Assembly: GCF_036507355.1 (NCBI RefSeq) | Contig: NZ_AP027877.1 | From: Escherichia coli | GTDB taxonomy: Bacteria > Pseudomonadota > Gammaproteobacteria > Enterobacterales > Enterobacteriaceae | Strand: one strand, 5' to 3' | Length of the DNA: 64,000 nucleotides | Shown here: piece by piece, positions 1 to 64,000 of the stretch | How the letters are laid out: the number at the start of each line of letters is the position of its first letter | How positions within the stretch are numbered: position 1 is the first letter of the stretch | Program-made: the position numbers and the translations under genes | Notes under the pieces: model-generated | Database searches by the model: none | What the model was told of the DNA's origin: nothing | Seen by the model: the letters and a program-made list of their open reading frames with translations, nothing else

Positions 1-512
<512 letters not shown>

Positions 513-553
513 TCACATCACCTGTGACAGGCTTTGTGTGTTTTGTGGGGTGC

Positions 554-1669
554 TTAAACGCCCGGCTCCTTATGCAGTCGACGACATGCAGTGCCATCCT
601 CACGGAACAGATGGCAACGCTCTGGCGGCAGGCCGATAGCGAATGTGGCACCTTCTTCTACCAACACCACGTCGTTCTGGCGGTACACCAGGTTTTGACG
701 AATGGAAGGGATCTGGATATGGATTTGGGTTTCGTTGCCGAGTTGCTCGACGACCTGAACTTCACCCTCAAGGATGACGTCAGCGATATCACTCGGCAGT
801 AGATGTTCCGGGCGAATACCCAGCGACATATTGGCTCCAACCTGGACATCACGGCTTTCAACAGGCAGCCAGACTTGCTGACGATTTGGCATCGGCAGCT
901 CCACCTGCACTTGATCGATTGCAGTGGCGGTCACTTTTACCGGCAGGAAGTTCATCTTTGGCGAACCGATAAATCCGGCGACAAAACGGTCTGCCGGATA
1001 GTGGTACAGTTCCAGCGGTTTCCCAACCTGCGCCACGCGACCGGCGTCCAGTACCACGATTTTGTCGGCCAGCGTCATCGCTTCGACCTGATCGTGGGTG
1101 ACGTAAATCATTGTGCGGCCCAGGCGTTTATGCAGGCGGGAGATTTCGATACGCATTTGCACACGCAGTGCAGCATCGAGGTTGGAGAGCGGTTCATCGA
1201 GCAAAAATACGCTTGGCTCGGCCACCAGCGTACGGCCAATCGCCACACGCTGACGCTGACCACCGGAGAGCGCTTTCGGTTTGCGATCCAGCAAATGCGC
1301 CAGTTGCAGCACTTCCGCCACCTGGTTGACGCGTTGGTTAATCACCTCTTTTTTTGCGCCTGCCAGTTTCAGGCCAAATGACATGTTTTCTGCTACTGAC
1401 AGGTGGGGATAGAGCGCATAGGACTGAAACACCATACCAACGCCGCGTTCTGCTGGCGGAGTGTCATTCATCCGTTTCTCACCGATGAACAGGTCGCCGC
1501 TGGTGATCGTCTCAAGCCCGGCAATCATGCGCAGTAAAGTCGATTTACCGCAGCCAGACGGTCCGACAAACACCACAAATTCACCTTCATGGATATCGAG
1601 ATTGATATCTTTCGATACCACGACCTCACCCCAGGCTTTCGTTACATTTTGCAGCTGTACGCTCGCCAT
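554..1669 (-). CDS. malK: maltose/maltodextrin ABC transporter ATP-binding protein MalK (371 aa)
   Basis: ORF 554..1759; MalK begins at internal Met ([15 protein letters not shown]...), Walker [10 protein letters not shown], signature LSGGQRQR. Upstream in-frame extension judged spurious. Confidence 0.95.
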
Positions 1670-3224
<1,555 letters not shown>

Positions 3225-3234
3225 TGCAGTGAAA

Positions 3235-3358
3235 TGCCGGATGCGGCGTGAACGCCTTGTCCGGCCTACAAAACTGAAACGCATGTAGGCCTGATAAGAC
3301 GCATCAGTGTCGCATCAGACAGTTGTTGTCGGATAAGGCGTGAAAGCCTTATCCGTCC
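3235..3358. repeat. REP/BIME cluster (three REP units) in malE-malF intergenic
   Basis: GCCGGATGCGGCGTGAACGCCTTGTCCGGCCTACA and inverted copies; classic REP palindromes. Confidence 0.85.
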
Positions 3359-3377
3359 TGGAATGAGGAAGAACCCC

Positions 3378-4922
3378 ATGGATGTCATTAAAAAGAAACA
3401 TTGGTGGCAAAGCGACGCGCTGAAATGGTCAGTGTTAGGTCTGCTCGGCCTGCTGGTGGGTTACCTTGTTGTTTTAATGTACGCACAAGGGGAATACCTG
3501 TTCGCCATTACCACGCTGATATTGAGTTCAGCGGGGCTGTATATTTTCGCCAATCGTAAAGCCTACGCCTGGCGCTATGTTTACCCGGGAATGGCTGGAA
3601 TGGGATTATTCGTCCTCTTCCCTCTGGTCTGCACCATCGCCATTGCCTTCACCAACTACAGCAGCACTAACCAGCTGACTTTTGAACGTGCACAGGAAGT
3701 GTTGTTAGATCGCTCCTGGCAAGCAGGCAAAACCTATAACTTTGGTCTTTACCCGGCGGGCGATGAGTGGCAATTAGCCCTCAGCGACGGCGAAACCGGC
3801 AAAAATTACCTCTCCGACGCTTTTAAATTTGGCGGCGAGCAAAAACTGCAACTGAAAGAAACGACCACCCAGCCCGAAGGCGAACGCGCGAATCTGCGCG
3901 TGATTACCCAGAATCGTCAGGCGCTGAGTGACATTACCGCCATTCTGCCGGATGGCAACAAAGTGATGATGAGCTCCCTGCGCCAGTTTTCTGGCACGCA
4001 GCCGCTCTACACACTCGACGGTGACGGCACGTTGACGAATAATCAGAGCGGCGTGAAATATCGTCCGAATAACCAAATTGGCTTTTACCAGTCCATTACC
4101 GCCGACGGCAACTGGGGCGATGAAAAGCTAAGCCCCGGTTACACCGTGACTACTGGCTGGAAAAACTTTACCCGCGTCTTCACCGACGAAGGCATTCAGA
4201 AACCGTTCCTCGCCATTTTCGTCTGGACCGTGGTGTTCTCGCTGATCACTGTCTTTTTAACGGTGGCGGTCGGCATGGTTCTGGCGTGTTTGGTGCAGTG
4301 GGAAGCGTTGCGCGGCAAAGCGGTCTATCGCGTCCTGCTGATTCTGCCCTACGCGGTGCCATCGTTCATTTCAATCTTGATTTTCAAAGGGTTGTTTAAC
4401 CAGAGCTTCGGTGAGATCAACATGATGTTGAGCGCGCTGTTTGGCGTGAAGCCCGCCTGGTTCAGCGATCCGACCACCGCCCGAACGATGCTGATTATCG
4501 TCAATACCTGGCTGGGTTATCCGTACATGATGATCCTCTGCATGGGCTTGCTGAAAGCGATTCCGGACGATTTGTATGAAGCCTCAGCAATGGATGGCGC
4601 AGGTCCCTTCCAGAACTTCTTTAAGATTACGCTGCCGCTGCTGATTAAACCGCTGACGCCGCTGATGATCGCCAGCTTCGCCTTTAACTTTAACAACTTC
4701 GTGCTGATTCAACTGTTAACCAACGGCGGCCCGGATCGTCTTGGCACGACCACGCCAGCCGGTTATACCGACCTGCTTGTTAACTACACCTACCGCATCG
4801 CTTTTGAAGGCGGCGGGGGTCAGGACTTCGGTCTGGCGGCAGCAATTGCCACGCTGATCTTCCTGCTGGTGGGTGCGCTGGCGATAGTGAACCTGAAAGC
4901 CACGCGAATGAAGTTTGATTAA
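3378..4922 (+). CDS. malF: maltose ABC transporter permease MalF (514 aa)
   Basis: ORF 3363..4922; start taken at [13 protein letters not shown] (internal Met 6); EAA-loop permease. Confidence 0.95.
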
Positions 4923-4936
4923 GGGAGATAACAAAA

Positions 4937-5827
4937 ATGGCAATGGTCCAACCGAAATCGCAAAAAGCACGTTTGTTTATTACTCACCTGCTACTGCTAC
5001 TTTTTATCGCGGCGATTATGTTCCCGCTGCTGATGGTCGTCGCTATCTCGCTGCGTCAGGGAAACTTCGCGACCGGTAGCCTGATCCCGGAGCAAATCTC
5101 CTGGGATCACTGGAAACTGGCGTTAGGTTTTAGCGTTGAACAGGCTGATGGTCGCATTACGCCACCGCCATTCCCGGTACTGCTGTGGCTGTGGAACTCG
5201 GTAAAGGTCGCCGGGATTTCCGCGATTGGCATTGTGGCGCTCTCCACCACCTGCGCCTACGCTTTCGCCCGTATGCGCTTTCCAGGCAAAGCGACGCTGC
5301 TGAAAGGAATGCTGATTTTCCAGATGTTCCCGGCAGTACTTTCACTGGTCGCGTTGTATGCGTTGTTTGATCGTCTGGGTGAGTACATTCCATTCATTGG
5401 CCTGAATACTCACGGCGGCGTAATTTTCGCGTATCTGGGTGGGATTGCGCTGCACGTCTGGACCATCAAAGGCTATTTCGAAACCATCGACAGTTCGCTG
5501 GAAGAAGCGGCGGCGCTGGATGGTGCGACACCGTGGCAGGCCTTCTGCCTTGTCCTGTTGCCGCTGTCAGTACCGATTCTGGCGGTGGTGTTCATCCTGT
5601 CGTTTATCGCTGCCATTACTGAAGTTCCGGTCGCGTCGCTGTTACTGCGTGACGTAAACAGCTACACCCTGGCCGTGGGGATGCAGCAATACCTCAACCC
5701 GCAAAACTACCTGTGGGGTGACTTTGCCGCCGCTGCCGTGATGTCTGCATTACCGATCACCATCGTCTTCTTGCTGGCTCAACGCTGGCTGGTCAACGGC
5801 CTGACGGCAGGTGGTGTGAAAGGTTAA
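4937..5827 (+). CDS. malG: maltose ABC transporter permease MalG (296 aa)
   Basis: ORF track; [32 protein letters not shown]... Confidence 0.97.
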
Positions 5828-5897
5828 AGATGTTGTTCTGCCAATGTTATGCCGCTGCACCCTCAACTTACGTTATCCCAACTTGTGACTGTTATTC

Positions 5898-5924
5898 GGC
5901 GCTCCACGGAGCGCCTTTTTTTCT
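5898..5924 (+). terminator. Rho-independent terminator after malG
   Basis: GGCGCTCCACGGAGCGCC hairpin followed by TTTTTTT. Confidence 0.8.
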
Positions 5925-6198
5925 TTCGTCTGCAATCTGAATCGTTCGCCGGTTAATATTTCCATCATAGAGCTTATTATTTTTACGTTATTTGTTTTCC
6001 CACTTACGATAATTCTCTTTCGTGCTCTGAGTCACGGCAATAGTATTGTTTTTATCAATTTTGGATAATTATCACAATTAAGATCACAGAAAAGACATTA
6101 CGTAAACGCATTGTAAAAAATGATAATTGCCTTAACTGCCTGACAATTCCAACATCAATGCACTGATAAAAGATCAGAATGGTCTAAGGCAGGTCCGA

Positions 6199-7674
6199 AT
6201 GAATACCCAGTATAATTCCAGTTATATATTTTCGATTACCTTAGTCGCTACATTAGGTGGTTTATTATTTGGCTACGACACCGCCGTTATTTCCGGTACT
6301 GTTGAGTCACTCAATACCGTCTTTGTTGCTCCACAAAACTTAAGTGAATCCGCTGCCAACTCCCTGTTAGGGTTTTGCGTAGCCAGCGCTCTGATTGGGT
6401 GCATCATCGGTGGTGCCCTCGGTGGTTATTGCAGTAGCCGCTTCGGTCGTCGTGATTCACTTAAGATTGCTGCTGTCCTGTTTTTTATTTCTGGTGTAGG
6501 TTCTGCCTGGCCAGAACTTGGTTTTACCTCTATAAACCCGGACAACACAGTGCCTGTTTATCTGGCAGGTTATGTCCCGGAATTTGTTATTTATCGCATT
6601 ATTGGCGGTATTGGCGTTGGTTTAGCCTCAATGCTCTCGCCAATGTATATTGCGGAACTGGCTCCAGCTCATATTCGCGGGAAACTGGTCTCTTTTAACC
6701 AGTTTGCGATTATTTTCGGGCAACTTTTAGTTTACTGCGTAAACTATTTTATTGCCCGTTCCGGTGATGCCAGCTGGCTGAATATTGACGGCTGGCGTTA
6801 TATGTTTGCCTCGGAATGTATCCCTGCACTGCTGTTCTTAATGCTGCTGTATACCGTGCCAGAAAGTCCTCGCTGGCTGATGTCACGCGGCAAGCAAGAA
6901 CAGGCGGAAGGTATCCTGCGCAAAATTATGGGCAACACGCTTGCAACTCAGGCAGTACAGGAAATTAAACACTCCCTGGATCATGGCCGCAAAACCGGTG
7001 GTCGTCTGCTGATGTTTGGTGTGGGCGTGATTGTAATCGGCGTTATGCTCTCCATCTTCCAGCAATTTGTCGGCATCAATGTGGTGCTGTACTACGCGCC
7101 GGAAGTGTTCAAAACGCTGGGGGCCAGCACGGATATCGCGCTGTTGCAGACCATTATTGTCGGAGTTATCAACCTCACCTTCACCGTTCTGGCAATTATG
7201 ACGGTGGATAAATTTGGTCGTAAGCCACTGCAAATTATCGGCGCACTCGGAATGGCAATCGGTATGTTTAGCCTCGGTACCGCGTTTTACACTCAGGCAC
7301 CGGGTATTGTGGCGCTACTGTCGATGCTGTTCTATGTTGCCGCCTTTGCCATGTCCTGGGGTCCGGTATGCTGGGTTCTGCTGTCGGAAATCTTCCCGAA
7401 TGCCATTCGTGGTAAAGCGCTGGCAATCGCGGTGGCGGCCCAGTGGCTGGCGAACTACTTCGTCTCCTGGACCTTCCCGATGATGGACAAAAACTCCTGG
7501 CTGGTGGCCCATTTCCACAACGGTTTCTCCTACTGGATTTACGGGTGTATGGGCGTTCTGGCAGCACTATTTATGTGGAAATTTGTCCCGGAAACCAAAG
7601 GTAAAACCCTTGAGGAGCTGGAAGCCCTCTGGGAACCGGAAACGAAGAAAACACAACAAACTGCTACGCTGTAA
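6199..7674 (+). CDS. xylE: D-xylose:H+ symporter XylE (MFS, 491 aa)
   Basis: ORF track; MNTQYNSSYIFSITLVATLGGLLFGYDTAVISG... sugar-porter motifs; AT-rich promoter region upstream. Confidence 0.96.
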   Translation: MNTQYNSSYIFSITLVATLGGLLFGYDTAVISGTVESLNTVFVAPQNLSESAANSLLGFCVASALIGCIIGGALGGYCSSRFGRRDSLKIAAVLFFISGVGSAWPELGFTSINPDNTVPVYLAGYVPEFVIYRIIGGIGVGLASMLSPMYIAELAPAHIRGKLVSFNQFAIIFGQLLVYCVNYFIARSGDASWLNIDGWRYMFASECIPALLFLMLLYTVPESPRWLMSRGKQEQAEGILRKIMGNTLATQAVQEIKHSLDHGRKTGGRLLMFGVGVIVIGVMLSIFQQFVGINVVLYYAPEVFKTLGASTDIALLQTIIVGVINLTFTVLAIMTVDKFGRKPLQIIGALGMAIGMFSLGTAFYTQAPGIVALLSMLFYVAAFAMSWGPVCWVLLSEIFPNAIRGKALAIAVAAQWLANYFVSWTFPMMDKNSWLVAHFHNGFSYWIYGCMGVLAALFMWKFVPETKGKTLEELEALWEPETKKTQQTATL

Positions 7675-7684
7675 TCTTCCTGTC

Positions 7685-7720
7685 CAGCACGCCGCGCCAG
7701 TTCGGCGTGCTGTCTTTTTA
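7685..7720. terminator. hairpin terminator between convergent xylE and psiE
   Basis: CAGCACGCCGCGCCAGTTCGGCGTGCTG stem-loop followed by TCTTTTT; sits between two convergent genes. Confidence 0.7.
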
Positions 7721-8128
7721 CTCCCGCTTCAGCCGTTTCGAATTACACAGCCACAGGGTGATCACCAGTAACAGGATCGCAGCCGAGTAGATCAACACAT
7801 CCAGTGGCGATTTATGATCGACGATGATCAAGCGCACAATGGCGGTGATCCCAATATAGACAAAGTAACGTAGCGGGAAGTGAAAACCGGACTGAAAGTA
7901 CTTCACAATCAGCGCGATAAATTCGAAATAGAGAAAGTAAACCACCAGTCCTTCTACCAGCTCATATTTGCTGGTTTGTTCTGGCGCGAACAGCACATCA
8001 GCCAGATGCACCGTTTCTTTGCCGAGGAAGACAACCAAAATCAGGCCGAGGCACAACAGGCCAAGATTGAGTACGGTCTGCAAAATGGTGGAGATAAACT
8101 CCACGCGCGGACGAGAGAGTGACGTCAT
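7718..8128 (-). CDS. psiE: phosphate-starvation-inducible inner membrane protein PsiE (136 aa)
   Basis: ORF track; [38 protein letters not shown]... Confidence 0.95.
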
Positions 8129-8257
8129 AGCAGTACCTCCTTCACAGTGGCGAGCTTCCTGTATAACGCAAAAATGTGACGGAGATCTATATTTTTTGTG
8201 TATGTTTTGTTCAACCTGGATTTGGAGCGCGCCTCCACCAAAGCCGGATATACCTAC

Positions 8258-8300
8258 CCGTAGGCCGGATAAGCCGCGCCTGGCGGCGCATCCGGCAAGA
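8258..8300. repeat. REP element pair
   Basis: GTAGGCCGGATAAGCCGCGCCTGGCGGCGCATCCGGCAAG. Confidence 0.75.
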
Positions 8301-8397
8301 CAAACCGCACCAAAGCCGGTAATTCAAAAATCACCCATTCAGGTGATTCCCAGCCACCAGCAATGCGCGAAAAATCGACAATGTTCCTCTGGAACAA

Positions 8398-8676
8398 ATG
8401 AAACGTAACCTGATAAAGGTGGTAAAAATGAAGCCTTATTTTGCTGCTTTGATGTTATCAGTCTCTGTTCTTCCTGCTTATGCTGGTCCGCTCGGTACTG
8501 CTGATAAAGCCGACCTACCGCAAAGCAATGTCTCCAGCCCAATGATGGCCCAGTCGCTCAGGCAACCAGACCTGCAACCGATATCGACGGACAGGAAGAC
8601 AGAATGTTTTCGCCTTTACACACCAGATCGCAAACCGGGGGTGAACTGCGTTCCTGATGGCTCGACAGGCCATTAA
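8398..8676 (+). CDS. yjbT: small putative secreted protein (YjbT-like, 92 aa)
   Basis: ORF track; N-terminal signal-peptide-like MKPYFAALMLSVSVLPAYA; position between psiE and yjbH matches the small yjbT gene as I recall it. Start could be the internal MKPYF Met (8428). Confidence 0.5.
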   Translation: MKRNLIKVVKMKPYFAALMLSVSVLPAYAGPLGTADKADLPQSNVSSPMMAQSLRQPDLQPISTDRKTECFRLYTPDRKPGVNCVPDGSTGH

Positions 8677-8722
8677 GAATGAAGGTGCCAGTGAGTGCGA
8701 AAACTGGCACCTTTCCCATGAC

Positions 8723-10819
8723 TTAGCGGAAATTGACGCTACGGTCGCTGGTCATGTCATACAACTGGAACTTACGCCCAAGTTGCTGACCACCGTCACG
8801 CGTCAGCGGCGTCCAGCCAATCGCCGCACGGCTGCGTGTCGGGCCAGACGAGAAGAGATCCAACGGTACCGAGACATACACGCCTTTGGTGAAGTCCCCT
8901 TCGCCGTACTCCTCTTTCGAAACATTCGTGATCGTGGCATAGCCACCCACCACCACACCACTGTCAAAGCGTTTGGCGATCTCCAGCGTGCCGCCTTTAT
9001 CCCCTGCCAGATACTGCCCGACGCTGGCTTTAACTAACACATCCTGAGCGAAAGATGGCGTCCAGTAGGCGGTCAGATGTCCGGTTTTCACGCTGTAATC
9101 GGTGAATTTCATCATATCTTTCGCGCTACGCCAGTCGCGCTGTTTAACGTAGTTGGCATCCAGACCAAACGCCCAGTTGCTGTCCAGCGGGCGATACAAC
9201 ACCTCAGCCCCCGCACCGCCAAACATGGTTTCGAGATAGCCGCCGTAGACCTGACCGTAGAAGCCGTTGCCCAGATGCTGGAAGTAGTTGGCTTGCAGGT
9301 TATTCACATAGACATCATTCTGCACATACTCGCGCACATGGGTACGCACGCGCGGTAAGTGCGAGTCCTGCGGCGGATTGGTGTAGTTAAACTTGTCGTA
9401 GTTGTTAGCCAGGTTAGCAAACAGGCTGCCGGTGGTCAGCAGATGGTCCGTCAGCCACAAATCTGCCGTTCCCATCACGCCCAGCTGATACATGTAAAAG
9501 TTTTCCGGGCCACCGACCGACTGGTTCAGCACCGGATCGATATGGAAATCAAAGCGTGATTTGTCGATATACCAGCCCTGCTCGGTGGACTGCGGAACCA
9601 CTGGCTCGACGCGTTTTTGCGCCAGCGTCGTTTCGTGGCCCAACGGCTCTCCGGCGAGATGATTTTTCAGGCTGGCGACATCGGTTTCCGTCGTCACCTG
9701 CGGCATGTTAAGGCGATTTTCCGTAATGCGGATCGTTTTGATCCCATCCGGCAGATCGTTCATCACGATCCGATTAGCACGGATGATCCCTTCGAGCGAA
9801 TCACGATATTTCACCTGCTCGCCGGTAACATACAGCGTATCGCCTTTCGCCTGGATCTGTGGATCGGCAAGTCCAGCATTGTATTTCAACAGCGTTAACT
9901 GATTCGCCACCACCGAATGCTGCAAAATGGCATCCTGCGGCTGCGGTTGATATTGCGGGCGGGCGTTATCGTTGTAAGACGGGCGCAGATCGTTAAAGTT
10001 GGTGCGCAACGTAACGCCAAACATAAAGGTGTTGCCACGTTCATAGCTAAGGTTAACGTCGGCCCAATCGGTAACGCGATAAATCGCCCCGACGTTAAAC
10101 TTACTTTTTTGCTCCAGCTTCCCGGCAAAATCCTGCTGATAATTATTGCCTTCATACTCCAGTTTCAGGCGCAGCGGTTGCCAGGGCGTCTGGTATTCCA
10201 CGCCGCCAAACAGTGAGGCAGGACCGTGGAACATCTGGCTACCGTCGATAGATCCCGCCTGTTTGTAGCTGTTATCGCGATAGCAATATTTATCACTGGC
10301 TGAACAGAGCGGATTTTTCACATTACCGCTGGTGCCCAGATATCCCCAGCCCAGGCCGAGCGTAAAATCGAACGGCCCCCAGGCTTTGCTGGCAACAAGA
10401 TATTCCGCATCAAACAGCCCCGTACCGCCGATATCCCGCGCACCAACCGCCACTTGCGGCAGCCAATAACTCTCTTCCCACAAACGCAGTTTGAGATCGA
10501 AGGCTTTATCTTTATACGTTTGATCGCCAGAGAACGCTTCGACGCTGCTGTACTGCCGGGTGCGCACGTCGGTGTAGCGCAGCGTTGTTTCCAGCCACGG
10601 GAAGAGTTGCACTGAAGCTGAGTAATAACGGTACTGATCGTTATCGCGATAGTTCAGACTCAACTCCCCTTCCCGTGCCATACGCGCGGTGGGCGTTTGT
10701 AATAATCCTACGCCCCCGAAATCCGACTGCGACGGACCAATGGGCGCAGGATATGTTTCGCCGTAGCAAGCTGTGCTAATGCCCAGCGCCAGTAAGCTAA
10801 GCAGATGTCTTTTTTTCAT
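8723..10819 (-). CDS. yjbH: YjbH, outer-membrane beta-barrel lipoprotein of the yjbEFGH exopolysaccharide locus (698 aa)
   Basis: ORF track; [24 protein letters not shown]... lipoprotein signal; last gene of yjbEFGH. Confidence 0.9.
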
Positions 10820-11556
10820 TATTGAGGTATCCGCTGCGTCAGAGTCTGAAGAATGTCGGCGTTAAGGGCATCAGGCGTCTCACTCCAGACGGAGTCCGCG
10901 AGGCCAACATAAATAATGCTGCCGGGCATCGGCTCTACGTGACGCTTGTTCCAGTAAGCCACCGGCGCTTTTTGCGTGCGTCCGTCCGGGTAAACCACCC
11001 ACGCGTAGCTGCGATCCGCACCGCTGAGCAGGCTCTGGTCAGAGAGATAGCTCGCCACGTCGCGACCTGGAGTGAATGGCTGCTTGCCAGGACGGCTGAT
11101 AAGCCCGAACAACGTAACCGTGGACGGCGGTGGTCCGACCCACAGCGTGTAGTTGCCCTGCAACGGCGGGTTACCGCGTTCGGCAACGCGGACGATATCG
11201 GGATCAAGATTGATTTTTTGCCTACCCGTCACTTTCAACGCCTGAATTTGTTGGCGTAAGGCGTTAATCGCAGCGGCATCGTCAGCGCTGGAGTCTGCGG
11301 CCAGTTCTGCCAGCCGTGTCAGCAACGCCTGCTGCTGACGCAATGCTGCCGCCGTTGCCAGCTCTTCGCTGATCACCGCACCGGGCCACCAGCTGTTTGC
11401 CAGCCGCGGTTGGCCTACCAGATCGATTAAATGCTCTGCGCCTGTTAGTGTTTTGGCCTCACTGCTGCCATTGCTGAACACCTTGACGGTTCCTGCCGCG
11501 AAGACCGATGACGCTCCCACACTCAAAAGCAACGCGACAAAAGTTTGTTTGATCAT
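10819..11556 (-). CDS. yjbG: YjbG, periplasmic protein of yjbEFGH locus (245 aa)
   Basis: ORF 10819..11652; start taken at [22 protein letters not shown] signal peptide (internal Met 33); stop overlaps yjbH start. Confidence 0.85.
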
Positions 11557-12191
11557 TGTTTTGCCGCCTTGATGAGGGTGGTTTTCACCGGGAAATAATC
11601 CGCGCCGAGATACTGTTCCGACTGGCGAATTTGCCCTTCGCTGTCGATCCAATAGCGGTTATGCCAGCGCGCCTGGTTGGTGGAGACTTCTTCGTCCAGC
11701 ACGCGAACCGGGGTTTCATCGCTGCCGACTTTGACGGTATCGGTGCCATCCCATTTGAAGACTGAGCGTGCGGTGGCGTAGCGTACCTGCTGGTATTCGG
11801 TCCAGCCCATCGTGCGCGTCCAGGTTGCACCATCAATGATTTGTGCGGGTTTAATCAGCGGGTCGGCGGCAAGGTTATTCACCTCAATCAAGTTGTCGCC
11901 GCCAAGCAGAGTCTTCACCAGACGACCATGTTGTGTGACGAGAGTGGCCTGATCCTGAGTGACCCATTTTTGTTGTCCGTCTTCAGCGAAGGCCAGCACC
12001 ACAAACAACTGCGGCCCGCCATTAAGCTGCATGTACTGGCTGGCGTAGGGCATATTTTGAATATCATCGTCCGTCAGCTGTACACCTGGCGTACCGAACA
12101 GACTGTCCCACAGTGAATTGCCCAGCTCTTTAGTCGTGGCTGAACAGGCCTGTAATAGCAGGCAGATAAGAATGAGTGCAGGTCGCTTCAC
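11553..12191 (-). CDS. yjbF: YjbF, lipoprotein of yjbEFGH locus
   Basis: ORF 11553..12221; lipobox LLQAC; probable GTG start 10 codons in; overlaps yjbG start by 4 bp. Confidence 0.8.
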   Translation of the reverse strand: MKRPALILICLLLQACSATTKELGNSLWDSLFGTPGVQLTDDDIQNMPYASQYMQLNGGPQLFVVLAFAEDGQQKWVTQDQATLVTQHGRLVKTLLGGDNLIEVNNLAADPLIKPAQIIDGATWTRTMGWTEYQQVRYATARSVFKWDGTDTVKVGSDETPVRVLDEEVSTNQARWHNRYWIDSEGQIRQSEQYLGADYFPVKTTLIKAAKQ

Positions 12192-12304
12192 GACTCTTCT
12201 CCAGAGGGGCAGAATAACCACACCGGAGTGTGGTTATGGTAAATCCCTTCATACTTCAAGCCACAGATGCGATGACTCGAATTATTTTGGGGATACATAC
12301 TTTA

Positions 12305-12547
12305 TTACTGGGTACTGGTGGTCGTGGTTGTTGTGGTCCCGGTATTAGAACCATCACCGCCACCGGTTGCCGCGAGCGCGACACCCACCGCCGAGCTTAC
12401 GGTGCTGACGCTGGTCGCGGAGGAACTCCCCGCCGAAACCGACGTTGCTGCCGACCCTGCCGCTTCGCCCACCTGTACAGGTGCAGCCCACGCAGAAGTC
12501 GCCGCAAGCGCAGATATGGCAAAAATGCCATACAGAACTTTTTTCAT
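12305..12547 (-). CDS. yjbE: YjbE, small secreted Ser/Thr/Ala-rich protein (80 aa)
   Basis: ORF track; [31 protein letters not shown]...[10 protein letters not shown]; first gene of yjbEFGH; very AT-rich promoter region at ~12600-12900. Confidence 0.85.
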
Positions 12548-12953
12548 AACAATTTCCCTTCATTGAATGAATGGAGATTTACCCAAAAACATTTCGGGCG
12601 GGATCGAGTATACACAACTAAAGCATGCGAATTACGGCGCGGGGAATTAGAGATGGGGTTTTAGGATAATTGGAATGAATATCAAATATAAGCTACATCT
12701 TATATATAAATAACATTAAAAATCATAATGTTAAAATAAAAGTAAAAGTAATTAATCTGAGTATTTTCCGAAATCAATCACGATTAAAAATCTATTTTAG
12801 GATTAACCTCACGGTATGATTTCCGTTAAATCACAGACAAGGGGATTTATCTGATAAAAAAATGCCGACATAACGTCGGCATTGTTATTAAGGTTATTTA
12901 ATCAATCGTGCTATGTATTAATTGCCGAATACGATGTACATATCGGCATCGAC

Positions 12954-13040
12954 CTGTAGGCCTGATAAGACGCGACCGCGTCGCATCAGGCATCGGTTGC
13001 CGGATGCGGCGTGAACGCCTTATCCGGCCTACATAGCGGC
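12954..13040. repeat. REP/BIME elements downstream of pgi
   Basis: GTAGGCCTGATAAGACGCG...GCCGGATGCGGCGTGAACGCCTTATCCGGCCTACA. Confidence 0.8.
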
Positions 13041-13058
13041 ATCAGGCATGAACGATGA

Positions 13059-14708
13059 TTAACCGCGCCACGCTTTATAGCGGTTAATCAGACCATTGGT
13101 CGAGCTATCGTGGCTGCTGATTTCTTTATCATCTTTCAGCTCTGGCAGAATACGGTTCGCCAGTTGTTTACCCAGCTCCACGCCCCACTGGTCGAAGGTG
13201 AAGATGTTCAGGATCACGCCCTGAGTAAAGATTTTGTGCTCATACAGCGCAATCAACGCACCCAGGCTGAACGGAGTGATTTCACGCAGCAGGATGGAGT
13301 TGGTCGGGCGGTTACCTTCGAACACTTTGAACGGCACCACGTAGTCAAGCGTTGCCGGATCTTTACCCTGATCGCGATATTCCTGCTCAACCACTTCGCG
13401 GGATTTACCAAACGCCAGCGCTTCGGTCTGAGCAAAGAAGTTAGACAGCAGTTTCTGGTGATGATCAGAGAGCGGGTTATGGGTGATAGCCGGGGCGATG
13501 AAATCGCACGGTACCATTTTGGTTCCCTGATGGATCAGCTGGTAGAACGCGTGCTGACCGTTAGTGCCTGGTTCACCCCAGATAATCGGGCCAGTCTGGT
13601 AATCCACAACGTTACCGTTACGGTCAACATACTTACCGTTGGACTCCATATTGCCCTGCTGGAAGTACGCCGCAAAACGGTGCATATACTGGTCATACGG
13701 CAGAATCGCTTCAGTTTCCGCACCAAAGAAATTGTTGTACCAGATGCCAATCAGCGCCAGCAAGACAGGCAGGTTTTTCTCGGCAGGCGTGGTGGAGAAA
13801 TGCTTGTCCATCGCGTGTGCGCCAGAAAGCAGTTCAACGAAGTTATCAAAGCCGATGGAGAGAACAATCGACAGGCCAATCGCTGACCACAAAGAGTAAC
13901 GGCCGCCGACCCAGTCCCAGAACTCGAACATGTTGGCAGTATCAATACCAAACTCGCCAACGGCTTTGGCATTGGTTGAGAGCGCCGCAAAGTGTTTCGC
14001 AACGTGTTTTTCATCACCTGCCGCTTTCAGGAACCAGTCACGCGCGCTATGGGCGTTGGTCATGGTTTCCTGAGTGGTGAAGGTTTTAGATGCTACCAGG
14101 AACAGCGTGGTTTCCGGGTTTACTTTTTTCAGCACTTCCGCGATATGAGTCCCATCGACGTTAGAAACAAAGTGCATGTTCAGGTGATTTTTGTACGGAC
14201 GCAGTGCTTCGGTCACCATGTACGGGCCGAGGTCAGAACCACCGATCCCGATGTTCACTACGTCAGTGATTGCTTTGCCGGTATAACCCTTCCACTCACC
14301 GGAAATAATCGCTTCCGAGAAGGTTTTCATCTTCTCCAGCACCGCGTTGACTTCCGGCATTACGTCTTTGCCATCAACCAGAATCGGGGTATTGCTACGG
14401 TTACGCAGCGCTACGTGCAGCACGGCGCGGTTTTCAGTGCGGTTGATCTTCTCGCCAGAGAACATCGACTTAATCGCGCCCGCCAGATCGCACTCTTTCG
14501 CCAGATCTTGTAATTTCGCCAGCGTCTCTTCAGTGATGCGGTTTTTGGAGTAATCCACCAGCATCTGATCGTCGAAGGTTGCGGAGAACTTAGAAAAACG
14601 ATCGCCGTCTTTAGCAAAAAGATCGGCGATCGTAACGTCTTTCATTTCATCGAAGTGTTTCTGTAGTGCCTGCCAGGCAGCGGTCTGCGTTGGATTGATG
14701 TTTTTCAT
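13059..14708 (-). CDS. pgi: glucose-6-phosphate isomerase Pgi (549 aa)
   Basis: ORF 13059..14714; [31 protein letters not shown]...; start at ATG two codons inside ORF-track start. Confidence 0.97.
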
Positions 14709-14949
14709 TAGCAATACTCTTCTGATTTTGAGAATTGTGACTTTGGAAGATTGTAGCGCCAGTCACAGAAAAATGTGATGGTTTTAGTGCCGTTAGCGTA
14801 ATGTTGAGTGTAAACCCTTAGCGCAGTGAAGCATTTATTAGCTGAACTACTGACCGCCAGGAGTGGATGAAAAATCCGCATGACCCCGTCGTTGACAACC
14901 GCCCCGCTCACCCTTTATTTATAAATGTACTACCTGCGCTAGCGCAGGC

Positions 14950-15200
14950 CAGAAGAGGCGCGTTGCCCAAGTAACGGTGTTGGAGGAGCCAGTCCTGTGA
15001 TAACACCTGAGGGGGTGCATCGCCGAGGTGATTGAACGGCTGGCCACGTTCATCATCGGCTACAGGGGCTGAATCCCCTGGGTTGTCACCAGAAGCGTTC
15101 GCAGTCGGGCGTTTCGCAAGTGGTGGAGCACTTCTGGGTGAAAATAGTAGCGAAGTATCGCTCTGCGCCCACCCGTCTTCCGCTCTTCCCTTGTGCCAAG
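14950..15200 (+). promoter_or_regulatory. lysine riboswitch (L-box) in lysC 5' leader
   Basis: Long structured leader upstream of lysC containing AGAGGCGC...GGAGGAGCC...CTGTGATAAC...GAGGGGG motifs characteristic of the lysC LYS element. Confidence 0.8.
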
Positions 15201-15232
15201 GCTGAAAATGGATCCCCTGACACGAGGTAGTT

Positions 15233-16582
15233 ATGTCTGAAATTGTTGTCTCCAAATTTGGCGGTACCAGCGTAGCTGATTTTGACGCCATGAACCGCAG
15301 CGCTGATATTGTGCTTTCTGATGCCAACGTGCGTTTAGTTGTCCTCTCGGCTTCTGCTGGTATCACTAATCTGCTGGTCGCTTTAGCTGAAGGGCTGGAA
15401 CCTGGCGAGCGATTCGAAAAACTCGACGCTATTCGCAACATCCAGTTTGCCATTCTGGAACGTCTGCGTTACCCGAACGTTATCCGTGAAGAGATTGAAC
15501 GTCTGCTGGAGAACATTACTGTTCTGGCAGAAGCGGCGGCGCTGGCAACGTCTCCGGCGCTGACAGATGAACTGGTCAGCCACGGCGAGCTGATGTCGAC
15601 CCTGCTGTTTGTCGAGATCCTGCGCGAACGCGATGTTCAGGCACAGTGGTTTGATGTACGTAAAGTGATGCGTACCAACGACCGATTTGGTCGTGCAGAG
15701 CCAGATGTAGCCGCGCTGGCGGAACTGGCCGCGCTGCAGCTGCTCCCACGCCTCAATGAAGGCTTAGTGATCACCCAGGGATTTATCGGTAGCGAAAATA
15801 AAGGTCGTACAACGACGCTTGGCCGTGGAGGCAGCGATTATACGGCAGCCTTGCTGGCGGAGGCTTTACACGCATCTCGTGTTGATATCTGGACCGACGT
15901 CCCGGGCATCTACACCACCGATCCACGCGTGGTTTCCGCAGCAAAACGCATTGATGAAATCGCGTTTGCCGAAGCAGCAGAGATGGCAACTTTTGGTGCA
16001 AAAGTACTGCATCCGGCAACATTGCTACCCGCAGTACGCAGCGATATCCCGGTCTTTGTCGGCTCCAGCAAAGACCCACGCGCAGGTGGTACGCTGGTGT
16101 GCAATAAAACTGAAAATCCGCCGCTGTTCCGCGCGCTGGCGCTTCGTCGCAATCAGACTCTGCTCACTTTGCACAGCCTGAATATGCTGCATTCTCGCGG
16201 CTTCCTCGCGGAAGTTTTCGGCATCCTCGCGCGGCATAATATTTCGGTAGACTTAATCACCACGTCAGAAGTGAGCGTGGCATTAACCCTTGATACCACC
16301 GGTTCAACCTCCACTGGCGATACGTTGCTGACGCAATCTCTGCTGATGGAGCTTTCCGCACTGTGCCGGGTGGAGGTGGAAGAAGGTCTGGCGCTGGTCG
16401 CGTTGATTGGCAATGACCTGTCAAAAGCCTGCGGCGTTGGCAAAGAGGTGTTCGGCGTACTGGAACCGTTCAACATTCGCATGATTTGTTACGGCGCATC
16501 CAGCCATAACCTGTGCTTCCTGGTGCCCGGCGAAGATGCCGAGCAGGTGGTGCAGAAGCTGCATTTTAATTTGTTTGAGTAA
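15233..16582 (+). CDS. lysC: lysine-sensitive aspartokinase III LysC (449 aa)
   Basis: ORF track; MSEIVVSKFGGTSVADFDAMNRSADIVLSDANVRLVVLSASAGITN... Confidence 0.98.
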   Translation: MSEIVVSKFGGTSVADFDAMNRSADIVLSDANVRLVVLSASAGITNLLVALAEGLEPGERFEKLDAIRNIQFAILERLRYPNVIREEIERLLENITVLAEAAALATSPALTDELVSHGELMSTLLFVEILRERDVQAQWFDVRKVMRTNDRFGRAEPDVAALAELAALQLLPRLNEGLVITQGFIGSENKGRTTTLGRGGSDYTAALLAEALHASRVDIWTDVPGIYTTDPRVVSAAKRIDEIAFAEAAEMATFGAKVLHPATLLPAVRSDIPVFVGSSKDPRAGGTLVCNKTENPPLFRALALRRNQTLLTLHSLNMLHSRGFLAEVFGILARHNISVDLITTSEVSVALTLDTTGSTSTGDTLLTQSLLMELSALCRVEVEEGLALVALIGNDLSKACGVGKEVFGVLEPFNIRMICYGASSHNLCFLVPGEDAEQVVQKLHFNLFE

Positions 16583-16726
16583 TATTTCCCTACTGGCGTA
16601 TAACGCTCACCAATTGTTATACGCCATCCTCACTGAAAACATAGATTAAATAATATCTGAAAAGCAAAATCACTCCTGTAGAACAGTATTATAACCACCG
16701 AAAAATATCATTTAACAGGAGTGTTA

Positions 16727-17656
16727 ATGGCTACTTTAATGGAAAAGGATGCACTTTTAAACGGCGCCAGTCAGTGCATCGCGTTTTTATCAAATATCGT
16801 CGACAGTTGTTTTTCCTCACAAGTTCAGGACTCAGACGATGAGCTATCACAATTAGTCAGCTATCGCGACAATCTTTATTCCACTCCAGCAGAAATTGTT
16901 GATTTTACACAGGGAATGTTACGCCTCCAGCAGGTCAGAAAAAAGTATCAGCGTGAATTTAATAATACTGCGCATTCAGAAAATAAAGCGTCTTTTGATT
17001 CTATTTGGCAGCGTCTGACAAACCATGACGTCACATCCCAGCAGAGTCCCATTGGTTTTGTTTTAGGTGGACAACCAGGAGCCGGAAAATCCATCCTAAT
17101 CGAATTAGCAAAAAGGGAAACAAAGAATAATATAATGATTATTAATGGTGATGATTTCAGATTTCTACACCCTGATTTTAATTATATATATCAAACTTAT
17201 GGCGACGATTTTGTTACCCATACGGCAAAATTTTCCGGCGAAACGGTCGAACGTGCAATAGAGAGGGCCATAGCCAATAAACTCAATATTGTTGTCGAAG
17301 GAACATTTCGTAATGCCGCTACGCCGCTACAAACATTAAAAAAACTCAAAGATGCAGGCTACCGAACAGAAGTCATGATAAAAACCACCTCAGCGGCATT
17401 AAGCTGGGAAAGCACCAACGAACGGTATAATAAGGACAAAGAGGCGGGAAATATCGCCCGCAAAGTGGATAAAAATCACCATGATATCGTCACCGATTTG
17501 CTAGCAGAAAATGCCAGCAAGGTGTTTGCTTCAAACCTGGCAGATAAGTTTGCGGTGTATTCGCGTGAGAAGATGATATTTAGTTCACAAGCGGCAACCA
17601 ATTGCGATATTGCAACGCTTATACAAAATGAAATCAGCGGAAGTGCACAAGAATAA
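16727..17656 (+). CDS. zeta-toxin-family P-loop kinase with ~100-aa N-terminal extension (EzeT-like single-chain toxin/antitoxin candidate)
   Basis: ORF 16721..17656; ATG at 16727 preceded by AGGAG; Walker A GGQPGAGKS followed by motifs resembling zeta/PezT UDP-GlcNAc kinases (INGDDFR..HP, EGTFR); AT-rich codon usage; not part of the K-12 lysC-yjbD arrangement as I recall it. Confidence 0.7.
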   Translation: MATLMEKDALLNGASQCIAFLSNIVDSCFSSQVQDSDDELSQLVSYRDNLYSTPAEIVDFTQGMLRLQQVRKKYQREFNNTAHSENKASFDSIWQRLTNHDVTSQQSPIGFVLGGQPGAGKSILIELAKRETKNNIMIINGDDFRFLHPDFNYIYQTYGDDFVTHTAKFSGETVERAIERAIANKLNIVVEGTFRNAATPLQTLKKLKDAGYRTEVMIKTTSAALSWESTNERYNKDKEAGNIARKVDKNHHDIVTDLLAENASKVFASNLADKFAVYSREKMIFSSQAATNCDIATLIQNEISGSAQE

Positions 17657-17688
17657 TAAAAGCTGATGACCTGAAATAACGCCGGGCA

Positions 17689-18489
17689 TCACGCCCGGCG
17701 CATTACCGTCTGGTACAGTAAGCTATCCAGTTTCTTAACGTCCCCTTCTCTACTATCCGGTAACACAGGCGGAATTTCCCCACGCGCCAGTTCCGCATGG
17801 ATAAACGCATGTAGCAATGGACGGCGTGGGCCATATTCCGCTTCACCCGCACGCTGTTTACGTTCCAGTAATTCATCTATTTCTGCGCGTAAGGCCGCAT
17901 CCAACTCACTTCCCGCCAGCAATTCGGAAAAACGCATTGGCGGTACGCCTTTTCCCGCTTCAACCCAACGCACGGCCAGCAACGGACGCAGCACGTAAAA
18001 GTATTTTTTCAGTCGAACTTCATCGCCCTGCAAATATCCGCGGAAGTTTTTCTGCGCCATCGAATAGTAATGCCAGCGCGCACGCAGCGGAGAAAACCAC
18101 GTTGGGACCATTGCCTTAAGCGCCGTTATCGTTTCTTCATCTTGTTGATAGACCACCGGAGAATCCAGCCATTCTATCAGCGTCGGGTTCGCGCCTTTCA
18201 ATAATCCCAGCGCCTTACGCCACTCCCAACCGGAAACATCTAACTCGTCGTCGATGGGCAGCTCAATAACATCGCGCGGTGACTCTACTCGCAGATACCA
18301 TTCCAGCGGGTGAACATACAAAAACCGTACATCGTAGTCGCTGTCGGGCGAGGCAAATCCCCAACCGCGACTCCCCGATTCACAGGCGTACAGTACTTTC
18401 ACATCATACCGCCGTTCAATTTCTTTTAACTGCTGCGATACCCTTTCGCGCATCGCAGCACTGACTCCATTTAATGGCATGTTACTCAC
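17689..18489 (-). CDS. Pol-beta-superfamily nucleotidyltransferase (266 aa), uncharacterised
   Basis: ORF track; ESGSRGWGFASPDSDYDVRFLY = GS-x9-DxD nucleotidyltransferase motif; start overlaps stop of upstream SPFH gene by 4 bp. Confidence 0.7.
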   Translation of the reverse strand: MSNMPLNGVSAAMRERVSQQLKEIERRYDVKVLYACESGSRGWGFASPDSDYDVRFLYVHPLEWYLRVESPRDVIELPIDDELDVSGWEWRKALGLLKGANPTLIEWLDSPVVYQQDEETITALKAMVPTWFSPLRARWHYYSMAQKNFRGYLQGDEVRLKKYFYVLRPLLAVRWVEAGKGVPPMRFSELLAGSELDAALRAEIDELLERKQRAGEAEYGPRRPLLHAFIHAELARGEIPPVLPDSREGDVKKLDSLLYQTVMRRA

Positions 18490-19613
18490 CCTTTGATATT
18501 AACCAACCCGTGCAGAACCTGATCCAGACCGCCAAATACAGAGATGTTATCAATCCGCTCAGCCACTCTCTCCAGCGTTTCCAGCTCTTTTAAACGCAAC
18601 GCTACCGGATTGTTCTCCATGACTTTGGCGGTGTTCAGTAACGAGCGCGTCGCTGCCGTTTCTTCACGTCGGCGAATCACATTCGCCTGCGCAGATTTCT
18701 CTGCCTCAACCAGCTGCGCAAGGATATTTTTCATATCGCCAGGCAGGACGATATCTTTCACCCCTAATGAAGCAATCTCCATACCGAACGGCTTCATGCG
18801 CGATTTCACCTGTTCGCTGACAACGTCATCAATGACCTGTTTATCTTCCAGCAATTCATCCAGCGTACGCGTACCTACCACTTCACGCAGTGCAAATTGC
18901 AATTCCCGATACAAATGATCAATCGGCTTCGTTAACTGACTAAATGCTAATAACACGTCGCTGTAGCGCCAGTTAGCCGCGAGGTTAATCCGCAGATTGA
19001 CCTTATCTTTCGTTAAGATTTCTTGCCCGCTGACTTCCAGTACCTGCAAGCGGGTGTCAACCACTTCAGCTTCAACCAGATGGTTAATTTTCCAGTACGC
19101 GGTAAGCCCCGGCGGTAACAGCGCCTGCGTTTCACCATCGATTTTCAGCACGCCTACATGCCAGGCCGGAACCTGCACCGTCAGTATCGCATCGCGGCCT
19201 TTAACAACTCCTTTGCGCCGTGGCTGTAATACCGCATTCATCACCTCCGTTTGTACCGGGACTTGCTGCGTATTCATCCGCACCAGCGTCAAATCATCCT
19301 CTACACGCCAGTACAAACGACGCGTTGATGGCGGCAGGATCTCCAACAAAATACCGTCCATATACAACACCCCGGCTTCAGTCTCCGACAAGTCTGCCAC
19401 CAGGCAATATTTCTCCACCCAATCAGGCTGAAAGCGGCGCAAATAATCCGCAAGCACGTCGGGAACTTCGCTACCATCCAGCGTAATCAGCAACACTTCC
19501 GGGGTATTTAACCAGGGTAAAATATGCTCGCCTGCATGCAGCACTTTGTAGTAATCGCCGTTTCTGGAGAGTAATGCCAGCTGATCTTTTCTTACGCTTA
19601 TTTTTTTAATCAT
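18486..19613 (-). CDS. SPFH/band-7 (stomatin/flotillin-like) domain protein without obvious N-terminal TM helix (375 aa)
   Basis: ORF track; C-terminal half has band-7 hallmarks (GMEIASLGVKDIVLPGDMKNILAQLVEAEKSAQANVIRRREETAA...LRLKELETLERVAERI); hydrophilic N-terminus. Confidence 0.7.
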   Translation of the reverse strand: MIKKISVRKDQLALLSRNGDYYKVLHAGEHILPWLNTPEVLLITLDGSEVPDVLADYLRRFQPDWVEKYCLVADLSETEAGVLYMDGILLEILPPSTRRLYWRVEDDLTLVRMNTQQVPVQTEVMNAVLQPRRKGVVKGRDAILTVQVPAWHVGVLKIDGETQALLPPGLTAYWKINHLVEAEVVDTRLQVLEVSGQEILTKDKVNLRINLAANWRYSDVLLAFSQLTKPIDHLYRELQFALREVVGTRTLDELLEDKQVIDDVVSEQVKSRMKPFGMEIASLGVKDIVLPGDMKNILAQLVEAEKSAQANVIRRREETAATRSLLNTAKVMENNPVALRLKELETLERVAERIDNISVFGGLDQVLHGLVNIKG

Positions 19614-20141
19614 TATCTATTCCTTGCTTAATAGCCGTCGCGGAAGCAGACACGAAGCGACAGGGGAATTCCCTTTTGCCTGTTACCCGGCATCTTTATC
19701 GGCGACGTTATCGGGGACCGCAGACTGCGCAATCCCTCATTTTTTATTTAATAAGTTACAACCAGTATTCATTTCAGGAATGAATGTGGGAATCGAACCC
19801 GTAATTGGCGTCAAAGGCTGATGGAACACGCCCGGAAAACAGCCTGGCCGTTCCTGGTGTGCCGACGGGGTTTAACCCCCTTTGTAATTCAGTATCAACG
19901 CAAAAGTGTTATTGCGAGAAGCGTGCCAGAAGTGATAAAAAATTTTAATTACATGAAAAATAAAGATTTAATAAATCATTATTGTTTGTAGGGGGAGATT
20001 TTTTCGCTAAATTTGTATCTGTATTTATCGTCAATTATCAAGAAAGATAAATATTTAAGAAGAGAACAAAGGAATATTATCAGTTCTGCTTGCAAATAAA
20101 TTCCCGTACACTGAACTATCCGATTAACAGAGGGCACCATC

Positions 20142-20414
20142 ATGGCACTCCCCCGTATTACTCAAAAAGAGATGACTGAGCGTGAACAGCGCGAACTGAA
20201 GACGCTGCTGGATCGCGCGCGTATTGCACATGGTCGCGTGCTGACCAACGCCGAAACCAACAGCATTAAGAAAGAGTACATCGATAAATTAATGGTCGAG
20301 CGTGAGGCTGAAGCGAAAAAAGCCCGCCAGTTAAAGAAAAAGCAGGCTTATAAACCGGATCCTGAAGCGTCATTTAGCTGGTCAGCAAATACGTCGACGC
20401 GCGGCAGGCGCTGA
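20142..20414 (+). CDS. yjbD: DUF3811 protein YjbD (90 aa)
   Basis: ORF track; MALPRITQKEMTEREQRELKTLLDRARIAHGRVL... Confidence 0.85.
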   Translation: MALPRITQKEMTEREQRELKTLLDRARIAHGRVLTNAETNSIKKEYIDKLMVEREAEAKKARQLKKKQAYKPDPEASFSWSANTSTRGRR

Positions 20415-21287
20415 TTAGCGCCCCTTCTTTTTACGCCCCGGCGAGGTAAAACGCTTACCGTTGGACGCCGGGCGACCGCCTTTTTCCGCCGTTTTTTCCA
20501 TCTTAACGACTGGACGTTTGATGCCCGCCGTTTTCGGTTTAGCCTTCGCTTTAGGTTTTGCCTCGGAAGAGGAATTTTCAATGAGCTTAAAGAGGTCGAT
20601 TAACTCATCGTCGGTTAAATCGCGCCACTCCCCCAGTGGAATGCCGTTTAAGCTGACGTTCATAATGCGCGTACGTTCCAGCTTTTTCACTTCATAGCCG
20701 AAATGCTCGCACATGCGCCGGATCTGACGGTTCAGCCCCTGCACCAGGGTAATGCGGAAGACAAACGGCGCTTCTTTTTTGACTTTGCACTTTTTAGTCA
20801 CCGTCCCGAGGATCGGCACCCCCGCCCCCATACCACGAATAAATTCATCGGTAATCGGTTTATCGACCGTCACCAGATACTCTTTCTCATGATCGTTACC
20901 CGCACGGAGGATCTTATTCACCAGATCGCCGTGATTGGTGAGGAAAATCAGCCCCTGGGAGTCTTTATCCAGGCGGCCAATCGGGAACACGCGTTTGCTG
21001 TGGTTAACAAAATCGACAATGTTATCGCGCTCGCCATCTTCGGTGGTGCTGACAATACCGACGGGTTTGTTCAGGGCGATAAGTACCAAATCTTCGGCTT
21101 CCCGAGGCTCAATCAACTGACCGTTTACTTTCACAACGTCGCCGGGTTTCACCTGATCGCCAATGGTGGCTCGCTTGCCATTAAGGAACACATTGCCTTG
21201 CTCGATATAGCGATCCGCTTCGCGGCGTGAGCAAATTCCGCTTTCGCTGATGTATTTATTTAAACGGACTGATGAGTCGGGCAGCAT
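20415..21287 (-). CDS. rluF: 23S rRNA pseudouridine synthase RluF (290 aa)
   Basis: ORF track; S4 domain plus RluA/RsuA catalytic motif ([22 protein letters not shown]); Lys-rich C-tail. Confidence 0.93.
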
Positions 21288-21634
21288 AAATTCTCCTGTA
21301 AAACGCGGAATATACCGTACCTCTTAGCGGGGAAAAACAGGGTTATGCGGCAACGTCGAAATTAAATGTGATCTGCCACGCCTTTTATCACAAAAGTGTC
21401 TCCGGAAGTACAATGCAAATTTGCCTGGCAAAATAAGGATAATCAACATATTACGAATCGCTGCACACCTGTGCTGATGACTACTGCGCAGAGAAACAAA
21501 TGTGCAAGAGAAAGCGCTATTTCTCCCCATGCAAAGAGTGAAAAATCGCTTTGAAAGGCCATCATGATGGGGTTATATCAGATCAAGCGGTGAGAAAGCG
21601 TATTTGCACAAATGTGCAGAACCAGGAGGCGGCA

Positions 21635-22582
21635 ATGGAAAACAGTGACGATATCCGTTTGATTGTGAAGATTGCCCAACTCTATTACGAACAGGATATG
21701 ACGCAGGCGCAAATCGCGCGCGAACTGGGTATTTACCGCACCACCATCAGCCGCTTGCTTAAACGAGGCCGCGATCAGGGAATTGTCACCATCGCCATCA
21801 ACTATGACTACAACGAAAATCTCTGGCTCGAGCAGCAACTGAAGCAAAAGTTTGGCCTGAAAGACGTTGTGGTGGTGTCGGGAAATGATGAGGATGAAGA
21901 GACTCAACTGGCGATGATGGGGTTACACGGCGCGCAACTGCTGGATCGCTTGCTGGAGCCTGGCGATATTGTCGGTTTTTCCTGGGGTCGCGCGGTGAGC
22001 GCACTGGTTGAAAACTTGCCGCAAGCGGGGCAATCGCGGCAGTTAATCTGCGTGCCAATTATTGGCGGACCGTCCGGTAAACTCGAAAGCCGCTATCACG
22101 TAAACACATTAACCTACAGCGCGGCAGCGAAGCTGAAAGGGGAATCGCATCTCGCGGATTTTCCGGCTCTGCTGGATAACCCCTTAATTCGTAATGGGAT
22201 CATGCAGTCTCAGCACTTTAAAACCATCTCTGCCTACTGGGATAATCTGGATGTCGCCCTGGTGGGAATTGGCTCACCGGCCATTCGCGACGGCGCTAAC
22301 TGGCATACGTTTTATGGTGGTGAAGAGAGTGACGACCTGAATGCCCGCCAGGTTGCTGGCGATATTTGCTCGCGCTTTTTTGATATTCACGGCGCAATGG
22401 TTGAAACGAATATGAGCGAAAAAACACTCTCTATCGAAATGAATAAATTAAAGCAGGCACGATATTCAATTGGCATTGCCATGAGTGAAGAAAAATACAG
22501 CGGAATTATTGGTGCACTGTGTGGAAAATATATTAATTGTCTGGTAACGAATAGCAGCACAGCTGAACTATTACTGAAATAA
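21635..22582 (+). CDS. sorC: SorC-family transcriptional regulator of the sorbose operon (315 aa)
   Basis: ORF 21551..22582; start taken at MENSDDIRLIVKIAQLYYEQDMTQAQIARELGIYRTTISRLLKRG (HTH) preceded by AGGAGG; C-terminal sugar-binding domain. Confidence 0.85.
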   Translation: MENSDDIRLIVKIAQLYYEQDMTQAQIARELGIYRTTISRLLKRGRDQGIVTIAINYDYNENLWLEQQLKQKFGLKDVVVVSGNDEDEETQLAMMGLHGAQLLDRLLEPGDIVGFSWGRAVSALVENLPQAGQSRQLICVPIIGGPSGKLESRYHVNTLTYSAAAKLKGESHLADFPALLDNPLIRNGIMQSQHFKTISAYWDNLDVALVGIGSPAIRDGANWHTFYGGEESDDLNARQVAGDICSRFFDIHGAMVETNMSEKTLSIEMNKLKQARYSIGIAMSEEKYSGIIGALCGKYINCLVTNSSTAELLLK

Positions 22583-22651
22583 AAATCTTCCCGATGTTTA
22601 TCGTAATAAAAATTACGGCGGGTCCCTATTATCTAAAATCAGGAGTCTGTT

Positions 22652-23458
22652 ATGCAAACGTGGTTAAATTTGCAGGATAAAATCATTATCGTCACCGGCG
22701 GCGCATCCGGTATTGGTCTGGCGATTGTAGAGGAATTATTAGCACAAGGCGCGAATGTACAGATGGTCGATATTCACGGTGGCGATGGACAATATGAAGG
22801 TCATAAAGGCTATCAGTTTTGGCCGACCGATATTTCCAGCGCCAAAGAGGTAAATCATACGGTAGCGGAAATTATCCAGCGTTTTGGTCGCATCGACAGT
22901 CTGGTCAATAACGCCGGGGTCAATTTCCCGCATCTGCTGGTCGATGAGAAAGCGCCTGCCGGGCAGTATGAACTCAACGAAGCTGCATTCGAAAAAATGG
23001 TCAATATCAACCAGAAAGGCGTTTTTCTGATGTCGCAGGCGGTGGCGCGACAGATGGTCAAACAACATGATGGCGTGATTGTGAATGTTTCCTCAGAAAG
23101 TGGACTGGAAGGCTCAGAAGGACAAAGCTGTTACGCCGCTACCAAAGCCGCGCTCAATAGCTTCACGCGCTCCTGGTCGAAAGAATTGGGTAAACACGGT
23201 ATCCGTGTGGTCGGTATCGCGCCGGGGATTCTGGAAAAAACAGGACTGCGCACGCCGGAATATGAAGAAGCGCTGGCGTGGACGCGCAATATCACCGTCG
23301 AGCAGCTGCGTGAAGGCTATACCAAAAACGCCATTCCTATTGGGCGCGCCGGTAGATTAGCAGAAGTCGCTGATTTTGTTTGTTATCTGTTGTCTGAACG
23401 CGCCAGCTACATCACCGGAGTAACCACTAACATTGCGGGCGGCAAAACGCGCGGCTAA
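22652..23458 (+). CDS. sorD: short-chain dehydrogenase SorD (D-glucitol-6-phosphate dehydrogenase-like, 268 aa)
   Basis: ORF track; TGGASGIG Rossmann motif, YAATKAA catalytic motif; second gene of sor operon. Confidence 0.85.
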   Translation: MQTWLNLQDKIIIVTGGASGIGLAIVEELLAQGANVQMVDIHGGDGQYEGHKGYQFWPTDISSAKEVNHTVAEIIQRFGRIDSLVNNAGVNFPHLLVDEKAPAGQYELNEAAFEKMVNINQKGVFLMSQAVARQMVKQHDGVIVNVSSESGLEGSEGQSCYAATKAALNSFTRSWSKELGKHGIRVVGIAPGILEKTGLRTPEYEEALAWTRNITVEQLREGYTKNAIPIGRAGRLAEVADFVCYLLSERASYITGVTTNIAGGKTRG

Positions 23459-23467
23459 GGAGGCTTT

Positions 23468-23875
23468 ATGGTCAACGCCATTTTTTGTGCCCACGGCAAA
23501 TTAGCTTGCGCCATGCTGGAATCGGTTCAGATGGTTTACGGCAACGCCAATGTTGAAGCCGTTGAATTTGTGCCCGGTGAAAACGCCGGAGACATCGTAG
23601 CAAAGCTGGAAAAGTTAGTAAGCATTCACAATCAAGATGAGTGGCTGATTGCCGTGGATTTACAGTGCGGCAGCCCGTGGAATGCGGCAGCGATGCTTGC
23701 GATGCGCAATCCTCGTCTGCGGGTAATCAGCGGCCTTTCTCTGCCGCTGGCGCTCGAACTGGTTGATAACCAGGACAGCATGAATGTTGATGAACTGTGT
23801 GAACACCTGACGCAAATCGCAAAGCAAACCTGCGTTGTCTGGAAACAACTGGCAACGGCAGAGGAGGATTTCTGA
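23468..23875 (+). CDS. sorF: PTS mannose-family EIIA, sorbose-specific (135 aa)
   Basis: ORF track; size, order and sequence match mannose-family IIA. Confidence 0.85.
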   Translation: MVNAIFCAHGKLACAMLESVQMVYGNANVEAVEFVPGENAGDIVAKLEKLVSIHNQDEWLIAVDLQCGSPWNAAAMLAMRNPRLRVISGLSLPLALELVDNQDSMNVDELCEHLTQIAKQTCVVWKQLATAEEDF

Positions 23876-24369
23876 TGAACATTACGCTCGCCCGCATTGA
23901 TGACCGCCTGATCCACGGTCAGGTCACTACCGTCTGGTCGAAAGTGGCTAACGCCCAGCGCATTATTATCTGCAATGACGAAGTTTATAACGATGAAGTT
24001 CGCCGGACATTATTGCGTCAGGCTGCGCCACCGGGAATGAAGGTTAACGTGGTCAATATTGAAAAAGCCGTCGCGGTGTATCACAACCCGCAATATCAGG
24101 ACGAAACCGTTTTTTATCTTTTCACTCGCCCACAGGATGCCTTAGCGATGGTTCGCCAGGGGGTAAAAATAGACACCCTGAATATTGGCGGCATGGCCTG
24201 GCGGCCCGGTAAAAAACAGTTAACCAAAGCGGTTTCATTAGATGATGATGATATTAACTCATTTCATGAGTTAAATAATCTTGGCGTCATACTGGATTTA
24301 CGCGTCGTAGCGTCAGATCCCTCAATCAATATTATCGACAAAATAAACGAACAGTTAATCGCAAATTAA
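23875..24369 (+). CDS. sorB: PTS mannose-family EIIB, sorbose-specific (164 aa)
   Basis: ORF track; IDDRLIHGQV phospho-His motif of mannose-family IIB. Confidence 0.88.
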   Translation: MNITLARIDDRLIHGQVTTVWSKVANAQRIIICNDEVYNDEVRRTLLRQAAPPGMKVNVVNIEKAVAVYHNPQYQDETVFYLFTRPQDALAMVRQGVKIDTLNIGGMAWRPGKKQLTKAVSLDDDDINSFHELNNLGVILDLRVVASDPSINIIDKINEQLIAN

Positions 24370-24434
24370 ATAATAGCGCCTGTGTACATATGCTTTAACA
24401 GGCAGGGATGACGACACTTAAAAGGTGACAAATC

Positions 24435-25232
24435 ATGGAAATAAGTACCCTACAAATCATTGCTATATTTCTTTTTTCCTGTATTGCCGGAATGGGCAGC
24501 GTGCTGGATGAATTTCAGACTCATCGCCCGTTAATTGCCTGTACGGTGATTGGTTTAATTCTCGGTGATTTAAAAACCGGAATAATACTCGGTGGTACGC
24601 TGGAATTGATAGCTCTCGGCTGGATGAACGTCGGCGCGGCGCAATCTCCGGATTCTGCACTCGCCAGCATAATCTCCGCCATTCTGGTTATCGTTGGTCA
24701 GCAAAGCATCGCCACCGGAATCGCCATCGCGTTGCCTGTGGCTGCGGCAGGCCAGGTGCTGACGGTGTTTGCACGTACCATCACCGTAGTGTTCCAGCAC
24801 GCGGCGGATAAAGCAGCGGAAGAGGCACGGTTTCGCACTCTCGATATTCTGCATGTCTCCGCGCTTGGCGTGCAGGCGCTGCGCGTCGCCATTCCGGCAC
24901 TGATTGTCTCGCTGTTCGTCAGCGCCGATATGGTCAGCAATATGTTAAACGCCATTCCCGAATTTGTGACCCGAGGTCTGCAAATTGCTGGCGGTTTTAT
25001 CGTGGTGGTCGGTTACGCCATGGTGCTACGTATGATGGGCGTGAAATATTTGATGCCTTTCTTTTTCCTCGGTTTCCTCGCAGGTGGCTACCTCGATCTC
25101 AGTCTGCTGGCGTTCGGTGGCGTCGGCGTGATCATGGCCCTGGTCTACATCCAGCTAAATCCACAGTGGCGTAAAGCTGAACCTCAACTCCTGGCCCCCG
25201 CTTCCACCGCCCTTGACCAACTTGACGATTAA
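24435..25232 (+). CDS. sorA: PTS mannose-family EIIC, sorbose-specific (265 aa)
   Basis: ORF track; polytopic membrane protein. Confidence 0.88.
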   Translation: MEISTLQIIAIFLFSCIAGMGSVLDEFQTHRPLIACTVIGLILGDLKTGIILGGTLELIALGWMNVGAAQSPDSALASIISAILVIVGQQSIATGIAIALPVAAAGQVLTVFARTITVVFQHAADKAAEEARFRTLDILHVSALGVQALRVAIPALIVSLFVSADMVSNMLNAIPEFVTRGLQIAGGFIVVVGYAMVLRMMGVKYLMPFFFLGFLAGGYLDLSLLAFGGVGVIMALVYIQLNPQWRKAEPQLLAPASTALDQLDD

Positions 25233-25242
25233 CGGAGCCATC

Positions 25243-26067
25243 ATGGAACAGAGAAAAATTACACGCGGCGATCTGGTGAGCATGTTTCTGCGCTCCAACC
25301 TGCAACAGGCGTCCTTTAACTTTGAACGTATTCACGGGCTGGGTTTTTGCTACGACATGATCCCCGCCATCAAGCGACTTTACCCATTAAAAGAGGATCA
25401 GGTTGCGGCGCTCAGGCGACACCTGGTGTTCTTCAATACCACGCCAGCCGTATGTGGCCCGGTCATCGGCGTCACTGCCGCCATGGAAGAGGCGCGGGCC
25501 AACGGCGCGGAAATTGATGACGGTACCATTAACGGCATCAAAGTCGGCCTGATGGGACCGTTGGCAGGGGTTGGCGATCCACTGGTCTGGGGAACGCTGC
25601 GCCCGATTACCGCCGCGCTCGGCGCATCTCTGGCACTTTCGGGCAACATTCTCGGCCCGCTGCTGTTCTTCTTTATTTTCAACGCGGTGCGTCTGGCGAT
25701 GAAGTGGTATGGCCTACAGCTCGGCTTTCGCAAAGGGGTGAATATCGTCAGCGATATGGGCGGGAATGTGCTGCAAAAACTCACCGAAGGCGCGTCGATT
25801 CTCGGACTGTTTGTGATGGGCGTGCTGGTCACCAAATGGACGTCAATCAACGTACCGTTGGTGGTTTCACAAACGCATGCCGCCGATGGCTCCACCGTCA
25901 CCATGACCGTGCAGAACATTCTCGACCAACTTTGCCCTGGTTTGCTGGCGCTCGGTCTGACGCTACTAATGGTTCGTCTGCTCAACAAAAAAATTAACCC
26001 GGTATGGCTGATTTTCGCCCTGTTTGGCTTAGGGATTATCGGCAATGCGCTGGGCTTCCTGTCCTGA
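25243..26067 (+). CDS. sorM: PTS mannose-family EIID, sorbose-specific (274 aa)
   Basis: ORF 25213..26067; start taken at MEQRKITRGDLVSMFLRS after GGAG. Confidence 0.88.
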   Translation: MEQRKITRGDLVSMFLRSNLQQASFNFERIHGLGFCYDMIPAIKRLYPLKEDQVAALRRHLVFFNTTPAVCGPVIGVTAAMEEARANGAEIDDGTINGIKVGLMGPLAGVGDPLVWGTLRPITAALGASLALSGNILGPLLFFFIFNAVRLAMKWYGLQLGFRKGVNIVSDMGGNVLQKLTEGASILGLFVMGVLVTKWTSINVPLVVSQTHAADGSTVTMTVQNILDQLCPGLLALGLTLLMVRLLNKKINPVWLIFALFGLGIIGNALGFLS

Positions 26068-26118
26068 TTCTTCGCCCCGGCACGACTGCCGGGGCCATCG
26101 CTCAACATGAGGTGGTTT

Positions 26119-27348
26119 ATGAAAACAACAGCTCTGCGTCTTTATGGTAAACGTGATTTACGCCTGGAAACCTTTGACCTTCCTGAAATGCAGGAGGATG
26201 AAATCCTCGCGACGGTGGTCACTGACAGCCTGTGTCTCTCTTCCTGGAAAGAGGCCAACCTGGGTGAAAACCATAAAAAAGTACCCGACGATGTGGCGAC
26301 CAACCCAATCATCATCGGCCACGAGTTTTGCGGCGATATTCTGGCCGTGGGTAAAAAGTGGCAGCACAAATTCCAGCCGGGTCAGCGTTATGTGATTCAG
26401 GCCAACCTGCAACTCCCCGACCGCCCGGACTGCCCCGGCTACTCCTTCCCGTGGGTAGGCGGCGAAGCCACGCATGTGGTTATTCCCAACGAGGTCATGG
26501 AACAAGATTGCCTGCTGGCATACGACGGCGAAACCTATTTTGAAGGCTCGCTGGTTGAACCGCTTTCCTGCGTGATTGGCGCGTTCAACGCCAACTATCA
26601 TCTTCAGAAAGGTAGTTATAACCACACGATGGGGATTCGCCCGCAAGGGCGCATGCTGATCCTCGGCGGCACCGGACCAATGGGGCTGTTGGCGATTGAT
26701 TATGCGCTGCATGGACCCGTTAACCCGTCGCTGCTCGTCATTACCGATACCGACAACGATAAATTGAGTTATGCGCGCAAGCACTATCCATCAGAATCGC
26801 AAACACTGATTCATTATCTCAATGCCACCGATGCAGCATTTGATACGCTAATGGCGCTGAGTGGCGGTCACGGCTTCGATGATATTTTCGTCTTTGTGCC
26901 TAATGAAGGACTGGTGACTCTCGCCTCTTCCTTGCTGGCGACAGATGGTTGCCTGAATTTCTTCGCCGGACCGCAGGATAAACATTTCAGCGCGCCAATT
27001 AATTTCTACGATGTGCATTATGCATTTACCCACTACGTGGGCACGTCAGGCGGCAATACCGACGACATGCGCGCAGCGGTCAAATTGATTGAAGAGAAAA
27101 AAGTGCAGGCCGCAAAAGTGGTAACACATATTCTTGGGCTGAATGCCGCGGGCGAAACCACGCTTGAATTGCCTGCCGTCGGCGGCGGCAAAAAGCTGGT
27201 GTATACCGGGAAATACCTGCCGCTGACGTCACTCACGCAGATTCAGGATCAAGCACTGGCGGCGATTCTGACGCGTCATCAGGGGATCTGGTCCGGTGAG
27301 GCGGAGCAATATCTGCTCACTCATGCAGAGGCAATTTCCCATGATTAA
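26119..27348 (+). CDS. sorE: zinc-dependent MDR-family dehydrogenase SorE (sorbose-1-phosphate reductase-like, ~409 aa)
   Basis: ORF 26107..27348; start taken at MKTTALRLYG; last gene of sorCDFBAME. Confidence 0.85.
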   Translation: MKTTALRLYGKRDLRLETFDLPEMQEDEILATVVTDSLCLSSWKEANLGENHKKVPDDVATNPIIIGHEFCGDILAVGKKWQHKFQPGQRYVIQANLQLPDRPDCPGYSFPWVGGEATHVVIPNEVMEQDCLLAYDGETYFEGSLVEPLSCVIGAFNANYHLQKGSYNHTMGIRPQGRMLILGGTGPMGLLAIDYALHGPVNPSLLVITDTDNDKLSYARKHYPSESQTLIHYLNATDAAFDTLMALSGGHGFDDIFVFVPNEGLVTLASSLLATDGCLNFFAGPQDKHFSAPINFYDVHYAFTHYVGTSGGNTDDMRAAVKLIEEKKVQAAKVVTHILGLNAAGETTLELPAVGGGKKLVYTGKYLPLTSLTQIQDQALAAILTRHQGIWSGEAEQYLLTHAEAISHD

Positions 27349-27509
27349 TCGCACTACTCAACTCTGCATGTCGCTGGCAGGTCGCCGCGGCAACTTCGCG
27401 ACCTGATGTGCGGCTGATTGCTGAAGCGGCCCAATGTGCACGAGAAGGATAAAAAAACATCAGCGCCTTAAGGGGCGCTCAAATTGGTGGCAAAGTACAC
27501 ATTGTTTAT

Positions 27510-27612
27510 GCCGGATGCGGAATAAAGCCTTATTCGGCCTACATAATCTCGAAAATTCAATATATTGCAGTTATCTGGTAGGCCTGGTAAGCGTAGCGCA
27601 TCAGGCAATGCT
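27510..27612. repeat. REP/BIME elements between sorE and pepE
   Basis: TGCCGGATGCGGAATAAAGCCTTATTCGGCCTACA ... GGTAGGCCTGGTAAGCGTAGCGCATCAGGCAATG. Confidence 0.8.
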
Positions 27613-27730
27613 GTGTTTGTCATCAGTCTCAGCGCCCGGTGCAATACGTGACATCGTGAGCCATGTCAGTAAGTGGTTAAATTCGCAGTGGTAGCATGCC
27701 TTCCGTGATTTCTTACTAACCGGAGAAGTA

Positions 27731-28420
27731 ATGGAACTGCTTTTATTGAGTAACTCGACGCTGCCGGGTAAAGCCTGGCTGGAACATGCACTGCCGCTGA
27801 TTGCTGAACAGTTGCAGGGTCGCCGCTCAGCGGTGTTTATCCCTTTCGCTGGCGTAACGCAGACCTGGGATGATTACACAGCGAAAACGGCTGCGGTTCT
27901 TGCTCCGCTGGGTGTTTCTGTCACCGGTATTCATAACGTTGTCGATCCCGTTGCCGCGATTGAAAATGCGGAAATTGTGATTGTCGGCGGCGGGAATACT
28001 TTCCAGTTGCTGAAACAGTGCCGCGAGCGCGGGCTGCTGGCTCCAATTACTGACGTGGTTAAACGTGGTGCGCTGTATATTGGCTGGAGCGCAGGCGCTA
28101 ACCTTGCTTGCCCAACCATTCGTACCACCAACGATATGCCGATTGTCGACCCGCAAGGTTTCGATGCGCTGAATCTGTTCCCGTTGCAAATCAACCCGCA
28201 CTTCACCAACGCGTTGCCGGAAGGCCATAAAGGTGAAACCCGTGAACAGCGTATTCGCGAACTGCTGGTCGTCGCGCCAGAACTGACGATTATTGGTCTG
28301 CCGGAAGGTAACTGGATCACAGTGAGTAAAGGTCACGCTACGCTGGGTGGCCCGAACACCACTTATGTGTTTAAGGCTGGTGAAGAAGCGGTTCCGCTAG
28401 AAGCTGGTCACCGTTTTTAA
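27731..28420 (+). CDS. pepE: alpha-aspartyl dipeptidase PepE (229 aa)
   Basis: ORF track; [41 protein letters not shown]... Confidence 0.95.
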
Positions 28421-28424
28421 GTGA

Positions 28425-28500
28425 ATTGCCGGATGCATGATCCGGCATCTTGTTCATAGTGCCTGATGCGACGCTTGACGCGTCTTATCAGGCCTACAGG
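28425..28500. repeat. REP elements downstream of pepE
   Basis: TGCCGGATGCATGATCCGGCA palindrome plus GCCTGATGCGACGCTTGACGCGTCTTATCAGGCCTACAGG. Confidence 0.75.
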
Positions 28501-28510
28501 ATTCACAATA

Positions 28511-30142
28511 TTAATACTCGTCCCGTCCTTCATCTTCATCCGGCTGTTCCAGCACACTGTAAGCCACCGAACAAAACAGCGAGTTCAGGCGCTGCATATC
28601 TCCCAGTAAGCCTAAATGTAGCGAACTGGTTTCAATGCTCTGCACGTTTTGCTGATGCAGGCGATCGACGTGGGCGTGGGAATAGCGGCGATTAAGAATG
28701 CGAAAACGATGTTTGCTGCGGCGCAAACGACGGGCGCTGGTAACATCCCCAGAGAAGAAAACCGACATTGCCAGTTTTAAATTACTGAGCAATTGCTCAT
28801 AGAGCGCATCCAGTTCCTTCAACCCATCAAGCGAAAATGCCCGCCGTGCTGCCAGCGATTTATCAGCAATTTCGCTGCCCATGCGCTCGACGATATCGGA
28901 GGCCTGTTCAAGGTTGAGCGACATTTCGATGATCTCCGCCCAGCGGCGCGACTCTTCCTCCGCCAGCTCTTCTTTTGGCATCCGCGCCAGATACAGCTTA
29001 ATGGCGGTATAGAGAACGTTGATATCATCTGCCAGCTTACGCAGCTCTTTCTCCTGCCGTGGCTCGCCGTGCATCACTTTATTCAGCCCTTCCATCATCT
29101 GTTCCATGGCGTCGCCAATGCGCAGGGTTTCGCGCGCGGCGTTCGCCAGAGCAAGCGTGGGCGTATCCAGCGCGCTGACATCCAGATGTTTAGGCCGTAG
29201 CTGGGTATCCAGTTCCGGTTCATCGCGAATAATCGTTTTGCAAAACCGTGCCATCGGGTCAACAAATGGCAGCATGACCAGGCAACGTATAAGGTTGTAG
29301 AAGACGTGGAAATAGATCACCAGTTCCGCTTTTGGCAATGACAACCTCCCCATTGTCTCTGCCAGCAAATGGACAAACGGCAGGATAATCAGGCTACCCA
29401 CCAGCTTAAACAGCAAACTACCCAGCGCGACACGGCGGGCTGCGGCATTGGCGGCACTGTTGTTGAGCATCGCCAGCAGGCCGGAACCGAGGTTAGCACC
29501 AATCACCAGACAGAGCGCCACGGGGAAGGAGATAATGCCTGCGGCGGTCAGAGTCGCAGTCAGCAGTACAGCAGCAAGGCTGGAGTAGCTGATAATGGCG
29601 AACATCGCGCCAATCAGCGCATCCAGCAGAATATCGCCGGTCAGCGAGGCAAAGATCACCTGAACGCCGTTTGCCTGGGTGATCGGCGTTACGGCCTGCA
29701 CAATCAACTCCAGCGCCAGCAAAATCAGCCCAAGACCAATACCGACGCGGCCCAGTTGCCCGGCGCGTGACTGTTTGCGTCCGAGGAAAAAAATCACGCC
29801 GATAAAAATAAGTAACGGTGACAGCCAGGATAAGTCGAAGGTGAGAATACGCGCCATTAGCGCCGTCCCGACATCAGCACCCAGCACAATCACCAGAGCC
29901 GGTGCGAGGGCTACCAGATCCTGAGCGACGAACGAGGTCACCAGCATGGTGGTGGCATTACTGCTCTGCACCAGTGCGGTAACGCCGATCCCCGCGCAAA
30001 AGGCGAGCGGCTTCTTTTCGACGCTCCGGCTAAGGACAGTACGCAAACGCGCGCCGAAGACGCGCATTACGCCGGTTCGAACAATATGAGTCCCCCAGAC
30101 CAGCAGGGCGACGGCAGAAAGCAGGTGAAGCAGCGTTAACAC
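28511..30142 (-). CDS. yjbB: putative Na+/phosphate cotransporter-family membrane protein YjbB (543 aa)
   Basis: ORF track; polytopic N-terminal domain plus PhoU-like C-terminal domain. Confidence 0.9.
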   Translation of the reverse strand: MLTLLHLLSAVALLVWGTHIVRTGVMRVFGARLRTVLSRSVEKKPLAFCAGIGVTALVQSSNATTMLVTSFVAQDLVALAPALVIVLGADVGTALMARILTFDLSWLSPLLIFIGVIFFLGRKQSRAGQLGRVGIGLGLILLALELIVQAVTPITQANGVQVIFASLTGDILLDALIGAMFAIISYSSLAAVLLTATLTAAGIISFPVALCLVIGANLGSGLLAMLNNSAANAAARRVALGSLLFKLVGSLIILPFVHLLAETMGRLSLPKAELVIYFHVFYNLIRCLVMLPFVDPMARFCKTIIRDEPELDTQLRPKHLDVSALDTPTLALANAARETLRIGDAMEQMMEGLNKVMHGEPRQEKELRKLADDINVLYTAIKLYLARMPKEELAEEESRRWAEIIEMSLNLEQASDIVERMGSEIADKSLAARRAFSLDGLKELDALYEQLLSNLKLAMSVFFSGDVTSARRLRRSKHRFRILNRRYSHAHVDRLHQQNVQSIETSSLHLGLLGDMQRLNSLFCSVAYSVLEQPDEDEGRDEY

Positions 30143-30361
30143 GAGTTCAGGTTCTCCTTATCGTTATATGTTCCTGAAGCAATTGAATGACCAAAGGACC
30201 GGAAACACGCTGACTGGCATCTTTACTGTGCCTTTTGACATTCGTTTTTCCGGCTAAGATTATTCCAGCCTGTTTCCAGTATAAGTGTTTCATATTAATA
30301 AAGAGACAGGGCACTCATTGAGCGCCCTGTTTGTTGTAAGGAAAAGTGACAGATTTGTGAA

Positions 30362-34045
<3,684 letters not shown>

Positions 34046-34243
34046 ACTTGCTCCCGACACGCTCAACCCAGATTTAATAAAAATTCAACAAACCATACTG
34101 GCATAAACGCATCAGTGGTAAAAGCGACCACCACGCAATATGAGATTTGTTCAACATTAACTCATCGGATCAGTGTGGCAACTATTGCATTACACCACAA
34201 TAAAAATGAAAATGATTTCCACGATACAGAAAAGGAGACTGTC

Positions 34244-35068
34244 ATGGTCGCACCCATTCCCGCAAAACGCGGCAGAAAACCCGCCGTTGCCACCGCACCA
34301 GCGACTGGACAGGTTCAGTCTTTAACGCGTGGGCTGAAATTACTGGAGTGGATTGCCGAATCCAATGGCAGTGTGGCTCTTACGGAACTGGCACAGCAAG
34401 CCGGATTACCTAATTCCACTACTCACCGCCTGCTAACCACGATGCAACAACAGGGCTTTGTCCGTCAGGTTGGTGAACTGGGTCACTGGGCGATCGGCGC
34501 ACATGCTTTTATGGTCGGCAGTAGCTTTCTCCAGAGCCGTAATTTGTTAGCCATTGTCCATCCTATTCTGCGCAATCTGATGGAAGAGTCTGGCGAAACG
34601 GTAAATATGGCAGTGCTGGATCATAGCGATCACGAAGCGATTATTATCGACCAGGTACAGTGTACGCATCTGATGCGTATGTCAGCCCCTATCGGCGGTA
34701 AGTTACCAATGCATGCCTCTGGTGCCGGTAAAGCTTTTTTAGCCCAACTGAGCGAAGAACAGGTGACGAAACTTCTGCATCGCAAAGGCTTACATGCCTA
34801 TACCCACGCGACGCTGGTGTCTCCTGTGCATTTAAAAGAGGACCTCGCCCAGACGCGTAAACGTGGCTATTCATTTGACGATGAAGAACATGCGCTGGGG
34901 CTTCGTTGCCTCGCGGCGTGTATTTTCGATGAACACCGCGAACCATTTGCCGCAATTTCGATTTCCGGGCCGATTTCACGTATTACCGATGATCGCGTAA
35001 CCGAGTTTGGCGCGATGGTGATTAAAGCGGCGAAGGAAGTAACGCTGGCGTATGGCGGAATGCGGTGA
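34244..35068 (+). CDS. iclR: glyoxylate-shunt repressor IclR (274 aa)
   Basis: ORF 34025..35068; start taken at MVAPIPAKRGRKPAVATAPATGQVQSLTRGLKLLEW preceded by AAGGAG; upstream in-frame extension judged spurious. Confidence 0.95.
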   Translation: MVAPIPAKRGRKPAVATAPATGQVQSLTRGLKLLEWIAESNGSVALTELAQQAGLPNSTTHRLLTTMQQQGFVRQVGELGHWAIGAHAFMVGSSFLQSRNLLAIVHPILRNLMEESGETVNMAVLDHSDHEAIIIDQVQCTHLMRMSAPIGGKLPMHASGAGKAFLAQLSEEQVTKLLHRKGLHAYTHATLVSPVHLKEDLAQTRKRGYSFDDEEHALGLRCLAACIFDEHREPFAAISISGPISRITDDRVTEFGAMVIKAAKEVTLAYGGMR

Positions 35069-35084
35069 CATTTTCGCCTCTGAT

Positions 35085-36809
<1,725 letters not shown>

Positions 36810-36836
36810 TTAGCGCCCTCATCAGGAGCAGAGAAT

Positions 36837-36972
36837 TGCCGGATGCGGCGTAAACGCCTTATCCAGCCTACGTTCGGCAACGGTTGTAGGCATGATAAGA
36901 CGCGCAAGCGTCGCATCAGGCATCGTGCACCGATTGCCGGATGCGGCGTAAATGCCTTATCCGGCCTACAGT
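36837..36972. repeat. REP/BIME cluster between aceA and aceK
   Basis: Multiple GCCGGATGCGGCGTAAACGCCTTATCC / GTAGGCATGATAAGACGCG units. Confidence 0.85.
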
Positions 36973-36992
36973 CAGCAACGTTTGTAGGTTGC

Positions 36993-38297
36993 TTAGAACT
37001 GCGATTCTTCAGTGGAGCCGGTCAGCGCGGTGACTGAAGACGTGCCGCCCTGAATAATGGTCGTCACTTTATCGAAGTAACCTGTACCCACTTCCTGCTG
37101 GTGAGATACGAAGGTGTAGCCATCTTTCGCGGCGGCGAATTCCGGCTGCTGCACTTTCTCAACATAGTGCTTCATACCCTCGCCCTGGGCATAGGCGTTT
37201 GCCAGGTCAAACATGTTGAACCACATGCTGTGGATACCTGCCAGGGTGATGAACTGGAACTTGTAGCCCATATCCGACAGCTGCTGCTGGAAGCTGGCAA
37301 TAGTGTTGTCGTCGAGGTTTTTCTGCCAGTTGAACGACGGCGAGCAGTTATAAGCCAGCAGTTTGCCCGGATATTTCGCGTGGATGGCTTGTGCAAAGCG
37401 ACGCGCCAGTTCCAGATCCGGCGTGGAGGTTTCACACCATACCAGGTCAGCATATGGCGCATACGCCAGGCCACGGCTGATCGCTTGCTCAATGCCCGCA
37501 TGAGTACGGAAGAAGCCTTCACTGGTACGCTCGCCGGTAATAAATTCGCTGTCATACGGGTCGCAATCGGAGGTAATCAGATCCGCCGCATCGGCATCGG
37601 TACGAGCAACCAGTAGGGTTGGAACGCCCGTCACGTCAGCTGCCAGACGCGCCGCGACCAGTTTCTGAATAGCTTCTTGAGTTGGCACCAAAACTTTGCC
37701 GCCCATGTGACCGCATTTCTTCACTGACGCCAGCTGATCTTCGAAGTGAACTGCCGCTGCACCGGCTTCAATCATCGCTTTCATCAGTTCAAAGGCATTC
37801 AGGACACCGCCAAAACCGGCTTCCGCATCGGCAACGATCGGCAGGAAGTAATCGACATAGCGCGGATCGCCCGGCTCAATGCCCGCGGACCATTGGATCT
37901 GATCCGCACGGCGGAAAGTATTGTTGATCCGCTCCACCACCGCTGGCACCGAGTTCGCCGGGTAGAGCGACTGATCCGGATACATGCTGGCCGCCAGGTT
38001 AGCGTCCGCCGCTACCTGCCATCCCGACAGATAGACCGCTTCAATACCCGCTTTCGCCTGTTGCAGCGCCTGACCGCCAGTCAATGCACCGAGGCTGTTG
38101 ATGTAGCCTTTTTTCGACTCGCCATGCAGCAGACGCCACATTTTCGCCGCGCCCAGTTGCGCCAGCGTGCATTCAGGATTGACTGAACCGCGTAATTTCA
38201 CCACATCTTCCGCGCTGTATGGGCGAGTAATGCCTTCCCAACGCGGTTGAGTCCACTCTTTCTGTAATTCTTCAATTTGTTGTGTACGGGTTTTCAT
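36993..38297 (-). CDS. aceA: isocitrate lyase AceA (434 aa)
   Basis: ORF 36993..38312; start taken at [37 protein letters not shown]; KKCGH active site. Confidence 0.97.
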
Positions 38298-38326
38298 GTG
38301 CAGATGCTCCATAGTTATGTGGTGGT

Positions 38327-39928
38327 TTACGCTAACAGGCGATAGCCTGGCAGGGTCAGGAAATCAATTAACTCATCGGAAGTGGTGATCTGTTCCATCA
38401 AGCGTGCGGCATCGTCAAAACGCCCCTGGGAGAAACGTTCTGCGCCCAGTTCGCTGGCAATGACTTTCATCTCTTCGCCCAGCATCTGGCGGAACAAGGC
38501 TTTAGTTACCGGTTTGCCATTGCTCAACATTTTTTGATGATGGATCCACTGCCAGATCGAGGTACGGGAAATTTCAGCCGTCGCCGCATCTTCCATCAGG
38601 CCATAAATCGGCACACAGCCGTTGCCAGAGATCCACGCTTCGATGTACTGCACGGCTACGCGAATATTTGCGCGCATACCTTCTTCGGTGCGTTCACCGT
38701 CACAAGGTGCCAGTAGCTGATCGGCAGTAATCGGCGCGTCTTGTTCGCGCATCACTTCAAGCTGATTTTTACGGGAGCCGAGAATGTCGTTGAATACCGC
38801 CATTGCCGTATCCGCAAGGCCTGGGTGAGCGATCCATGTGCCATCGTGACCGTTATTGGCTTCCAGCGATTTATCCGCTTTTACTTTGTTGAGCACCTGG
38901 TTATTGTGCTCTTCATCTTTGCTCGGAATAAACGCCGCCATGCCGCCCATCGCAAAAGCACCGCGTTTATGGCAGGTTTTAATCAACAGGCGTGAGTAAG
39001 CATTCAGGAATGGTTTATCCATCGTTACTGCCTGTCTGTCTGGCAGGACGCGATCGGGATAGTTTTTCAACGTTTTGATATAGCTGAAGATGTAATCCCA
39101 ACGACCGCAGTTCAGACCAACAATATGGTCACGCAGCGCGTGAAGGATTTCATCCATCTGGAACACGGCGGGCAGCGTTTCAATCAGCAACGTCGCCTTG
39201 ATGGTGCCGCGCGGCAGATTAAAGCGATCTTCTGCATAGCTGAAGACTTCGCTCCACCAGGCCGCTTCCTGCCAGGACTGGGTTTTCGGCAGATAGAAAT
39301 AGGGACCACTGCCCTTTGCCAACAGTGCCTGATAGTTGTGGAAGAAATAGAGCGCAAAATCAAACAGGCTGCCGGGGATTGCCTCACCACGCCAGGTGAC
39401 ATGTTTTTCCGGCAAGTGCAGACCGCGTACCCGACAAATCAAAACCGCTGGATTGGGCTTGAGCTGGTAAATTTTGCCTGCTTCATTCGTGTAACTGATG
39501 GTGCCGTTAACCGCATCGCGCAGGTTAATTTGCCCGTCGATCACTTTGTTCCAGTCTGGTGCCAGTGAATCTTCGAAATCGGCCATAAAGACTTTCACAT
39601 TGGCGTTCAGTGCGTTGATCACCATCTTGCGCTCAACCGGGCCAGTTATCTCGACTCGACGATCTTGTAAGTCCGCGGGAATACCACGAATTTTCCAGTC
39701 TGTATCGCGAATGGAAGCTGTTTCCGAAATAAAATCAGGCAACGTTCCGTTATCAATATCTTGCTGCTGCTGAATGCGCGCTGCCAGAAGTTTATTGCGT
39801 TGTGGCGTAAAATGCGTCACCAGCTCAGTCAGAAATTCTACCGCTTCGGCAGTAAGAATTTGCTTCTCCTGCTCGCCATACGGCCTTATGAAAGCCAGTT
39901 CATCGGTTGTTGTTGCCTGTTCAGTCAT
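38327..39928 (-). CDS. aceB: malate synthase A AceB (533 aa)
   Basis: ORF 38327..39946; start taken at [13 protein letters not shown]; aceBAK promoter/IclR-site region lies upstream (~39930-40130). Confidence 0.97.
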
Positions 39929-40127
39929 CGTGCAGCTCCTCGTCATGGATCCGAAAACTTCCCCACTGTGAACGAAGGATCGTTGTGCGCTTTTCGTTCA
40001 GCACAACTAAGACTACTCATTTAAAATGCAAAATCAAAAACAATTTCCATTTTAATTAAAAATACTTGATAACTTATTGATAACAATATGAATAAAATTT
40101 ATTCACCTCCTGAGGTGCGTTTCGGAA

Positions 40128-40160
40128 ATAAAAAAGGCACCCGAAGGTGCCTGAGGTAAG
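40128..40160 (-). terminator. Rho-independent terminator of metA
   Basis: On minus strand GGCACCTTCGGGTGCC hairpin followed by TTTTTTATTTCC, just downstream of the metA stop. Confidence 0.8.
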
Positions 40161-40196
40161 GTGCTGAATCGCTTAACGATCGACTATCACAGAAGA

Positions 40197-41126
40197 TTAA
40201 TCCAGCGTTGGATTCATGTGCCGTAGATCGTATGGCGTGATCTGATAGACGTAATAGTTGAGCCAGTTGGTAAACAGCAAATTACCGTGACTACGCCAGC
40301 TCGCTCGCGGTGTATTTTGCGGATCATTGTGCGGGAAATAGTTATACGGTACTTCCGGGTCTAGTCCGGCTTCCACATCGCGGAAAAATTCCTGCGCCAG
40401 CGTTTGCGCATCATATTCGGGATGGCCCGTCACAAAGGCAATGCGCTTATCTTTACTGGCAAACAGATATGCATCCCCTTCTTCCGTCTCTGCCAGAATT
40501 TCCAGATCGGTGTAATCACGAATCAACGCTGCCGGAAAGTCAGCATAGCGCGAATGCGGTGCCAGGAATGAATCATCAAAGCCACGCGTCAGAAGCGCAT
40601 GAGGATGGAGAATATGATGCTCGTAAACGCCAGAGAGTTTGTCGGTGCGAGTTTGCTTAGGAATGCCGTAGAGGATATTGAGCGCGGCCTGTACCGCCCA
40701 GCAGACAAACAGCGTCGAGGTGACGTGATCTTTCGACCACTCCAGCACCTGTTTGATCTGCGGCCAGTAAGCAACATCATTAAACTCCACCAGGCCCAGC
40801 GGCGCACCGGTTACAATCAGACCGTCAAAGTTCTGTTCCTGAATATCTTCAAAGTTACAGTAGAAGTTGTTCAGATGCTCTGCGGGCGTGTTGCGCGATT
40901 CACGGGAATCGATGCGCAACAGCTGAATATCGACCTGCAAAGGTGAGTTTGAAAGCAGGCGCAGAAACTGATTTTCAGTTTCAATCTTCTTCGGCATCAG
41001 GTTAAGGATAAGCACCTTTAGCGGACGAATTTCCTGACCAGACGCGCGAGAAGTTGTCATTACAAAGACGTTTTCTTCACGCAAGAAATTGACGGCGGGT
41101 AGCTCGTCCGGCACACGAATCGGCAT
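40197..41126 (-). CDS. metA: homoserine O-succinyltransferase MetA (309 aa)
   Basis: ORF track; [51 protein letters not shown]... Confidence 0.97.
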
Positions 41127-41159
41127 AACCTGATTACCTCACTACATACGCTTATACGT

Positions 41160-41180
41160 TTAGACATCCAGATAGCTGAA
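41160..41180 (-). promoter_or_regulatory. possible MetJ met-box repeats in metA promoter region
   Basis: AGACATCC AGATAGCT tandem 8-mers resembling the AGACGTCT met-box consensus upstream of metA; weak sequence-only call. Confidence 0.35.
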
Positions 41181-41282
41181 GATAACCAGAAAATTTGCCA
41201 ATGTCGAGCCTGCATGTTGAAGGTGAGAAAGTTTCAAGGAAAAGACTACGTTAGAATATAAGAATGACTAAAAGGAGAGAAA

Positions 41283-41726
41283 ATGGTTATTAGTATTCGC
41301 CGCTCGCAGCATGAAGAGAGTGAAAAACTGATTGCGATTTGGTGTCGCTCGGTCGATGCCACCCACGATTTTTTGTCCGCAGAGTATCGGGCCGAACTGG
41401 AAGAACTGGTGCGTTCCTTTCTGCCGGAAGCACCGTTGTGGGTCGCGGTTAATGAGCGGGAACAGCCGGTTGGGTTTATGTTGTTAAGTGGGCAGCATAT
41501 GGATGCGCTGTTTATCGATCCTGATGTGCGCGGCTGCGGCGTGGGCCGGATGCTGGTGAAGCATGCGCTCTCAATGGCCCCGGAACTGACAACCAACGTT
41601 AATGAGCAAAATGAGCAGGCGGTTGGGTTCTATAAGAAGGTGGGTTTTAAGGTTACGGGACGCTCTGAGGTGGACGATTTGGGGAAACCGTATCCGTTGC
41701 TGAATCTGGCGTATGTGGGGGCGTAG
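41283..41726 (+). CDS. yjaB: GNAT-family N-acetyltransferase YjaB (147 aa)
   Basis: ORF track; acetyl-CoA-binding motif RGCGVGRMLVKHAL. Confidence 0.9.
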   Translation: MVISIRRSQHEESEKLIAIWCRSVDATHDFLSAEYRAELEELVRSFLPEAPLWVAVNEREQPVGFMLLSGQHMDALFIDPDVRGCGVGRMLVKHALSMAPELTTNVNEQNEQAVGFYKKVGFKVTGRSEVDDLGKPYPLLNLAYVGA

Positions 41727-41789
41727 GTGATTTTTTTCTCATCCCGGTGGGCTGAACTTCAGGTTTCGTACCCACCAATGGTGACACGA

Positions 41790-42173
41790 TTATTTCTGCT
41801 TAAGCATTGCCATGACCGCACTATCACTGAGTACCGCTGATTGCGCATGGATGTGGAACTGGCGATATTTCATTAACGTTGCCCCAGCGACCACTTCATG
41901 GAGAATGCGTTCCTCAACCTGTGACAAACCGCCCTCATTCATTTCCAGCGCGCTCACAACAATATCCATACGTTTTGCTGGCAAAAAAGAATGCCAGGTT
42001 GAACGTGGGTGGAGTTGCAGAACAAGATCTTGCAGAACTTTTTCTGCAACAAAGAAATTGGCGATTAACAGGCGCTGGTTACTGAAGGCAGCGTCTCCTG
42101 ACACTTCACGTTTGCTTTCAAGATCGCGAACAGTAATTTGATTACGACGAATTTGGATATACAGAACTGACAT
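41790..42173 (-). CDS. yjaA: stress-response protein YjaA (127 aa)
   Basis: ORF 41790..42209; start taken at MSVLYIQIRRNQITVRDLESKREV (internal Met 13). Confidence 0.85.
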   Translation of the reverse strand: MSVLYIQIRRNQITVRDLESKREVSGDAAFSNQRLLIANFFVAEKVLQDLVLQLHPRSTWHSFLPAKRMDIVVSALEMNEGGLSQVEERILHEVVAGATLMKYRQFHIHAQSAVLSDSAVMAMLKQK

Positions 42174-42209
42174 GAGATTCCCTTCATCATGCAAATAATT
42201 GATATGCAA

Positions 42210-42240
42210 AAAACCCCGGCCTTATGGACCGGGGTTTTTC
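42210..42240 (-). terminator. rrnE operon terminator
   Basis: AAACCCCGGTCCATAAGGCCGGGGTTTTTT hairpin plus U-run on minus strand directly after 5S rRNA. Confidence 0.85.
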
Positions 42241-42247
42241 TAATTTG

Positions 42248-42367
42248 ATGCCTGGCAGTTCCCTACTCTCGCATGGGGAGACCCCACACTACCATCGGCG
42301 CTACGGCGTTTCACTTCTGAGTTCGGCATGGGGTCAGGTGGGACCACCGCGCTACGGCCGCCAGGCA
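42248..42367 (-). rRNA. rrfE: 5S ribosomal RNA
   Basis: Reverse complement matches canonical E. coli 5S (TGCCTGGCGGCCGTAGCGCGGTGGTCCCACCTGACCCCATGCCGAACTCAG...CATGCGAGAGTAGGGAACTGCCAGGCAT). Confidence 0.97.
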
Positions 42368-42460
42368 AATTCTGTTTTATCAGACCGCTTCTGCGTTCTG
42401 ATTTAATCTGTATCAGGCTGAAAATCTTCTCTCAATCCGCCAAAACAGCTTCGGCGTTGT

Positions 42461-45363
<2,903 letters not shown>

Positions 45364-45556
45364 TCACAACCCGAAGATGTTTCTTTCGATTCATCATCGT
45401 GTTGCGAAAATTTGAGAGACTCACGAACAACTCTCGTTGTTCAGTGTTTCAATTTTCAGCTTGATCCAGATTTTTAAAGAGCAAATATCTCAAACATCAC
45501 CCGAAGATGAGTTTTGAGATATTAAGGTCGGCGACTTTCACTCACAAACCAGCAAG

Positions 45557-45632
45557 TGGCGTCCCCTAGGGGATTCGAACCCCTGTTACCGCCGTGAAAG
45601 GGCGGTGTCCTGGGCCTCTAGACGAAGGGGAC
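45557..45632 (-). tRNA. gltV: tRNA-Glu (UUC) in 16S-23S spacer
   Basis: Reverse complement = GTCCCCTTCGTCTAGAGGCCCAGGACACCGCCCTTTCACGGCGGTAACAGGGGTTCGAATCCCCTAGGGGACGCCA. Confidence 0.95.
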
Positions 45633-45717
45633 GTATCAGTCTGCTTCGCAAGACGCCTTGCTTTTCACTTTCTATCAGACAATCTGTGTGAGCACTACAA
45701 AGAACGCTTCTTTAAGG

Positions 45718-47259
<1,542 letters not shown>

Positions 47260-47439
47260 AAAAATTTGATGCTCAAAGAATTAAACTTCGTAATGAATTA
47301 CGTGTTCACTCTTGAGACTTGGTATTCATTTTTCGTCTTGCGACGTTAAGAATCCGTATCTTCGAGTGCCCACACAGATTGTCTGATAAATTGTTAAAGA
47401 GCAGTTGCGACGCGGCTTTCAGCTCACTGTCGCGAGGTG

Positions 47440-47475
47440 GCGTATATTACGCTTTCCTCTTTCAGAGTCAACCCT
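47440..47475 (-). promoter_or_regulatory. rrnE P2 promoter
   Basis: Minus strand TTGACT-N17-TAATAT upstream of 16S. Confidence 0.7.
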
Positions 47476-47549
47476 GAATTTCAGAATTTTTCTCTTCAAC
47501 CGAACCGGCTGTTTATGTGAAGTGATTCACATCCGCCGTGTCGATGGAG

Positions 47550-47585
47550 GCGCATTATAGGGAGTTCTCCGCAGGCCGCAATAGA
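47550..47585 (-). promoter_or_regulatory. rrnE P1 promoter with GC-rich discriminator; AT-rich UP/Fis region upstream (~47585-47700)
   Basis: Minus strand ...TTGCGGCCTGCGGAGAACTCCCTATAATGCGCCTCCATCG, near-identical to canonical rrn P1. Confidence 0.75.
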
Positions 47586-47752
47586 AAAATTGCAGAAAAA
47601 TGACTGACTGCTGCATTCCCCAGCAAAAGCCCGCTTTATACCTTTTTACGCACAGAGTTATCCACAATCATCAATGTAATTTCTGTATTTTTCCCACGGT
47701 AACCACTGTCAAAATTGTGATCACCATTGAAAGAGAAAAATTCGCGAGCGTT

Positions 47753-47768
47753 GCGCAAACGTTTTCGT
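47753..47768. promoter_or_regulatory. PurR operator (PUR box) of purHD
   Basis: GCGCAAACGTTTTCGT matches 16-bp PurR consensus ACGCAAACGTTTTCNT, ~110 bp upstream of purH. Confidence 0.8.
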
Positions 47769-47875
47769 TACAATGCGGGCGAAAAATAAGGATGCCCCGT
47801 TAGGGGCGTTAGCTGAGTTTTTCGCGAAAAATTCAGCTAACGCTCTCTGTAATAGTCAAATCCAGGGGATTTACC

Positions 47876-49465
47876 ATGCAACAACGTCGTCCAGTCCGCC
47901 GCGCTCTGCTCAGTGTTTCTGACAAAGCCGGTATCGTCGAATTCGCCCAGGCACTTTCCGCACGCGGTGTGGAGCTGCTGTCTACAGGGGGCACTGCCCG
48001 TCTGTTAGCAGAAAAAGGTCTGCCGGTAACCGAAGTTTCCGATTACACCGGTTTCCCGGAGATGATGGATGGACGCGTGAAGACCCTACATCCGAAAGTA
48101 CATGGTGGCATTCTGGGCCGTCGCGGTCAGGACGATGCCATTATGGAAGAACATCAGATCCAGCCTATCGATATGGTGGTTGTTAACCTGTATCCGTTCG
48201 CCCAGACCGTGGCCCGTGAAGGCTGCTCGCTGGAAGATGCGGTTGAGAACATCGATATCGGCGGCCCGACCATGGTGCGCTCCGCCGCTAAGAACCATAA
48301 AGATGTCGCAATCGTGGTGAAGAGCAGCGACTACGACGCCATTATTAAAGAGATGGATGCCAACGAAGGATCGCTGACGCTTGCAACCCGTTTCGACCTC
48401 GCCATCAAAGCCTTCGAACACACTGCCGCCTACGACAGCATGATTGCCAACTACTTCGGCAGCATGGTTCCGGCTTACCACGGTGAAAGCAAAGAAGCCG
48501 CCGGTCGCTTCCCACGCACGCTGAACCTGAACTTCATTAAGAAGCAGGATATGCGTTACGGCGAGAACAGCCACCAGCAGGCTGCCTTCTATATAGAAGA
48601 GAATGTGAAAGAAGCCTCCGTTGCTACCGCAACCCAGGTTCAGGGTAAAGCCCTCTCTTATAACAACATCGCCGATACCGATGCGGCGCTGGAGTGCGTG
48701 AAAGAGTTCGCCGAGCCGACATGTGTGATTGTGAAGCACGCCAACCCTTGCGGCGTGGCTATCGGCAATTCCATTCTTGATGCTTACGATCGCGCGTACA
48801 AAACCGACCCAACCTCCGCATTCGGCGGCATCATTGCCTTTAACCGCGAGCTGGATGCGGAAACCGCACAGGCCATCATTTCTCGTCAGTTTGTCGAAGT
48901 GATTATTGCGCCTTCCGCCAGCGAAGAAGCCCTGAAAATCACCGCCGCCAAGCAGAACGTACGCGTTCTGACCTGCGGTCAGTGGGGCGAGCGTGTTCCG
49001 GGTCTTGATTTCAAACGCGTGAACGGCGGTCTGCTGGTTCAGGATCGTGACCTGGGGATGGTCGGTGCGGAAGAACTGCGCGTCGTCACCCAACGTCAGC
49101 CGACCGAACAGGAACTGCGTGATGCGCTGTTCTGCTGGAAAGTGGCGAAGTTCGTGAAATCCAATGCTATCGTCTATGCCAAAAACAATATGACCATCGG
49201 TATTGGCGCGGGCCAGATGAGCCGCGTGTACTCCGCGAAAATTGCCGGTATTAAAGCTGCCGATGAAGGTCTGGAAGTGAAAGGTTCCTCTATGGCCTCC
49301 GATGCATTCTTCCCGTTTCGTGACGGTATTGATGCTGCCGCTGCCGCAGGCGTGACCTGTGTGATCCAGCCTGGCGGTTCTATTCGTGATGACGAAGTGA
49401 TTGCCGCTGCCGACGAGCACGGTATTGCAATGCTCTTCACCGATATGCGCCACTTCCGCCATTAA
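47876..49465 (+). CDS. purH: bifunctional AICAR transformylase / IMP cyclohydrolase PurH (529 aa)
   Basis: ORF track; [51 protein letters not shown]... Confidence 0.97.
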
Positions 49466-49476
49466 TGGAGCGACAG

Positions 49477-50766
49477 ATGAAAGTATTAGTGATTGGTAAC
49501 GGCGGGCGCGAGCACGCGCTGGCCTGGAAAGCGGCCCAGTCGCCGCTCGTTGAAACGGTTTTTGTTGCTCCGGGTAATGCAGGCACTGCACTGGAACCTG
49601 CGCTGCAAAACGTCGCCATCAATGTGACCGATATTCCGGCACTGCTGAGCTTTGCGCAGAATGAAAAAATTGACCTGACCATCGTTGGCCCGGAAGCGCC
49701 ACTGGTGATTGGCGTCGTTGACGCGTTCCGCGCAGCAGGTTTGAAAATATTCGGACCGACTGAGGGCGCCGCGCAACTCGAAGGTTCTAAAGCGTTTACC
49801 AAGGATTTCCTGGCACGCCACCACATCCCAACAGCGGAATACCAGAACTTCACCGAGATTGAGCCTGCGCTGGTGTATCTGCGCGAGAAAGGTGCACCGA
49901 TCGTTATCAAAGCAGACGGTCTGGCGGCGGGTAAAGGCGTAATCGTCGCGATGACACTCGAAGAAGCCGAAGCGGCCGTTCACGACATGCTGGCGGGTAA
50001 CGCTTTTGGCGACGCAGGTCACCGCATTGTTATCGAAGAATTCCTCGATGGCGAGGAAGCGAGCTTTATTGTGATGGTTGACGGCGAACACGTGTTACCG
50101 ATGGCCACCAGTCAGGATCATAAACGCGTGGGTGATAAGGACACCGGGCCAAACACAGGCGGAATGGGCGCTTACTCTCCTGCGCCGGTAGTGACTGATG
50201 AAGTTCATCAGCGCACGATGGAGCGCATCATCTGGCCAACCGTGAAAGGCATGGCAGCGGAAGGTAACACGTATACCGGTTTTCTGTATGCGGGCCTGAT
50301 GATCGACAAACAGGGCAATCCGAAGGTTATCGAATTCAACTGCCGCTTTGGCGATCCGGAAACCCAGCCGATTATGCTGCGCATGAAGTCCGATCTGGTT
50401 GAGCTTTGCCTGGCGGGCTGTGAAGGCAAGCTGGACGAAAAAAAATCCGAGTGGGATGAACGCGCATCGCTAGGTGTGGTGATGGCTGCGGGCGGTTATC
50501 CGGGTGATTATCGCAAGGGCGATGTGATCCACGGCCTGCCGCTGGAAGAAGTGGCAGGCGGCAAAGTGTTCCACGCGGGCACAAAACTGGCGGATGACGA
50601 GCAGGTGGTAACCAGCGGCGGGCGCGTACTGTGCGTCACCGCGCTGGGTCATACCGTGGCAGAAGCGCAGAAACGCGCCTACGCCTTAATGACCGATATC
50701 CACTGGGATGATTGCTTCTGCCGGAAAGATATCGGTTGGCGCGCCATCGAACGCGAGCAGAACTAA
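49477..50766 (+). CDS. purD: phosphoribosylamine-glycine ligase PurD (429 aa)
   Basis: ORF 49465..50766; start taken at MKVLVIGNGGREHALAWKAAQSPLVE after GGAG. Confidence 0.96.
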   Translation: MKVLVIGNGGREHALAWKAAQSPLVETVFVAPGNAGTALEPALQNVAINVTDIPALLSFAQNEKIDLTIVGPEAPLVIGVVDAFRAAGLKIFGPTEGAAQLEGSKAFTKDFLARHHIPTAEYQNFTEIEPALVYLREKGAPIVIKADGLAAGKGVIVAMTLEEAEAAVHDMLAGNAFGDAGHRIVIEEFLDGEEASFIVMVDGEHVLPMATSQDHKRVGDKDTGPNTGGMGAYSPAPVVTDEVHQRTMERIIWPTVKGMAAEGNTYTGFLYAGLMIDKQGNPKVIEFNCRFGDPETQPIMLRMKSDLVELCLAGCEGKLDEKKSEWDERASLGVVMAAGGYPGDYRKGDVIHGLPLEEVAGGKVFHAGTKLADDEQVVTSGGRVLCVTALGHTVAEAQKRAYALMTDIHWDDCFCRKDIGWRAIEREQN

Positions 50767-52088
50767 CGCGACAGTTTTGCCAATAGCGTTTTGCGCGTGA
50801 TCCCTAACTGACGGGCGGCTTCGGTTTTGTTGCCGCCCGTTTTCTCCAGTGCCGCCAGAATCACTTCTTTTTCGACTTCCACCAGCGGCTGAATATCCTG
50901 ACTTTGCCCCAGCGGGATCGGCGTACCGGCAATCGCCAGCGGCAGCTCGCGTTCGGAAATATATTCCCCGGTCAGCAGCACCACCGCCCGTTCCACCGCG
51001 TTTTCCAGTTCACGAATATTTCCCGGCCAGTCGTAGTGGATCAGCAAATCCATCGCCTGTGGCGTAAAGCCTTTTACCGCCTTGCGATTACGCTCGGCAA
51101 AGCGCTGAAGAAAATGGCCAGCCAGCAGAGGGATATCTTCCCTCCGTTGCCGCAGCGATGGTACTTCAATCGCCACCACATTCAGGCGATAGTAGAGATC
51201 CTGGCGAAAACGCCCGGCATTCACCTCTGCGGCAAGATCGCGATGGGTCGCCGCAATCAGCCGGACATCAACCGAGATAGTCTGGTTGCTACCGACACGC
51301 TGAACTTCGCGCTCCTGAATCGCACGCAGCAGACGCACCTGCATCATCGGCGAGATATCGCCAATTTCATCGAGAAACAGCGTGCCGCCGTCCGCCTCAA
51401 CAAAGCGCCCTTCCCGGCGTTTATCGGCTCCGGTAAACGCCCCTTTTTCGTGACCGAACAATTCAGATTCCAGCAAGGATTCGTTAAGTGCCGCACAGTT
51501 GAGCGTTACCAGCGGTTTTTCGCTACGTGCGCTACTGGCGTGAATCGCCTTGGCGACCAGCTCTTTACCGGTGCCGGAATCGCCGTGGATCAGCACCGTG
51601 GCTTCCGATGGCGCGACGAGGGAGATTTCACTGAGCAGGTGTTGCATCGCCGGGCTTTTACCGACCATACCGAACTGGCTGGCAGTCACCGCAGGTGTTT
51701 CAGCATCAATACTGTGTGTATGCGCGAGCGCCTTTTCCAGCGTCGCCTGTAGGTTATCGAAATCCAGCGGCTTGATGAGATAATCCAGCGCCCCAGTTTT
51801 CAGTGCCTCTACCGCCGTCTCGACGCTGGAGTACGCAGTCATAATCAGCACCGGAATTGCCGGGTTTAACGCTTTGATCTCTTTCAGCGTGGCGATGCCG
51901 TCCATCTCCGCCATTCGCACATCGCAAAGCACAAGATCAAAAACCTGTTCCCGCACCTGCTCCAGCGCCTGTCGCCCGCTGTTCGCCAGCGCGACGTTAT
52001 AGCCCCAGCCTCGCAGTAAAGCCTGCAAAATAGTGCAGTGGCTAATGTCATCATCCACCACCAGAATATCGATATTATCGTGCGTCAT
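50763..52088 (-). CDS. zraR: sigma54-dependent response regulator ZraR/HydG (441 aa)
   Basis: ORF track; receiver domain, AAA+ sigma54-activator domain (GESGTGKE, GAFTGA), C-terminal HTH. Confidence 0.95.
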
Positions 52089-52293
52089 CCTTGTGGGTCC
52101 TTACGCGTAATATTGACCGGAAGCCAGAGGGTGAACGTTGCGCCTTTTCCCTTCTGGCTTGCGACCTGAATTGTACCACCGTGTTGTTCAACAATATTAT
52201 GCACGACCGCCAGCCCCAATCCGGTGCCTTCGGCTTTGGTGGTGAAGTACGGAGTGAAGATGGCTTCAAGCTGATCTGGGTAATGACTCCAAC

Positions 52294-52797
52294 TTATTGA
52301 TAGTGTTTTATGTTCAGATAATGCCCGATGACTTTGTCATGCAGCTCCACCGATTTTGAGAACGACAGCGACTTCCGTCCCAGCCGTGCCAGGTGCTGCC
52401 TCAGATTCAGGTTATGCCGCTCAATTCGCTGCGTATATCGCTTGCTGATTACGTGCAGCTTTCCCTTCAGGCGGGATTCATACAGCGGCCAGCCATCCGT
52501 CATCCATATCACCACGTCAAAGGGTGACAGCAGGCTCATAAGACGCCCCAGCGTCGCCATCGTGCGTTCACCGAATACGTGCGCAACAACCGTCTTCCGG
52601 AGCCTGTCATACGCGTAAAACAGCCAGCGCTGGCGCGATTTAGCCCCGACATAGCCCCACTGTTCGTCCATTTCCGCGCAGACGATGACGTCACTGCCCG
52701 GCTGTATGCGCGAGGTTACCGACTGCGGCCTGAGTTTTTTAAGTGACGTAAAATCGTGTTGAGGCCAATGCCCATAATGCGGGCTGTTGCCCGGCAT
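52294..52797 (-). CDS. insB: IS1 InsB (167 aa; expressed as InsAB' transposase by -1 frameshift at the A6C motif)
   Basis: ORF track; [51 protein letters not shown]...; overlaps insA 3' end containing AAAAAAC slippery site. Confidence 0.95.
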
Positions 52798-52991
52798 CCA
52801 ACGCCATTCATGGCCATATCAATGATTTTCTGGTGCGTACCGGGTTGAGAAGCGGTGTAAGTGAACTGCAGTTGCCATGTTTTACGGCAGTGAGAGCAGA
52901 GATAGCGCTGATGTCCGGCGGTGCTTTTGCCGTTACGCACCACCCCGTCAGTAGCTGAACAGGAGGGACAGCTGATAGAAACAGAAGCCAC
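52716..52991 (-). CDS. insA: IS1 InsA (91 aa)
   Basis: ORF track; [43 protein letters not shown]... Confidence 0.95.
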
Positions 52992-54270
52992 TGGAGCACC
53001 TCAAAAACACCATCATACACTAAATCAGTAAGTTGGCAGCATCACCGCTGATCTGCCGCAATTCCCTTACCGCTGTCGGTAACGCTGATTTTCACGCCCG
53101 CGCCGCTTTCGCTGGCCGTCACGCTAATCACGCCATGCTGACCAATCGCCTGAATAGCATTGAGATAGAGATTCAACAGGACCTGAGTCAGCCTGTCCGG
53201 ATCGGCCTGAATTTCCGGTAATGTGTCGTTGGCGGTAAAGCGTAACTGGATCTCCCGGCTGTTTGCATCCTGGCTTACCAGCTGTAATGAGTGGTTAATC
53301 AGAGTGTTGAGGTCCACCGCCTGCAAAGCCAGATGCGTTGGCTTAACCAGTTCCAGCAGCTCGCTTACCACGCGGTTTAATCGGTCAGCTTCTTTCGCCA
53401 TCACCTGCGCCAGTTGATGCGCTTCTCCCCCTGCAGGCGCGCGCTCGGCAAAGTATTTCGCCAGTCCTTTAATCGAGGAAAGTGGGTTACGGATTTCGTG
53501 GGCAACGCCTGCCGCAAGATGCCCCAGCGCCACCAGCTTCTCTTTGCGCTTCATTTCATCTTGTAGAAGCTGGCGCGAGCGCAGATAGCGGCGATACCAG
53601 AAGAATGACAATACGCTTGCCAGCAAGACCGTCGCCAGGGCGAAGAGGATAATCAGGGTGTTTCTCTGCTCACGATCTTCGGCACTCACAATATTACTGG
53701 CGTCGAAAGCGATGAAAATTGCTTGTGGTGTCGCGGCATACTGCTGCATATGGCGCATCCGGTGCATTCCAGCAGCAAACATCGGTTGAAACTGGCGATA
53801 AATTTCCAGAACAGGCTCGCCGTCTGCGCTATCGATCCGCCGCCACACTTCTTCATCTCCCGGATGTAACTGCTGCATTTCCTGCGGGGAATAAAGCTGT
53901 TTTCCCACCATGCCGGAGTTGCTATGCATCACGATTGTTCCTTGTTCATCCGTGACCGCAAACCAACGTACTCCAGGCTGCCCGGCTATTTCTTCCAGTA
54001 AGGCCTGCTGCTGCGCATGATGCATGCGCATCCCCATGCCGACGCGCGAGCCGGATTCAAGAGCGCGAATAAGTACACTGCCTTTTTCCAGCAGCGTTTG
54101 TCTGGCGGCGGCAGTCTCGCGCCCATAATCGCGAATCACCGTCACCGCAAACAACCCTACCAGCCCAACAATGACCACGGGGAGGATCGCGCTTAACCAT
54201 TTAGCTAAGGAGTCTTTAGAACGTTGCATAAAACGCATCTTCTTCTTTGCCTGTTCATCCCTTTTTACCA

Positions 54271-54286
54271 GCAGAAATCATGCCAT
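54271..54286 (-). promoter_or_regulatory. sigma54 (-24/-12) promoter of zraSR
   Basis: Minus strand TGGCAT-N6-TGCT with GG/GC spaced as in the TGGCAC-N5-TTGCA consensus. Confidence 0.65.
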
Positions 54287-54336
54287 CTTTTATCGCCACC
54301 GACTCTGCGCTGTAACACAAAGACTTAAGTTTCAAT

Positions 54337-54382
54337 GAGTAAAAATGACTCGCTACCCACAGCAGGCGAGTCATTTTTACTC
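54337..54382. promoter_or_regulatory. ZraR enhancer-binding palindrome between divergent zraP and zraSR
   Basis: Perfect 17-bp inverted repeat GAGTAAAAATGACTCGC-N12-GCGAGTCATTTTTACTC centred between the two sigma54 promoters. Confidence 0.7.
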
Positions 54383-54424
54383 GTTTATCATGCCAGATTG
54401 CCCGTCATATCAGCGTTTCGTTGT

Positions 54425-54440
54425 TGGCACGGAAGATGCA
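54425..54440 (+). promoter_or_regulatory. sigma54 (-24/-12) promoter of zraP
   Basis: TGGCACGGAAGATGCA about 35 bp upstream of the zraP start. Confidence 0.75.
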
Positions 54441-54475
54441 ATACCCGAAGTAAGACAACCACTGGAAGATTAACC

Positions 54476-54895
54476 ATGAAACGGAACACGAAAATTGCCC
54501 TGGTGATGATGGCGCTTTCAGCAATGGCGATGGGATCGACATCTGCATTTGCTCACGGCGGACACGGTATGTGGCAGCAAAATGCCGCGCCTTTGACCAG
54601 CGAACAACAGACAGCGTGGCAGAAAATCCATAATGACTTTTACGCTCAAAGCAGCGCACTGCAACAGCAACTGGTGACGAAGCGTTATGAATACAATGCC
54701 CTGTTAGCCGCGAACCCACCGGATAGCAGCAAAATTAACGCGGTCGCCAAAGAGATGGAGAATTTGCGTCAGTCGTTAGATGAGTTACGGGTGAAACGGG
54801 ATATTGCGATGGCTGAAGCGGGTATTCCGCGCGGTACCGGAATGGGTTACGGCGGCTGCGGTGGTGGCGGTCATATGGGTATGGGCCACTGGTAA
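54476..54895 (+). CDS. zraP: zinc-resistance-associated periplasmic protein ZraP (139 aa)
   Basis: ORF 54335..54895; start taken at MKRNTKIALVMMALSAMAMGSTSAFAHGGHGMW (signal peptide); Gly/His-rich C-tail. Confidence 0.9.
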   Translation: MKRNTKIALVMMALSAMAMGSTSAFAHGGHGMWQQNAAPLTSEQQTAWQKIHNDFYAQSSALQQQLVTKRYEYNALLAANPPDSSKINAVAKEMENLRQSLDELRVKRDIAMAEAGIPRGTGMGYGGCGGGGHMGMGHW

Positions 54896-54896
54896 A

Positions 54897-55598
54897 TCAG
54901 AACGTTTTCTCGTTGGGTTGCCAGCGACAGAAATCAGAGTTTGCCACTAACAGTAATTGCGAACCTTCGGGCGCTTCCAGCCATGCCATGCTGACATCAA
55001 CAGAAGAGCGGCTCTGGCGGCGCTCGATATGCGCTATCGCCTGCGAATCTAAATCAGGTTTAATGGTTTGCCCTTCGCAGGTGGTCACAGTCTGTTCCAT
55101 CGCATGCCAGCGCCCCTGGCGCAGCACGACTCTCCCCTGACGTAAGGCATCGCTAATCTGGCGGATCTGATCAGCACGATAACGGTATAAATCGATTTGG
55201 TCGTTAGAAAGCTGCTGCTTTTCCCCATCGGATTCGCGTTGCATAAAGCTCAGATCGCCGCGATCGTCAAAACGCGCGCGAATATTCACCGGGGGTTTGC
55301 TGTAAACATTGATATTGATGAGCGTGAGGTTATCGCCCTGCCAGCGATACTCTCGCGTCGTGGTATCGCCACTGCGCCACGGGCTAAACACGGCAAGAAG
55401 ATGCACATTATCGCCGCTGTCTTTTCGCCAGATGCGTACCGCGCCCTGGTCTTCAGCAAATCCACTGGCGGTAAAGGGAGGAAGTGAAGAGTTGTGACTA
55501 CAAGCAGTGAGAAACAGAGCGCCAGCCAGCATCAATGATCGACGCCAGAAAGACAAAAGGGGTGAAACCACCCCTTCGTTAAAACTGTTCACTGCCAC
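54897..55598 (-). CDS. yjaH: DUF1481-family lipoprotein YjaH
   Basis: ORF track; lipobox LFLTACS; true start may be internal Met (MLAGALFLTAC, ~55532) because the hupA terminator hairpin lies within the first 20 codons of the long ORF. Confidence 0.8.
   Translation of the reverse strand: MAVNSFNEGVVSPLLSFWRRSLMLAGALFLTACSHNSSLPPFTASGFAEDQGAVRIWRKDSGDNVHLLAVFSPWRSGDTTTREYRWQGDNLTLININVYSKPPVNIRARFDDRGDLSFMQRESDGEKQQLSNDQIDLYRYRADQIRQISDALRQGRVVLRQGRWHAMEQTVTTCEGQTIKPDLDSQAIAHIERRQSRSSVDVSMAWLEAPEGSQLLLVANSDFCRWQPNEKTF
55552..55575 (-). terminator. Rho-independent terminator of hupA
   Basis: Minus strand GGGGTGGTTTCACCCC hairpin followed by TTTTGTCTTTCT immediately downstream of the hupA stop. 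Confidence 0.75.
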
Positions 55599-55604
55599 GC
55601 AATC

Positions 55605-55877
55605 TTACTTAACTGCGTCTTTCAGTGCCTTGCCAGAAACAAATGCCGGTACGTTAGCTGCGGCAATTTTGATTTCTTTACCGGTCTGCGGGTTGCGGCC
55701 AGTACGCTCAGCGCGGTGGTTCACTTTGAAGGTACCGAAACCAACCAGTTGTACAGCATCGCCTTCTTTCAGAGACTCAGTAATTGCAGCCAGAGTGGAC
55801 TCCAGAGCAGCTTTAGCCTGGGTTTTGGACAGTTCTGCTTTCTCTGCAATTACATCAATCAGTTGAGTCTTGTTCAT
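55605..55877 (-). CDS. hupA: DNA-binding protein HU-alpha (90 aa)
   Basis: ORF track; [90 protein letters not shown]. Confidence 0.98.
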
Positions 55878-56063
55878 AAGTTATCCTTACAATGTGTTTA
55901 TCGCTTGCTAAGCATCGAGTGCGACGGAAATGCCAGAATAGCACTCTCCTGCATACACGCACCGATAGCCACTTTTTTTCGCCCCCCAAATGTAGACCAG
56001 ACGGGGGGCGAAAGGGAAGACTCCAGGTACGACAAATCAGGCGTTAAATCACGTTTTCTGGTC

Positions 56064-56654
56064 TTATTGCTGAAAAATTATACCAATATTGCTCTCACCC
56101 GCCTCACGCAGGTCTGCCCTAAGGCCTTTTATCAACTCGATATCGCGTTCTTCGCACTCAGCTAAAAGTCGGAATATTTCCCACTGAATGTCCCATTCTT
56201 GCTCTACAGCTGGGTTTTCTTTGAGCTCTTCATCGCTCATTTCGCGACCAGCCTGAGTCATTTCCAGCATCGCAACGGTCGTGATGGAGGTCTTACTCAC
56301 TTCCACCGCGTGTTCGAGCGTTTCACCACTCAAACGCGAATGGACCAGTTCACTTAACGCCACGCAGGCATCGATTGCCGGATAAACGCCGTACAGATCG
56401 AAATCGTCGGCTGAAGGAATCGCTTCTTCAAATTTCTCCAGTTGGCTGTCGAAATTTACTTTTGCGTCTTTAACGGTCAGCGTTTCCCAGATGAGATCGA
56501 GAATACGACGGTAAATTTGCCCATCACCAAAACCGGTTTGCTGGCAGAACATGGCGTAATTGGGGTACATGCGTTCGCATAAGCAAGCCATGAAAGTGAC
56601 ATGCTGCCAGCTTTCCAGGCGCTCCAGACGCAGATGAATTGGGTTTTGTAACAT
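56064..56654 (-). CDS. yjaG: DUF416-family protein YjaG (196 aa)
   Basis: ORF track; MLQNPIHLRLERLESWQHVTFMACLCERMYPNYAMF... Confidence 0.9.
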   Translation of the reverse strand: MLQNPIHLRLERLESWQHVTFMACLCERMYPNYAMFCQQTGFGDGQIYRRILDLIWETLTVKDAKVNFDSQLEKFEEAIPSADDFDLYGVYPAIDACVALSELVHSRLSGETLEHAVEVSKTSITTVAMLEMTQAGREMSDEELKENPAVEQEWDIQWEIFRLLAECEERDIELIKGLRADLREAGESNIGIIFQQ

Positions 56655-56696
56655 GTTGAGTTCTCAAATACGGAAATTATCCGCAGTTTACCTGAA

Positions 56697-57368
56697 TTAG
56701 GGCTGATTTGCTGTATAGCGCACGAACGCCGGACGTTCCGAGGCCACCGCGTCCGCCCAGCGCGTTGGCTCCGGCAGACGATAGCCTTTCATGCAGCGTT
56801 GTACCCACGCCAGCGCGCTGTCCACGCTGACCCGATGGCCGGTAGCGATAAACAACGGGTTACAGCGCGCTTTGCTGCGCCAGACCCAGGCCAGCTGCTC
56901 GCCTTTATCCATCAGTGGGGCCAGCGCGCCCGGTTCGCTGGAGAGCGGTTCGAATTTACCGCATAGTCGTTTTTTCGCTACGCCAATGGTCGGCACATCC
57001 ACCAGCAAACCAAAATGGCTGGCAACGCCAAGACGGCGAGGATGCGAGATCCCATGACCATCGACAAACACTAAATCCGGCTTTTGTGACAGCATCTCCC
57101 ACGCTGCCAGCAGCGCAGGATATTCGCGGAAGGAAAGAAAACCTGGAATGTAAGGCATGGTGGTGGCGATACGAGCCACTTTATACTCCACCAGCTCAAG
57201 CGAGGGGTATTTCAGCAGCACCATCGCCGCTCGCGTCACTTCTCCGCCCTGCTCAAACCCGACATCGGCTCCGGCGATCAGATCCGGCGGATCCTTATCG
57301 AGTCGATCCTCGCGGATCACAGAAGAAGCCAGTTCGATTTGTTGAGCGCGTAATGACGCGAGATCCAT
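56697..57368 (-). CDS. nfi: endonuclease V (deoxyinosine 3' endonuclease, 223 aa)
   Basis: ORF track; [52 protein letters not shown]... Confidence 0.95.
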
Positions 57369-57377
57369 AATCGCTCC

Positions 57378-58442
57378 TTAGCGGTGATACTGTTCAGACA
57401 ATCGATGCACTGCCTCCACGAACACGCCAGCATGTTCTGGCGGCACATCCTGATGAATGCCGTGACCAAGGTTAAAGACATGACCTTCGCCGTGACCGAA
57501 ACCTGCAAGTATAGTCGCTACTTCTTCTTCAATGCGAGCAGGCGGCGCGTACAGCATCGACGGATCCATATTACCCTGCAACGCGACTTTATTGCCCACA
57601 CGGCGGCGCGCATCGGCGATGTCCGTTGTCCAGTCGAGGCCCAGCGCATCGCAACCGGTTTCTGCCATGGCTTCCAGCCACTGTCCGCCGCCTTTGGTAA
57701 ACAGCGTGACCGGTACGCGGCGACCGTCGTTTTCACGCAGTAAACCATCAACAATTTTATGCATGTAATAAAGCGAGAACTGTTGATAATCGCGCCCGGT
57801 AAGCACGCCGCCCCAGGTGTCGAAAATCATCACAGCCTGAGCACCGGCTTTAATCTGCGCATTCAGATACAAAGTGACGCTTTTCGCCAGTTTATCGAGT
57901 AGAGCGTGCAGCGCCTGCGGATCGGCATACATCATTTTTTTGATCACGGTGAACGCTTTGCTGCTGCCGCCTTCCACCATGTAGGTCGCCAGCGTCCACG
58001 GGCTGCCGGAAAAACCAATCAGCGGCACTTCGCCTTTCAGTTCGCGACGAATGGTACGCACCGCGTTCATCACGTACCCCAGTTCATCTTCCGGGTCCGG
58101 AATTGGCAGTTTATCGACGTCGGCTTTGCAGGTGACTGGCGAGGTAAAACGCGGACCTTCTCCGGCTTCAAAATAGAGCCCTAACCCCATCGCGTCCGGC
58201 ACGGTGAGGATATCGGAAAAGAGGATCGCCGCATCCAGCGGGTAGCGACGCAGCGGTTGCAAAGTCACTTCGCACGCCAGCTCGGCGTTTTTGCACAGCG
58301 ACATAAAATCGCCTGCCTGGGCGCGCGTGGCTTTATATTCCGGTAGATAGCGACCCGCCTGGCGCATCATCCATACTGGAGTGACATCAACGGGCTGGCG
58401 CAGCAGCGCCCGCAGATAACGATCGTTTTTAAGTTCGGTCAT
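57378..58442 (-). CDS. hemE: uroporphyrinogen decarboxylase HemE (354 aa)
   Basis: ORF track; [50 protein letters not shown]... Confidence 0.97.
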
Positions 58443-58481
58443 TTTGGCTGTTCCTTAGTGCGTCAGGCGGTCAGTGTATCA

Positions 58482-59255
58482 TCACTCATACTCTGCCCGA
58501 CACATCGCCACCGTATCTTCTATCAGACGGCGCGCTACGGTGCCGGGCGGCGGGAGTAACGGCAAATCGTCATAGCGATACCAGTTCGCCTCGAGCAATT
58601 CTTTCGGGTCGATCACGATGTCGCCGCTGTCATATTCCGCCATAAACGCGGTCATTAAAGACTGAGGAAACGGCCACGGCTGGGAAGTCACATAACGCAA
58701 GTGTTTAACTTTAATTCCGCTCTCTTCCATCACTTCCCGCGCGACCGCCTGCTCGAGGGTTTCGCCCACTTCGACGAATCCGGCAAGTACAGTATGGACA
58801 CCGTTACGATGGCGGGTATGCTGGGCGAGGAGGATCGAATCATCGCGACGGATGGCAACAATAATGCAGGGGGCGATTTGCGGGTAGTAACGCTCACGGC
58901 AATGGCTGCACAGCATCGCCCATTCGGTTTTGCTTGGATACATTTCATGCCCGCAGTAACCACAGTATTTATGCGATCGGTAAAACTCCGCCAGTTGCAC
59001 GCCACGTCCGGCCAGTTGAAACAGCCCAACATCGAGATCAATGACCTGACGTACCGACCCCATATCGTGACGCCGCTGCTGTTGTATTAACCAAACAGGT
59101 TCCCCCTGCCATTCGCCGATTTGTAGTGCGCGCTGACCCACAAGATCGAAATTTGCCGCTTCGCCATATGGCAATTCTCCCTTCGGCAACCATAATTTTT
59201 GTTCATGGCTGACGACCCACCAGCCGTGATCTAATTTTTCAATTATACGATCCAT
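58482..59255 (-). CDS. nudC: NADH pyrophosphatase NudC (Nudix, 257 aa)
   Basis: ORF track; zinc-ribbon CxxC...CxxC and Nudix box [22 protein letters not shown]. Confidence 0.95.
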
Positions 59256-59349
59256 AGCTCTTGCACTACCTTTGCATCACTGGCATGTTTAACATGGTTT
59301 TTACATTTCTCACTGAGCAGTTTTTGAATACAAACTTGCGGAGTCAATC

Positions 59350-59826
59350 ATGCTTAACCAGCTCGATAACCTGACGGAGCGCGTCAGAGGAAGTAACAAA
59401 CTGGTTGATCGCTGGCTACATGTACGTAAGCATCTGCTCGTGGCTTACTACAATCTGGTTGGCATTAAGCCTGGCAAAGAATCGTACATGAGGCTAAACG
59501 AAAAAGCCCTTGATGATTTTTGTCAGAGCCTGGTCGATTACTTGTCTGCCGGGCATTTCAGTATTTATGAGCGCATTCTTCATAAGCTGGAAGGCAACGG
59601 GCAACTCGCGCGCGCCGCGAAGATTTGGCCGCAACTCGAAGCCAATACCCAACAGATTATGGATTACTACGATTCCAGCCTGGAAACCGCCATCGATCAT
59701 GATAATTACCTTGAGTTTCAACAGGTTTTATCTGACATCGGCGAGGCGCTGGAAGCGCGCTTTGTGCTGGAAGATAAGCTGATTCTGCTGGTGCTTGACG
59801 CTGCCCGCGTCAAACATCCTGCTTGA
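59350..59826 (+). CDS. rsd: Rsd, regulator of sigma-70 (158 aa)
   Basis: ORF track; MLNQLDNLTERVRGSNKLVDRWLHVRKHLLVAYYNLVGIKP... Confidence 0.95.
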   Translation: MLNQLDNLTERVRGSNKLVDRWLHVRKHLLVAYYNLVGIKPGKESYMRLNEKALDDFCQSLVDYLSAGHFSIYERILHKLEGNGQLARAAKIWPQLEANTQQIMDYYDSSLETAIDHDNYLEFQQVLSDIGEALEARFVLEDKLILLVLDAARVKHPA

Positions 59827-59879
59827 GTTCTGCGCTGTTAACGCGTAATTTACATTCAACGCCCCGTTTGTGGGGGCTA

Positions 59880-60010
59880 ATTTCTTGTCGGAGTGCCTTA
59901 ACTGGCTGAGACCGTTTATTCGGGATCCGCGGAACCTGATCAGGCTAATACCTGCGAAGGGAACAAGAGTTAATCTGCTATCGCATCGCCTTTGCGGCGA
60001 TCGTCTCTTG
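59880..60010 (+). promoter_or_regulatory. TPP (THI-box) riboswitch in thiC leader
   Basis: ...GGAGTGCCTTAACTGGCTGAGACCGTTTATTCGGGATCCGCGGAACCTGATCAGGCTAATACCTGCGAAGGGAACAAGAG contains the conserved CTGAGA and ACCTGATC...GGCTAATACC THI-box elements upstream of thiC. Confidence 0.85.
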
Positions 60011-60056
60011 CTTCATCCGTCGTCTGACAAGCCACGTCCTTAACTTTTTGGAATGA

Positions 60057-62582
<2,526 letters not shown>

Positions 62583-62590
<8 letters not shown>

Positions 62591-63338
62591 CCGTGATTTT
62601 ATGCGTTATAGCCGCCAAATCCTGCTCGACGATATCGCTCTTGACGGGCAGCAAAAACTGCTCGACAGCCAGGTGCTGATTATCGGTCTTGGCGGGCTGG
62701 GTACACCTGCTGCGCTATACCTGGCGGGCGCTGGCGTCGGGACGCTGGTACTGGCAGATGACGACGATGTGCATTTAAGCAATCTGCAACGACAAATCCT
62801 CTTTACCACTGAAGATATCGATCGCCCGAAATCGCAGGTCAGCCATCAGCGACTGACACAGTTGAATCCCGATATTCAACTGAAAGCATTACAACAACGG
62901 TTAACGGGTGAGGCGTTAAAAGATGCGGTTGCACAAGCCGATGTGGTGCTCGACTGTACCGACAATATGGCGACTCGCCAGGAGATTAATGCCGCCTGCG
63001 TGGCACTCAACACGCCGCTTATCACCGCCAGCGCGGTCGGATTTGGCGGTCAGTTGATGGTACTGACGCCGCCCTGGGAGCAGGGGTGTTACCGCTGCCT
63101 GTGGCCAGATAACCAGGAGCCAGAACGCAACTGCCGCACGGCGGGCGTGGTTGGCCCGGTGGTCGGGGTTATGGGCACTTTGCAGGCACTGGAAGCCATT
63201 AAGTTATTAAGCGGTATAGAGACGCCTGCGGGAGAACTCCGACTGTTCGACGGTAAGTCGAGCCAGTGGCGCAGCCTGGCGTTGCGCCGCGCCAGTGGTT
63301 GCCCGGTATGCGGAGGAAGCAATGCAGATCCTGTTTAA
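62583..63338 (+). CDS. thiF: ThiS adenylyltransferase ThiF (251 aa)
   Basis: ORF 62490..63338; start taken at [27 protein letters not shown] overlapping thiE stop; GxGxxG ThiF/MoeB fold. Confidence 0.93.
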
Positions 63339-63522
63339 CGATCAACCGATGCAGTGCGCCGCCGGGCAAACTGTTCACGAACTACTGGAGCAACTCGACC
63401 AACGACAAGCGGGCGCGGCTCTGGCGATTAATCATCAAATCGTCCCGCGTGAGCAGTGGACGCAACATATCGTGCAGGATGGCGACCAGATCCTGCTTTT
63501 TCAGGTTATTGCAGGGGGTTGA
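63322..63522 (+). CDS. thiS: sulfur-carrier protein ThiS (66 aa, C-terminal GG)
   Basis: ORF 63295..63522; start taken at [22 protein letters not shown]; ends ...VIAGG. Confidence 0.9.
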
Positions 63523-63523
63523 G

Positions 63524-64000
63524 ATGTTACGTATTGCGGACAAAACGTTTGATTCACATCTGTTTACCGGCACAGGGAAATTCGCTTCTTCACAACTGAT
63601 GGTGGAGGCGATCCGCGCTTCCGGCAGCCAGCTGGTGACACTGGCGATGAAACGTGTCGACTTGCGCCAGCACAACGACGCTATCCTCGAACCGCTTATC
63701 GCGGCGGGTGTGACCCTGCTGCCGAATACTTCCGGGGCGAAAACAGCGGAAGAAGCCATTTTCGCCGCCCATCTGGCACGTGAAGCGTTAGGCACAAACT
63801 GGCTAAAATTGGAGATTCACCCTGACGCCCGCTGGCTGTTGCCCGATCCCATCGAAACCCTGAAAGCCGCCGAAACGCTGGTACAACAGGGATTTGTCGT
63901 GCTGCCTTACTGCGGGGCCGATCCGGTATTGTGTAAACGTCTGGAAGAAGTCGGCTGTGCAGCGGTGATGCCGCTCGGCGCGCCGATTGGCTCGAATCAG
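63524..64000 (+). CDS. thiG: thiazole synthase ThiG, N-terminal part (3' end beyond window)
   Basis: ATG 1 nt after thiS stop; translation [49 protein letters not shown]...; runs off window end. Confidence 0.9.

Follow-up and report, generated by a model that had tools for sequence, protein, structure and literature searches.

yjbT of Escherichia coli, a small single-gene unit with a conserved two-cysteine tail and a probably misannotated start codon

The 92-codon open reading frame (ORF) analysed here lies in a 64,000-nucleotide stretch of an Escherichia coli contig (NZ_AP027877.1), hereafter the window, and is the gene yjbT, which is already known, annotated in K-12 and thousands of other genomes, and of uncharacterised function. 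The explanation that accounts best for the evidence overall, and that is considered quite likely, is that yjbT is a real monocistronic gene encoding a small envelope protein. The additions made here are a probable correction of the start codon, which in the reference annotation of this y-ome gene is probably wrong by 10 codons, and the localization of selective constraint to a C-terminal tail with two cysteines. For discovery the gene matters little, and the practical gains are modest.

Identity and annotation of yjbT

The locus comprises the following features:

6199-7674, plus strand: xylE
7718..8128, minus strand: psiE, the neighbour upstream of yjbT
8398..8676, plus strand: yjbT, an ORF of 92 codons with an ATG start and a second in-frame ATG at 8428
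8723..10819, minus strand: yjbH, the neighbour downstream of yjbT

The ORF and its second in-frame ATG are as described in a first-pass annotation of the window made from the letters alone, which also placed both neighbours, psiE and yjbH, correctly on the opposite strand. The name yjbT had been suggested in that annotation, and the identity is now established by the annotation of NC_000913.3, a 593-bp alignment and a Pfam match. In K-12 MG1655 (NC_000913.3) the ORF corresponds to yjbT (b4620, 'PF17089 family protein YjbT', 4239777-4240055, minus strand), which the annotation table of that genome likewise shows flanked by yjbH and psiE. Over the 593-bp psiE-yjbH spacer region the window differs from K-12 by a single base change, which is synonymous (GGG for GGA), and the orthology with b4620 is thus supported by both locus and near-identical sequence. 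The match to the Pfam model PF17089 (YjbT) spans its full length, residues 1-92 aligning to model positions 1-92, and scores 217.7 bits (E = 1.4e-65), the curated gathering threshold being 27 bits. That ORF 8398-8676 is E. coli yjbT (b4620) is practically beyond doubt. The protein is identical to K-12 YjbT (UniProt YJBT_ECOLI; PF17089 'YjbT, uncharacterised protein family') and is encoded at the same genomic position; the gene model proposed here differs from the database entry in starting at 8428 and encoding 82 aa, rather than starting at 8398 and encoding 92 aa.

The first-pass remark that small secreted proteins are often under-annotated does not apply to yjbT, which PGAP calls in essentially every complete E. 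coli genome under the name 'periplasmic protein'. The 593-bp spacer was found in 5416 of 5426 complete E. coli genomes and the yjbT coding sequence in 5415 of the 5426. NCBIfam contains no model matching YjbT.

Coding status and selection

The length of the ORF alone is not beyond chance, because the same 4-kb region holds many spurious ORFs of 80-146 aa. The frequency of such ORFs, together with the lack of structure, function or protein-level evidence for yjbT, would fit a chance frame whose conservation derives from a non-coding element, either an RNA or a regulatory region. This reading is effectively refuted by the codon-level pattern. When the homologue of a Kluyvera-like locus (L004) was used as the comparator, the last 25 codons showed 18 synonymous differences at 18.7 synonymous sites and 0 non-synonymous differences at 56.3 non-synonymous sites; by our arithmetic, with synonymous and non-synonymous sites at about 1:3, the probability that 18 of 18 changes would be synonymous is ~1e-11 under neutrality. 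Since the silent sites of the tail are saturated and its amino acids unchanged, which is the opposite of nucleotide-level constraint, an RNA or regulatory explanation is excluded and strong selection on the protein tail is indicated. Between L004 and Kluyvera georgiana, the same 25 codons gave a dN/dS of 0.02.

Loss of the reading frame in relatives had been put forward in the first-pass annotation as an observation that would refute the gene; instead, five genera retain the frame together with its start, both cysteines and the features of the signal peptide. Moreover, no Rfam family is found at the ORF, the sole exception being a REP-derived match upstream. The probability left to a chance frame is negligible, and yjbT is, with near certainty, a real protein-coding gene. 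It is not listed in the supplements of one ribosome-profiling and one N-terminomics study, both E. coli-related.

The purifying selection demonstrated for the tail does not extend evenly along the protein. In a 38-codon middle segment, E. coli and L004 differ with a pN of 0.50 and a pS of 0.59 (dN/dS about 0.7), and the middle of YjbT evolves almost neutrally.

Predicted export

The N-terminal part of YjbT contains one predicted feature:

8428..8484, plus strand: signal peptide MKPYFAALMLSVSVLPAYA, 19 codons, with predicted signal peptidase I (SPase I) cleavage between A19 and G20

The peptide MKPYFAALMLSVSVLPAYA-GP, correctly read from 8428, had been taken in the first-pass annotation for a plausible Sec signal peptide, and the sequence features that support this prediction are retained in 10/10 diverged homologues. 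They comprise a positive n-region (K2), a c-region with A-Y-A before G, and a hydropathy maximum of 2.41 (Kyte-Doolittle, 11-residue window) at FAALMLSVSVL. Small residues at -3/-1 (A/V/S/C-x-A/S) occur in 10/10 homologues although the sequences have diverged. In a heuristic check, YjbT thus shows the properties of a Sec substrate of SPase I, defined as a basic n-region, a hydrophobic h-region about 10 or more residues long, and residues at -3/-1 that are small and uncharged. Processing by SPase II is not indicated: no cysteine lies in or adjoins the E. coli signal peptide, and a lipobox, sought as [LVI]-[ASTVI]-[GAS]-C where the signal peptide ends, is absent from all 10 homologues. Two members of the family (P0021 and P0022) have A-P-C near the end of the signal peptide, in which proline at -1 does not fit a lipobox. 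Export and cleavage of YjbT are accordingly predicted with good confidence.

YjbT resembles the generic small periplasmic proteins that are exported via Sec and SPase I in Enterobacteriaceae in its A-x-A signal peptide, absence of a lipobox and small mature size, and in being encoded by a stand-alone gene with its own terminator. It differs from them in having a mature part for which no fold is predicted and no other family gives a match, and in that conservation is confined to a tail of 20-25 residues with two cysteines.

Linker and two-cysteine tail

The mature part may be divided into two segments:

8485..8598, plus strand: variable linker (residues 20-57) with many P, S and Q residues, for which no structure was predicted with confidence
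8599..8676, plus strand: conserved C-terminal tail TECFRLYTPDRKPGVNCVPDGSTGH with the stop codon; Cys codons at 8605-8607 and 8647-8649 (C-x13-C)

As judged from the alignment of 10 diverged homologues, the only strongly conserved part of YjbT is the two-cysteine tail of 20-25 residues, in which T58, C60, P70, G71, N73, C74, P76 and D77 are invariant. From the same alignment a core motif was defined, T-x-C-[FY]-x(9)-P-G-[VIL]-N-C-[VI]-P-D, which E. coli YjbT contains at residues 58-77. The two cysteines, 13 residues apart, are invariant in 10/10 homologues, and the mature part of most members has exactly two; in P0021 and P0022 an extra one lies close to where the signal peptide ends. A DsbA substrate would be expected to have such a conserved pair of cysteines in its exported part.

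AF2 did not yield a confident fold. The full precursor, modelled with a 10-sequence alignment, had a pLDDT of 56 and no secondary structure beyond the signal-peptide helix; the linker (pLDDT 51-58) had none, and an alignment of the 35-residue tail gave a pLDDT of 60, also without secondary structure. The structure of the tail loop is therefore a conjecture. Neither the family profile nor the tail matched any PDB sequence, and no YjbT match was found among the NCBIfam, PADLOC and PHROGs profiles.

The succession of a signal peptide, a near-neutral region that might act as a 'pro' segment and an extremely conserved, cysteine-containing C-terminus would also be compatible with a pre-pro-peptide, from which the linker would be cut off after export to release a disulfide-closed tail of 20-25 residues as a signal, inhibitor or toxin. 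The same could be said of the isolated position of the gene, which has no partner gene, and of the lack of a globular fold in the AF2 prediction. By analogy, YjbT recalls the precursor of the heat-stable enterotoxin STa, in which a signal peptide and a poorly conserved middle precede a short conserved C-terminus that contains cysteines; in STa these form three disulfides. YjbT, however, has no sequence similarity to STa, could form one disulfide rather than three, and has neither a conserved cleavage site nor evidence of release; it is chromosomal, whereas STa is located on plasmids or transposons. The residues before T58 (RK, HV, RR, HR, HV, RV, LN and YN) constitute no conserved processing site. 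No similarity to a peptide, toxin or bacteriocin family was found in Pfam, NCBIfam, PADLOC, PHROGs or PDB, genes for export, immunity or maturation are absent nearby, and yjbT is not carried by plasmids or phages. Release of the tail as a free peptide is thus considered improbable.

Start codon

The first-pass annotation had left the start codon ambiguous between 8398 and 8428, which correspond to 4240055 and 4240025 (minus strand) in K-12. The ambiguity is real, and the evidence favours 8428. Two features bear on the choice:

8398..8427, plus strand: N-terminal extension MKRNLIKVVK, 10 codons, annotated as coding
8416..8423, plus strand: Shine-Dalgarno (SD) sequence AAGGTGGT, with a GGTGG core at 8418-8422, 5 nt before ATG 8428

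All non-Escherichia homologues (75-85 aa), which come from four other named genera and two metagenomic lineages, begin at the methionine equivalent to E. coli M11, that is, at the equivalent of ATG 8428. The upstream ATG occurs in Escherichia only, and in Pseudocitrobacter, Buttiauxella (P0021) and Shimwellia an in-frame stop precedes the shared ATG by 7-9 codons. Pairing with the anti-SD sequence was calculated at -8.2 kcal/mol for the AAGGTGG before ATG 8428 versus -3.3 kcal/mol for ATG 8398, and the site equivalent to that of 8428 scored between -6.1 and -8.6 kcal/mol in 11/11 loci checked. The place of an SD sequence for ATG 8398 is occupied by a conserved hairpin (8383-8395) that ends 2 nt ahead of the codon.

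The annotated protein of 92 aa would be correct if translation began at ATG 8398, giving a signal peptide with a long and highly basic n-region (MKRNLIKVVKMK). Both K-12 and PGAP annotate 279 bp (92 aa), and such an n-region is compatible with Sec export and would yield the same mature protein. ATG 8398 is present in E. coli, E. albertii, E. whittamii and two further Escherichia species, but this conservation carries no information, since these species are closely related and almost identical over the entire leader. According to directional RNA-seq (PMC3734233), the codon would usually lie on the transcript, since 5' ends of yjbT fall at about 8377, 8386, 8391 and 8392, 6-21 nt upstream of it; a further 5' end, obtained in LB, lies at about 8423 and hence downstream of ATG 8398. 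Two more ends within the coding sequence (PMC3734233) are probably coverage artefacts. All these positions were derived from U00096.2 coordinates (±1 nt); they mark where assembled coverage stops rather than mapped transcription start sites, and they scatter over 8377-8637. Set against the missing SD sequence at ATG 8398, the hairpin that occupies its place, the 5' end downstream of it and the absence of the codon from all other genera, with in-frame stops in three of them, translation of the 92-aa form is regarded as rather unlikely. Initiation at ATG 8428, yielding 82 aa, is favoured with considerable confidence, and the extension 8398..8427 is probably untranslated 5' UTR. The choice of start codon leaves the predicted mature protein unchanged.

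Upstream region

The spacer between psiE and yjbT contains the following elements:

8259..8299, no strand assigned: REP element with an inverted repeat (8264-8277/8283-8296), not part of the conserved yjbT unit
8330..8347, plus strand: palindrome ATCACC-N6-GGTGAT, about 98 nt before ATG 8428
8347..8375, plus strand: candidate weak sigma-70 promoter, with -35 TTCCCA (8347-8352), a 17-nt spacer and -10 AAAAAT (8370-8375)
8383..8395, plus strand: conserved hairpin GTTCC-TCT-GGAAC, located at the mRNA 5' end or close to it

The REP sequences that had been noted upstream of the ORF were recovered as an imperfect palindrome (8264-8296) and as a weak Rfam match to the REP-derived naRNA4 (8263-8355). 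Conservation across genera begins abruptly at about 8325, and everything further upstream varies with the REP element. The sequence is polymorphic over 8230-8325: in E. coli strain 9 the element is missing and the region is shorter by about 55 bp, E. albertii has two copies, and matches that cover about 80% of the spacer in two pieces recur as a class within the 5416 genomes. A 'hypothetical protein' of 47 aa (WP_000487766.1) is annotated by PGAP at 8254-8397 on the minus strand in many genomes of E. coli; this ORF overlaps the REP element and the conserved yjbT leader, cannot be encoded in strains without the REP element, and is probably a spurious call.

In 7/10 loci, including that of Buttiauxella izardii in an unrelated gene context, ATCA(C)...TGAT occurs between -96 and -100. 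A related ATCACCC, without the full palindrome, is present near the same position in L004 and Buttiauxella P0021, and Shimwellia lacks the element. The arms of the GTTCC-GGAAC hairpin, found at -44 to -48 in 9/10 loci, are invariant, and its spacer measures 3-5 nt. The distances of the palindrome (about -98) and the hairpin (about -45) to the ATG are constant, even in Buttiauxella with its unrelated neighbours. GTTCC-N3-5-GGAAC is best read as a 5'-terminal hairpin, which coincides with the RNA-seq 5' ends; a binding site for a dimeric protein is disfavoured because the length of the spacer varies. Readings of GGAAC as a sigma-E or sigma-54 element were rejected by eye, the spacing to CTGAT being 11-12 nt rather than 16 and GC being missing at -12.

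The candidate promoter agrees with the consensus at 8/12 positions, below the threshold of the scanning tool, and the consensus scan called neither a promoter nor a terminator at yjbT. The RNA-seq 5' ends fall just downstream of it, and a -10-like hexamer precedes the GTTCC hairpin by 7 nt in E. coli, Pseudocitrobacter (GATAAT) and L004 (AACAAT). From the sequence we infer a weak promoter just upstream of the 5' ends, with the palindrome touching its -35 region; ATCACC-N6-GGTGAT may accordingly be an activator site touching that region, or else a hairpin. RNAalifold paired ATCACC (8330-8335) with GGTGGT (8418-8423) of the SD sequence, which would mask the latter, with no covariation, and the E. 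coli leader folds no better than shuffled sequences (z = -1.5). The conserved leader of roughly 100 nt is the regulatory region of yjbT to examine.

On the opposite strand, a non-coding RNA of 61 nt has been predicted in the b4620/b4030 spacer (PMC3734233, Additional file 13), corresponding to about 8322-8382 on the minus strand of the window. Read in that orientation, the palindrome gives a hairpin with UUUUU after it (z = -2.6), and the RNA resembles a short terminated transcript that diverges from the start of yjbT.

Transcription unit

Transcription of b4620 as a single-gene unit was detected in 7/7 samples or conditions by directional RNA-seq (PMC3734233). Downstream of the gene lies one structural element:

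8682..8713, no strand assigned: GC-rich hairpin with a perfect 11-bp stem, lying between the stop codons of the convergent genes yjbT and yjbH

The 46 nt that separate the gene from the yjbH stop codon are taken up by this hairpin (folding energy -20.1 kcal/mol, z = -4.8), and a hairpin of different sequence occupies the same place in 6/7 homologous loci. It has no strong U-tract and was not called by the terminator scan; it is likely to be a shared terminator or a 3' stabilizer. yjbT is monocistronic, and its putative terminator hairpin is conserved in position.

Family distribution and genomic context

The YjbT family is very small and is found in only a few genera of Enterobacteriaceae. A word-indexed search of 5.8 billion proteins returned 14 matches, mostly E. 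coli variants and fragments, and an exhaustive profile search of 1.84 billion cluster representatives returned 12. A scan of 100,044 species genomes found YjbT in Escherichia species and K. georgiana only, using two exact peptide patterns that would miss diverged members. The named sources of diverged members are K. georgiana, Pseudocitrobacter sp., B. izardii, Buttiauxella sp. and Shimwellia pseudoproteus; ten of the diverged members give a clean alignment.

The order psiE-yjbT-yjbH is shared by Escherichia, K. georgiana, Pseudocitrobacter and the P0015 lineage. Elsewhere the neighbours differ. In B. izardii they are csbD and an NmrA-like gene, and in Shimwellia abgT and a NUDIX gene; a contig of Buttiauxella sp. 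has a DUF2767 gene next to yjbT, and L004 has a GH1/PTS operon. In Kluyvera, a gene for a hexapeptide-repeat acetyltransferase of 151 aa is inserted between yjbT and yjbH (L012 5377-5832 in K. georgiana; L007 528-983).

The shared order would be expected if YjbT were an accessory factor of the YjbEFGH exopolysaccharide export system or of PsiE, and a periplasmic ligand could reach YjbH, an outer-membrane protein of the GfcD/YjbH family. Yet yjbT is convergent to yjbH and transcribed as its own unit, its homologues in Buttiauxella, Shimwellia and L004 lie in unrelated contexts, and the common position elsewhere is explicable by vertical inheritance. The yjbEFGH genes are widely distributed among Enterobacteriaceae, and with 12 profile matches in 1.84 billion sequences many Enterobacteriaceae that carry yjbEFGH and psiE appear to be without yjbT. 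Within the species, E. coli EC42405 retains psiE and yjbEFGH in the absence of yjbT. A role tied to these neighbours is judged unlikely. On this evidence YjbT probably acts on its own, its adjacency to yjbH being best explained by descent rather than partnership, and synteny with yjbEFGH and psiE should not be taken as functional linkage.

About 10 complete E. coli genomes are without yjbT. In the bovine strain EC42405 (L023, NZ_CP043414.1 4721610-4729695), the order is malG-psiE-yjbH with a 120-bp spacer, and both xylE and yjbT are missing. Since such genomes exist, and since yjbT was not found in most genera of Enterobacteriaceae, its role is dispensable. Public data also contain frameshifted variants (P0006, P0012, P0013 and P0014), one of them from Shigella flexneri, which represent pseudogenes or errors of sequencing. 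The gene is not found on phages or true plasmids: the phage collection contained no match. Six 'plasmid' records with yjbT (H38-H43) are 0.65-4.9 Mb in size and non-mobilizable, and represent split or mislabelled chromosomes.

Proposed role of YjbT

In the favoured interpretation, that of a small envelope protein, the yjbT mRNA would begin at about 8377-8392, at the conserved 5' hairpin, and the AAGGTGG sequence would recruit ribosomes to initiate at ATG 8428, yielding a precursor of 82 aa. The 19-residue signal peptide would take YjbT through Sec, with signal peptidase I presumably cutting after AYA. The resulting mature protein of 63 residues, with the expected N-terminus GPLGTADK, would consist of a flexible, fast-evolving linker and the strictly conserved tail of 20-25 residues. 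In the oxidizing periplasm a disulfide between Cys60 and Cys74, closed by DsbA, would create a loop of 13 residues (FRLYTPDRKPGVN). This loop may be the working part, a docking epitope for a conserved envelope component, for which the linker would be a mere spacer. That the disulfide loop is the functional unit is considered moderately probable; that YjbT binds an envelope partner is a more tentative proposal. Any such partner is not expected to be encoded beside yjbT, because the neighbours differ between genera.

A bolder and rather improbable idea is that YjbT is a vehicle for a small disulfide-closed peptide, tethered or released, which would act as a ligand or inhibitor of a core envelope machine or sensor, its expression being set by a regulator at the ATCACC-N6-GGTGAT palindrome beside the weak promoter. 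Were this so, the envelope target would be common to Escherichia, Kluyvera, Pseudocitrobacter, Buttiauxella and Shimwellia. For the small envelope protein favoured here, the functional part is narrowed to the two-cysteine tail, in which C60, C74 and PG-x-NC-x-PD offer targets for mutagenesis; the tail also lends itself to pull-down with a synthetic cyclic peptide.

Searches of structures, domains and the literature returned no function for YjbT, and no papers were found for PF17089. The relevant mentions of yjbT in the literature are table entries only, one as a flanking-gene label in genomic SELEX and the other in a machine-learning feature list. The SELEX entry concerns an FlhDC-bound site inside yjbH (K-12 about 4236932-4237161, old coordinates) that is flanked by yjbG and yjbT, and it has no evident link to yjbT. 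In the machine-learning list, yjbT most likely just marks E. coli.

Follow-up and report, generated by a model that had tools for sequence, protein, structure and literature searches.

The DNA between lysC and yjbD in this Escherichia coli strain comprises two unrelated modules rather than one three-gene unit: ezeT, which encodes a single-chain zeta toxin-antitoxin, and a reduced RNA-repair operon encoding an SPFH/Band-7 protein and the RNA nucleotidyltransferase RlaP. The full explanation favored here, in which EzeT is autonomous and the Rtc-type operon is served by RtcR and RtcB supplied in trans, is assigned a probability of roughly 0.72. Here, the window denotes the whole 64,000-nucleotide stretch of DNA that was analyzed. 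On the minus strand, the operon runs in the order RtcR-type site, sigma-54 promoter, ∼300-nt leader, SPFH, RlaP and terminator. The features are as follows.

15233-16582 (+): lysC
16583..20011 (no strand): segment without K-12 homology (BLAST against the K-12 lysC-yjbD region; genome counts)
16595..16625 (+): hairpin GGCGTATAAC-N11-GTTATACGCC, 13 nt past the lysC stop (read from the sequence)
16727..17656 (+): ezeT, single-chain zeta toxin-antitoxin, 309 aa (Pfam, structures, identity to EzeT)
17680..17700 (-): hairpin across the rlaP stop codon, its G+C stem 8 bp long, CGCCGGGC/GCCCGGCG (sequence)
17689..18480 (-): rlaP, Pol-beta-superfamily RNA nucleotidyltransferase, 263 aa from ATG (Pfam, motif, orthologues)
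18486..19613 (-): SPFH/Band-7 ("slipin") soluble protein, 375 aa (Pfam, structure matches, AlphaFold/Foldseek)
19630..19743 (-): leader RNA domain 2, hairpin and long interrupted stem (RNAalifold, covariation, model R2)
19755..19901 (-): leader RNA domain 1, b7a-tRNA-like element (T-loop, covariation, covariance model R1)
19913..19928 (-): sigma-54 promoter -24/-12, TGGCACGCTTCTCGCA (conserved block, pattern in other loci)
20016..20050 (-): predicted RtcR-type upstream activator-like site, TTATCT-N5-GATAAT-N3-CGATA-N5-AGATA (motif match, conservation)
20142-20414 (+): yjbD

Extent and frequency of the accessory segment

Pairwise BLAST of the window against K-12 MG1655 placed the junctions at 16582/16583 and 20011/20012. 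K-12 homology ends at the lysC stop (16582) and restarts at 20012, and between the junctions the window holds 3,429 bp, as compared with 122 bp of unrelated sequence in MG1655. The lysC-yjbD spacing in MG1655 is 252 bp, in keeping with the short spacer described in an earlier, sequence-only reading of this DNA. The three ORFs that this reading had assigned to families were all intact, with Pfam matches to Zeta_toxin, RlaP and Band_7/SPFH. The entire segment (at least 80% covered) was found in 1,424 of 5,426 complete E. coli genomes, the ezeT part in 1,433 and the SPFH-upstream intergenic region in 1,631. As had been supposed, the segment belongs to the accessory part of the E. coli genome: it is carried by 26-30% of complete genomes and is missing from K-12, which is not a sole exception to otherwise universal presence.

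The G+C content of ezeT is 0.41 and that of the window 0.52, which bears out the AT-richness claimed for the toxin gene. The claim that the whole of 19614-20141 is AT-rich held for the distal part of the SPFH-yjbD intergenic region only (19913-20060, G+C 0.26); the proximal 300 nt upstream of SPFH (19614-19912) have a G+C content of 0.48 and encode a structured RNA. No integrase, insertion sequence, flanking direct repeat or canonical tRNA was found at the segment, again as claimed, but the minus strand has a tRNA T-loop at 19789-19799. The hairpin at 16595..16625 is likely to be the lysC terminator stem, although no U-tract lies 3' of it.

Protein products of the segment

In the product of ezeT, Zeta_toxin (PF06414) spans residues 104-284 (E 2e-40). 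The N-terminal ∼100 aa are the cis-antitoxin region, and a kinase domain of the zeta type, bearing the P-loop GQPGAGKS, makes up the C-terminal part; PezT and zeta are the closest solved structures. The protein is 89% identical across 308 aa to WP_000212693.1, the gene for which occupies the same locus in O111:H8. Given that this accession has been named as EzeT and ezeT has already been reported next to lysC (PMC10532202), full-length identity at the same locus assigns the window gene, at the level of sequence, to EzeT, which is characterized in the literature (mechanism: PMC4826407, PMC10532202), and not to an unknown kinase. Relative to the O111 allele, ezeT has a dN/dS of 0.14 at a dS of 0.44. 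The ATG at 16727, behind AGGAG, is a likelier start than the GTG at 16721.

The SPFH protein consists of a beta-rich N-terminal region (residues 1-∼180), the SPFH domain and long C-terminal helices, with Band_7 (PF01145) spanning residues 147-318 (E 1e-24). At the sequence level it matches the structures of stomatin, HflK and QmcA, and Foldseek with the AlphaFold model (pLDDT 84) retrieved stomatin, HflK/C, prohibitin and major vault protein (MVP). No transmembrane segment was detected in the protein, the maximum 19-residue Kyte-Doolittle mean being 1.0. The Pseudomonas aeruginosa SPFH protein PaFlo8 sits in an rtc locus (PMC13086221), and its deletion gave no phenotype in the assays tried.

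RlaP matches PF10127 over 13-259 of 266 (E 1e-96) and carries the nucleotidyltransferase motif GS...DSDYD. The 4-bp overlap with SPFH described previously is obtained with the alternative start GTG 18489; the ATG at 18480 chosen by the RefSeq annotators gives a 5-nt gap instead. RlaP is an enzyme that adds 1-2 NMP to RNA 3'-OH ends (PMC12776372), not a nucleotidyltransferase of the signaling kind. Of 80 loci from other species, 32 have an orthologue of 49-86% identity downstream of SPFH, whether or not rtcB is also present. The hairpin at 17680..17700, followed on the minus strand by UUAUUU and falling in the terminator-like 3' portion of an Rfam alignment that scored below threshold, is the probable terminator of the operon. 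Both SPFH and rlaP are under purifying selection, with dN/dS values of 0.07 and 0.09, respectively, at a dS of ∼0.18 between two E. coli haplotypes (0.07-0.14 at dS 0.18-0.44 when ezeT is included).

Promoter and upstream activator site

The TGGCAC...GCA block of the promoter was invariant across 13 aligned enterobacterial upstream regions, the element resembles the K-12 rtcBA promoter TGGCACGACGGTTGCA, and the same sigma-54 pattern was found upstream of SPFH in 44 of the 80 loci. Taken alone, this pattern is no rarity in the window, with 3 matches versus 0.8 expected. The composite activator motif gave one exact match in 64 kb (0 expected), 122 nt upstream of the -24 element. Of 42 loci scored, 31 carry it with up to 4 mismatches, directly adjoining the rtcR start at a distance of 131-148 nt upstream of the promoter, and one more has it at -112; shuffles gave 8-11 mismatches. 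The window site is ∼10 nt nearer the promoter than in other loci.

At its lysC-yjbD site, K-12 retains only the motif with 3 mismatches, a relic of the activator site. Control of rtcBA involves RtcR, sigma-54, an upstream site and IHF (PMC9650030, PMC7790460). The K-12 rtcBA upstream region itself matches the composite motif weakly (6 mismatches), with different spacing around a shared TATCC...CGATA core, and canonical RtcR shares only 62% identity with an SPFH-linked RtcR; both observations count against activation in trans.

A structured leader RNA

Between the promoter and SPFH lies a structured leader of ∼300 nt (19901-19630, minus strand) that includes a tRNA T-arm. Both of its domains are supported by covariation. 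Domain 1 has a stem of five base pairs closed around two hairpins, one short and the other long and bulged; the T-arm, with T-loop GGTTCGATTCC, comes next, and then a further hairpin. Its 29 pairs were paired in 95% of cells, versus 41-50% in slid controls, with compensatory changes at 18 pairs and a score reached by 0 of 500 shuffles. Covariance model R1 gave a single window match (116.7 bits) and further matches in beta-proteobacterial loci, and 55 of the 80 loci have the T-loop motif on the strand of the SPFH gene, 180-440 nt ahead of it. In the window allele, the T-stem is interrupted by a C.A mismatch.

Domain 2, folded with RNAalifold on 12 enterobacterial sequences, contains the conserved motifs GCCGGUAA..GAUGCCGGG, CAGGCAAAA and UUCCCCUG.CGCUUCG and ends ∼20 nt ahead of the SPFH start codon. 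Its 28 pairs were paired in 90.7% of cells (33-50% in slid controls), compensatory changes occurred at 19 pairs and, again, 0 of 500 shuffles reached the score. Model R2 gave a single window match of 122.9 bits and also matched Xenorhabdus and Providencia. ARAGORN and Rfam made no canonical tRNA call in the leader, no Rfam family matches the RNA and nothing is annotated in RefSeq at its position. No terminator was found between the RNA and the SPFH gene, so the RNA could be merely a 5' UTR. An association of Band-7, "b7a-tRNA" and RtcB has been predicted; the RNA was never experimentally validated (bioRxiv 10.1101/312249).

Conservation and loss of the operon

In the 80 loci from other species, rtcR, promoter, T-loop, SPFH, rtcB and rlaP follow a fixed order and spacing; promoter, RNA and SPFH are arranged as rtcR, then RNA-SPFH-rtcB(-rlaP), in ∼40 proteobacterial loci. 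A divergent rtcR scored 832 and 851 bits (NCBIfam cut-off 650), and an rtcB lay between SPFH and rlaP. The SPFH-rlaP operon occupies the lysC/yjbD site in Kosakonia, Enterobacter, Siccibacter, Citrobacter, Pluralibacter and Pseudocitrobacter, as judged from lysC-pgi and/or yjbD-rluF in the fetched flanks: lysC flanks it in five of the six genera, and yjbD-rluF in Kosakonia and Siccibacter. No rtcR or rtcB was found at the lysC-yjbD locus in any of 5,426 E. coli genomes, the best matches being the two-piece rtcB-less form. An RtcB-less form with rtcR also occurs in Citrobacter, Pseudocitrobacter, Superficieibacter, Mangrovibacter and Hafnia. Coverage of the canonical rtcR-rtcB reached 80% or more in 4,838 of the 5,426 E. 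coli genomes.

These distributions suggest that E. coli lost rtcR and rtcB from this locus and kept the site, promoter, RNA, SPFH and rlaP. Given the operon at the same site in six genera and the K-12 relic, the polymorphism within E. coli would be mainly differential deletion plus insertion of ezeT. Only ezeT resembles an insertion, with its G+C of 0.41 and its Escherichia-specific occurrence at the lysC site. The sequence-only reading had likened the promoter region to horizontally acquired ones and called the acquisition mechanism unclear; both points give way to loss of a resident operon. The SPFH operon is gone from ∼70% of E. coli genomes, so its benefit is conditional at best.

Proposed working and alternative explanations

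EzeT would be a zeta-type UDP-N-acetylglucosamine kinase kept inactive by the antitoxin domain fused at its N terminus, and ezeT an autonomous one-gene toxin-antitoxin inserted in the short convergent lysC-rlaP spacer. The complete operon form in other Proteobacteria is rtcR, divergent from sigma-54 promoter, tRNA-like RNA, SPFH, rtcB and rlaP, and several enterobacterial genera have it at the lysC-flanked site. In E. coli, RNA damage may activate RtcR encoded elsewhere, the canonical rtcR-rtcBA locus probably supplying both RtcR and RtcB in trans. RtcR on the retained upstream site would fire the sigma-54 promoter, and both proteins, RlaP and the soluble SPFH protein, would be made from the transcript that also provides the tRNA-like RNA. 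SPFH may oligomerize as a scaffold, like Ro with Y RNA; RlaP would put one or two nucleotides on damaged RNA 3' ends, and RtcB supplied in trans would ligate them. In K-12-type genomes, the whole operon would have been deleted, leaving a degraded activator site. Set against this working are the shorter distance from activator site to promoter in the window, the lack of an ARAGORN or Rfam tRNA call in the leader, the T-stem mismatch, the missing terminator between RNA and SPFH, the loss of the operon from most E. coli genomes and the PaFlo8 deletion without phenotype.

It is very improbable that ezeT, SPFH and rlaP make up a single anti-phage or stress defence system, with SPFH as sensor or scaffold, signaling by the nucleotidyltransferase and killing of the infected cell by the zeta kinase. 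In favor of this view, all three lie next to one another and are accessory, defence islands do contain toxin-antitoxin genes and SPFH proteins, and ezeT co-occurs in ∼88% of E. coli genomes carrying SPFH-rlaP. However, ezeT is convergent to SPFH and rlaP, is linked to them in 0 of the 80 other-species loci, where SPFH is still linked to rtcR, rtcB and rlaP, and is absent from ∼200 E. coli genomes in which the SPFH intergenic region is present; for these reasons ezeT is regarded as independent. In two sampled ezeT-less genomes (H9 and H97), homology breaks at ∼17674, at the ezeT/rlaP boundary marked by the probable operon terminator hairpin, and in strain W4 a phage-tail cluster occupies the gap. 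EzeT is complete in itself, its antitoxin lying in cis, and RlaP is an RNA-tailing enzyme. PADLOC returned no significant match on the segment: it gave no family for SPFH or RlaP, and EzeT gave only a P-loop match at E 0.0012. The single islet and its defence content, both raised by the sequence-only reading, were not upheld; stress-related content was, in the form of a toxin-antitoxin gene and RNA-repair genes.

Decay of SPFH-rlaP to a non-functional remnant, with a promoter silent without rtcR and rtcB, is improbable. In its favor are the absence of both genes at the locus in every E. coli genome, the ∼70% of genomes without the operon, the T-stem mismatch and the silent PaFlo8 deletion; yet the ORFs are intact in the two compared haplotypes and evolve under the constraint described above, the proteins are annotated as intact in all sampled genomes, promoter and activator motif are fully preserved, RNA pairs are kept and RtcB-less versions recur in five other genera. 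A further possibility, somewhat unlikely, concerns the RNA only: the ∼300-nt region may be a purely cis-acting 5' leader of SPFH mRNA (acting, for example, in processing, stability or translational control, or as a decoy substrate) and not a separate partner of the SPFH protein. The uninterrupted stretch from promoter to start codon, with domain 2 ending ∼20 nt from the ribosome-binding site, fits such a role. By contrast, Pseudomonas, Gilliamella and other loci carry genuine-scoring tRNAs at this position (RF00005 38-64 bits; ARAGORN calls), RNase P and RNase Z typically cut out units of this tRNA-like kind, and the Salmonella analogue has Y RNAs within its rsr-yrlBA-rtcBA operon; these points come from other organisms and analogy, not directly from E. 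coli.

Comparison with known systems

The window gene resembles EzeT (Rocker & Meinhart 2015; WP_000212693.1) in its collinear full-length match, two-domain layout, P-loop and position downstream of lysC; the window allele differs in its divergence from the B1/O111 allele. The operon most resembles the Band-7/SPFH-b7a-tRNA-RtcB-RlaP operons under RtcR/sigma-54, a Burroughs & Aravind 2016 prediction as relayed in bioRxiv 10.1101/312249 and exemplified by the PaFlo8 locus (PMC13086221). The sigma-54 promoter, upstream motif, RNA position and T-loop are the same, with 42-83% (SPFH) and 49-86% (RlaP) identity. Unlike these operons, the window locus has no rtcB or rtcR, and its RNA keeps only the T-arm of a tRNA, joined to an Enterobacterales-specific second domain. 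Canonical E. coli rtcR-rtcBA (malT-glpR region) shares a very similar promoter, TGGCACG-N4-T.GCAAT, but has no SPFH, RlaP or structured leader, model R2 finds nothing there, and its RtcR is the one only 62% identical to an SPFH-linked RtcR.

Membrane SPFH cages (HflK/C, QmcA-YbbJ, stomatin) and MVP share the SPFH fold followed by long helices. The alignment of MVP, the vault shell protein, to the SPFH protein spans >400 columns, and in both, beta-repeat modules precede the SPFH "shoulder." Salmonella rsr-yrlBA-rtcBA (Ro60 and Y RNAs; PMC7790460) is likewise an RtcR/sigma-54-controlled operon in which a non-enzymatic scaffold and a tRNA-like non-coding RNA are coupled to RNA-repair enzymes; in the window, by contrast, the scaffold is SPFH rather than Ro/TROVE, the RNA precedes the protein gene, and RtcA and RtcB are absent from the locus.

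Layout and frequency of the lysC-yjbD segment

The features of the locus are as follows.

13059-14714, minus strand, pgi
15233-16582, plus strand, lysC
16727-17656, plus strand, ezeT
17689-18480, minus strand, rlaP
18486-19613, minus strand, SPFH/Band-7 gene
19630-19743, minus strand, leader RNA domain 2
19755-19901, minus strand, leader RNA domain 1
19913-19928, minus strand, sigma-54 −24/−12 promoter TGGCACGCTTCTCGCA, a position-conserved block
20016-20050, minus strand, RtcR-type activator-like upstream site
20142-20414, plus strand, yjbD
20415-21287, minus strand, rluF

Three intact ORFs lie between lysC and yjbD in the window; the distance between these two genes in K-12 MG1655 is 252 bp. 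By pairwise BLAST, homology to K-12 stops at the lysC stop codon (16582) and restarts at 20012, so that 3,429 bp in the window stand against 122 bp of unrelated sequence in K-12, confirming the extra DNA proposed in the sequence-only reading. Identity to K-12 is 98% for lysC and only 89% for yjbD. At least 80% of the interval 16400-20300 is carried by 1,424 of 5,426 complete Escherichia coli genomes, the intergenic region upstream of the SPFH gene by 1,631 and the ezeT part by 1,433. The segment is a true presence/absence polymorphism rather than a peculiarity of K-12. The AT-richness ascribed earlier to 19614-20141 is confined to 19913-20060 (G+C 0.26), the 300 nt beside the SPFH start having a G+C of 0.48.

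Beyond rluF, a SorC-type sugar-binding regulator (21551-22582 and onward in the window) marks a second accessory block beside the segment. In close relatives this regulator is followed by an SDR oxidoreductase and mannose/sorbose-type PTS genes; in K-12, pepE comes directly after rluF.

Identity of the plus-strand gene

Residues 104-284 of the plus-strand gene product match the Pfam Zeta_toxin family (E 2e-40), and the closest solved structures are PezT (E 3e-32) and zeta (E 3e-27). The product thus has a C-terminal zeta/PezT-type kinase domain, with a Walker A P-loop (GQPGAGKS). This domain is preceded by an N-terminal extension of ~100 residues, collinear with EzeT WP_000212693.1, and no ORF of ≥50 residues for a separate epsilon/PezA antitoxin was found in the 144-bp spacer upstream of ezeT, an arrangement of fused N-terminal antitoxin region and no upstream antitoxin gene that is that of EzeT. 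E. coli EzeT has been described as a zeta-type UDP-N-acetylglucosamine kinase with its antitoxin fused in cis at the N terminus (PMC4826407), and a 2023 review (PMC10532202) names accession WP_000212693.1 and mentions that in B1 strains of E. coli lysC homologues have been reported close to EzeT. In an O111:H8 genome the annotation places the same accession at this position, and the window protein is 89% identical to it over all 308 residues. On these comparisons the plus-strand gene is EzeT, an already known gene. Its start is most likely the ATG at 16727 and not the GTG previously chosen.

The G+C of ezeT is 0.41. Between two E. coli haplotypes it has diverged further than the other two genes (dS 0.44, dN/dS 0.14); despite this dS, the ratio points to constraint. 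Pairing between the two arms of an imperfect inverted repeat, at 16671-16690 and 16704-16723 (CACTCCTG...CAGGAGTG), would take the Shine-Dalgarno sequence of ezeT into a stem with a segment upstream of it and could control translation of the gene.

The SPFH and RlaP proteins

The RlaP product matches PF10127 over its full length (E 1e-96, model positions 1-248 of 249) and contains the Pol-beta catalytic motif GS...DSDYD; no solved structure matching it by sequence was found. A December 2025 preprint on two RlaP enzymes of Pseudomonas (PMC12776372) shows addition of one or two nucleotides to 3′-OH ends of RNA, a preference for damaged RNA and recovered aminoacylation of the repaired tRNA. A ligase gene lies beside rlaP in the orthologous loci of other genera, and the RlaP name itself derives from a shared operon with RNA ligase; none is present in the operon in the window segment, nor at the locus in any of the 5,426 E. 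coli genomes.

The upstream minus-strand gene matches the SPFH/Band_7 family (E 1e-24), and stomatin structures match its product by sequence and by fold. In a structural model (pLDDT 84), an N-terminal region of ~180 residues is rich in beta strands and is followed by the SPFH domain and long helices. The N terminus is all-beta in this model, and no hydrophobic segment was detected in the protein (maximum 19-residue hydropathy 1.0). Foldseek matched the model to stomatin, HflK/C, prohibitin, erlin and QmcA and, over >400 columns, to the major vault protein. No NfeD-like ORF is present in the window ORF set. The 4-bp overlap described between SPFH and rlaP holds with a GTG start; RefSeq starts at an ATG 9 nt downstream.

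Across their genes, the two haplotypes of the segment differ by dS values of 0.18-0.44 as compared with 0.035 for the 3′ end of lysC. Given dN/dS values of 0.07 for SPFH and 0.09 for rlaP, these two genes are being maintained and are not decaying.

An anti-phage defence system, the kind of role suggested by the sequence-only reading, is not supported, no significant PADLOC profile match having been obtained among the component proteins. Of the four proteins submitted, SPFH, RlaP and YjbD had no match, and EzeT had only one of E 0.0012 over 50 P-loop residues. The idea of a single defence islet of unclear origin was only partly right: the observation of the islet is confirmed, and of its genes one is known and the other two form an RNA-repair variant.

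The SPFH operon family in other species

A homologous protein search with SPFH returned only near-identical E. coli entries; the informative approaches were a search at the level of 50% clusters and a genome scan. Here, 1.8 billion cluster representatives were searched; 545 families, many of which are full-length, reached E 1e-30 or better. Thirty of these were aligned, and the alignment was scanned against one genome per species to give 80 loci. E. coli and five other genera have rlaP immediately after SPFH. In many others the two are separated by a gene of ~1.2 kb, identified as rtcB, and the divergent gene upstream of SPFH is rtcR (832 and 851 bits against an NCBIfam cut-off of 650). The general order is therefore divergent rtcR, promoter, T-loop(s), SPFH, rtcB and, optionally, rlaP, and it is held through Enterobacterales, Pseudomonas, Burkholderia and many beta-proteobacteria. 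None of the 80 loci contains ezeT. The window operon has no rtcB, rlaP following SPFH directly, and yjbD occupies the place that rtcR has in other genera; an SPFH-type rtcR was not found in any of the 5,426 E. coli genomes.

This family matches two known reports. In P. aeruginosa, the SPFH protein PaFlo8 is described as "embedded within the rtc locus" (PMC13086221). The paper bioRxiv 10.1101/312249 cites a prediction by Burroughs and Aravind in which RtcB is in some cases encoded next to a Band-7 protein and a "band 7-associated tRNA", and says of this RNA that its existence "has not been validated experimentally". As to the role of the SPFH protein, deletion of PaFlo8 is reported to be without phenotype. 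SPFH and rlaP, with their promoter, activator site and unannotated RNA, constitute a ligase-less, regulator-less variant of this predicted RNA-repair system.

Some loci depart from the common pattern. Among three beta- and gamma-proteobacterial loci (L038, L066 and L069), the SPFH gene in some adjoins arrays of 7-16 ordinary-looking tRNA genes with many anticodons, and in L038 and L069 the rtcB-like match lies upstream of SPFH, not downstream. In Gilliamella sp. wkB308, three separate contigs (L031, L032 and L033) each carry an identical locus of rtcR, tRNA-like RNA, a longer SPFH variant (~520 residues) and rtcB, which suggests a multi-copy element in this genome.

Promoter and upstream site

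In 13 aligned enterobacterial upstream regions, the block TGGCACG-N4-T.GCA is invariant. The corresponding SPFH-rlaP promoter is nearly identical to that of K-12 rtcBA (TGGCACGACGGTTGCA). A loose sigma-54 pattern matches three times in the window as compared with 0.8 expected by chance; given that the pattern alone is not rare, the promoter call is based on its fixed position in 44 loci. The two further loose matches, at 38828-38843 and 54270-54285 on the minus strand, are to be read against the same chance expectation of 0.8 per window. A scan for sigma-70 promoters gave fewer sites than chance and none for the segment genes.

Immediately next to the rtcR start codon, at a distance of 131-148 nt upstream of the promoter, lies a composite motif, TTATCC-N5-GATAAA-N3-CGATA-N5-AGATAA; it is present with ≤4 mismatches in 31 of 42 scored loci, shuffled sequences giving 8-11 mismatches. 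An exact match occurs once in the 64 kb, at 20016-20050 (0 expected). Thus, as in Rtc-type operons, the sigma-54 promoter is preceded by a putative RtcR upstream site; the rtcBA promoter itself uses an RtcR upstream site and an IHF site (PMC9650030).

A structured leader RNA

The ~300 nt between the promoter and the SPFH start form the leader RNA. A T-loop reading GGGTTCGATTCCC lies upstream of SPFH on the minus strand, and 55 of the 80 loci carry the sequence GGTTCGAnTCC on the SPFH strand, at a distance of 180-440 nt upstream of the gene and often twice, ~75 nt apart. At these sites ARAGORN and the Rfam tRNA model call tRNAs, some of which have aberrant anticodon loops, in loci that include those of Pseudomonas, Burkholderia and Gilliamella; neither makes a call in the enterobacterial loci. 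Over 16400-20300, Rfam (E up to 1) and ARAGORN returned no RNA family and no tRNA. The earlier statement that no tRNA is visible is therefore right as far as tRNA finders go, but a tRNA-type T-loop is present.

[quoted passage not shown] In domain 1, 29 pairs have 95% of cells paired (41-50% in slid controls) and 18 are compensatory; in domain 2, the 28 pairs have 90.7% of cells paired (33-50% in slid controls) and 19 are compensatory. For neither domain did any of 500 shuffles reach these values. Covariance models of the two domains each match the window once, at 116.7 bits for R1 (domain 1) and 122.9 bits for R2 (domain 2). R1 also matches Providencia and beta-proteobacterial loci, and R2 matches Xenorhabdus, Providencia and, weakly, Snodgrassella. 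Neither model matches the K-12 locus, nor does R2 match the canonical rtcBA locus. A single-sequence fold of the tRNA-like region was not more stable than shuffles (z −0.44); the structure is seen only by comparative analysis. The region has no RefSeq annotation and no Rfam family. The leader RNA may be a 5′ UTR only.

History of the locus

The order rtcR-SPFH-(rtcB)-rlaP-lysC is found in Enterobacter, Siccibacter, Citrobacter, Pluralibacter and Pseudocitrobacter, with pgi after lysC wherever the fetched locus extends far enough. On the other flank, Kosakonia and Siccibacter have rluF-yjbD-rtcR, a PanS-like transporter gene lying between yjbD and rtcR in Siccibacter. Given these lysC and yjbD flanks, the operon is at the same chromosomal site across the family. 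With an Enterobacter probe, the best coverage in E. coli was of a two-piece, rtcB-less form with homology from just upstream of the promoter, and none of the 5,426 genomes has an SPFH-type rtcR or rtcB at the locus.

K-12 is without the promoter, the RNA and the operon genes. Upstream of its yjbD (L001:1806-1845 in the fetched K-12 locus) the upstream site survives as a 35-nt relic (TTATCTCTTTCGATAATTAATTAGAGATGCAGATA, 3 mismatches to the motif); in other genera this motif is in the rtcR-SPFH intergenic region, 2.8 kb from yjbD. The retained motif, together with the operon at the same site in other genera, implies that the K-12 state is a deletion derivative. A relic of leader domain 2 in the K-12 spacer was also considered and set aside: the 22/26 match at window 19680-19705 is collinear and correctly oriented, but its score of 36 is within that of shuffles (32 ± 4) and R2 finds no match. 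The solid relic is the upstream-site motif.

Two accounts of the segment by gain of DNA were weighed against this. A mobile genomic island is not supported: there are no integrase or transposase/IS ORFs in the segment and no repeats at its boundaries in a search for direct and inverted repeats, in agreement with what was first read from the sequence, and the complete operon holds the same site in other genera. Acquisition of the whole segment, as first proposed, is not supported either, given the operon's lysC-flanked position across genera and the upstream-site relic in K-12. The exception is ezeT, which occupies the rlaP-lysC spacer (~50 bp in other genera) and looks like the only true insertion. 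Apart from ezeT, the polymorphism is best read as one of retention and loss, not of insertion.

Around 200 of the 5,426 E. coli genomes lack ezeT but retain the SPFH intergenic region, and homology breaks at ~17674 in both of the ezeT-less genomes sampled (including H97). In strain W4 (NZ_CP163132.1, L086:24528-40281), the place of ezeT in the lysC-rlaP spacer is taken by a cluster of phage-tail genes ~15.7 kb long, coding for a Mor activator, holin, transglycosylase, sheath, tube, tape measure, baseplate and fibre. It looks tailocin-like, since capsid and integrase genes are not annotated in it. A record named E. coli DH5alpha (NZ_CP026085.1) has ezeT and rlaP beside lysC at ~92.5% identity; K-12 MG1655 has neither, and the record may be mislabelled.

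Proposed working and comparison with known systems

RtcR is a sensor of RNA damage that activates sigma-54 promoters (PMC7790460, PMC9650030), and at least 4,838 of the 5,426 E. coli genomes carry the canonical rtc locus between malT and glpR. RtcR from that locus would bind the retained upstream site and switch on the SPFH-rlaP operon. Against such control in trans, canonical RtcR shares only 62% identity with the SPFH-linked type, and the rtcBA upstream region is a poor match to the composite motif. The leader RNA and a soluble SPFH oligomer might then act as a scaffold, by analogy with Ro and Y RNA, and RlaP would work with RtcB supplied in trans. On the most far-reaching reading, the ~300-nt leader would yield a stable noncoding RNA that, with a membrane-less SPFH cage, forms a Ro/Y-RNA-like or vault-like ribonucleoprotein giving damaged tRNAs to RlaP and in-trans RtcB, ~30% of natural E. 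coli carrying a minimal ligase-less, regulator-less version wired in trans to canonical RtcR. This reading is tentative, at roughly three chances in ten; what the analysis shows is the parts, their order, conservation, covariation and selective constraint.

The Band-7/SPFH branch of bacterial RNA repair and its tRNA-like RNA, predicted since 2016, have never had experimental validation (bioRxiv 10.1101/312249). The SPFH-rlaP locus is a tractable way into this question in E. coli: ~30% of isolates, including the well-studied B1 and STEC lineages, carry the promoter, RNA, SPFH and RlaP only, and K-12 is a natural null background for testing the roles of the SPFH protein and RNA and the control by RtcR of a second, unlinked promoter. 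If the ribonucleoprotein reading is true, the locus would offer a genetically tractable model for a never-validated bacterial particle. The labels "Slipin family protein" and "nucleotidyltransferase domain-containing protein" conceal an RNA-repair module, and a conserved structured RNA of ~300 nt goes unannotated, with no Rfam family, in >1,600 complete genomes. An apparent insertion relative to K-12 can be an ancestral locus deleted in K-12.

Among known systems, slipins and membrane SPFH proteins have an N-terminal membrane anchor and an NfeD partner gene, neither of which accompanies the window SPFH protein. For ezeT, UDP-N-acetylglucosamine kinase activity quenched in cis is a published feature of the 89%-identical orthologue. 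Like a b7a-tRNA, the leader RNA is adjacent to and on the same strand as a Band-7/SPFH gene; b7a-tRNAs strongly resemble the authentic tRNA cloverleaf, whereas the window RNA is tRNA-like in its T-arm only. Finally, although the window operon is without the adjacent divergent rtcR and the in-operon rtcB of Rtc-type RNA-repair operons, it has in common with them the sigma-54 promoter and its upstream site.

Follow-up and report, generated by a model that had tools for sequence, protein, structure and literature searches.

The lysC gene in the 64-kb stretch of Escherichia coli DNA analyzed here (the window) is followed closely by a stem-loop without a uridine run, which is conserved through compensatory substitutions and which also occurs independently of ezeT, the toxin gene lying behind it in this genome. 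It is probable that this hairpin ends the lysC mRNA as a U-less stem-loop, defining and protecting a 3' end generated by Rho-dependent termination. The hairpin is a real, conserved and ordinary element, and the interesting biology is found around it, in the alternative cargos of the locus and in the placement of a toxin behind a riboswitch-controlled gene.

Position and Fold of the Hairpin

The stop codon of lysC (TAA, 16580-16582, + strand) is followed by a spacer of 11 nt, TATTTCCCTAC (16583-16593, +), which is partly matched by the corresponding spacer of Superficieibacter, ATTCCCGC. The left arm of the hairpin (16594-16605, +) consists of TGGCGTATAAC (16594-16604) and G16605, the loop (16606-16614, +) is the 9-nt sequence CTCACCAAT, and the right arm (16615-16626, +) consists of U16615 and GTTATACGCCA (16616-16626). 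A repeat finder detected 11 perfect pairs between 16594-16604 and 16616-16626, with 11 nt between the arms, while RNA folding adds G16605:U16615 as a twelfth pair and thus leaves a loop of 9 nt. The perfect repeat described in the initial annotation is therefore real, with 11 perfect pairs plus a G:U pair instead of the 10 bp given, and the gap separating it from the lysC stop codon is 11 nt and not about 15. The fold of 16583-16640 has a predicted energy of -15.7 kcal/mol (z = -5.7), a stability reached by no sequence among 200 shuffles.

As in intrinsic terminators, a stable stem-loop (12 bp) is thus found shortly after the gene, 11 nt past the lysC stop. A run of uridines (about 5 or more of 8) is absent 3' of the stem, where the tail reads TCCTCACTGAAAAC and where UCCUCACUGAAAAC likewise holds none, and a terminator scan did not call the site, which bears out the earlier view that this is no canonical intrinsic terminator. 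A stable stem lacking a U-rich tail at the end of a transcription unit is what characterizes protective 3' stem-loops, and the lysC hairpin has this anatomy. No sigma-70 promoter overlapping the palindrome was found, and no Rfam family was detected at the hairpin.

In Markov-1 simulations, 0.34 perfect 11-bp hairpin repeats with a loop of at most 15 nt are expected per 64 kb, compared with six observed in the window, including one at the 3' end of pgi. This class of repeats is enriched well above chance in the window, and the lysC hairpin is no chance match since it is conserved in other genera. The other perfect inverted repeats of at least 11 bp in the window are located at 8682-8713, 13056-13090 (the pgi 3' end), 42209-42239, 54337-54382 (a long repeat of 17 bp or more) and 55977-56013.

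The lysC Locus and its Variable Slot

The lysC coding region is preceded by a lysine riboswitch in the leader (14945-15141, +; Rfam RF00168, 99.5 bits, E 2.5e-26), also annotated in near-identical genomes, which sets the amount of transcription arriving at the hairpin. The lysC gene (15233-16582, +), identified from the list of open reading frames and annotated as such in matching E. coli, encodes the lysine-sensitive aspartokinase III of 449 aa. Downstream of the hairpin lies an untranslated tract (16627-16716, +) with no U-run and with 18 C and 8 G in 90 nt. The following gene (16727-17656, +) starts 145 bp downstream of lysC, with the hairpin in between, and encodes a fused antitoxin/zeta-toxin (Pfam Zeta_toxin, 1.5e-40; PDB matches to PezT and Zeta; annotation as a zeta toxin family member). 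EzeT has been described as a fused antitoxin/toxin located beside lysC in E. coli of phylogroup B1 (PMC10532202; also PMC4826407), and the gene at 16727-17656 corresponds to this known toxin-antitoxin. It is followed by a convergent gene for an RlaP nucleotidyltransferase, a slipin gene and then yjbD and rluF.

When compared to a K-12-type genome, homology ends exactly at the lysC stop and restarts at window position 20012, so that about 3.4 kb of the window stands in place of 122 bp. In the region upstream of yjbD, the window and K-12 share only 83% identity. As a position, the left edge of the islet had thus been placed correctly in the initial annotation. Direct repeats, target duplications, tRNA genes and integrase or recombinase genes were looked for around the islet and none was found.

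The slot between lysC and yjbD is hypervariable across Enterobacteriaceae. In Klebsiella and Enterobacter soli it is occupied by an SBF-like transporter, which in Yokenella is joined by RtcR/Band_7/RtcB; Salmonella has tail genes there, together with sugar or transporter genes. On the right, the breakpoint between the ezeT and tail-cluster haplotypes is found at position 17674 and immediately precedes a GC hairpin, CGCCGGGC-atcac-GCCCGGCG (within 17674-17701), which overlaps the RlaP stop and is common to both haplotypes. Upstream of the slipin (18486-19613) and RlaP (17689-18489) genes, the region 19614-20010 (-) holds a sigma-54-like box, TGGCACGCTTCTCGCA (19928-19913, -), and the leader of about 300 nt that lies 3' of this box contains the sequence GGGTTCGATTCCCA (19801-19787), which resembles a tRNA T-arm. 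Neither ARAGORN nor Rfam detected anything in this leader, and its folding is not unusual. In Yokenella the Band_7 gene is located with RtcB and RtcR, and one possibility is that slipin and RlaP form an orphan RNA-repair module of the Rtc type whose leader is Y-RNA-like.

Distribution in E. coli and in Metagenomes

A survey of 5,426 complete E. coli genomes revealed an ezeT-type flank with the palindrome, always in one chromosomal copy, in 1,433 genomes, a K-12-type flank in 3,790 and a phage-tail cluster of about 16 kb between lysC and RlaP in 197. In the form present in the window, the palindrome occurs once per genome in exactly the 1,433 of 5,426 genomes carrying ezeT, and the 45 nt around the hairpin show at most two differences among these; the one difference noted in the sequences read is an A/G change in the loop at 16612. 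Elsewhere in the window, only chance-level near-matches to the repeat or its half-site were found. A degenerate pattern of the palindrome gave 115 matches in a metagenome scan, of which 24 correspond to the E. coli element, all 24 in the lysC-ezeT context, and the remainder are unrelated palindromes in about the number expected by chance. Viral contigs were also scanned for lysC ends, with none of 120 matches to a first, too unspecific pattern being lysC and no match to a second.

The tail cluster, as found in E. coli S10 (NZ_CP010229.1, locus coordinates 26024-41783), is a BcepMu-like contractile-tail cluster of about 16 kb with genes for mor, holin, transglycosylase, sheath, tube, tape measure, baseplate and fibres. 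In the 197 E. coli genomes it takes up the ezeT slot, and Salmonella, Superficieibacter and Enterobacter have it at the corresponding place. Its annotation includes neither capsid nor integrase genes, and it looks like a tailocin. The relatives of its Mor protein in phages are BcepMu-like with 48% identity, too distant to tell whether the hairpin came with the cluster.

Homologous Hairpins Without ezeT

Hairpins homologous to that of the window have been found at loci where ezeT was not seen among the genes called in the retrieved DNA. In E. coli with the tail cluster two types occur, both directly behind the lysC stop and in the register seen in the window: AGGCGAGTTGCGA-CCCCATA-TCGCTACTCGCC, and GGTGAATAGCG-ACCCACGA-CGCTATTCACC, with a perfect stem of 11 bp. 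Superficieibacter electus carries TGGCGTATAGC-GAAG-GCTATACGCCA 9 nt past lysC, and an Enterobacter hormaechei-like contig carries ATGGCGTAA...TTTACGCCAT. In Salmonella, the hairpin GGCGTATAGCG-CTTGT-CGCTATACGCC was recovered with 28.3 bits (E 5e-5) by a covariance model that had been built from the other homologues and not trained on this one. A REP-like element, GCCGGATGGCGACGCAAGCGCCTTATCCGGCC, recognized by eye (locus coordinates 1700-1775), is inserted between lysC and the Salmonella hairpin, which is consequently left nearer to mor. A cryptic Escherichia clade has the ezeT arrangement and a TATAGC/GCTATA version of the stem.

All homologues lacking ezeT lie between lysC and a convergent mor gene, and no homologue has a U-run 3' of the stem. 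The perfect arms are separated by 4 to 11 nt, and the loops, of 4-9 nt or more, are unrelated in sequence between homologues. Homology between the ezeT and tail-cluster haplotypes ends within a few bases after ...CGCCAT, on the 3' side of the stem. Since the hairpin is present after lysC with another cargo, the tail cluster, and in three other genera, these comparisons place its origin before that of ezeT. The best explanation is that it is an old feature of the locus, which lay between lysC and a convergent mor before ezeT took the slot in Escherichia.

These loci bear on two suggestions of the initial annotation. The identical palindrome downstream of lysC in strains without the islet had been proposed as the sign of an ancestral lysC 3' structure, and the ezeT-less loci provide this in substance; the K-12 flank itself, where it was to be sought, does not carry it, and K-12-type strains, in which the whole islet is missing, have a different, canonical terminator without detectable homology. 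The suggestion of a remnant left by the arrival of the downstream genes is not supported in the form proposed, as the hairpin predates ezeT; it is true, though, that the ezeT and tail-cluster haplotypes part only a few bases from the stem on its 3' side. A scar of the junction was consequently rejected, the hairpin being older than the junction, as was a disguised form of the K-12 terminator, with which the palindrome has no detectable homology.

Compensatory Changes in the Stem

In a hand alignment anchored at the outer GGCG/CGCC pairs, five stem positions show double changes with pairing retained, namely C-G/U-A, U-A/A-U (two) and A-U/G-C (two), together with one one-sided G:U/G-C change and only two unpaired cells. 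A tool count, in which the Enterobacter-like row was imperfectly aligned, gave double changes at four pairs in six cells, with 87.5% of cells paired compared to 22-52% when partners were slid. The covariation score was reached by none of 500 shuffles, in a set of about 8 distinct sequences representing few independent events. A16603 covaries with T16617: the pair is G/C in the cryptic Escherichia clade, Superficieibacter and Salmonella. When E. coli is compared with the cryptic clade, which also carries ezeT, one compensated pair (A-U vs G-C) is the only difference in the stem, whereas the loop has changed at 3 of its 9 positions and the spacer at 4 of its 11. This pattern is the signature of selection acting on pairing and not on sequence.

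At the innermost position the ezeT types have a G:U pair, while the two E. coli types and the Salmonella type adjacent to mor, where the stem is also read from the convergent mor, have G-C. As a G:U at this position pairs only in RNA of the lysC sense, it constitutes a small hint toward the lysC-sense strand. Taking into account that the sequence drifts, the loop shrinks and four to five pairs change in a compensated manner, a hairpin selected for its structure is indicated rather than a protein operator.

Proposed Role at the lysC 3' End

Among the suggestions of the initial annotation, a Rho-dependent or RNA-stability element is the one we favour, given the conserved structure, the absence of a U-tract in the homologues and the excess of C over G downstream. 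In the proposed sequence of events, RNA polymerase would transcribe past the hairpin, and Rho would load on the untranslated, C-rich and G-poor RNA on its 3' side and terminate transcription in the gap of 100 nt. The RNA would then be trimmed back to the base of the stem by 3'-to-5' exonucleases, leaving a stable end on the lysC mRNA. As a side effect, little of the riboswitch-controlled transcription of lysC would enter the toxin gene, and the hairpin probably limits lysC read-through into ezeT. The participation of Rho, the protection from exonucleases and the insulation of ezeT are those parts of the model that we infer.

A study of Rho-dependent 3' ends in E. coli has described stable U-poor stem-loops with a mild downstream preference for C over G (Dar and Sorek, 2018; PMC6061677). 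Such stem-loops block PNPase and RNase II, with rut sites located just downstream (PMC6061677). The lysC hairpin shares with this class a stable stem past the coding region and the lack of a uridine-rich tail and of an upstream A-tract, and it is assigned to the class by its anatomy. In the window C exceeds G downstream, with a C/G ratio of 2.25 in the 90 nt 3' of the stem, which makes 16627-16716 a candidate Rho-loading region; downstream of some homologues the ratio is 1.0-1.6, a weak bias or none. As the U-tract is absent in every lineage, it is likely that the hairpin belongs to the U-less, Rho-terminated class.

A hairpin is found just past the lysC stop in every locus arrangement read. 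The canonical lysC terminators of K-12-type strains, Klebsiella and Enterobacter soli have the same expected job and a comparable stability, and they lie at 5 nt (K-12-type) and about 30 nt (Klebsiella and Enterobacter soli) past the stop, compared with 11 nt for the hairpin of the window. In sequence they differ: the K-12-type terminator has a 13-bp stem followed by the U-run UGAUUUUCUU, whereas the hairpin described here has none, and in Klebsiella and Enterobacter soli the stem is AGCCGGG..CCCGGCU with U5-6 behind it, both stems being unrelated to that of the window. The recurrence of a hairpin after lysC in unrelated forms indicates that a transcript-end hairpin is a recurring requirement at this spot. 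Considering that all the ezeT-less homologues lie between convergent lysC and mor genes, the hairpin may have served mor as much as lysC.

Alternative Explanations

The alternative with most in its favour, although we consider it rather unlikely, is that the hairpin is a weak, non-canonical intrinsic terminator at which RNA polymerase stops without Rho or a U-tract, with some read-through feeding ezeT. The stem is stable and conserved, and it sits where K-12-type strains, Klebsiella and Enterobacter soli have their canonical lysC terminators. It is, however, only moderately GC-rich, and a U-run accompanies it in no homologue. The termination efficiency of E. coli RNA polymerase drops steeply without a U-tract, which counts against direct termination.

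It is less likely still that the hairpin is a leftover of a lysC/mor terminator which lost its function in ezeT strains after ezeT replaced the tail cluster. Outside ezeT strains the hairpins do all adjoin mor, the ezeT and tail-cluster haplotypes diverge directly after the stem, and the uniformity of the 1,433 E. coli genomes could stem from recent shared ancestry. A functionless stem would nonetheless not be expected to differ from that of the cryptic clade by a compensated pair when seven uncompensated changes have arisen in the loop and spacer. The innermost G:U pair of the ezeT types, which pairs only in lysC-sense RNA, also argues against it, and lysC still requires a 3' end at this place.

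A recombination site acting at the DNA level, at which a hairpin or cruciform would be used by a structure-specific recombinase to swap the cargo beside lysC, is very improbable. The hairpin does lie at the fixed left border of a slot that is filled in at least three alternative ways in E. coli and in further ways in related genera, the right border (17674) also abuts a hairpin, and structure is conserved while sequence is not. Against this, integrase, transposase and flanking direct repeats are absent, the element is single-copy in each genome, the bases resembling an integron core (AAC/GTT) are not conserved in homologues, and borders adjacent to terminators are expected anyway if homologous recombination takes place in the conserved flanking genes. 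An extended form, in which the hairpin is a transcript end and at the same time the left anchor of a cargo-exchange hotspot with the GC-stem at 17680-17701 as the right anchor, and in which ezeT, the ~16-kb phage-tail cluster and transporters would be swapped by a structure-specific DNA process, is in our judgement highly doubtful.

The resemblance to integron attC sites deserves mention in this context, as these are also recognized by structure and not by sequence. The integron core consensus is RYYYAAC / GTTRRRY, and the inner stem of the window (..TATAAC / GTTATA..) is one mismatch from such cores. The lysC hairpin is nonetheless too short, with no second pair of boxes and no extrahelical bases; its cores are not conserved in the homologues, and no integrase was found in the annotated neighbourhood. 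REP and BIME elements are similar in being imperfect-to-perfect palindromes of about 33 nt that are intergenic and located after a gene, and REPs can stabilise upstream mRNA. In contrast to these dispersed, many-copy elements, the lysC hairpin is single-copy, with one copy in each of the 1,433 genomes and none elsewhere, and it has no match to the REP consensus; the REP-like element beside the Salmonella hairpin is clearly different from the hairpin.

An operator for a dimeric DNA-binding protein regulating ezeT or lysC, the protein-binding palindrome of the initial annotation, has the least probability of all. The dyad symmetry is perfect, and type II toxin-antitoxin operons are often autoregulated via palindromes (PMC4826407), but four to five stem positions change identity, each change being compensated, the arm spacing goes from 11 to 4-5 nt, and the hairpin lies about 60 nt upstream of the likely ezeT -10 box and occurs without ezeT. 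It is also absent upstream of the ezeT relatives in Pseudocitrobacter and of the split antitoxin/zeta operons, and EzeT has no DNA-binding domain in Pfam. The palindrome thus neither overlaps the toxin-antitoxin promoter nor travels with the toxin-antitoxin genes, and the variable spacing by itself largely refutes an operator.

The ezeT Gene and its Upstream Region

The ezeT allele of the window is a minority form, found at 99% identity or more in 47 genomes, while most ezeT genomes are about 92-93% identical to the window over 17300-18100, which covers the 3' part of ezeT and the adjoining end of RlaP. The intergenic region between lysC and ezeT is 98.6% identical, unlike the diverged 17300-18100, and the comparison suggests two deeply diverged ezeT alleles. 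The likely -10 box of ezeT (16690-16695, +) is TATAAC in the window, whereas a perfect TATAAT is present in most E. coli and in the split antitoxin/zeta relatives. The allele of the window may therefore have a weakened promoter.

A second perfect pairing, of 9 bp, can be drawn between CACTCCTGT (16671-16679, +) and ACAGGAGTG (16715-16723, +), whose right arm covers, and so would sequester, the AGGAG Shine-Dalgarno sequence of ezeT at 16717-16721. As the likely -10 box of ezeT is located downstream of the left arm, this pairing would form only in RNA read through from lysC, and it could possibly constitute a second layer of insulation for the toxin. In the cryptic Escherichia clade it contains one mismatch.

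The nearest non-fused relatives of EzeT, retrieved from metagenome and Logan contigs, are two-gene operons in which an 82-aa gene overlaps a zeta toxin gene of 232-266 aa, with 70% identity over the toxin part. Two of these split antitoxin/zeta operons lie beside the plasmid genes ParB, PsiA and PcfJ. These operons are consistent with the published idea that EzeT originated from the fusion of a bicistronic operon. The possibility that the palindrome belongs to the ezeT cargo was rejected, as it is absent upstream of the EzeT homologue of Pseudocitrobacter (63% identity) and of the split operons on plasmid-like contigs, which share with ezeT only the Shine-Dalgarno region and the TATAAT box. 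An ERIC-like element, recognized by eye (locus coordinates 2480-2590), lies upstream of the ezeT homologue in Pseudocitrobacter.

Biological Significance

With a U-less stem-loop as the probable end of the lysC mRNA, the lysC transcription unit in about a quarter of E. coli genomes, mostly those carrying ezeT, gains a defined 3' element. The model further suggests a way in which ezeT, a toxin gene located 145 bp downstream of a biosynthetic gene under riboswitch control, escapes being driven by lysC transcription. The locus provides a clean and small example of a gene-end hairpin without a U-tract that has been maintained across genera by compensatory substitutions, a case in favour of regarding such hairpins as selected features and not as accidents.

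Follow-up and report, generated by a model that had tools for sequence, protein, structure and literature searches.

A diverged ezeT allele downstream of lysC in Escherichia coli very probably encodes an intact single-chain zeta toxin-antitoxin

The ezeT locus and its islet

The window analysed here is a stretch of 64,000 nucleotides from one contig of an Escherichia coli genome (NZ_AP027877.1, assembly GCF_036507355.1). Within it, an uninterrupted open reading frame on the plus strand runs from an ATG at 16727 to a stop codon ending at 17656 and encodes a product of 309 aa, just as a first-pass annotation made from the raw sequence had described. A Shine-Dalgarno sequence, AGGAG, occupies 16717-16721, 5 nt 5' of the ATG, and we place the start at this ATG rather than at the GTG at 16721 chosen by the ORF lister because all homologues open with MATLMEKD. 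Two positional details of the first-pass annotation needed correction. The gene does follow lysC, but at a distance of 144 nt rather than 145 (the lysC stop codon lies at 16580-16582), and the Walker A motif GGQPGAGKS is present but occupies residues 114-122 (nt 17066-17092) rather than lying at about residue 105. The features of the locus are as follows.

16583..20011, no strand assigned: accessory islet of 3.4 kb, comprising ezeT, its spacer and a convergent two-gene operon
16583..16726, plus strand: lysC-ezeT spacer, 144 nt, on the islet
16727..17656, plus strand: ezeT coding sequence, 309 codons and stop; a minor, diverged allele
16727..16975, plus strand: N-terminal cis-antitoxin domain, codons 1-83; predicted three-helix bundle with homology to free-standing antitoxins
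16976..17050, plus strand: linker and fusion junction, codons 84-108; pLDDT 75-88
17030..17572, plus strand: predicted zeta/PezT-type UDP-GlcNAc kinase domain, codons 102-282
17066-17092, plus strand: Walker A, including K121
17150-17152, plus strand: codon of the catalytic Asp142
17297-17311, plus strand: E-G-T-F-R motif, with T193 and R195
17680..17700, no strand assigned: GC-rich hairpin with an 8-bp stem and a 5-nt loop, lying where the convergent ezeT and nucleotidyltransferase genes meet
17689-18489, minus strand: RlaP-family nucleotidyltransferase (Pfam RlaP, E 1e-96)
18486-19613, minus strand: SPFH/Band-7 slipin (Band_7, E 1e-24)

The limits of the islet are sharp. In comparison with a genome in which the site is empty, homology stops exactly at the lysC stop codon and restarts at 20012, and the islet amounts to 3,429 bp in place of 122 bp. 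About 1,424 of 5,426 complete E. coli genomes (~26%) carry it. The ezeT gene itself is found in 1,433 of the 5,426, as a single copy and always on the chromosome, and RefSeq names it 'zeta toxin family protein' in those genomes. We considered the nucleotidyltransferase and the slipin as further parts of the same module and rejected them. Both genes are convergent with ezeT, they are absent beside the fused ezeT of Pseudocitrobacter, and they are lost or kept independently of it: strain XJ34 has deleted the pair and kept ezeT, and strain E20 has kept the pair and carries P2-like prophage genes in place of ezeT.

The spacer upstream of ezeT is 98.6% identical to that of the reference EzeT locus introduced below. 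It contains a hairpin with a 12-bp stem (16594-16626, -15.7 kcal/mol, z -5.7) that lacks a U tract, and -10-like hexamers, TATTAT and TATAAC, at 16687-16695 that have no -35 partner. A scan of the spacer for two-hexamer consensus promoters returned none, consistent with the published -10-only promoter, which a review summarises as weak, with a -10 element present and no -35 (PMC4803016). The earlier observation that no small antitoxin gene precedes ezeT also held. Enumeration of ORFs in the spacer gave only ones of chance size, the longest on the plus strand being a 37-aa frame that begins within lysC and is out of frame, with all others at most 22 aa. Nor did a known sRNA appear in an Rfam scan of 14500-20500 at E<=1, in which the sole match was the lysine riboswitch that precedes lysC (14945-15141). 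Downstream, the hairpin at 17680-17700 appears as a centroid stem on both strands (z -2.5 and -2.8) and overlaps the nucleotidyltransferase stop codon on the minus strand; it is likely a shared transcription stop for this gene and ezeT.

Over its full length and without a gap, the window protein is identical to WP_000212693.1 at 273 of 308 residues (89%). This accession, encoded by the syntenic gene of E. coli O111:H8, is the one listed for the experimentally validated EzeT in a 2023 review, which also notes that in phylogroup B1 strains EzeT adjoins lysC, the gene for lysine-sensitive aspartokinase 3 (PMC10532202). The window and the reference genome share the gene order pgi, lysine riboswitch, lysC, ezeT, convergent nucleotidyltransferase and slipin, yjbD and rluF. 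Because gap-free identity of 89% and the same locus coincide, the window gene is, by sequence and position, the ezeT orthologue itself and not merely EzeT-like. The system is thus already known, characterised in 2015 and annotated in RefSeq, and what we describe is not a novel instance of it. Working from raw sequence, the first-pass annotation recognised this established system correctly, and it brings no new biology.

Kinase and antitoxin domains

The first-pass annotation had judged by eye that the product resembles zeta and PezT kinases, and database searches bear this out far above chance. Pfam Zeta_toxin (PF06414) matches residues 102-282 with an E-value of 2.2e-40, covering model positions 10-189 of 199. 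The NCBIfam PezT model matches at 2e-37, under its equivalog cutoff, as expected of a non-streptococcal member. Among solved structures, PezT (2p5t_B) matches by sequence at E 3e-32 and zeta (1gvn_B) at 3e-27, and the kinase domain shows the zeta-type phosphotransferase fold. Alignment with an authentic zeta from an Enterococcus plasmid and with a PezT-type protein placed every catalytic residue in the window protein, so none is missing. The correspondence is given here, with the position in zeta first.

K46 (PezT K45), Walker A lysine: K121
D67 (PezT D66), catalytic base: D142
E100, ribose contact: E175
T118, beta-phosphate contact: T193
R120, UDP phosphates: R195
T128, uracil contact: T203
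E116, R158 and R171, conserved: E191, R233 and R245

The roles of D67, E100, T118, R120 and T128 are those described for zeta, in which D67 deprotonates the 3'-OH of UDP-N-acetylglucosamine (UNAG) (PMC3062530). One further zeta residue, T121, which makes no substrate contact, is replaced by asparagine (N196) in both the window protein and the reference EzeT. The 35 differences between these two alleles all lie outside the mapped catalytic and substrate residues.

The remainder of the architecture also agrees with the proposal of an EzeT-like N-terminal extension: in a single ORF, an antitoxin domain of about 83 residues precedes a kinase that begins at residue 102. In an AF2 model, residues 1-83 form a three-helix bundle, with helices at 4-27, 32-52 and 60-78, in which pLDDT is 95 over residues 1-20 and confidence is lowest in residues 25-42. 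The high pTM supports a fixed arrangement of the two predicted domains.

By sequence, the N-terminal domain stands apart from the epsilon and PezA antitoxins. The domain of the window protein has no match in Pfam, and when Epsilon_antitox (PF08998) was compared with the wider N-domain family, only 2 of 88 members reached E<=0.1, the best at 5e-3. Searches of PDB sequences with 8- and 88-sequence N-domain profiles gave nothing credible, and hhalign returned probabilities of 0.1% against a 25-member epsilon profile, 0.3% against epsilon alone and 0.3% against a PezA-type antitoxin. Pfam, the PDB profiles and hhalign thus gave no sequence evidence that the domain is related to epsilon, PezA, ng-epsilon1 or a chain in the PDB.

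The domain nevertheless has a family of its own. Searched with a profile of the domain, a set of 1.84 billion representative proteins yielded 134 clusters, nearly all of them free-standing proteins of 65-100 aa and a handful fused to a zeta kinase through linkers of varying length; some of the cluster representatives in the database are frameshifted N-terminal fragments. Conservation in the family is greatest at the start of helix 1, where M1, T3, M5, K7, D8 and L10 are each present in at least 90% of members. In epsilon-type antitoxins, the corresponding start of helix 1 is reported to protrude into the ATP site of the kinase (PMC5923241). We infer that the MATLMEKDxL segment of EzeT may likewise block the ATP site, a proposal based on analogy of fold, given that no sequence relationship with epsilon or PezA was detected. 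This family of more than 100 clusters has no Pfam model, and it could help to annotate many Gram-negative zeta toxins that currently appear to be orphans.

Split relatives and the fusion junction

The nearest relatives of the EzeT kinase (P0009-P0012) are 68-70% identical to it and lack the N-domain, because their P-loop lies at residue 32. Split pairs were recovered from metagenome and Logan contigs (L003, L005/L006, L009 and L010). In each case, a gene of 82-88 aa lies directly upstream of the kinase gene and overlaps it by 11 nt. The products of these upstream genes are 53-54% identical to EzeT residues 1-80 (E 1e-28 and 1e-29), and the first 13 residues are common to the split antitoxins and EzeT. 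The split kinase starts at the position equivalent to EzeT residue 84, which is also the boundary of the published deltaN83 truncation, and the first linker codons of ezeT correspond to the region of the toxin-gene start codon in the split homologues. Aligned across the junction with the split genes, E. coli ezeT has 11 additional nucleotides and Pseudocitrobacter ezeT has 14. Both lengths are of the form 3n+2, as required for the two overlapping frames to merge into one. On this alignment, the 11-nt junction difference accounts for the fusion, and the sequence evidence for a fusion origin is direct. The split pairs thus back the proposal of the EzeT authors, as relayed in a review, that ezeT originated when the genes of a conventional two-gene operon fused (PMC4826407).

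In a neighbor-joining tree of kinase domains, E. coli EzeT, the split pairs and the fused EzeT of Pseudocitrobacter form a clade with 100% bootstrap support, and the branching inside that clade, which bears on whether one fusion was followed by fission or two fusions occurred independently, has only 48% support. Three of the four distinct split contexts contain plasmid or conjugation genes, namely ParB and PsiA (L005/L006 and L009) or a T4SS coupling protein (L010), and the fourth (L003) has a chromosomal appearance. The split form was not found among PLSDB plasmids, where just two matches arose, both from E. coli chromosome records that are mislabelled and contain the fused gene. Among more distant free-standing members of the N-domain family, two of three that we checked precede Zeta_toxin genes, and the third precedes an unannotated gene of 92 aa.

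Mechanism, alternatives and known systems

EzeT was characterised by Rocker and Meinhart in 2015 (Mol Microbiol 97:589). As summarised in reviews, the full-length protein is harmless, whereas deltaN83 lowers viability, permeabilises cells and causes UNAG-3P to accumulate (PMC4803016, PMC4826407, PMC10532202). One of these reviews adds that EzeT(1-82) supplied in trans neutralises deltaN83 and restores growth, and that deltaN83 is toxic only below 30 C, the toxin domain being non-functional at 37 C (PMC4803016). Together with our results, these accounts make it very probable that the window carries an intact ezeT allele encoding a single-chain type II toxin-antitoxin, in which a UNAG kinase is held off by the N-terminal domain. 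The C-terminal domain (about residues 102-290) would transfer a phosphate of ATP to the 3'-OH of UNAG, giving UNAG-3P. As this product would be unusable in cell-wall synthesis, peptidoglycan synthesis would stall and lysis would follow. In the intact protein, the three-helix bundle formed by the N-terminal 83 residues would inhibit the kinase in cis. Inhibition most likely follows the scheme of epsilon and PezA, with the conserved start of helix 1 (MATLMEKDxL) sitting in the ATP site. Activation would then require removal or displacement of the N-domain. This description assumes that the window allele would behave as the reference protein to which it is 89% identical.

The window allele is rare, with at least 95% nucleotide identity found in 47 of the 1,433 ezeT-positive genomes. 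In comparison with the reference, dS is 0.44 for ezeT, 0.18-0.19 for its islet neighbours and 0.25 for yjbD, and 0.03-0.06 for pgi, lysC and rluF. Because dS is high on the islet relative to the flanking pgi, lysC and rluF, the islet must comprise old, diverged haplotypes; for ezeT itself, E. coli has two or more deeply diverged haplotypes, carried on this mobile 3.4-kb islet. The ratio dN/dS is 0.14 overall; codons 1-83 give 0.17-0.18 and codons 84-308 give 0.11. These values indicate that both domains are under long-term purifying selection. Variation within the antitoxin domain is nonetheless uneven. Across six E. coli alleles, just one position varies in the nearly invariant residues 1-24, whereas 14 of 18 positions differ in the hypervariable residues 25-42. 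Since the latter segment is also where confidence in the model is lowest, its variability fits relaxed constraint at the far end of the bundle.

The same hypervariable segment could be taken to suggest that EzeT is a phage-sensing abortive-infection switch, in which a phage product or phage-induced proteolysis would dislodge the N-domain, much as in CapRel-SJ46, and the kinase would then lyse the cell before phage are released. A fused toxin-antitoxin architecture like that of CapRel, an analogy drawn in PMC10865869, would suit such a role, as would the variable islet, the P2-like prophage that occupies the site in another strain and a PHROG family that matches EzeT over its full length. We regard this reading as unlikely. 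The low dN/dS of the N-domain carries no signal of positive selection, and relaxed constraint would explain the variable segment. No copy of EzeT was present in 50,697 phage records, and neither EzeT nor its neighbours gave a credible PADLOC match: with PADLOC-DB 2.0, EzeT reached only a marginal hit to PDC-M04B, a candidate model (E 0.0012 over 50 residues), and the nucleotidyltransferase, the slipin and yjbD had no match. A literature search found no reported test of the idea, only the CapRel analogy. A role in phage defence or abortive infection is therefore speculation for which this analysis found no support. A broader version would make EzeT a fused immune sensor. Its deeply diverged haplotypes, and the hypervariable stretch at the outer face of the bundle (residues 25-42), would then result from selection by different triggers, of phage or plasmid origin, that set the kinase free; the plasmid-borne split relatives, in conjugative leading regions, would be the ancestral addiction or entry-exclusion form. 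This, too, we consider improbable.

Alternatively, the window allele could be a decayed or inert remnant that has lost kinase activity or its regulation and is kept by hitch-hiking on the islet. The reported failure of the toxin domain to function at 37 C, the temperature of the gut (PMC4803016), might be read in this way, and ezeT is missing from 74% of complete E. coli genomes. Strain E20 has lost the gene, just as strain XJ34 has lost its neighbours, several cluster representatives are frameshifted, and the window allele has three substitutions unique to it, I57, M64 and I123, the last immediately after the Walker A serine. Yet the reading frame is intact and the catalytic and substrate residues are all conserved, a dN/dS of 0.14 despite a dS of 0.44 speaks for long-term purifying selection on both domains, and at least 80% of the region is present in 1,431 of the 1,433 genomes. 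Decay is thus very unlikely. That the kinase acts on a substrate other than UDP-GlcNAc, such as other UDP-sugars (compare gonococcal ng-zeta1) or NAD (compare AvrRxo1), is highly improbable.

An intact single-chain toxin-antitoxin remains our preferred reading, and it can be set beside four known arrangements. The closest is the reference EzeT, which shares with the window protein its species, its site directly after lysC and its two-domain architecture. The two are of equal length save for one extra C-terminal residue, and their first 24 residues and their catalytic residues are identical. The 35 substitutions that separate them are concentrated in residues 25-83, with 19 in the antitoxin domain, and identity over residues 23-83 falls to 69%. 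The split EzeT-like pairs differ in having two genes and longer C-terminal tails on the kinase, where EzeT is one fused gene. In the epsilon/zeta system of pSM19035 and PezAT of Streptococcus pneumoniae, antitoxin and toxin are likewise encoded by two genes, whereas in EzeT they form one polypeptide, which lacks both the HTH repressor domain present in PezA and the omega regulator. CapRel-SJ46 resembles EzeT in that a single chain contains both a toxic enzyme domain and a domain that autoinhibits it (PMC10865869). Its fold and chemistry are unrelated, however, as it is a tRNA pyrophosphokinase rather than a UNAG kinase. Its antitoxin domain is C-terminal and that of EzeT is N-terminal, and CapRel-SJ46 acts in phage defence, whereas for EzeT no phage trigger is known.

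The lysC–yjbD islet and its haplotypes

In regard to genomic setting, ezeT lies in an accessory islet whose sharp boundaries, together with the neighboring elements, can be placed as follows (window coordinates).

14945-15141, + strand: lysine riboswitch RF00168 in the lysC leader (99.5 bits), as expected for E. coli
16583-20011: accessory islet of 3.4 kb, beginning directly 3' of the lysC stop codon
16594-16626, + strand: strong hairpin with a 12-bp stem, directly 3' of lysC (-15.7 kcal/mol, z -5.7)
17689-19613, - strand: two-gene operon with a 4-nt overlap, in the same islet and convergent with ezeT

The islet is carried by approximately 26% of complete E. coli genomes. When compared with an O111:H8 genome, its genes give dS values of 0.18-0.44 and yjbD gives 0.25, well above the 0.03-0.06 of pgi, lysC, and rluF. 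This excess in synonymous divergence indicates that the haplotypes are old and diverged or were brought in from another lineage. The hairpin, which is without a U tract, belongs to the islet and not to the core genome; it may either end lysC transcription or allow it to continue into ezeT.

Of the two genes in the convergent operon, one encodes a nucleotidyltransferase of the RlaP family (PF10127, E 1e-96) and the other a slipin-like protein of the SPFH/Band-7 type (E 1e-24). PADLOC returned no match for this gene pair, and we found that it is inherited independently of ezeT. Because P2-like prophage tail and baseplate genes adjoin the nucleotidyltransferase gene at the usual position of ezeT in E. 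coli E20 (NZ_CP121147; L014 1-4001), the lysC–yjbD interval appears to be a hotspot for integration or replacement. In E. coli XJ34 (L002 7155-7664), ezeT is intact but the nucleotidyltransferase gene has been lost, together with half of the gene for the slipin. The XJ34 allele is the closest to that of the window among the matches listed, with 99.3% nucleotide identity.

Variation within the antitoxin domain

The first 24 residues of EzeT are nearly invariant and adjoin a segment, codons 25-42 (window 16799-16852), that is hypervariable across E. coli alleles, with 14 of its 18 positions varying among up to four states. Pairwise dS is approximately 1.2 over codons 23-83, a value that suggests that the region is of mosaic origin. 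Several database clusters (P0121-P0129, P0145, and P0147) consist of E. coli EzeT N-termini that carry a frameshift or are cut short, the result of occasional pseudogenes or assembly errors. In addition, the 308-position PHROG profile phrog_25145 matches EzeT end to end, yet the search of INPHARED phage records found no EzeT.

Free-standing, fused, and split relatives

The EzeT N-domain is part of a family for which Pfam has no model and which comprises 134 clusters when grouped at 50% identity (P0121-P0253, alignment A4). The members of this family are mostly free-standing proteins of 65-100 aa, and their helix 1 begins with the common motif MATLMEKDvLiE. Zeta-kinase fusions are recurrent and differ in linker length (P0135, P0136, P0148, P0191, P0200, and P0230). 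Partners other than kinases also occur: in P0213 (220 aa), the N-domain is joined to a Cys-rich C-terminal part. Another member, P0142, is found on small Rep3/Mob plasmids (L015 1254-1790, L016 2501-3037), where a 92-aa gene whose product has no Pfam match follows at the place expected for the zeta kinase.

Metagenome and Logan contigs carry the antitoxin and kinase as two genes:

L003 3763-4699: split EzeT pair
L005 and L006 3763-4801: split EzeT pair
L009 2763-3804: split EzeT pair
L010 2071-3064: split EzeT pair

Of the four distinct contexts in which these pairs occur, three include genes for plasmid or conjugation functions, namely ParB with PsiA or a T4SS coupling protein. The split antitoxin, of 82-88 aa, shares 53-54% identity with EzeT residues 1-80, and the split kinase shares 68-70% with the EzeT C-domain. 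The two genes of a split pair overlap by 11 nt. Relative to the split genes, the fused ones have a difference at the junction of +11 nt (E. coli) or +14 nt (Pseudocitrobacter).

Follow-up and report, generated by a model that had tools for sequence, protein, structure and literature searches.

Genes and features of the locus

The window, a 64,000-nucleotide stretch of Escherichia coli DNA (contig NZ_AP027877.1), carries on its minus strand two adjoining genes that the original prediction described as an operon of a cytoplasmic SPFH/band-7 protein and a Pol-beta nucleotidyltransferase. This description was borne out: both open reading frames lie within 17689-19613, the products match Band_7 and RlaP, and no transmembrane segment was seen. 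The promoter, GATA-box array and tRNA-like leader together span 19614-20050, outside the interval originally considered. The features, all on the minus strand, are as follows.

17680..17701, minus: GC-rich hairpin GCGCCGGGC..GCCCGGCG, then TTATTT, overlapping the RlaP stop codon (from the sequence)
17689..18489 (GTG start, 266 aa) or 17689..18480 (ATG start, 263 aa), minus: RlaP-family (PF10127) Pol-beta nucleotidyltransferase gene (ORF list, Pfam, RefSeq start)
18486..19613, minus: SPFH/Band-7 gene ('slipin family'), 375 aa (ORF list, Pfam Band_7)
19636..19738, minus: leader 3' domain, a small hairpin and a long irregular stem with an apex of species-variable length (covariation)
19767..19801, minus: leader module 2, T-arm-like hairpin CGGGTTCGATTCCCA with an invariant GGTTCGA loop, then hairpin ATTCATT..AATGAAT (invariant columns)
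19817..19893, minus: leader module 1, closing helix P1 (CTGA/TCAG) around hairpin P2 (GGGG..CCCC) and long hairpin P3/P4 (covariation)
19913..19928, minus: sigma54 -24/-12 promoter TGGCACGCTTCTCGCA (pattern match, invariance across loci)
20015..20050, minus: four GATA-type boxes, TTATCT, TGATAA, CGATAA and AGATAC, exactly 10 bp apart (cross-locus comparison)

The SPFH protein consists of two N-terminal beta-modules (residues ∼1-140), an SPFH core (147-318, coinciding with the Pfam Band_7 match, E 1.1e-24) and long C-terminal helices; its AlphaFold model has a pLDDT of 91, the N-terminus being modelled as the beta-modules. No membrane anchor was seen, the highest Kyte-Doolittle 19-residue mean being 1.0, and the protein is cytoplasmic and soluble. 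The predicted lack of an NfeD partner was likewise confirmed, as neither an NfeD-like nor a protease partner was found in the operon, whose members are the SPFH and RlaP genes and which is flanked only by yjbD and, convergently, by a zeta-toxin-family gene. Foldseek searches with the model matched stomatin, HflK and prohibitin, and gave a full-length match to the major vault protein (MVP; 424-488 aligned columns, E 5.5e-10 to 1.5e-8). The confidently predicted model thus resembles the cage-forming stomatin, HflK/C, prohibitin and MVP, and with MVP it may share the order of parts, from beta-repeats through an SPFH-like shoulder to a long helix. The membrane scaffolds HflK/C, QmcA-YbbJ and stomatin have the SPFH core and C-terminal helices in common with the window's protein, which differs from them in having no transmembrane anchor, NfeD or protease partner, in its extra N-terminal beta-modules and in its RNA-repair context.

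The nucleotidyltransferase matches PF10127 (RlaP) end to end (E 1.2e-96, model positions 1-248 of 249). Its catalytic GS...DxD motif GSRGWGFASPDSDYD is intact, identical in 30 of 41 orthologues and altered by one non-catalytic change in a further 9, with one open reading frame not covering the motif; degeneracy on alignment, which had been foreseen as a possible objection, was not encountered. A sequence search for a solved RlaP structure returned none. The overlap of 4 bp originally reported between the two genes holds only if RlaP starts with the GTG at 18489. The RefSeq start of the homologous E. coli rlaP is an ATG equivalent to 18480, which gives 263 aa and a 5-nt gap past the SPFH stop, and this ATG has a better Shine-Dalgarno sequence (AAAGGGTGAG) than the GTG; the genes abut under either choice. 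The hairpin at the RlaP stop codon, covered by weak Rfam terminator-type alignments, is probably the operon terminator, common to the convergent zeta gene.

Comparison with related loci

The initial homology search was swamped by near-identical E. coli proteins, and a comparison set of 80 species-level SPFH loci was used. Full-length orthologues of the SPFH protein occur in these 80 loci and in 545 clusters at E ≤ 1e-30. A divergent upstream RtcR is present in 56 of the 80 (identified by NF038308, 819 bits against a cutoff of 650), RtcB in 51 and RlaP in 40. Related Enterobacterales carry, at the same yjbD-lysC site, a divergent rtcR, a sigma54 promoter, a structured leader of ∼290 nt, and then the SPFH gene, rtcB and rlaP. 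The loci have yjbD/panS and lysC-pgi as common synteny, and complete operons to which the window's locus is orthologous and syntenic are found in Kosakonia, Enterobacter, Phytobacter, Erwinia and Providencia. In the window no rtcB was found between or near the SPFH gene and rlaP, nor rtcR at the locus. Gene order across these genera shows that Escherichia lost rtcR and rtcB at the yjbD-lysC site and gained the unrelated zeta-toxin-family gene. The Escherichia locus has kept the promoter, the phased GATA array and the leader along with the two proteins, and each of these is under constraint. Ligase-less SPFH-RlaP pairs are also present in Klebsiella, Citrobacter, Hafnia, Lonsdalea and Mangrovibacter.

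Sigma54 promoter and GATA-box array

The sigma54 pattern by itself is not significant in the window, with 4 matches against 3.3 expected; the promoter call carries weight because the -24/-12 motif does not vary among 17 aligned loci. It was located in 48 of the 80 loci, in most of them 308-391 nt upstream of the SPFH start and in Gilliamella 515-526 nt, and transcription would start near 19902. The same type of element drives rtcBA. The GATA boxes lie at -122/-112/-102/-92 in the window, an offset of ∼11 bp relative to the loci that keep rtcR (-133/-123/-113/-103); in the E. coli rtcBA promoter they are at -131/-113/-103. An AT-rich spacer comes next after the array, whose sequence in the window shows 100% identity with that in E. 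coli 2014C-3097. Island-type RtcR and E. coli RtcR share 63% identity with near-identical C-termini, and the array is a putative RtcR upstream activating sequence, to which we infer that RtcR binds.

The structured leader RNA

Neither ARAGORN nor Rfam identified a tRNA or known RNA family in the window, and ARAGORN with relaxed thresholds gave only noise on the leader; its structure is therefore readable only through other loci. Minimum free energy folding of the window's leader alone was likewise unremarkable (z -1.1). Across loci, 94% of cells in the leader are paired, against 39-52% in slid controls, and 32 of 36 pairs show compensatory changes. Helices 1-4 are 94-97% paired, with compensatory changes at 25 of 27 pairs, and in the 3' domain, which stops ∼20 nt short of the SPFH Shine-Dalgarno sequence, 18 of 19 predicted pairs are kept through changes on both sides (31 loci).

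Where the window has the leader, distant loci have one or two tRNA-like genes (45-62 bits on the Rfam tRNA model). Module 1 lies where those loci have tRNA-like gene no. 1, and module 2 aligns with the T-arm of these bona fide tRNA-like genes; by that alignment module 2 is probably what decay has left of tRNA-like gene no. 2. The promoter-leader region is not better conserved than the coding pair among ∼1630 E. coli copies (mostly 90-95% against mostly 95-99% identity), and the constraint on it is deduced from covariation across genera and one pairwise comparison against dS.

Distribution and selection in E. coli

The SPFH-rlaP island is present in ∼30% of E. coli strains and missing from ∼70% of genomes. 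As had been anticipated, the pair recurs elsewhere: it is intact in ∼1620 complete E. coli genomes and is found in related genera. The dN/dS ratio is 0.03-0.09 for the SPFH gene and 0.03-0.10 for rlaP, a range that includes comparisons between Escherichia lineages all without rtcR or rtcB in cis, at dS up to 0.5-0.7. Purifying selection acts strongly on both proteins, and the two reading frames are no accidental pair. The activator gene rtcR is present in 4858 of 5426 E. coli genomes (∼90%), and in the island-bearing strain 2014C-3097 it is intact, together with rtcBA, elsewhere in the genome. Co-occurrence of the island and rtcR is at least 65%, a lower bound from separate presence counts over the 5426 genomes.

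Relation to described systems

The original prediction could not place an SPFH-nucleotidyltransferase pairing in any described system. A Band-7/b7a-tRNA/RtcB/RlaP RNA-repair system that does describe it was, according to the later papers that cite it, predicted by Burroughs & Aravind (NAR 2016; via 10.1101/312249, PMC12776372; see also PMC13086221), whose survey, as cited in 10.1101/312249, reported Band-7 proteins with 'b7a-tRNA' beside RtcB. As far as these accounts describe such operons, the window agrees with them in its SPFH family (N-terminal modules included), in its RlaP family, in having a sigma54 promoter, and in the location of a putative tRNA-like element ahead of the SPFH gene. 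Unlike them, it has no rtcB or rtcR in cis, its tRNA-like units have decayed beyond the reach of tRNA finders, and it has gained a zeta-toxin-family gene downstream. RNA repair was among the contexts first listed for the pair, and the RlaP match and the orthologous loci bearing rtcR and rtcB agree with it. Since SPFH-RlaP can be placed in this described system, the pair proved to be a known RNA-repair module, the outcome that had been named in advance as speaking against a novel one.

RlaP itself owes its name to an association with RNA ligases, as PMC12776372 relates in citing Burroughs & Aravind 2016. The enzymes from P. fluorescens and P. aeruginosa were shown to add one or two NMPs to RNA 3'-OH ends, RlaP is active on such ends in vitro without a ligase, and it is required for the restoration of excessively damaged tRNA (PMC12776372). 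In P. aeruginosa the rtc locus contains the SPFH protein PaFlo8 (PMC13086221); like the window's pair, PaFlo8 and PaRlaP sit together, there with RtcB, RtcA and RtcR (PMC13086221, PMC12776372), so that the Pseudomonas locus, unlike the window, is complete in ligase, cyclase and regulator.

The window further resembles E. coli rtcR-rtcBA and Salmonella rsr-yrlBA-rtcBA in its sigma54 promoter, in GATA-type boxes ∼100-130 bp upstream and in the regulator equivalog, whereas the leader of E. coli rtcBA, unlike that of the window, is short. In Salmonella the tRNA-mimicking YrlA and the ring-shaped RNA-binding Rsr/Ro60 are co-transcribed with the ligase (PMC7790460, PMC9650030). Relative to that operon the window has SPFH in place of Ro60, a different RNA (without an Rfam match) for YrlA, and RlaP for RtcA. 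The vault ribonucleoprotein and the window's SPFH protein are each associated with a small structured RNA, in the latter case a predicted one.

Proposed function and alternatives

The locus is probably a reduced derivative of an RtcR/sigma54-controlled 'tRNA-like RNA - Band-7/SPFH - RtcB - RlaP' RNA-repair operon. Because rtcR-rtcBA lies elsewhere in ∼90% of E. coli genomes, the module would be activated by RtcR in trans upon tRNA breakage and would give RtcB accessory repair functions. Cleavage of tRNA by ribotoxins or after DNA damage would yield 5' tRNA halves with a 2',3'-cyclic phosphate, the established RtcR ligand (PMC7790460), and these would activate RtcR from the distant rtcR-rtcBA locus. 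Acting on the GATA-box array, RtcR would fire the orphan sigma54 promoter together with rtcBA, and the transcript would provide the structured tRNA-like leader RNA and the SPFH and RlaP proteins. RlaP would then extend nucleotide-depleted RNAs at their 3'-OH ends by one or two nucleotides, and ligation by RtcB would restore their function. The soluble SPFH protein may oligomerise into a ring or cage, as other SPFH proteins do, and with the tRNA-like RNA may serve as a repair scaffold or cofactor, by analogy with Ro60 and Y RNA in rsr-yrlBA-rtcBA operons. As no ligase or activator is encoded in cis, the functional links to RtcB and RtcR are all inferential. In P. aeruginosa, loss of the SPFH homologue by deletion had no effect in generic phenotypic assays (PMC13086221), which counts against a repair role.

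A more specific version of this proposal is tentative and, in our judgement, rather unlikely. The SPFH protein and a processed tRNA-like leader RNA might form a cytoplasmic, vault-like ribonucleoprotein ring or cage that hands broken tRNAs to RlaP and, in trans, to RtcB. In ∼30% of E. coli the RtcR regulon would then have a second, so far overlooked member in this orphan module, whose promoter would have outlived its own activator gene.

Three other readings were weighed against the reduced repair operon. The module could have been re-purposed to act independently of RtcB and RtcR, being transcribed through another sigma54 activator or by read-through; RlaP and an SPFH/leader ribonucleoprotein would then mend or mark RNA 3' ends (e.g. 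tRNA CCA) alone, or the leader would be only cis-regulatory. SPFH-RlaP without RtcB in several lineages, a WYL regulator replacing RtcR in distant loci of this kind (L085-L087), the ligase-independent activity of RlaP on 3'-OH ends in vitro (PMC12776372) and the ∼11 bp shift of the window's GATA array all point that way. We nevertheless regard it as unlikely, given that most ligase-less enteric loci still have rtcR adjacent, that the GATA array is of the same type as at rtcBA and that RtcB and RtcR are available in trans in E. coli. Less probable still is a functionless remnant left by deletion of rtcR and rtcB and awaiting decay. Two of its defining components are absent, its tRNA-like units are degenerate and ∼70% of E. 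coli genomes do without the island, but both open reading frames are intact in ∼1620 genomes, dN/dS remains at 0.03-0.10 among lineages all lacking rtcR and rtcB in cis, and the promoter, GATA boxes and leader helices are kept. The persistence of ligase-less SPFH-RlaP in other genera and in the distant WYL-regulated locus also argues against a remnant.

Minimal nucleotidyltransferases occur in toxin-antitoxin and signalling defence systems, and the pair had been suspected of being a new two-component system of that sort, in which the nucleotidyltransferase would act as effector, by nucleotide signalling or toxic nucleotidylation, with the SPFH protein as partner or sensor, and the zeta toxin would belong to a defence island. 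We consider this very improbable, and the comparative data already largely refute it. The nucleotidyltransferase is an RlaP, a family whose characterised members repair RNA 3' ends (PMC12776372), the ancestral context is rtcR/rtcB, and neither protein has a PADLOC match at E ≤ 0.01. Some distant SPFH homologues do lie in mobile-element or toxin-antitoxin contexts (L083 with Fic/TraG, L084 with ParDE). As for the adjoining zeta gene, originally taken to strengthen the suspicion of a defence or stress module, it does not point to a defence island: it is convergent and was found in only 3 of the 80 loci, all Escherichia, and the SPFH-rlaP locus is always chromosomal, at a fixed site between housekeeping genes.

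No new kind of system is revealed by the locus, read here as a reduced form of a predicted RNA-repair operon. To our knowledge, bacterial RNA repair of the SPFH/tRNA-like-RNA branch is known only as a comparative-genomics prediction, and its RNA has never been detected. Natural E. coli isolates offer the minimal form, with one promoter, one leader and two genes, and with ligase and activator supplied from elsewhere. This makes a handy genetic system for the contribution of SPFH and RNA, for RtcR targets beyond rtcBA and for the role of RlaP in vivo. The reading also corrects the generic labels 'slipin family protein' and 'nucleotidyltransferase domain-containing protein' in ∼1600 complete E. 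coli genomes.

The zeta-toxin neighbour

The convergent gene matches Pfam Zeta_toxin (E 2e-40) and scores 129 on the PezT equivalog, far under the cutoff of 470. A role as the missing RNA kinase of the repair 'syntax' was weighed and rejected, the gene being confined to Escherichia and convergent. The 138 nt between it and lysC are too few to hold an antitoxin open reading frame.

Identity of the gene pair

The window pair forms a genuine operon, a reduced derivative of an RtcR-controlled RNA-repair operon made up of a tRNA-like RNA, SPFH, RtcB and RlaP. Whereas the complete operon has rtcB and rtcR in cis, the window has neither; as these two defining components, the ligase and the activator, are absent in cis, it was classed as a variant, not a member. 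The kind of system is already known, and the most useful new points are a retained upstream array, a covarying leader of probable tRNA-like-gene origin and the minimal E. coli form, a natural version of the SPFH/RlaP repair operon usable for experiments.

Features of the locus and of one related locus (L007)
16721-17656 (+): zeta-toxin-family gene, convergent with the pair and downstream of it; Zeta_toxin domain, E 2e-40
17689-18489 (-): nucleotidyltransferase (RlaP) ORF, 266 aa from the GTG at 18489
18486-19613 (-): SPFH ORF, 375 aa, abutting the nucleotidyltransferase ORF
19928-19913 (-): sigma54-type promoter TGGCACGCTTCTCGCA, outside the interval of the original prediction
20050-20015: four GATA-type boxes, at -122, -112, -102 and -92, likewise outside that interval
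L007, 9095-9150 and 10330-10385: copies of the AAAGGATAA repeat, at the ends of the SPFH gene and rtcB

Pfam assigned residues 147-318 of the 375-aa protein to Band_7/SPFH (E 1.1e-24) and matched the second product end to end to RlaP (PF10127, E 1.2e-96), described as 'RNA repair pathway DNA polymerase beta family'. The nucleotidyltransferase motif GSRGWGFASPDSDYD is found in the window RlaP; it is unchanged in 30 of 41 orthologues and altered at one non-catalytic position in nine, one of the 41 ORFs not spanning the motif. No hydrophobic segment was found in the SPFH protein (top 19-residue Kyte-Doolittle mean, 1.0), nor any NfeD gene near the pair. ORFs, Pfam and hydropathy thus bear out the original prediction's description of the ORF pair, the SPFH domain, the nucleotidyltransferase motif and the lack of a membrane helix and of NfeD. 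The 4-bp overlap that it described holds if the GTG at 18489 is used; it gives way to a 5-base gap with the RefSeq start of the E. coli rlaP orthologue, an ATG equivalent to 18480 that lies 5 bases past the SPFH stop and has a better ribosome-binding site than the GTG.

Burroughs and Aravind (2016) named RlaP after its linkage to RNA ligases (cited in PMC12776372). Two RlaP enzymes from Pseudomonas extend RNA 3'-OH ends by one or two nucleotides, with a preference for damaged RNA, and the restoration of tRNA with lost nucleotides depends on them (PMC12776372). In P. aeruginosa PA14 the SPFH protein PaFlo8 is encoded within the rtc locus, and a deletion mutant showed no phenotype when assayed for growth, virulence, motility, biofilm or oxidative stress (PMC13086221). 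From the ligase linkage and PaFlo8, the pairing, which had been thought not placeable in any described system, already belongs to a described, largely untested RNA-repair system. The window RlaP (17692-18480, minus strand) also gives a full-length match to phrog_14344 (E 5e-123), and phage T4 NrdC.11 has been assigned to the RlaP family (preprint PMC12776372), so close RlaP relatives circulate in phage or prophage records.

Related loci and loss of rtcB

One genome per species was scanned, giving 80 loci with full-length SPFH relatives, N-terminal region included, in which ORFs were called and the proteins clustered. A 528-aa protein encoded divergently upstream of the SPFH gene in 56 of the 80 is RtcR (NCBIfam, 819 bits; cutoff 650), a 408-aa protein in 51 is an RtcB-family ligase (NCBIfam; 72% identity to E. 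coli RtcB), and RlaP was found in 40. The window has an Escherichia-like gene order (pgi, lysC, island, yjbD, rluF, sorbose genes), and its yjbD/panS to lysC-pgi site is shared with Citrobacter, Klebsiella, Kosakonia, Enterobacter, Phytobacter, Siccibacter and Pluralibacter, where rtcR is divergent from SPFH-rtcB-rlaP. Across the set, rtcB lies between the SPFH gene and rlaP in 27 loci; another 13 have the window's arrangement, with rlaP immediately after the SPFH gene (Escherichia, some Citrobacter, the Klebsiella oxytoca group, Pseudocitrobacter, Mangrovibacter, Hafnia and Lonsdalea). Among these loci without an intervening rtcB, only the three from Escherichia lack rtcR too.

In all four rtcB-bearing loci examined (L007, L011, L013 and L016), rtcB ends with AAAGGATAA, then 3-6 nt and ATG; the SPFH gene ends in the same way in L007, L013 and L016, and in L011 rtcB only. 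Judged from these sequences, the short repeat could mediate recurrent, precise deletion of rtcB, and its microhomology may account for the repeated clean loss in several genera.

Of 5426 complete E. coli genomes, 1636 carry the three-gene island, every time chromosomal and beside yjbD; its annotations go no further than 'slipin family protein', 'nucleotidyltransferase domain-containing protein' and 'zeta toxin family protein'. L001, a whole contig of 3662 nt labelled as a 'Collinsella sp.' MAG, encodes proteins 95-98% identical to those of the E. coli island and was probably binned wrongly, its source being Escherichia.

The SPFH family comprises 545 clusters at E <= 1e-30. Partners of distant members differ: one context has RtcR and RtcB, another a WYL regulator and two RlaP genes without RtcB, and further contexts are mobile-element or ParDE. 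Three such loci (L085-L087, 4225-13046) lack RtcB: beside a distant SPFH homologue they encode a WYL-domain regulator, divergently, together with a 742-aa RING-like protein and two RlaP proteins, of which one has a SLATT-like tail. SPFH and RlaP can thus be linked in the absence of the ligase.

In Beta- and Gammaproteobacterial genomes, 13-21 tRNA genes (L057, L061, L062, L076 and L079; seven in L080) are arrayed directly upstream of SPFH homologues, ~300-6000 nt from the SPFH gene at ~8001. A ~198-aa HNH protein (IscB/Cas9-like HNH match) often adjoins the SPFH gene there, with RtcB nearby, which suggests spare-tRNA plus repair cassettes. An RNase Z/BN gene adjoins rtcR in 16 loci within L020-L037 (e.g. 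L020:4983-5897; Proteus, Providencia, Lonsdalea, Xenorhabdus and Erwinia); this could be plain synteny or the processing enzyme of the tRNA-like leader.

The zeta-toxin neighbour

The suspicion of a defence or toxin-antitoxin module found little support. PADLOC gave no known defence system match for the pair, and the zeta gene is a lineage-specific addition, confined to three Escherichia loci of the 80. Upstream of it there is no space for an antitoxin gene, lysC ending at 16582. The zeta-toxin-family protein has a ~100-aa N-terminal extension ahead of the kinase domain and is a full-length match to phrog_25145.

Promoter and proposed control by RtcR

A single match of the TGGCACGCTTCTCGCA type within the window is not significant alone. 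All 17 aligned loci, which range from Escherichia to Xenorhabdus, share the core TGGCACG-N4-T-GCAA without change, and the strict pattern lies upstream of the SPFH start in 48 of the 80 loci, at 308-391 nt in most matching loci and 515-526 nt in Gilliamella. Upstream of the promoter, in the loci with a retained rtcR, four GATA-type boxes spaced by one helical turn (-133, -123, -113 and -103) directly adjoin the rtcR start codon; the same four are present in the window. The window array resembles the canonical E. coli rtcBA promoter, with boxes at -131, -113 and -103 ahead of its own TGGCACG-N4-TTGCA, whose UAS and IHF site are in experimental use (PMC9650030). The promoter thus looks to have retained a putative RtcR-binding array after loss of the adjacent rtcR, which is new.

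The ligands that activate RtcR are 5' tRNA halves with a 2',3'-cyclic phosphate end (PMC7790460). Island-type RtcR shares 63% identity with E. coli RtcR, the C-terminal region being nearly identical. Since rtcR is present in 4858 of the 5426 E. coli genomes, at least 65% of island-bearing genomes have it; the island-bearing strain 2014C-3097 carries an intact rtcR-rtcB-rtcA ~700 kb from the island. We infer from these sequence comparisons that RtcR, acting in trans, would drive the orphan promoter.

Structure of the leader RNA

About 290 nt separate the promoter from the SPFH start in the window. Over 32 enteric loci, the 5' half of this leader has a common fold, in which a closing helix (GCUGA/UCAGC) encloses a short hairpin, P2, and a long hairpin, P3/P4, together with a T-arm-like hairpin with an invariant GGUUCGA loop; 23 of 26 pairs showed compensatory changes (RNAalifold). 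Two more helices were put in by hand before pairing statistics were taken. With these included, 32 of 36 pairs changed on both sides and 94% of cells were paired, versus 39-52% with partners slid; none of 500 shuffles reached the observed values on four of five measures, and seven did so for the count of further pair types. In the 3' half, which forms a long irregular stem whose apex varies, 18 of 19 pairs are compensatory.

One or two tandem tRNA-like genes occupy the same position, ~270-430 nt upstream of the SPFH gene, in Betaproteobacteria, Methylococcaceae, Gilliamella and one mobile-element locus. They score 45-62 bits against the Rfam tRNA model (threshold 29), with variable or aberrant anticodon loops. 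The acceptor strand of the first (GCUGAAU) matches the enteric closing helix, and the T-arm of the second aligns with the enteric T-arm. Leaders of Kosakonia, Enterobacter, Erwinia and Mangrovibacter retain, around the T-arm, a 3' GCACC(A) and an acceptor-like helix whose pairs show compensatory changes; the 5' strand of this helix is lost in the window, Citrobacter and Klebsiella. That the leader is a structured RNA with covariation, probably of tRNA-like-gene origin, is also a new observation, and the window copy thus appears to be a derived, decayed form of the b7a-tRNA pair, the tRNA-like genes beside the Band-7 gene. Such decay would explain why ARAGORN and Rfam detected no tRNA or known RNA family in the window. 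In Erwinia rhapontici (L027:7638-7680), the leader has a ~20-nt direct duplication, ATAGTTACCCCGTCAACATG / ACAGTTACCCCGTCAAC, right after the -12 element.

Selection on the operon

The dN/dS ratio was 0.03-0.09 for the SPFH gene and 0.03-0.10 for rlaP, in a set that takes in within-Escherichia comparisons, with rtcR and rtcB absent in cis and dS up to 0.5-0.7. Between the window and 2014C-3097 (dS 0.13-0.19), ~5% of positions from the GATA boxes to the ATG differ by our own count on the alignment, and the box array is identical. Over all E. coli copies, the promoter-leader region mostly shows 90-95% identity and does not exceed the coding region, which leaves covariation as the main basis of the case for RNA constraint.

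Architecture of the SPFH protein

The AlphaFold model, for which 62 diverse homologues were used, is confident (pLDDT 91). From the N-terminus it comprises two beta-modules, both with helices after them, the SPFH core and long C-terminal helices; the motif h-h-x-x-G-x5-L-x-PG-x-h-x-h-W occurs three times in the protein. Foldseek matched the model to stomatin, HflK/C, prohibitin, erlin and QmcA over ~230 columns, in contrast to 424-488 columns for the major vault protein (MVP; E 5.5e-10 to 1.5e-8). Because the latter matches include the N-terminal modules, this region may, with low certainty, consist of SPFH/MVP-repeat-like beta-modules. Neither the model nor Foldseek indicated an enzymatic fold. 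The solved SPFH relatives among the matches are all rings or cages, and the natural expectation by analogy would be an oligomeric soluble scaffold. Homologues of ~520-550 aa with an extra copy of the N-terminal module occur in L036-L047, L067 and L072 (SPFH gene ~8001-9566), which include Gilliamella, Xenorhabdus, Providencia vermicola and Thiomargarita.

Follow-up and report, generated by a model that had tools for sequence, protein, structure and literature searches.

The sorCDFBAME operon of Klebsiella pneumoniae, credited to Sprenger and Lengeler and to Wehmeier and Lengeler (as cited in PMC2831201), and the sor operon of E. coli, characterized in CFT073 (c4981-c4987), EAEC 042 and ST131/ST648 (PMC2831201, PMC2808357, PMC12817954, PMC13410766), are the closest described systems to the locus analyzed here. 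In the window (the whole 64 kb stretch of E. coli DNA that was analyzed), seven same-strand ORFs, sorC-D-F-B-A-M-E, span positions 21635-27348 and are bracketed by the core genes rluF and pepE, with metH (30362-34066) located about 3 kb away. Gene order, protein lengths and the proposed pathway are the same as in K. pneumoniae. The locus of K. michiganensis, whose proteins are 76-96% identical, also shares the gene order and is flanked by rluF and pepE, but carries an intact sdhL-like eighth gene after sorE where the window holds only a scar. The operon of CFT073 shares the locus, the seven genes and the scar after sorE at 94-98% nucleotide identity, and differs from the window by allelic changes only, among them a string of substitutions at SorA residues 251-257. 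Finally, the eight-gene allele sorCDFBAME-sdhL (E. coli IAI39, PK12 and ST648, cryptic Escherichia, Citrobacter, and Raoultella) matches the window in its first seven genes and flanks, whereas in the window 701 bp of sdhL are gone and a 145-bp segment with REP-like copies has been added. The operon in the window is an ordinary copy of a well-studied, already known system, and the original prediction of a complete operon near metH, with the order and sizes known from Klebsiella, was borne out.

Table 1. Features of the sor locus and its flanks (window coordinates; gene starts were chosen to agree with the RefSeq annotation of an occupied site).
Feature	Position	Strand	Description
rluF	20415-21287	-	left flanking core gene, divergent from sorC; NF007784 RluF, 607.5 bits; annotated rluF in RefSeq loci
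rluF-sorC control region	21288-21634	+	conserved blocks in five-genus alignment
Distal block AAATGTGATC...CACAAAAGTGT	21364-21399	+	largely invariant across window, PK12, cryptic Escherichia, K. michiganensis, C. youngae
Imperfect palindrome TGCACACCTGTGCT	21462-21475		candidate SorC operator; core GCACA..GTGC conserved across genera
Half-site ACAAATGTGCA	21496-21506	+	exact repeat of 21608-21618 (family D3); CAAATGTGCAA invariant across genera
Candidate sor promoter	21551-21579	+	-35 TTGAAA 21551-21556, 17-nt spacer, -10 TATATC 21574-21579; read from sequence
Perfect palindrome TGCACAAATGTGCA	21605-21618		between candidate promoter and sorC ribosome-binding site; invariant in all genera
sorC	21635-22582	+	315 aa; SorC-family regulator, N-terminal helix-turn-helix and sugar-binding domain; PF04198, 266 bits
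sorD	22652-23458	+	268 aa; D-glucitol-6-phosphate dehydrogenase, SDR; NF004817, 497.7 bits (cut-off 304)
sorF	23468-23875	+	135 aa; EIIA(Sor), EIIA-man; TIGR00824, 148 bits
sorB	23875-24369	+	164 aa; EIIB(Sor), PTSIIB_sorb; DDRLIHGQV
sorA	24435-25232	+	265 aa; EIIC(Sor), EII-Sor; TIGR00822, 421 bits
sorM	25243-26067	+	274 aa; EIID(Sor), EIID-AGA; TIGR00828, 471.6 bits
GC-rich 8-bp hairpin CCCCGGCA / TGCCGGGG	26075-26094	+	between sorM and sorE; no U-tract; read from intergenic sequence
sorE	26119-27348	+	409 aa; L-sorbose-1-phosphate reductase, medium-chain Zn-dehydrogenase fold
Eighth-gene scar	27341-27452	+	sdhL-like shikimate 5-dehydrogenase homologue; 5' remnant 27341-27398, 3' remnant 27399-27452
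Stem-loop CAGGTCGC ... GCGACCTG	27378-27405	+	3' of sorE; 27378-27385 pairs with 27398-27405; 3' arm starts at deletion junction
Hairpin AGCGCC-TTAAGG-GGCGCT	27462-27479		terminator-like only on - strand (T-run); A-run precedes on + strand
145-bp segment	27469-27613		absent from eight-gene E. coli allele (PK12); BIME-like
pepE upstream region common to K-12	27641-27730	+	true right junction; homology resumes at 27641-27650
pepE	27731-28420	+	right flanking core gene; NF003642, 357 bits

All seven genes start with ATG, are preceded by a purine-rich Shine-Dalgarno-like stretch, have the length of the RefSeq copies and contain no internal stops, frameshifts or IS elements. The sorF stop overlaps the sorB start (ATGA). 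Profile searches agreed with the families first proposed (a SorC-type regulator with a Sugar-bind domain, an SDR, EIIA to EIID and a Zn-dehydrogenase). SorD, SorF, SorB, SorA and SorM passed curated family cut-offs; the model NF004817 stands for sorbitol-6-phosphate dehydrogenase, and SorD displays both YxxxK (Y161-K165) and the nucleotide motif TGGASGIG. SorE matched ADH_N and ADH_zinc_N weakly; the syntenic RefSeq gene is named sorE, L-sorbose 1-phosphate reductase, and NCBI gives the same name to the exact SorE protein. All seven exact protein sequences are recorded from an E. coli chromosome.

The four permease subunits could in principle have another mannose-family specificity (mannose, fructose/levan, or N-acetylgalactosamine), with "sor" a mere habit of annotation. 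Indeed, the NCBIfam/Pfam models for IIA to IID are generic for mannose/fructose/sorbose, and several sources name SorB a "fructose" or "mannose/fructose/N-acetylgalactosamine" IIB. The exact SorF sequence is named "PTS sorbose transporter subunit IIA". E. coli manXYZ and Bacillus subtilis levDEFG have the same EII architecture (IIA, IIB, IIC, IID), but ManX is a IIA-IIB fusion whereas SorF and SorB are separate, and neither system is linked to sorD, sorE or a SorC-type regulator, all three of which are present in the window. SorB, which carries the predicted DDRLIHGQV motif at residues 9-17, matched K. pneumoniae IIB-Sor (PDB 1nrz) over its full length with 303 bits, nearly twice the scores obtained against the ManX (170) and levan/fructose (141) IIB domains, and SorC matched K. 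pneumoniae SorC (PDB 2w48) over its full length with 609 bits. Scores for the Aga and Man equivalog models fell below their cut-offs. Moreover, the permease genes are flanked by sorD and sorE, both encoding enzymes specific to the sorbose route, and L-sorbose supports growth through the orthologous E. coli operon (PMC2831201) and also induces it (PMC12817954). A different specificity is therefore highly improbable, and the identification as sorCDFBAME stands.

Upstream of sorC, the alignment referred to as five-genus in Table 1, which includes the window, E. coli PK12, cryptic Escherichia, K. michiganensis and C. youngae, revealed several conserved elements. Judging from the sequence, transcription probably starts from the conserved candidate promoter about 50 nt upstream of sorC, with the conserved TGCACA-NN-TGTGCA palindromes as the probable sites of SorC action; the one at 21605-21618 is a candidate repressing SorC operator. 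The block GGTTATATCAGATCA (21571-21585) was invariant in the five genera and in 22 species, while TGCACANNTGTGCA had only two matches in the 64 kb (0.29 expected), both within this control region. The TGTGA half-site in the distal block could be part of a CRP site. A simple scan for promoters missed this conserved candidate and called a promoter-like site at 21385-21414, whose second hexamer is not conserved.

Published work has established the pathway and its induction by L-sorbose in Klebsiella and in E. coli CFT073, ST131 and ST648. By orthology with these, SorF (IIA), SorB (IIB), SorA (IIC) and SorM (IID) would form a mannose-family PTS permease that imports L-sorbose as L-sorbose-1-phosphate. 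SorE would then reduce this compound to D-glucitol-6-phosphate, and SorD would oxidize the latter to D-fructose-6-phosphate, which would enter glycolysis. SorC, encoded by the first gene, would be the sorbose-responsive regulator, and induction by L-sorbose would be expected in this strain too. Cloning of CFT073 c4981-c4987 in DH5alpha allowed growth on L-sorbose (PMC2831201); the primers used map to 21289-21316 and 27349-27378 of the window. In ST131 and ST648 the sor genes were the strongest sorbose-induced genes, and knock-outs and a knock-in gave the expected behaviour (PMC12817954). EAEC 042 has the operon and uses sorbose, and MG1655 does neither (PMC2808357).

A Sor+ phenotype, as had been proposed, is a reasonable prediction for this strain. 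Carriage is no guarantee of it, because Shigella are described as retaining sor DNA yet being sorbose-negative (Lehmacher and Bockemuhl 2007, as cited in PMC2831201). The operon might likewise look intact here and yet be silenced by a missense change or a regulatory fault. In the closest complete genome, an IS1 lies within sorF, and in the protein collection this strain's SorC allele is recorded from a single contig, as is its SorD allele. On the other hand, the genes are uninterrupted, SorF and SorA are common alleles (at least 1000 contigs each), every conserved block of the control region is intact, and the proteins differ from those of the functional CFT073 operon by only 2-10 residues each. 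A silent operon is thus unlikely.

The interval between rluF and pepE (21288-27730) is filled by the operon and its borders, but the part that differs from K-12 is narrower, extending from 21323 to about 27640-27649. In K-12, the operon is absent and the interval measures 211 bp, which identifies the strain as non-K-12; homology to this empty site stops at 21322/21323 and resumes at about 27641-27650. The stem-loop 3' of sorE and the REP elements at ~27.5 kb had been proposed to mark the right junction. Both exist, but neither lies at it. The stem-loop straddles the scar of the sdhL-like gene, lacks a U-tract and lies in a region that folds no better than shuffled sequences (z = -0.41). This scar is a 701-bp internal deletion at 27398/27399 that breaks the frame (stop at 27404-27406); the gapped alignment with PK12 showed 70/80 identities on one side of the gap and 45/52 on the other, and the 3' remnant translates to RPDVRLIAEAAQCAREG* as compared to RPDAQLIAEAAQFAREG* in PK12. 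The same deletion junction is present in CFT073, 08-3914 and Z1323, which makes four E. coli strains with the window. On NF009202, the intact gene reaches 463.8 bits; among 5426 complete E. coli genomes, 177 keep sdhL, which is also intact in other genera. The REP-like copies (27509-27542 and 27578-27607, in inverted orientation; inverted pairs I2 and I3) belong to the 145-bp segment and sit 35-130 bp inside the right junction. Both are degenerate, as neither matched the 34-nt REP consensus with up to three mismatches. The right arm of the hairpin at 27462-27479 also falls in this segment.

The original prediction described the operon as inserted, which would make it a horizontally acquired island that entered an originally empty rluF-pepE region in an ancestor of this strain. 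In line with this, the operon occupies the site in only ~53% of complete E. coli genomes, and one end of the segment has REP-like repeats close by. The K-12 empty site has ~80 nt of its own that the sor locus lacks, which would suit an original empty site, and a 2026 paper leaves open how the operon was acquired (PMC13410766). Nevertheless, no integrase, tRNA, IS element or direct-repeat boundary was found at the locus, and the G+C content of the operon (0.43-0.57) is not distinct from that of the surroundings. Its absence within E. coli is largely confined to phylogroups A and B1; in each other phylogroup, >86% of the genomes have it (PMC12817954). The same position and orientation recur in about ten genera: the rluF-sor-pepE arrangement is shared by Klebsiella, Citrobacter, Raoultella, Pseudocitrobacter, Cedecea, Mangrovibacter, E. 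albertii, and cryptic Escherichia. A divergent rluF precedes sorC in every species-representative locus with upstream coverage (22 genomes from ~ten genera, one locus lacking such coverage), a set made up of carriers of the sor control region that speaks to rluF adjacency and not to the frequency of sor-less relatives. It also does so in separately fetched contigs of Klebsiella, Citrobacter, and cryptic Escherichia. Downstream, pepE-yjbB-metH follows in loci long enough to show it, and the order yjbD-rluF / sorCDFBAME-sdhL-pepE-yjbB-metH was seen in K. michiganensis, Citrobacter, Raoultella, and cryptic Escherichia. Furthermore, the sor genes have diverged as much as the core genes beside them at each phylogenetic depth that was tested, with nucleotide identities of 73-85% (flanks 80-85%) in K. 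michiganensis, 79-86% (81-88%) in C. youngae and 93-96% (92-97%) in cryptic Escherichia. An island is thus disfavoured and rather improbable, and the description as an insertion did not hold.

Taken together, the locus is very probably an intact chromosomal sor operon of the Enterobacteriaceae, with the pathway, regulation and history proposed here. Since synteny with rluF and pepE extends across genera and sor divergence equals flank divergence, this site probably held the operon ancestrally, and its empty form is probably derived. The ancestral form would have had the sdhL-like eighth gene after sorE, removed by a single 701-bp deletion in the lineage leading to most E. coli, this strain included. 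The whole block would have been lost later in K-12-type strains, leaving ~80 nt of unrelated sequence. The K-12 site is not a clean deletion, and as the origin of these ~80 nt could not be traced, recombination with a sor-less donor allele is a possible source of it. On the evidence from synteny and divergence, K-12-like lineages more likely lost the operon than the lineage of this strain gained it.

Between rluF and pepE the window carries seven open reading frames on the + strand in the order sorC-D-F-B-A-M-E, in agreement with the seven co-directional genes of the original prediction (see the table of features). All of them begin with an ATG preceded by a Shine-Dalgarno-like stretch, and the successive intergenic gaps from sorC to sorE are 69, 9, -1, 65, 10, and 51 nt. 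A mechanical ORF list extended sorC, sorM, and sorE to earlier upstream starts; the shorter forms matching RefSeq were used here, and for SorC this choice also agrees with the solved structure (N-terminus MENSDD). Pseudogenisation, which had been raised as a possibility, was not seen, since none of the seven genes contains an internal stop and all have the full length of the reference copies. The stop codon of sorE lies 3.0 kb from metH and the gene order is the same in CFT073, in line with the classical mapping of E. coli sor near metH that is cited in PMC2808357 and PMC2831201. Within the operon, the sorM-sorE spacer contains a perfect 8-bp GC hairpin (CCCCGGCA / TGCCGGGG) without a U-tract, which may have a role in processing or stabilising the mRNA.

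Features of the sor locus and its surroundings (window positions)
Feature	Position	Strand	Remark
lysC	15233-16582		
Block absent from K-12	16721-19613		between lysC and yjbD
yjbD	20142-20414		
rluF	20415-21287	-	left flank
Left junction	21322/21323		K-12 homology stops
Conserved blocks	21364-21399		five-taxon alignment
Conserved palindrome	21462-21475		five-taxon alignment
Conserved half-site	21496-21506		five-taxon alignment
Conserved block GGTTATATCAGATCA	21571-21585		five-taxon alignment
Perfect palindrome TGCACAAATGTGCA	21605-21618		directly before sorC ribosome-binding site; conserved in five-taxon alignment
sorC	21635-22582	+	start codon as RefSeq at occupied site
sorD	22652-23458	+	start codon as RefSeq at occupied site
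sorF	23468-23875	+	start codon as RefSeq at occupied site
sorB	23875-24369	+	start codon as RefSeq at occupied site
sorA	24435-25232	+	start codon as RefSeq at occupied site
sorM	25243-26067	+	start codon as RefSeq at occupied site
sorM-sorE spacer hairpin	26075-26094		
sorE	26119-27348	+	start codon as RefSeq at occupied site
Eighth-gene remnant, first 58 nt	27341-27398		
Eighth-gene remnant, last 54 nt	27399-27452		
Stem-loop 3' of sorE	27378-27385 with 27398-27405		straddles the deletion junction
145-bp segment	27469-27613		absent from eight-gene allele
REP-like inverted pair	27509-27542 and 27578-27607		
Right junction	27641-27650		K-12 homology resumes
pepE	27731-28420	+	right flank
naRNA4 match	28427-28494		between pepE and yjbB
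metH	30362-34066		

The identity of the operon as one for L-sorbose was borne out by every defining feature of the enterobacterial family that can be checked in sequence, and on these grounds the window operon is a member of that known family. Comparison with Klebsiella matched SorC and SorB to solved K. pneumoniae proteins. SorC scored 609 bits against its K. pneumoniae counterpart (2w48), the alignment spanning residues 1-315 in each, and the best match outside Sor was DeoR at 141 bits; curated family models describe SorC as a SorC/DeoR-type regulator with a Sugar-bind domain. SorD is an SDR protein passing the NF004817 sorbitol-6-phosphate dehydrogenase model (497.7 bits; cut-off 304), and PTS components IIA, IIB, IIC, and IID each exceed the cut-offs of TIGR00824, TIGR00854, TIGR00822, and TIGR00828, respectively. 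Family models give SorE a medium-chain (MDR) dehydrogenase fold, and RefSeq gives the name L-sorbose 1-phosphate reductase to the gene in the syntenic position as well as to the identical sequence. Both dehydrogenases of the pathway, glucitol-6-phosphate dehydrogenase (SorD) and sorbose-1-phosphate reductase (SorE), are thus predicted to be present. Another mannose-family specificity of the permease (Man, Lev, or Aga), which had been named as an alternative, is contradicted by SorB, which is closest to K. pneumoniae IIB-Sor (1nrz, 303 bits), followed by the IIB of ManX (170), the levan/fructose IIB (141), and others at 76 or less. The exact sequences of all seven proteins are recorded from one E. 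coli chromosome under names that include 'PTS sorbose transporter subunit IIA' and 'L-sorbose 1-phosphate reductase'.

In the pathway outlined in PMC13410766 and PMC2831201 (citing Sprenger and Lengeler), the PTS takes up L-sorbose as L-sorbose-1-phosphate, SorE reduces this to D-glucitol-6-phosphate, and SorD oxidises the latter to D-fructose-6-phosphate. The function of an E. coli sor operon was tested directly in CFT073 (PMC2831201). Two primers from that work match the window at 21289-21316 and 27349-27378 with 1 and 2 mismatches, so the validated CFT073 fragment is the equivalent of this interval, differing by 2-10 residues in each protein. Among genes responding to sorbose in ST131 and ST648, the seven sor genes showed the strongest induction, and the behaviour of knock-out and knock-in strains was consistent with this (PMC12817954); EAEC 042 has the operon and uses sorbose, and MG1655 does neither (PMC2808357). 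Growth on L-sorbose and induction by it have been demonstrated for orthologues with 94-98% nucleotide identity (PMC2831201, PMC12817954). Since the tested operons are orthologous and differ by few residues, a Sor+ phenotype is a good though not certain prediction for the window strain. According to PMC2831201, Shigella has kept sor DNA and is yet sorbose-negative. In E. coli Z1323CEC0004, at 99.2% the most similar complete genome over the interval, an IS1A lies inside sorF (3242-4011 of its locus L003), so a genome may carry the locus without having an intact operon. Separately, residues 251-257 in the C-terminal tail of SorA (25185-25205) read QLLAPAS in the window and HPQTTTI in CFT073. The equal protein lengths and the run of seven consecutive differences suggest two frameshifts that compensated each other within one lineage. 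Of the two alleles, that of the window is the common one, found on at least 1000 contigs.

In 2865 of 5426 complete E. coli genomes, the site holds at least 80% of window positions 21000-28000. The other matching genomes cover far less of the query, and those listed cover about 10% of it, which is the rluF and pepE flanks only. In a survey of 44,208 genomes, the operon was carried by more than 86% of the genomes of each phylogroup other than A (9.6%) and B1 (12.1%) (PMC12817954). Only 211 bp separate rluF from pepE in K-12 derivatives; the operon is absent there, and the window strain is not K-12. Mapping the junctions against K-12 did not reveal a clean insertion: about 80 nt of K-12 C600 (1824-1903 of its empty site, L002) lie between the junctions and have no match in the sor-bearing loci compared. 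What separates the two alleles is therefore an exchange of 6.3 kb for 80 nt and neither a clean insertion nor a clean deletion. In strict local alignments against five sor loci this filler scored no better than shuffled sequences; in position-anchored alignments against the equivalent regions it reached z values of up to 3.5 in two Citrobacter loci, about 0-2 in others, and 0.2 in the window. It could be filler from a deletion event or the remnant of a different allele.

The claim that the operon was inserted did not hold when contigs carrying near-identical Sor proteins from other taxa were compared. K. michiganensis and two cryptic-clade Escherichia share the order yjbD, rluF (-), sorCDFBAME, an eighth gene, pepE, yjbB, and metH, one of the cryptic-clade loci missing metH and having no gene called at the sorE position. 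The C. youngae contig has the same order through the eighth gene, followed by other genes, and ends before any pepE. A plain-DNA scan of species-representative genomes with a pattern of two invariant control-region blocks, which finds sor-bearing genomes only, retrieved 22 species of Citrobacter, Klebsiella, Raoultella, Pseudocitrobacter, Cedecea, Mangrovibacter, Enterobacter, Erwinia, and Escherichia (including E. albertii). In every one of these loci with upstream coverage rluF adjoins sorC divergently, sorE is followed by the eighth gene and pepE in the three that are long enough, and yjbB and metH follow in the two reaching that far. At every depth compared, nucleotide identity in the sor genes follows that of the flanking core genes: 73-85% versus 80-85% against K. 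michiganensis, 79-86% versus 81-88% against C. youngae, and 93-96% versus 92-97% against cryptic Escherichia. A horizontally inserted genomic island is disfavoured by this flank-like divergence, by the synteny across genera, and by the lack of its signatures at the sor locus, where no integrase, tRNA, IS element, or boundary repeat was found and G+C is unremarkable. Together with the distribution among phylogroups, these observations lead us to favour vertical inheritance of sor at the rluF-pepE site with later loss in lineages including K-12.

The region between sorE and pepE appears to record the loss of a further gene. E. coli PK12 and 176 other complete genomes, including IAI39, carry after sorE an eighth gene of 270 codons whose ATG overlaps the sorE stop and whose product matches the NF009202 shikimate 5-dehydrogenase model (463.8 bits); it is the sdhL of PMC12817954. 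The same overlap occurs in PK12 (L010, 7142-7954), cryptic Escherichia (L009, 15708-16520), and K. michiganensis (L004, 12957-13766), which implies that the gene would be co-transcribed with the sor operon and possibly translationally coupled to it. Gapped alignment against PK12 showed that the window keeps only the two ends of this gene, separated by a 701-bp deletion that breaks the reading frame; the 3' remnant translates as RPDVRLIAEAAQCAREG* in the window and RPDAQLIAEAAQFAREG* in PK12. The window operon is the common E. coli allele, seven genes plus an sdhL scar. CFT073, 08-3914, and Z1323 share exactly the deletion junction AACTTCG|CGACCTGATG of the window, from which we infer a single old event. 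In PMC12817954, sdhL was induced by sorbose, was unique to ST648 among the sequence types studied, and was listed under 'ST-specific insertions'. On the basis of its synteny in other genera and of the scar, we argue for the opposite polarity, in which sdhL would be ancestral and deleted in most E. coli. A further reading is that the seven-gene operon is a truncated ancestral sorCDFBAME-sdhL in which SdhL had a real role with sorbose or a related ketose or polyol, lost in most E. coli through the single 701-bp deletion; we regard this as tentative and rather unlikely.

Neither of the elements proposed as marks of the right junction has that position. The stem-loop 3' of sorE straddles the sdhL deletion junction, has no U-tract, and lies in a region that folds no better than shuffled sequence. 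An intrinsic terminator after sorE is likewise without support from a terminator scan, which returned no + strand sites in 27349-27730. The REP-like inverted pair (GCCGGATGCG...GGCCTAC ends) lies inside the 145-bp segment, and K-12 homology resumes only beyond it. Both copies are degenerate: each has more than 3 mismatches to the 34-nt consensus, which detects four further REPs in the window. An Rfam scan of 19500-30500 returned nothing within the sor interval. Its one notable hit, between pepE and yjbB, was to naRNA4 at 47.1 bits, below the gathering score of 59.5; since naRNA4 derives from REP, the match probably marks one more REP/BIME.

When the rluF-sorC spacers of five taxa were aligned, several conserved elements stood out. 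The pattern TGCACANNTGTGCA occurs twice in the 64 kb, both times in the sor control region, against 0.29 occurrences expected. TTGAAA (21551-21556) and TATATC (21574-21579), separated by a 17-nt spacer, are the likely candidate for the sor promoter, with transcription predicted to start near 21586, and the palindromes are likely candidate operators for SorC. A promoter-like site called by a scanner at 21385-21414 was discounted as the main promoter, since beyond E. coli its -10 hexamer is not conserved. In C. youngae (L006, ~6745-6870) the spacer has an extra ~125 nt directly after the rluF start that other genera do not have, perhaps a small repeat element.

Upstream, between lysC and yjbD, lies a second block that K-12 lacks; the two genes are ~250 nt apart in K-12. 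It contains three ORFs of 311 aa (+), 266 aa (-), and 375 aa (-), the last of which is an SPFH/Band_7 protein (96.5 bits). In K. michiganensis the lysC-yjbD interval has RlaP, Band_7, and SBF-like genes, two of them close in size to the window ORFs.

Descriptions of the operon, its pathway, map position, absence from K-12, and patchy distribution go back to the 1980s-90s, with renewed study in 2010 and 2025-2026; what is mildly new here is the evidence that the operon was an ancestral resident later lost, together with the identification of the sdhL scar. As a strain marker, the locus indicates a strain that is not K-12 and is probably Sor+. The literature calls sdhL a lineage-specific insertion, and the scar carried by most E. 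coli is a possible correction to this. An ancestral locus with later loss would also bear on recent work presenting the operon as an 'acquired' fitness factor enriched in pathogens.
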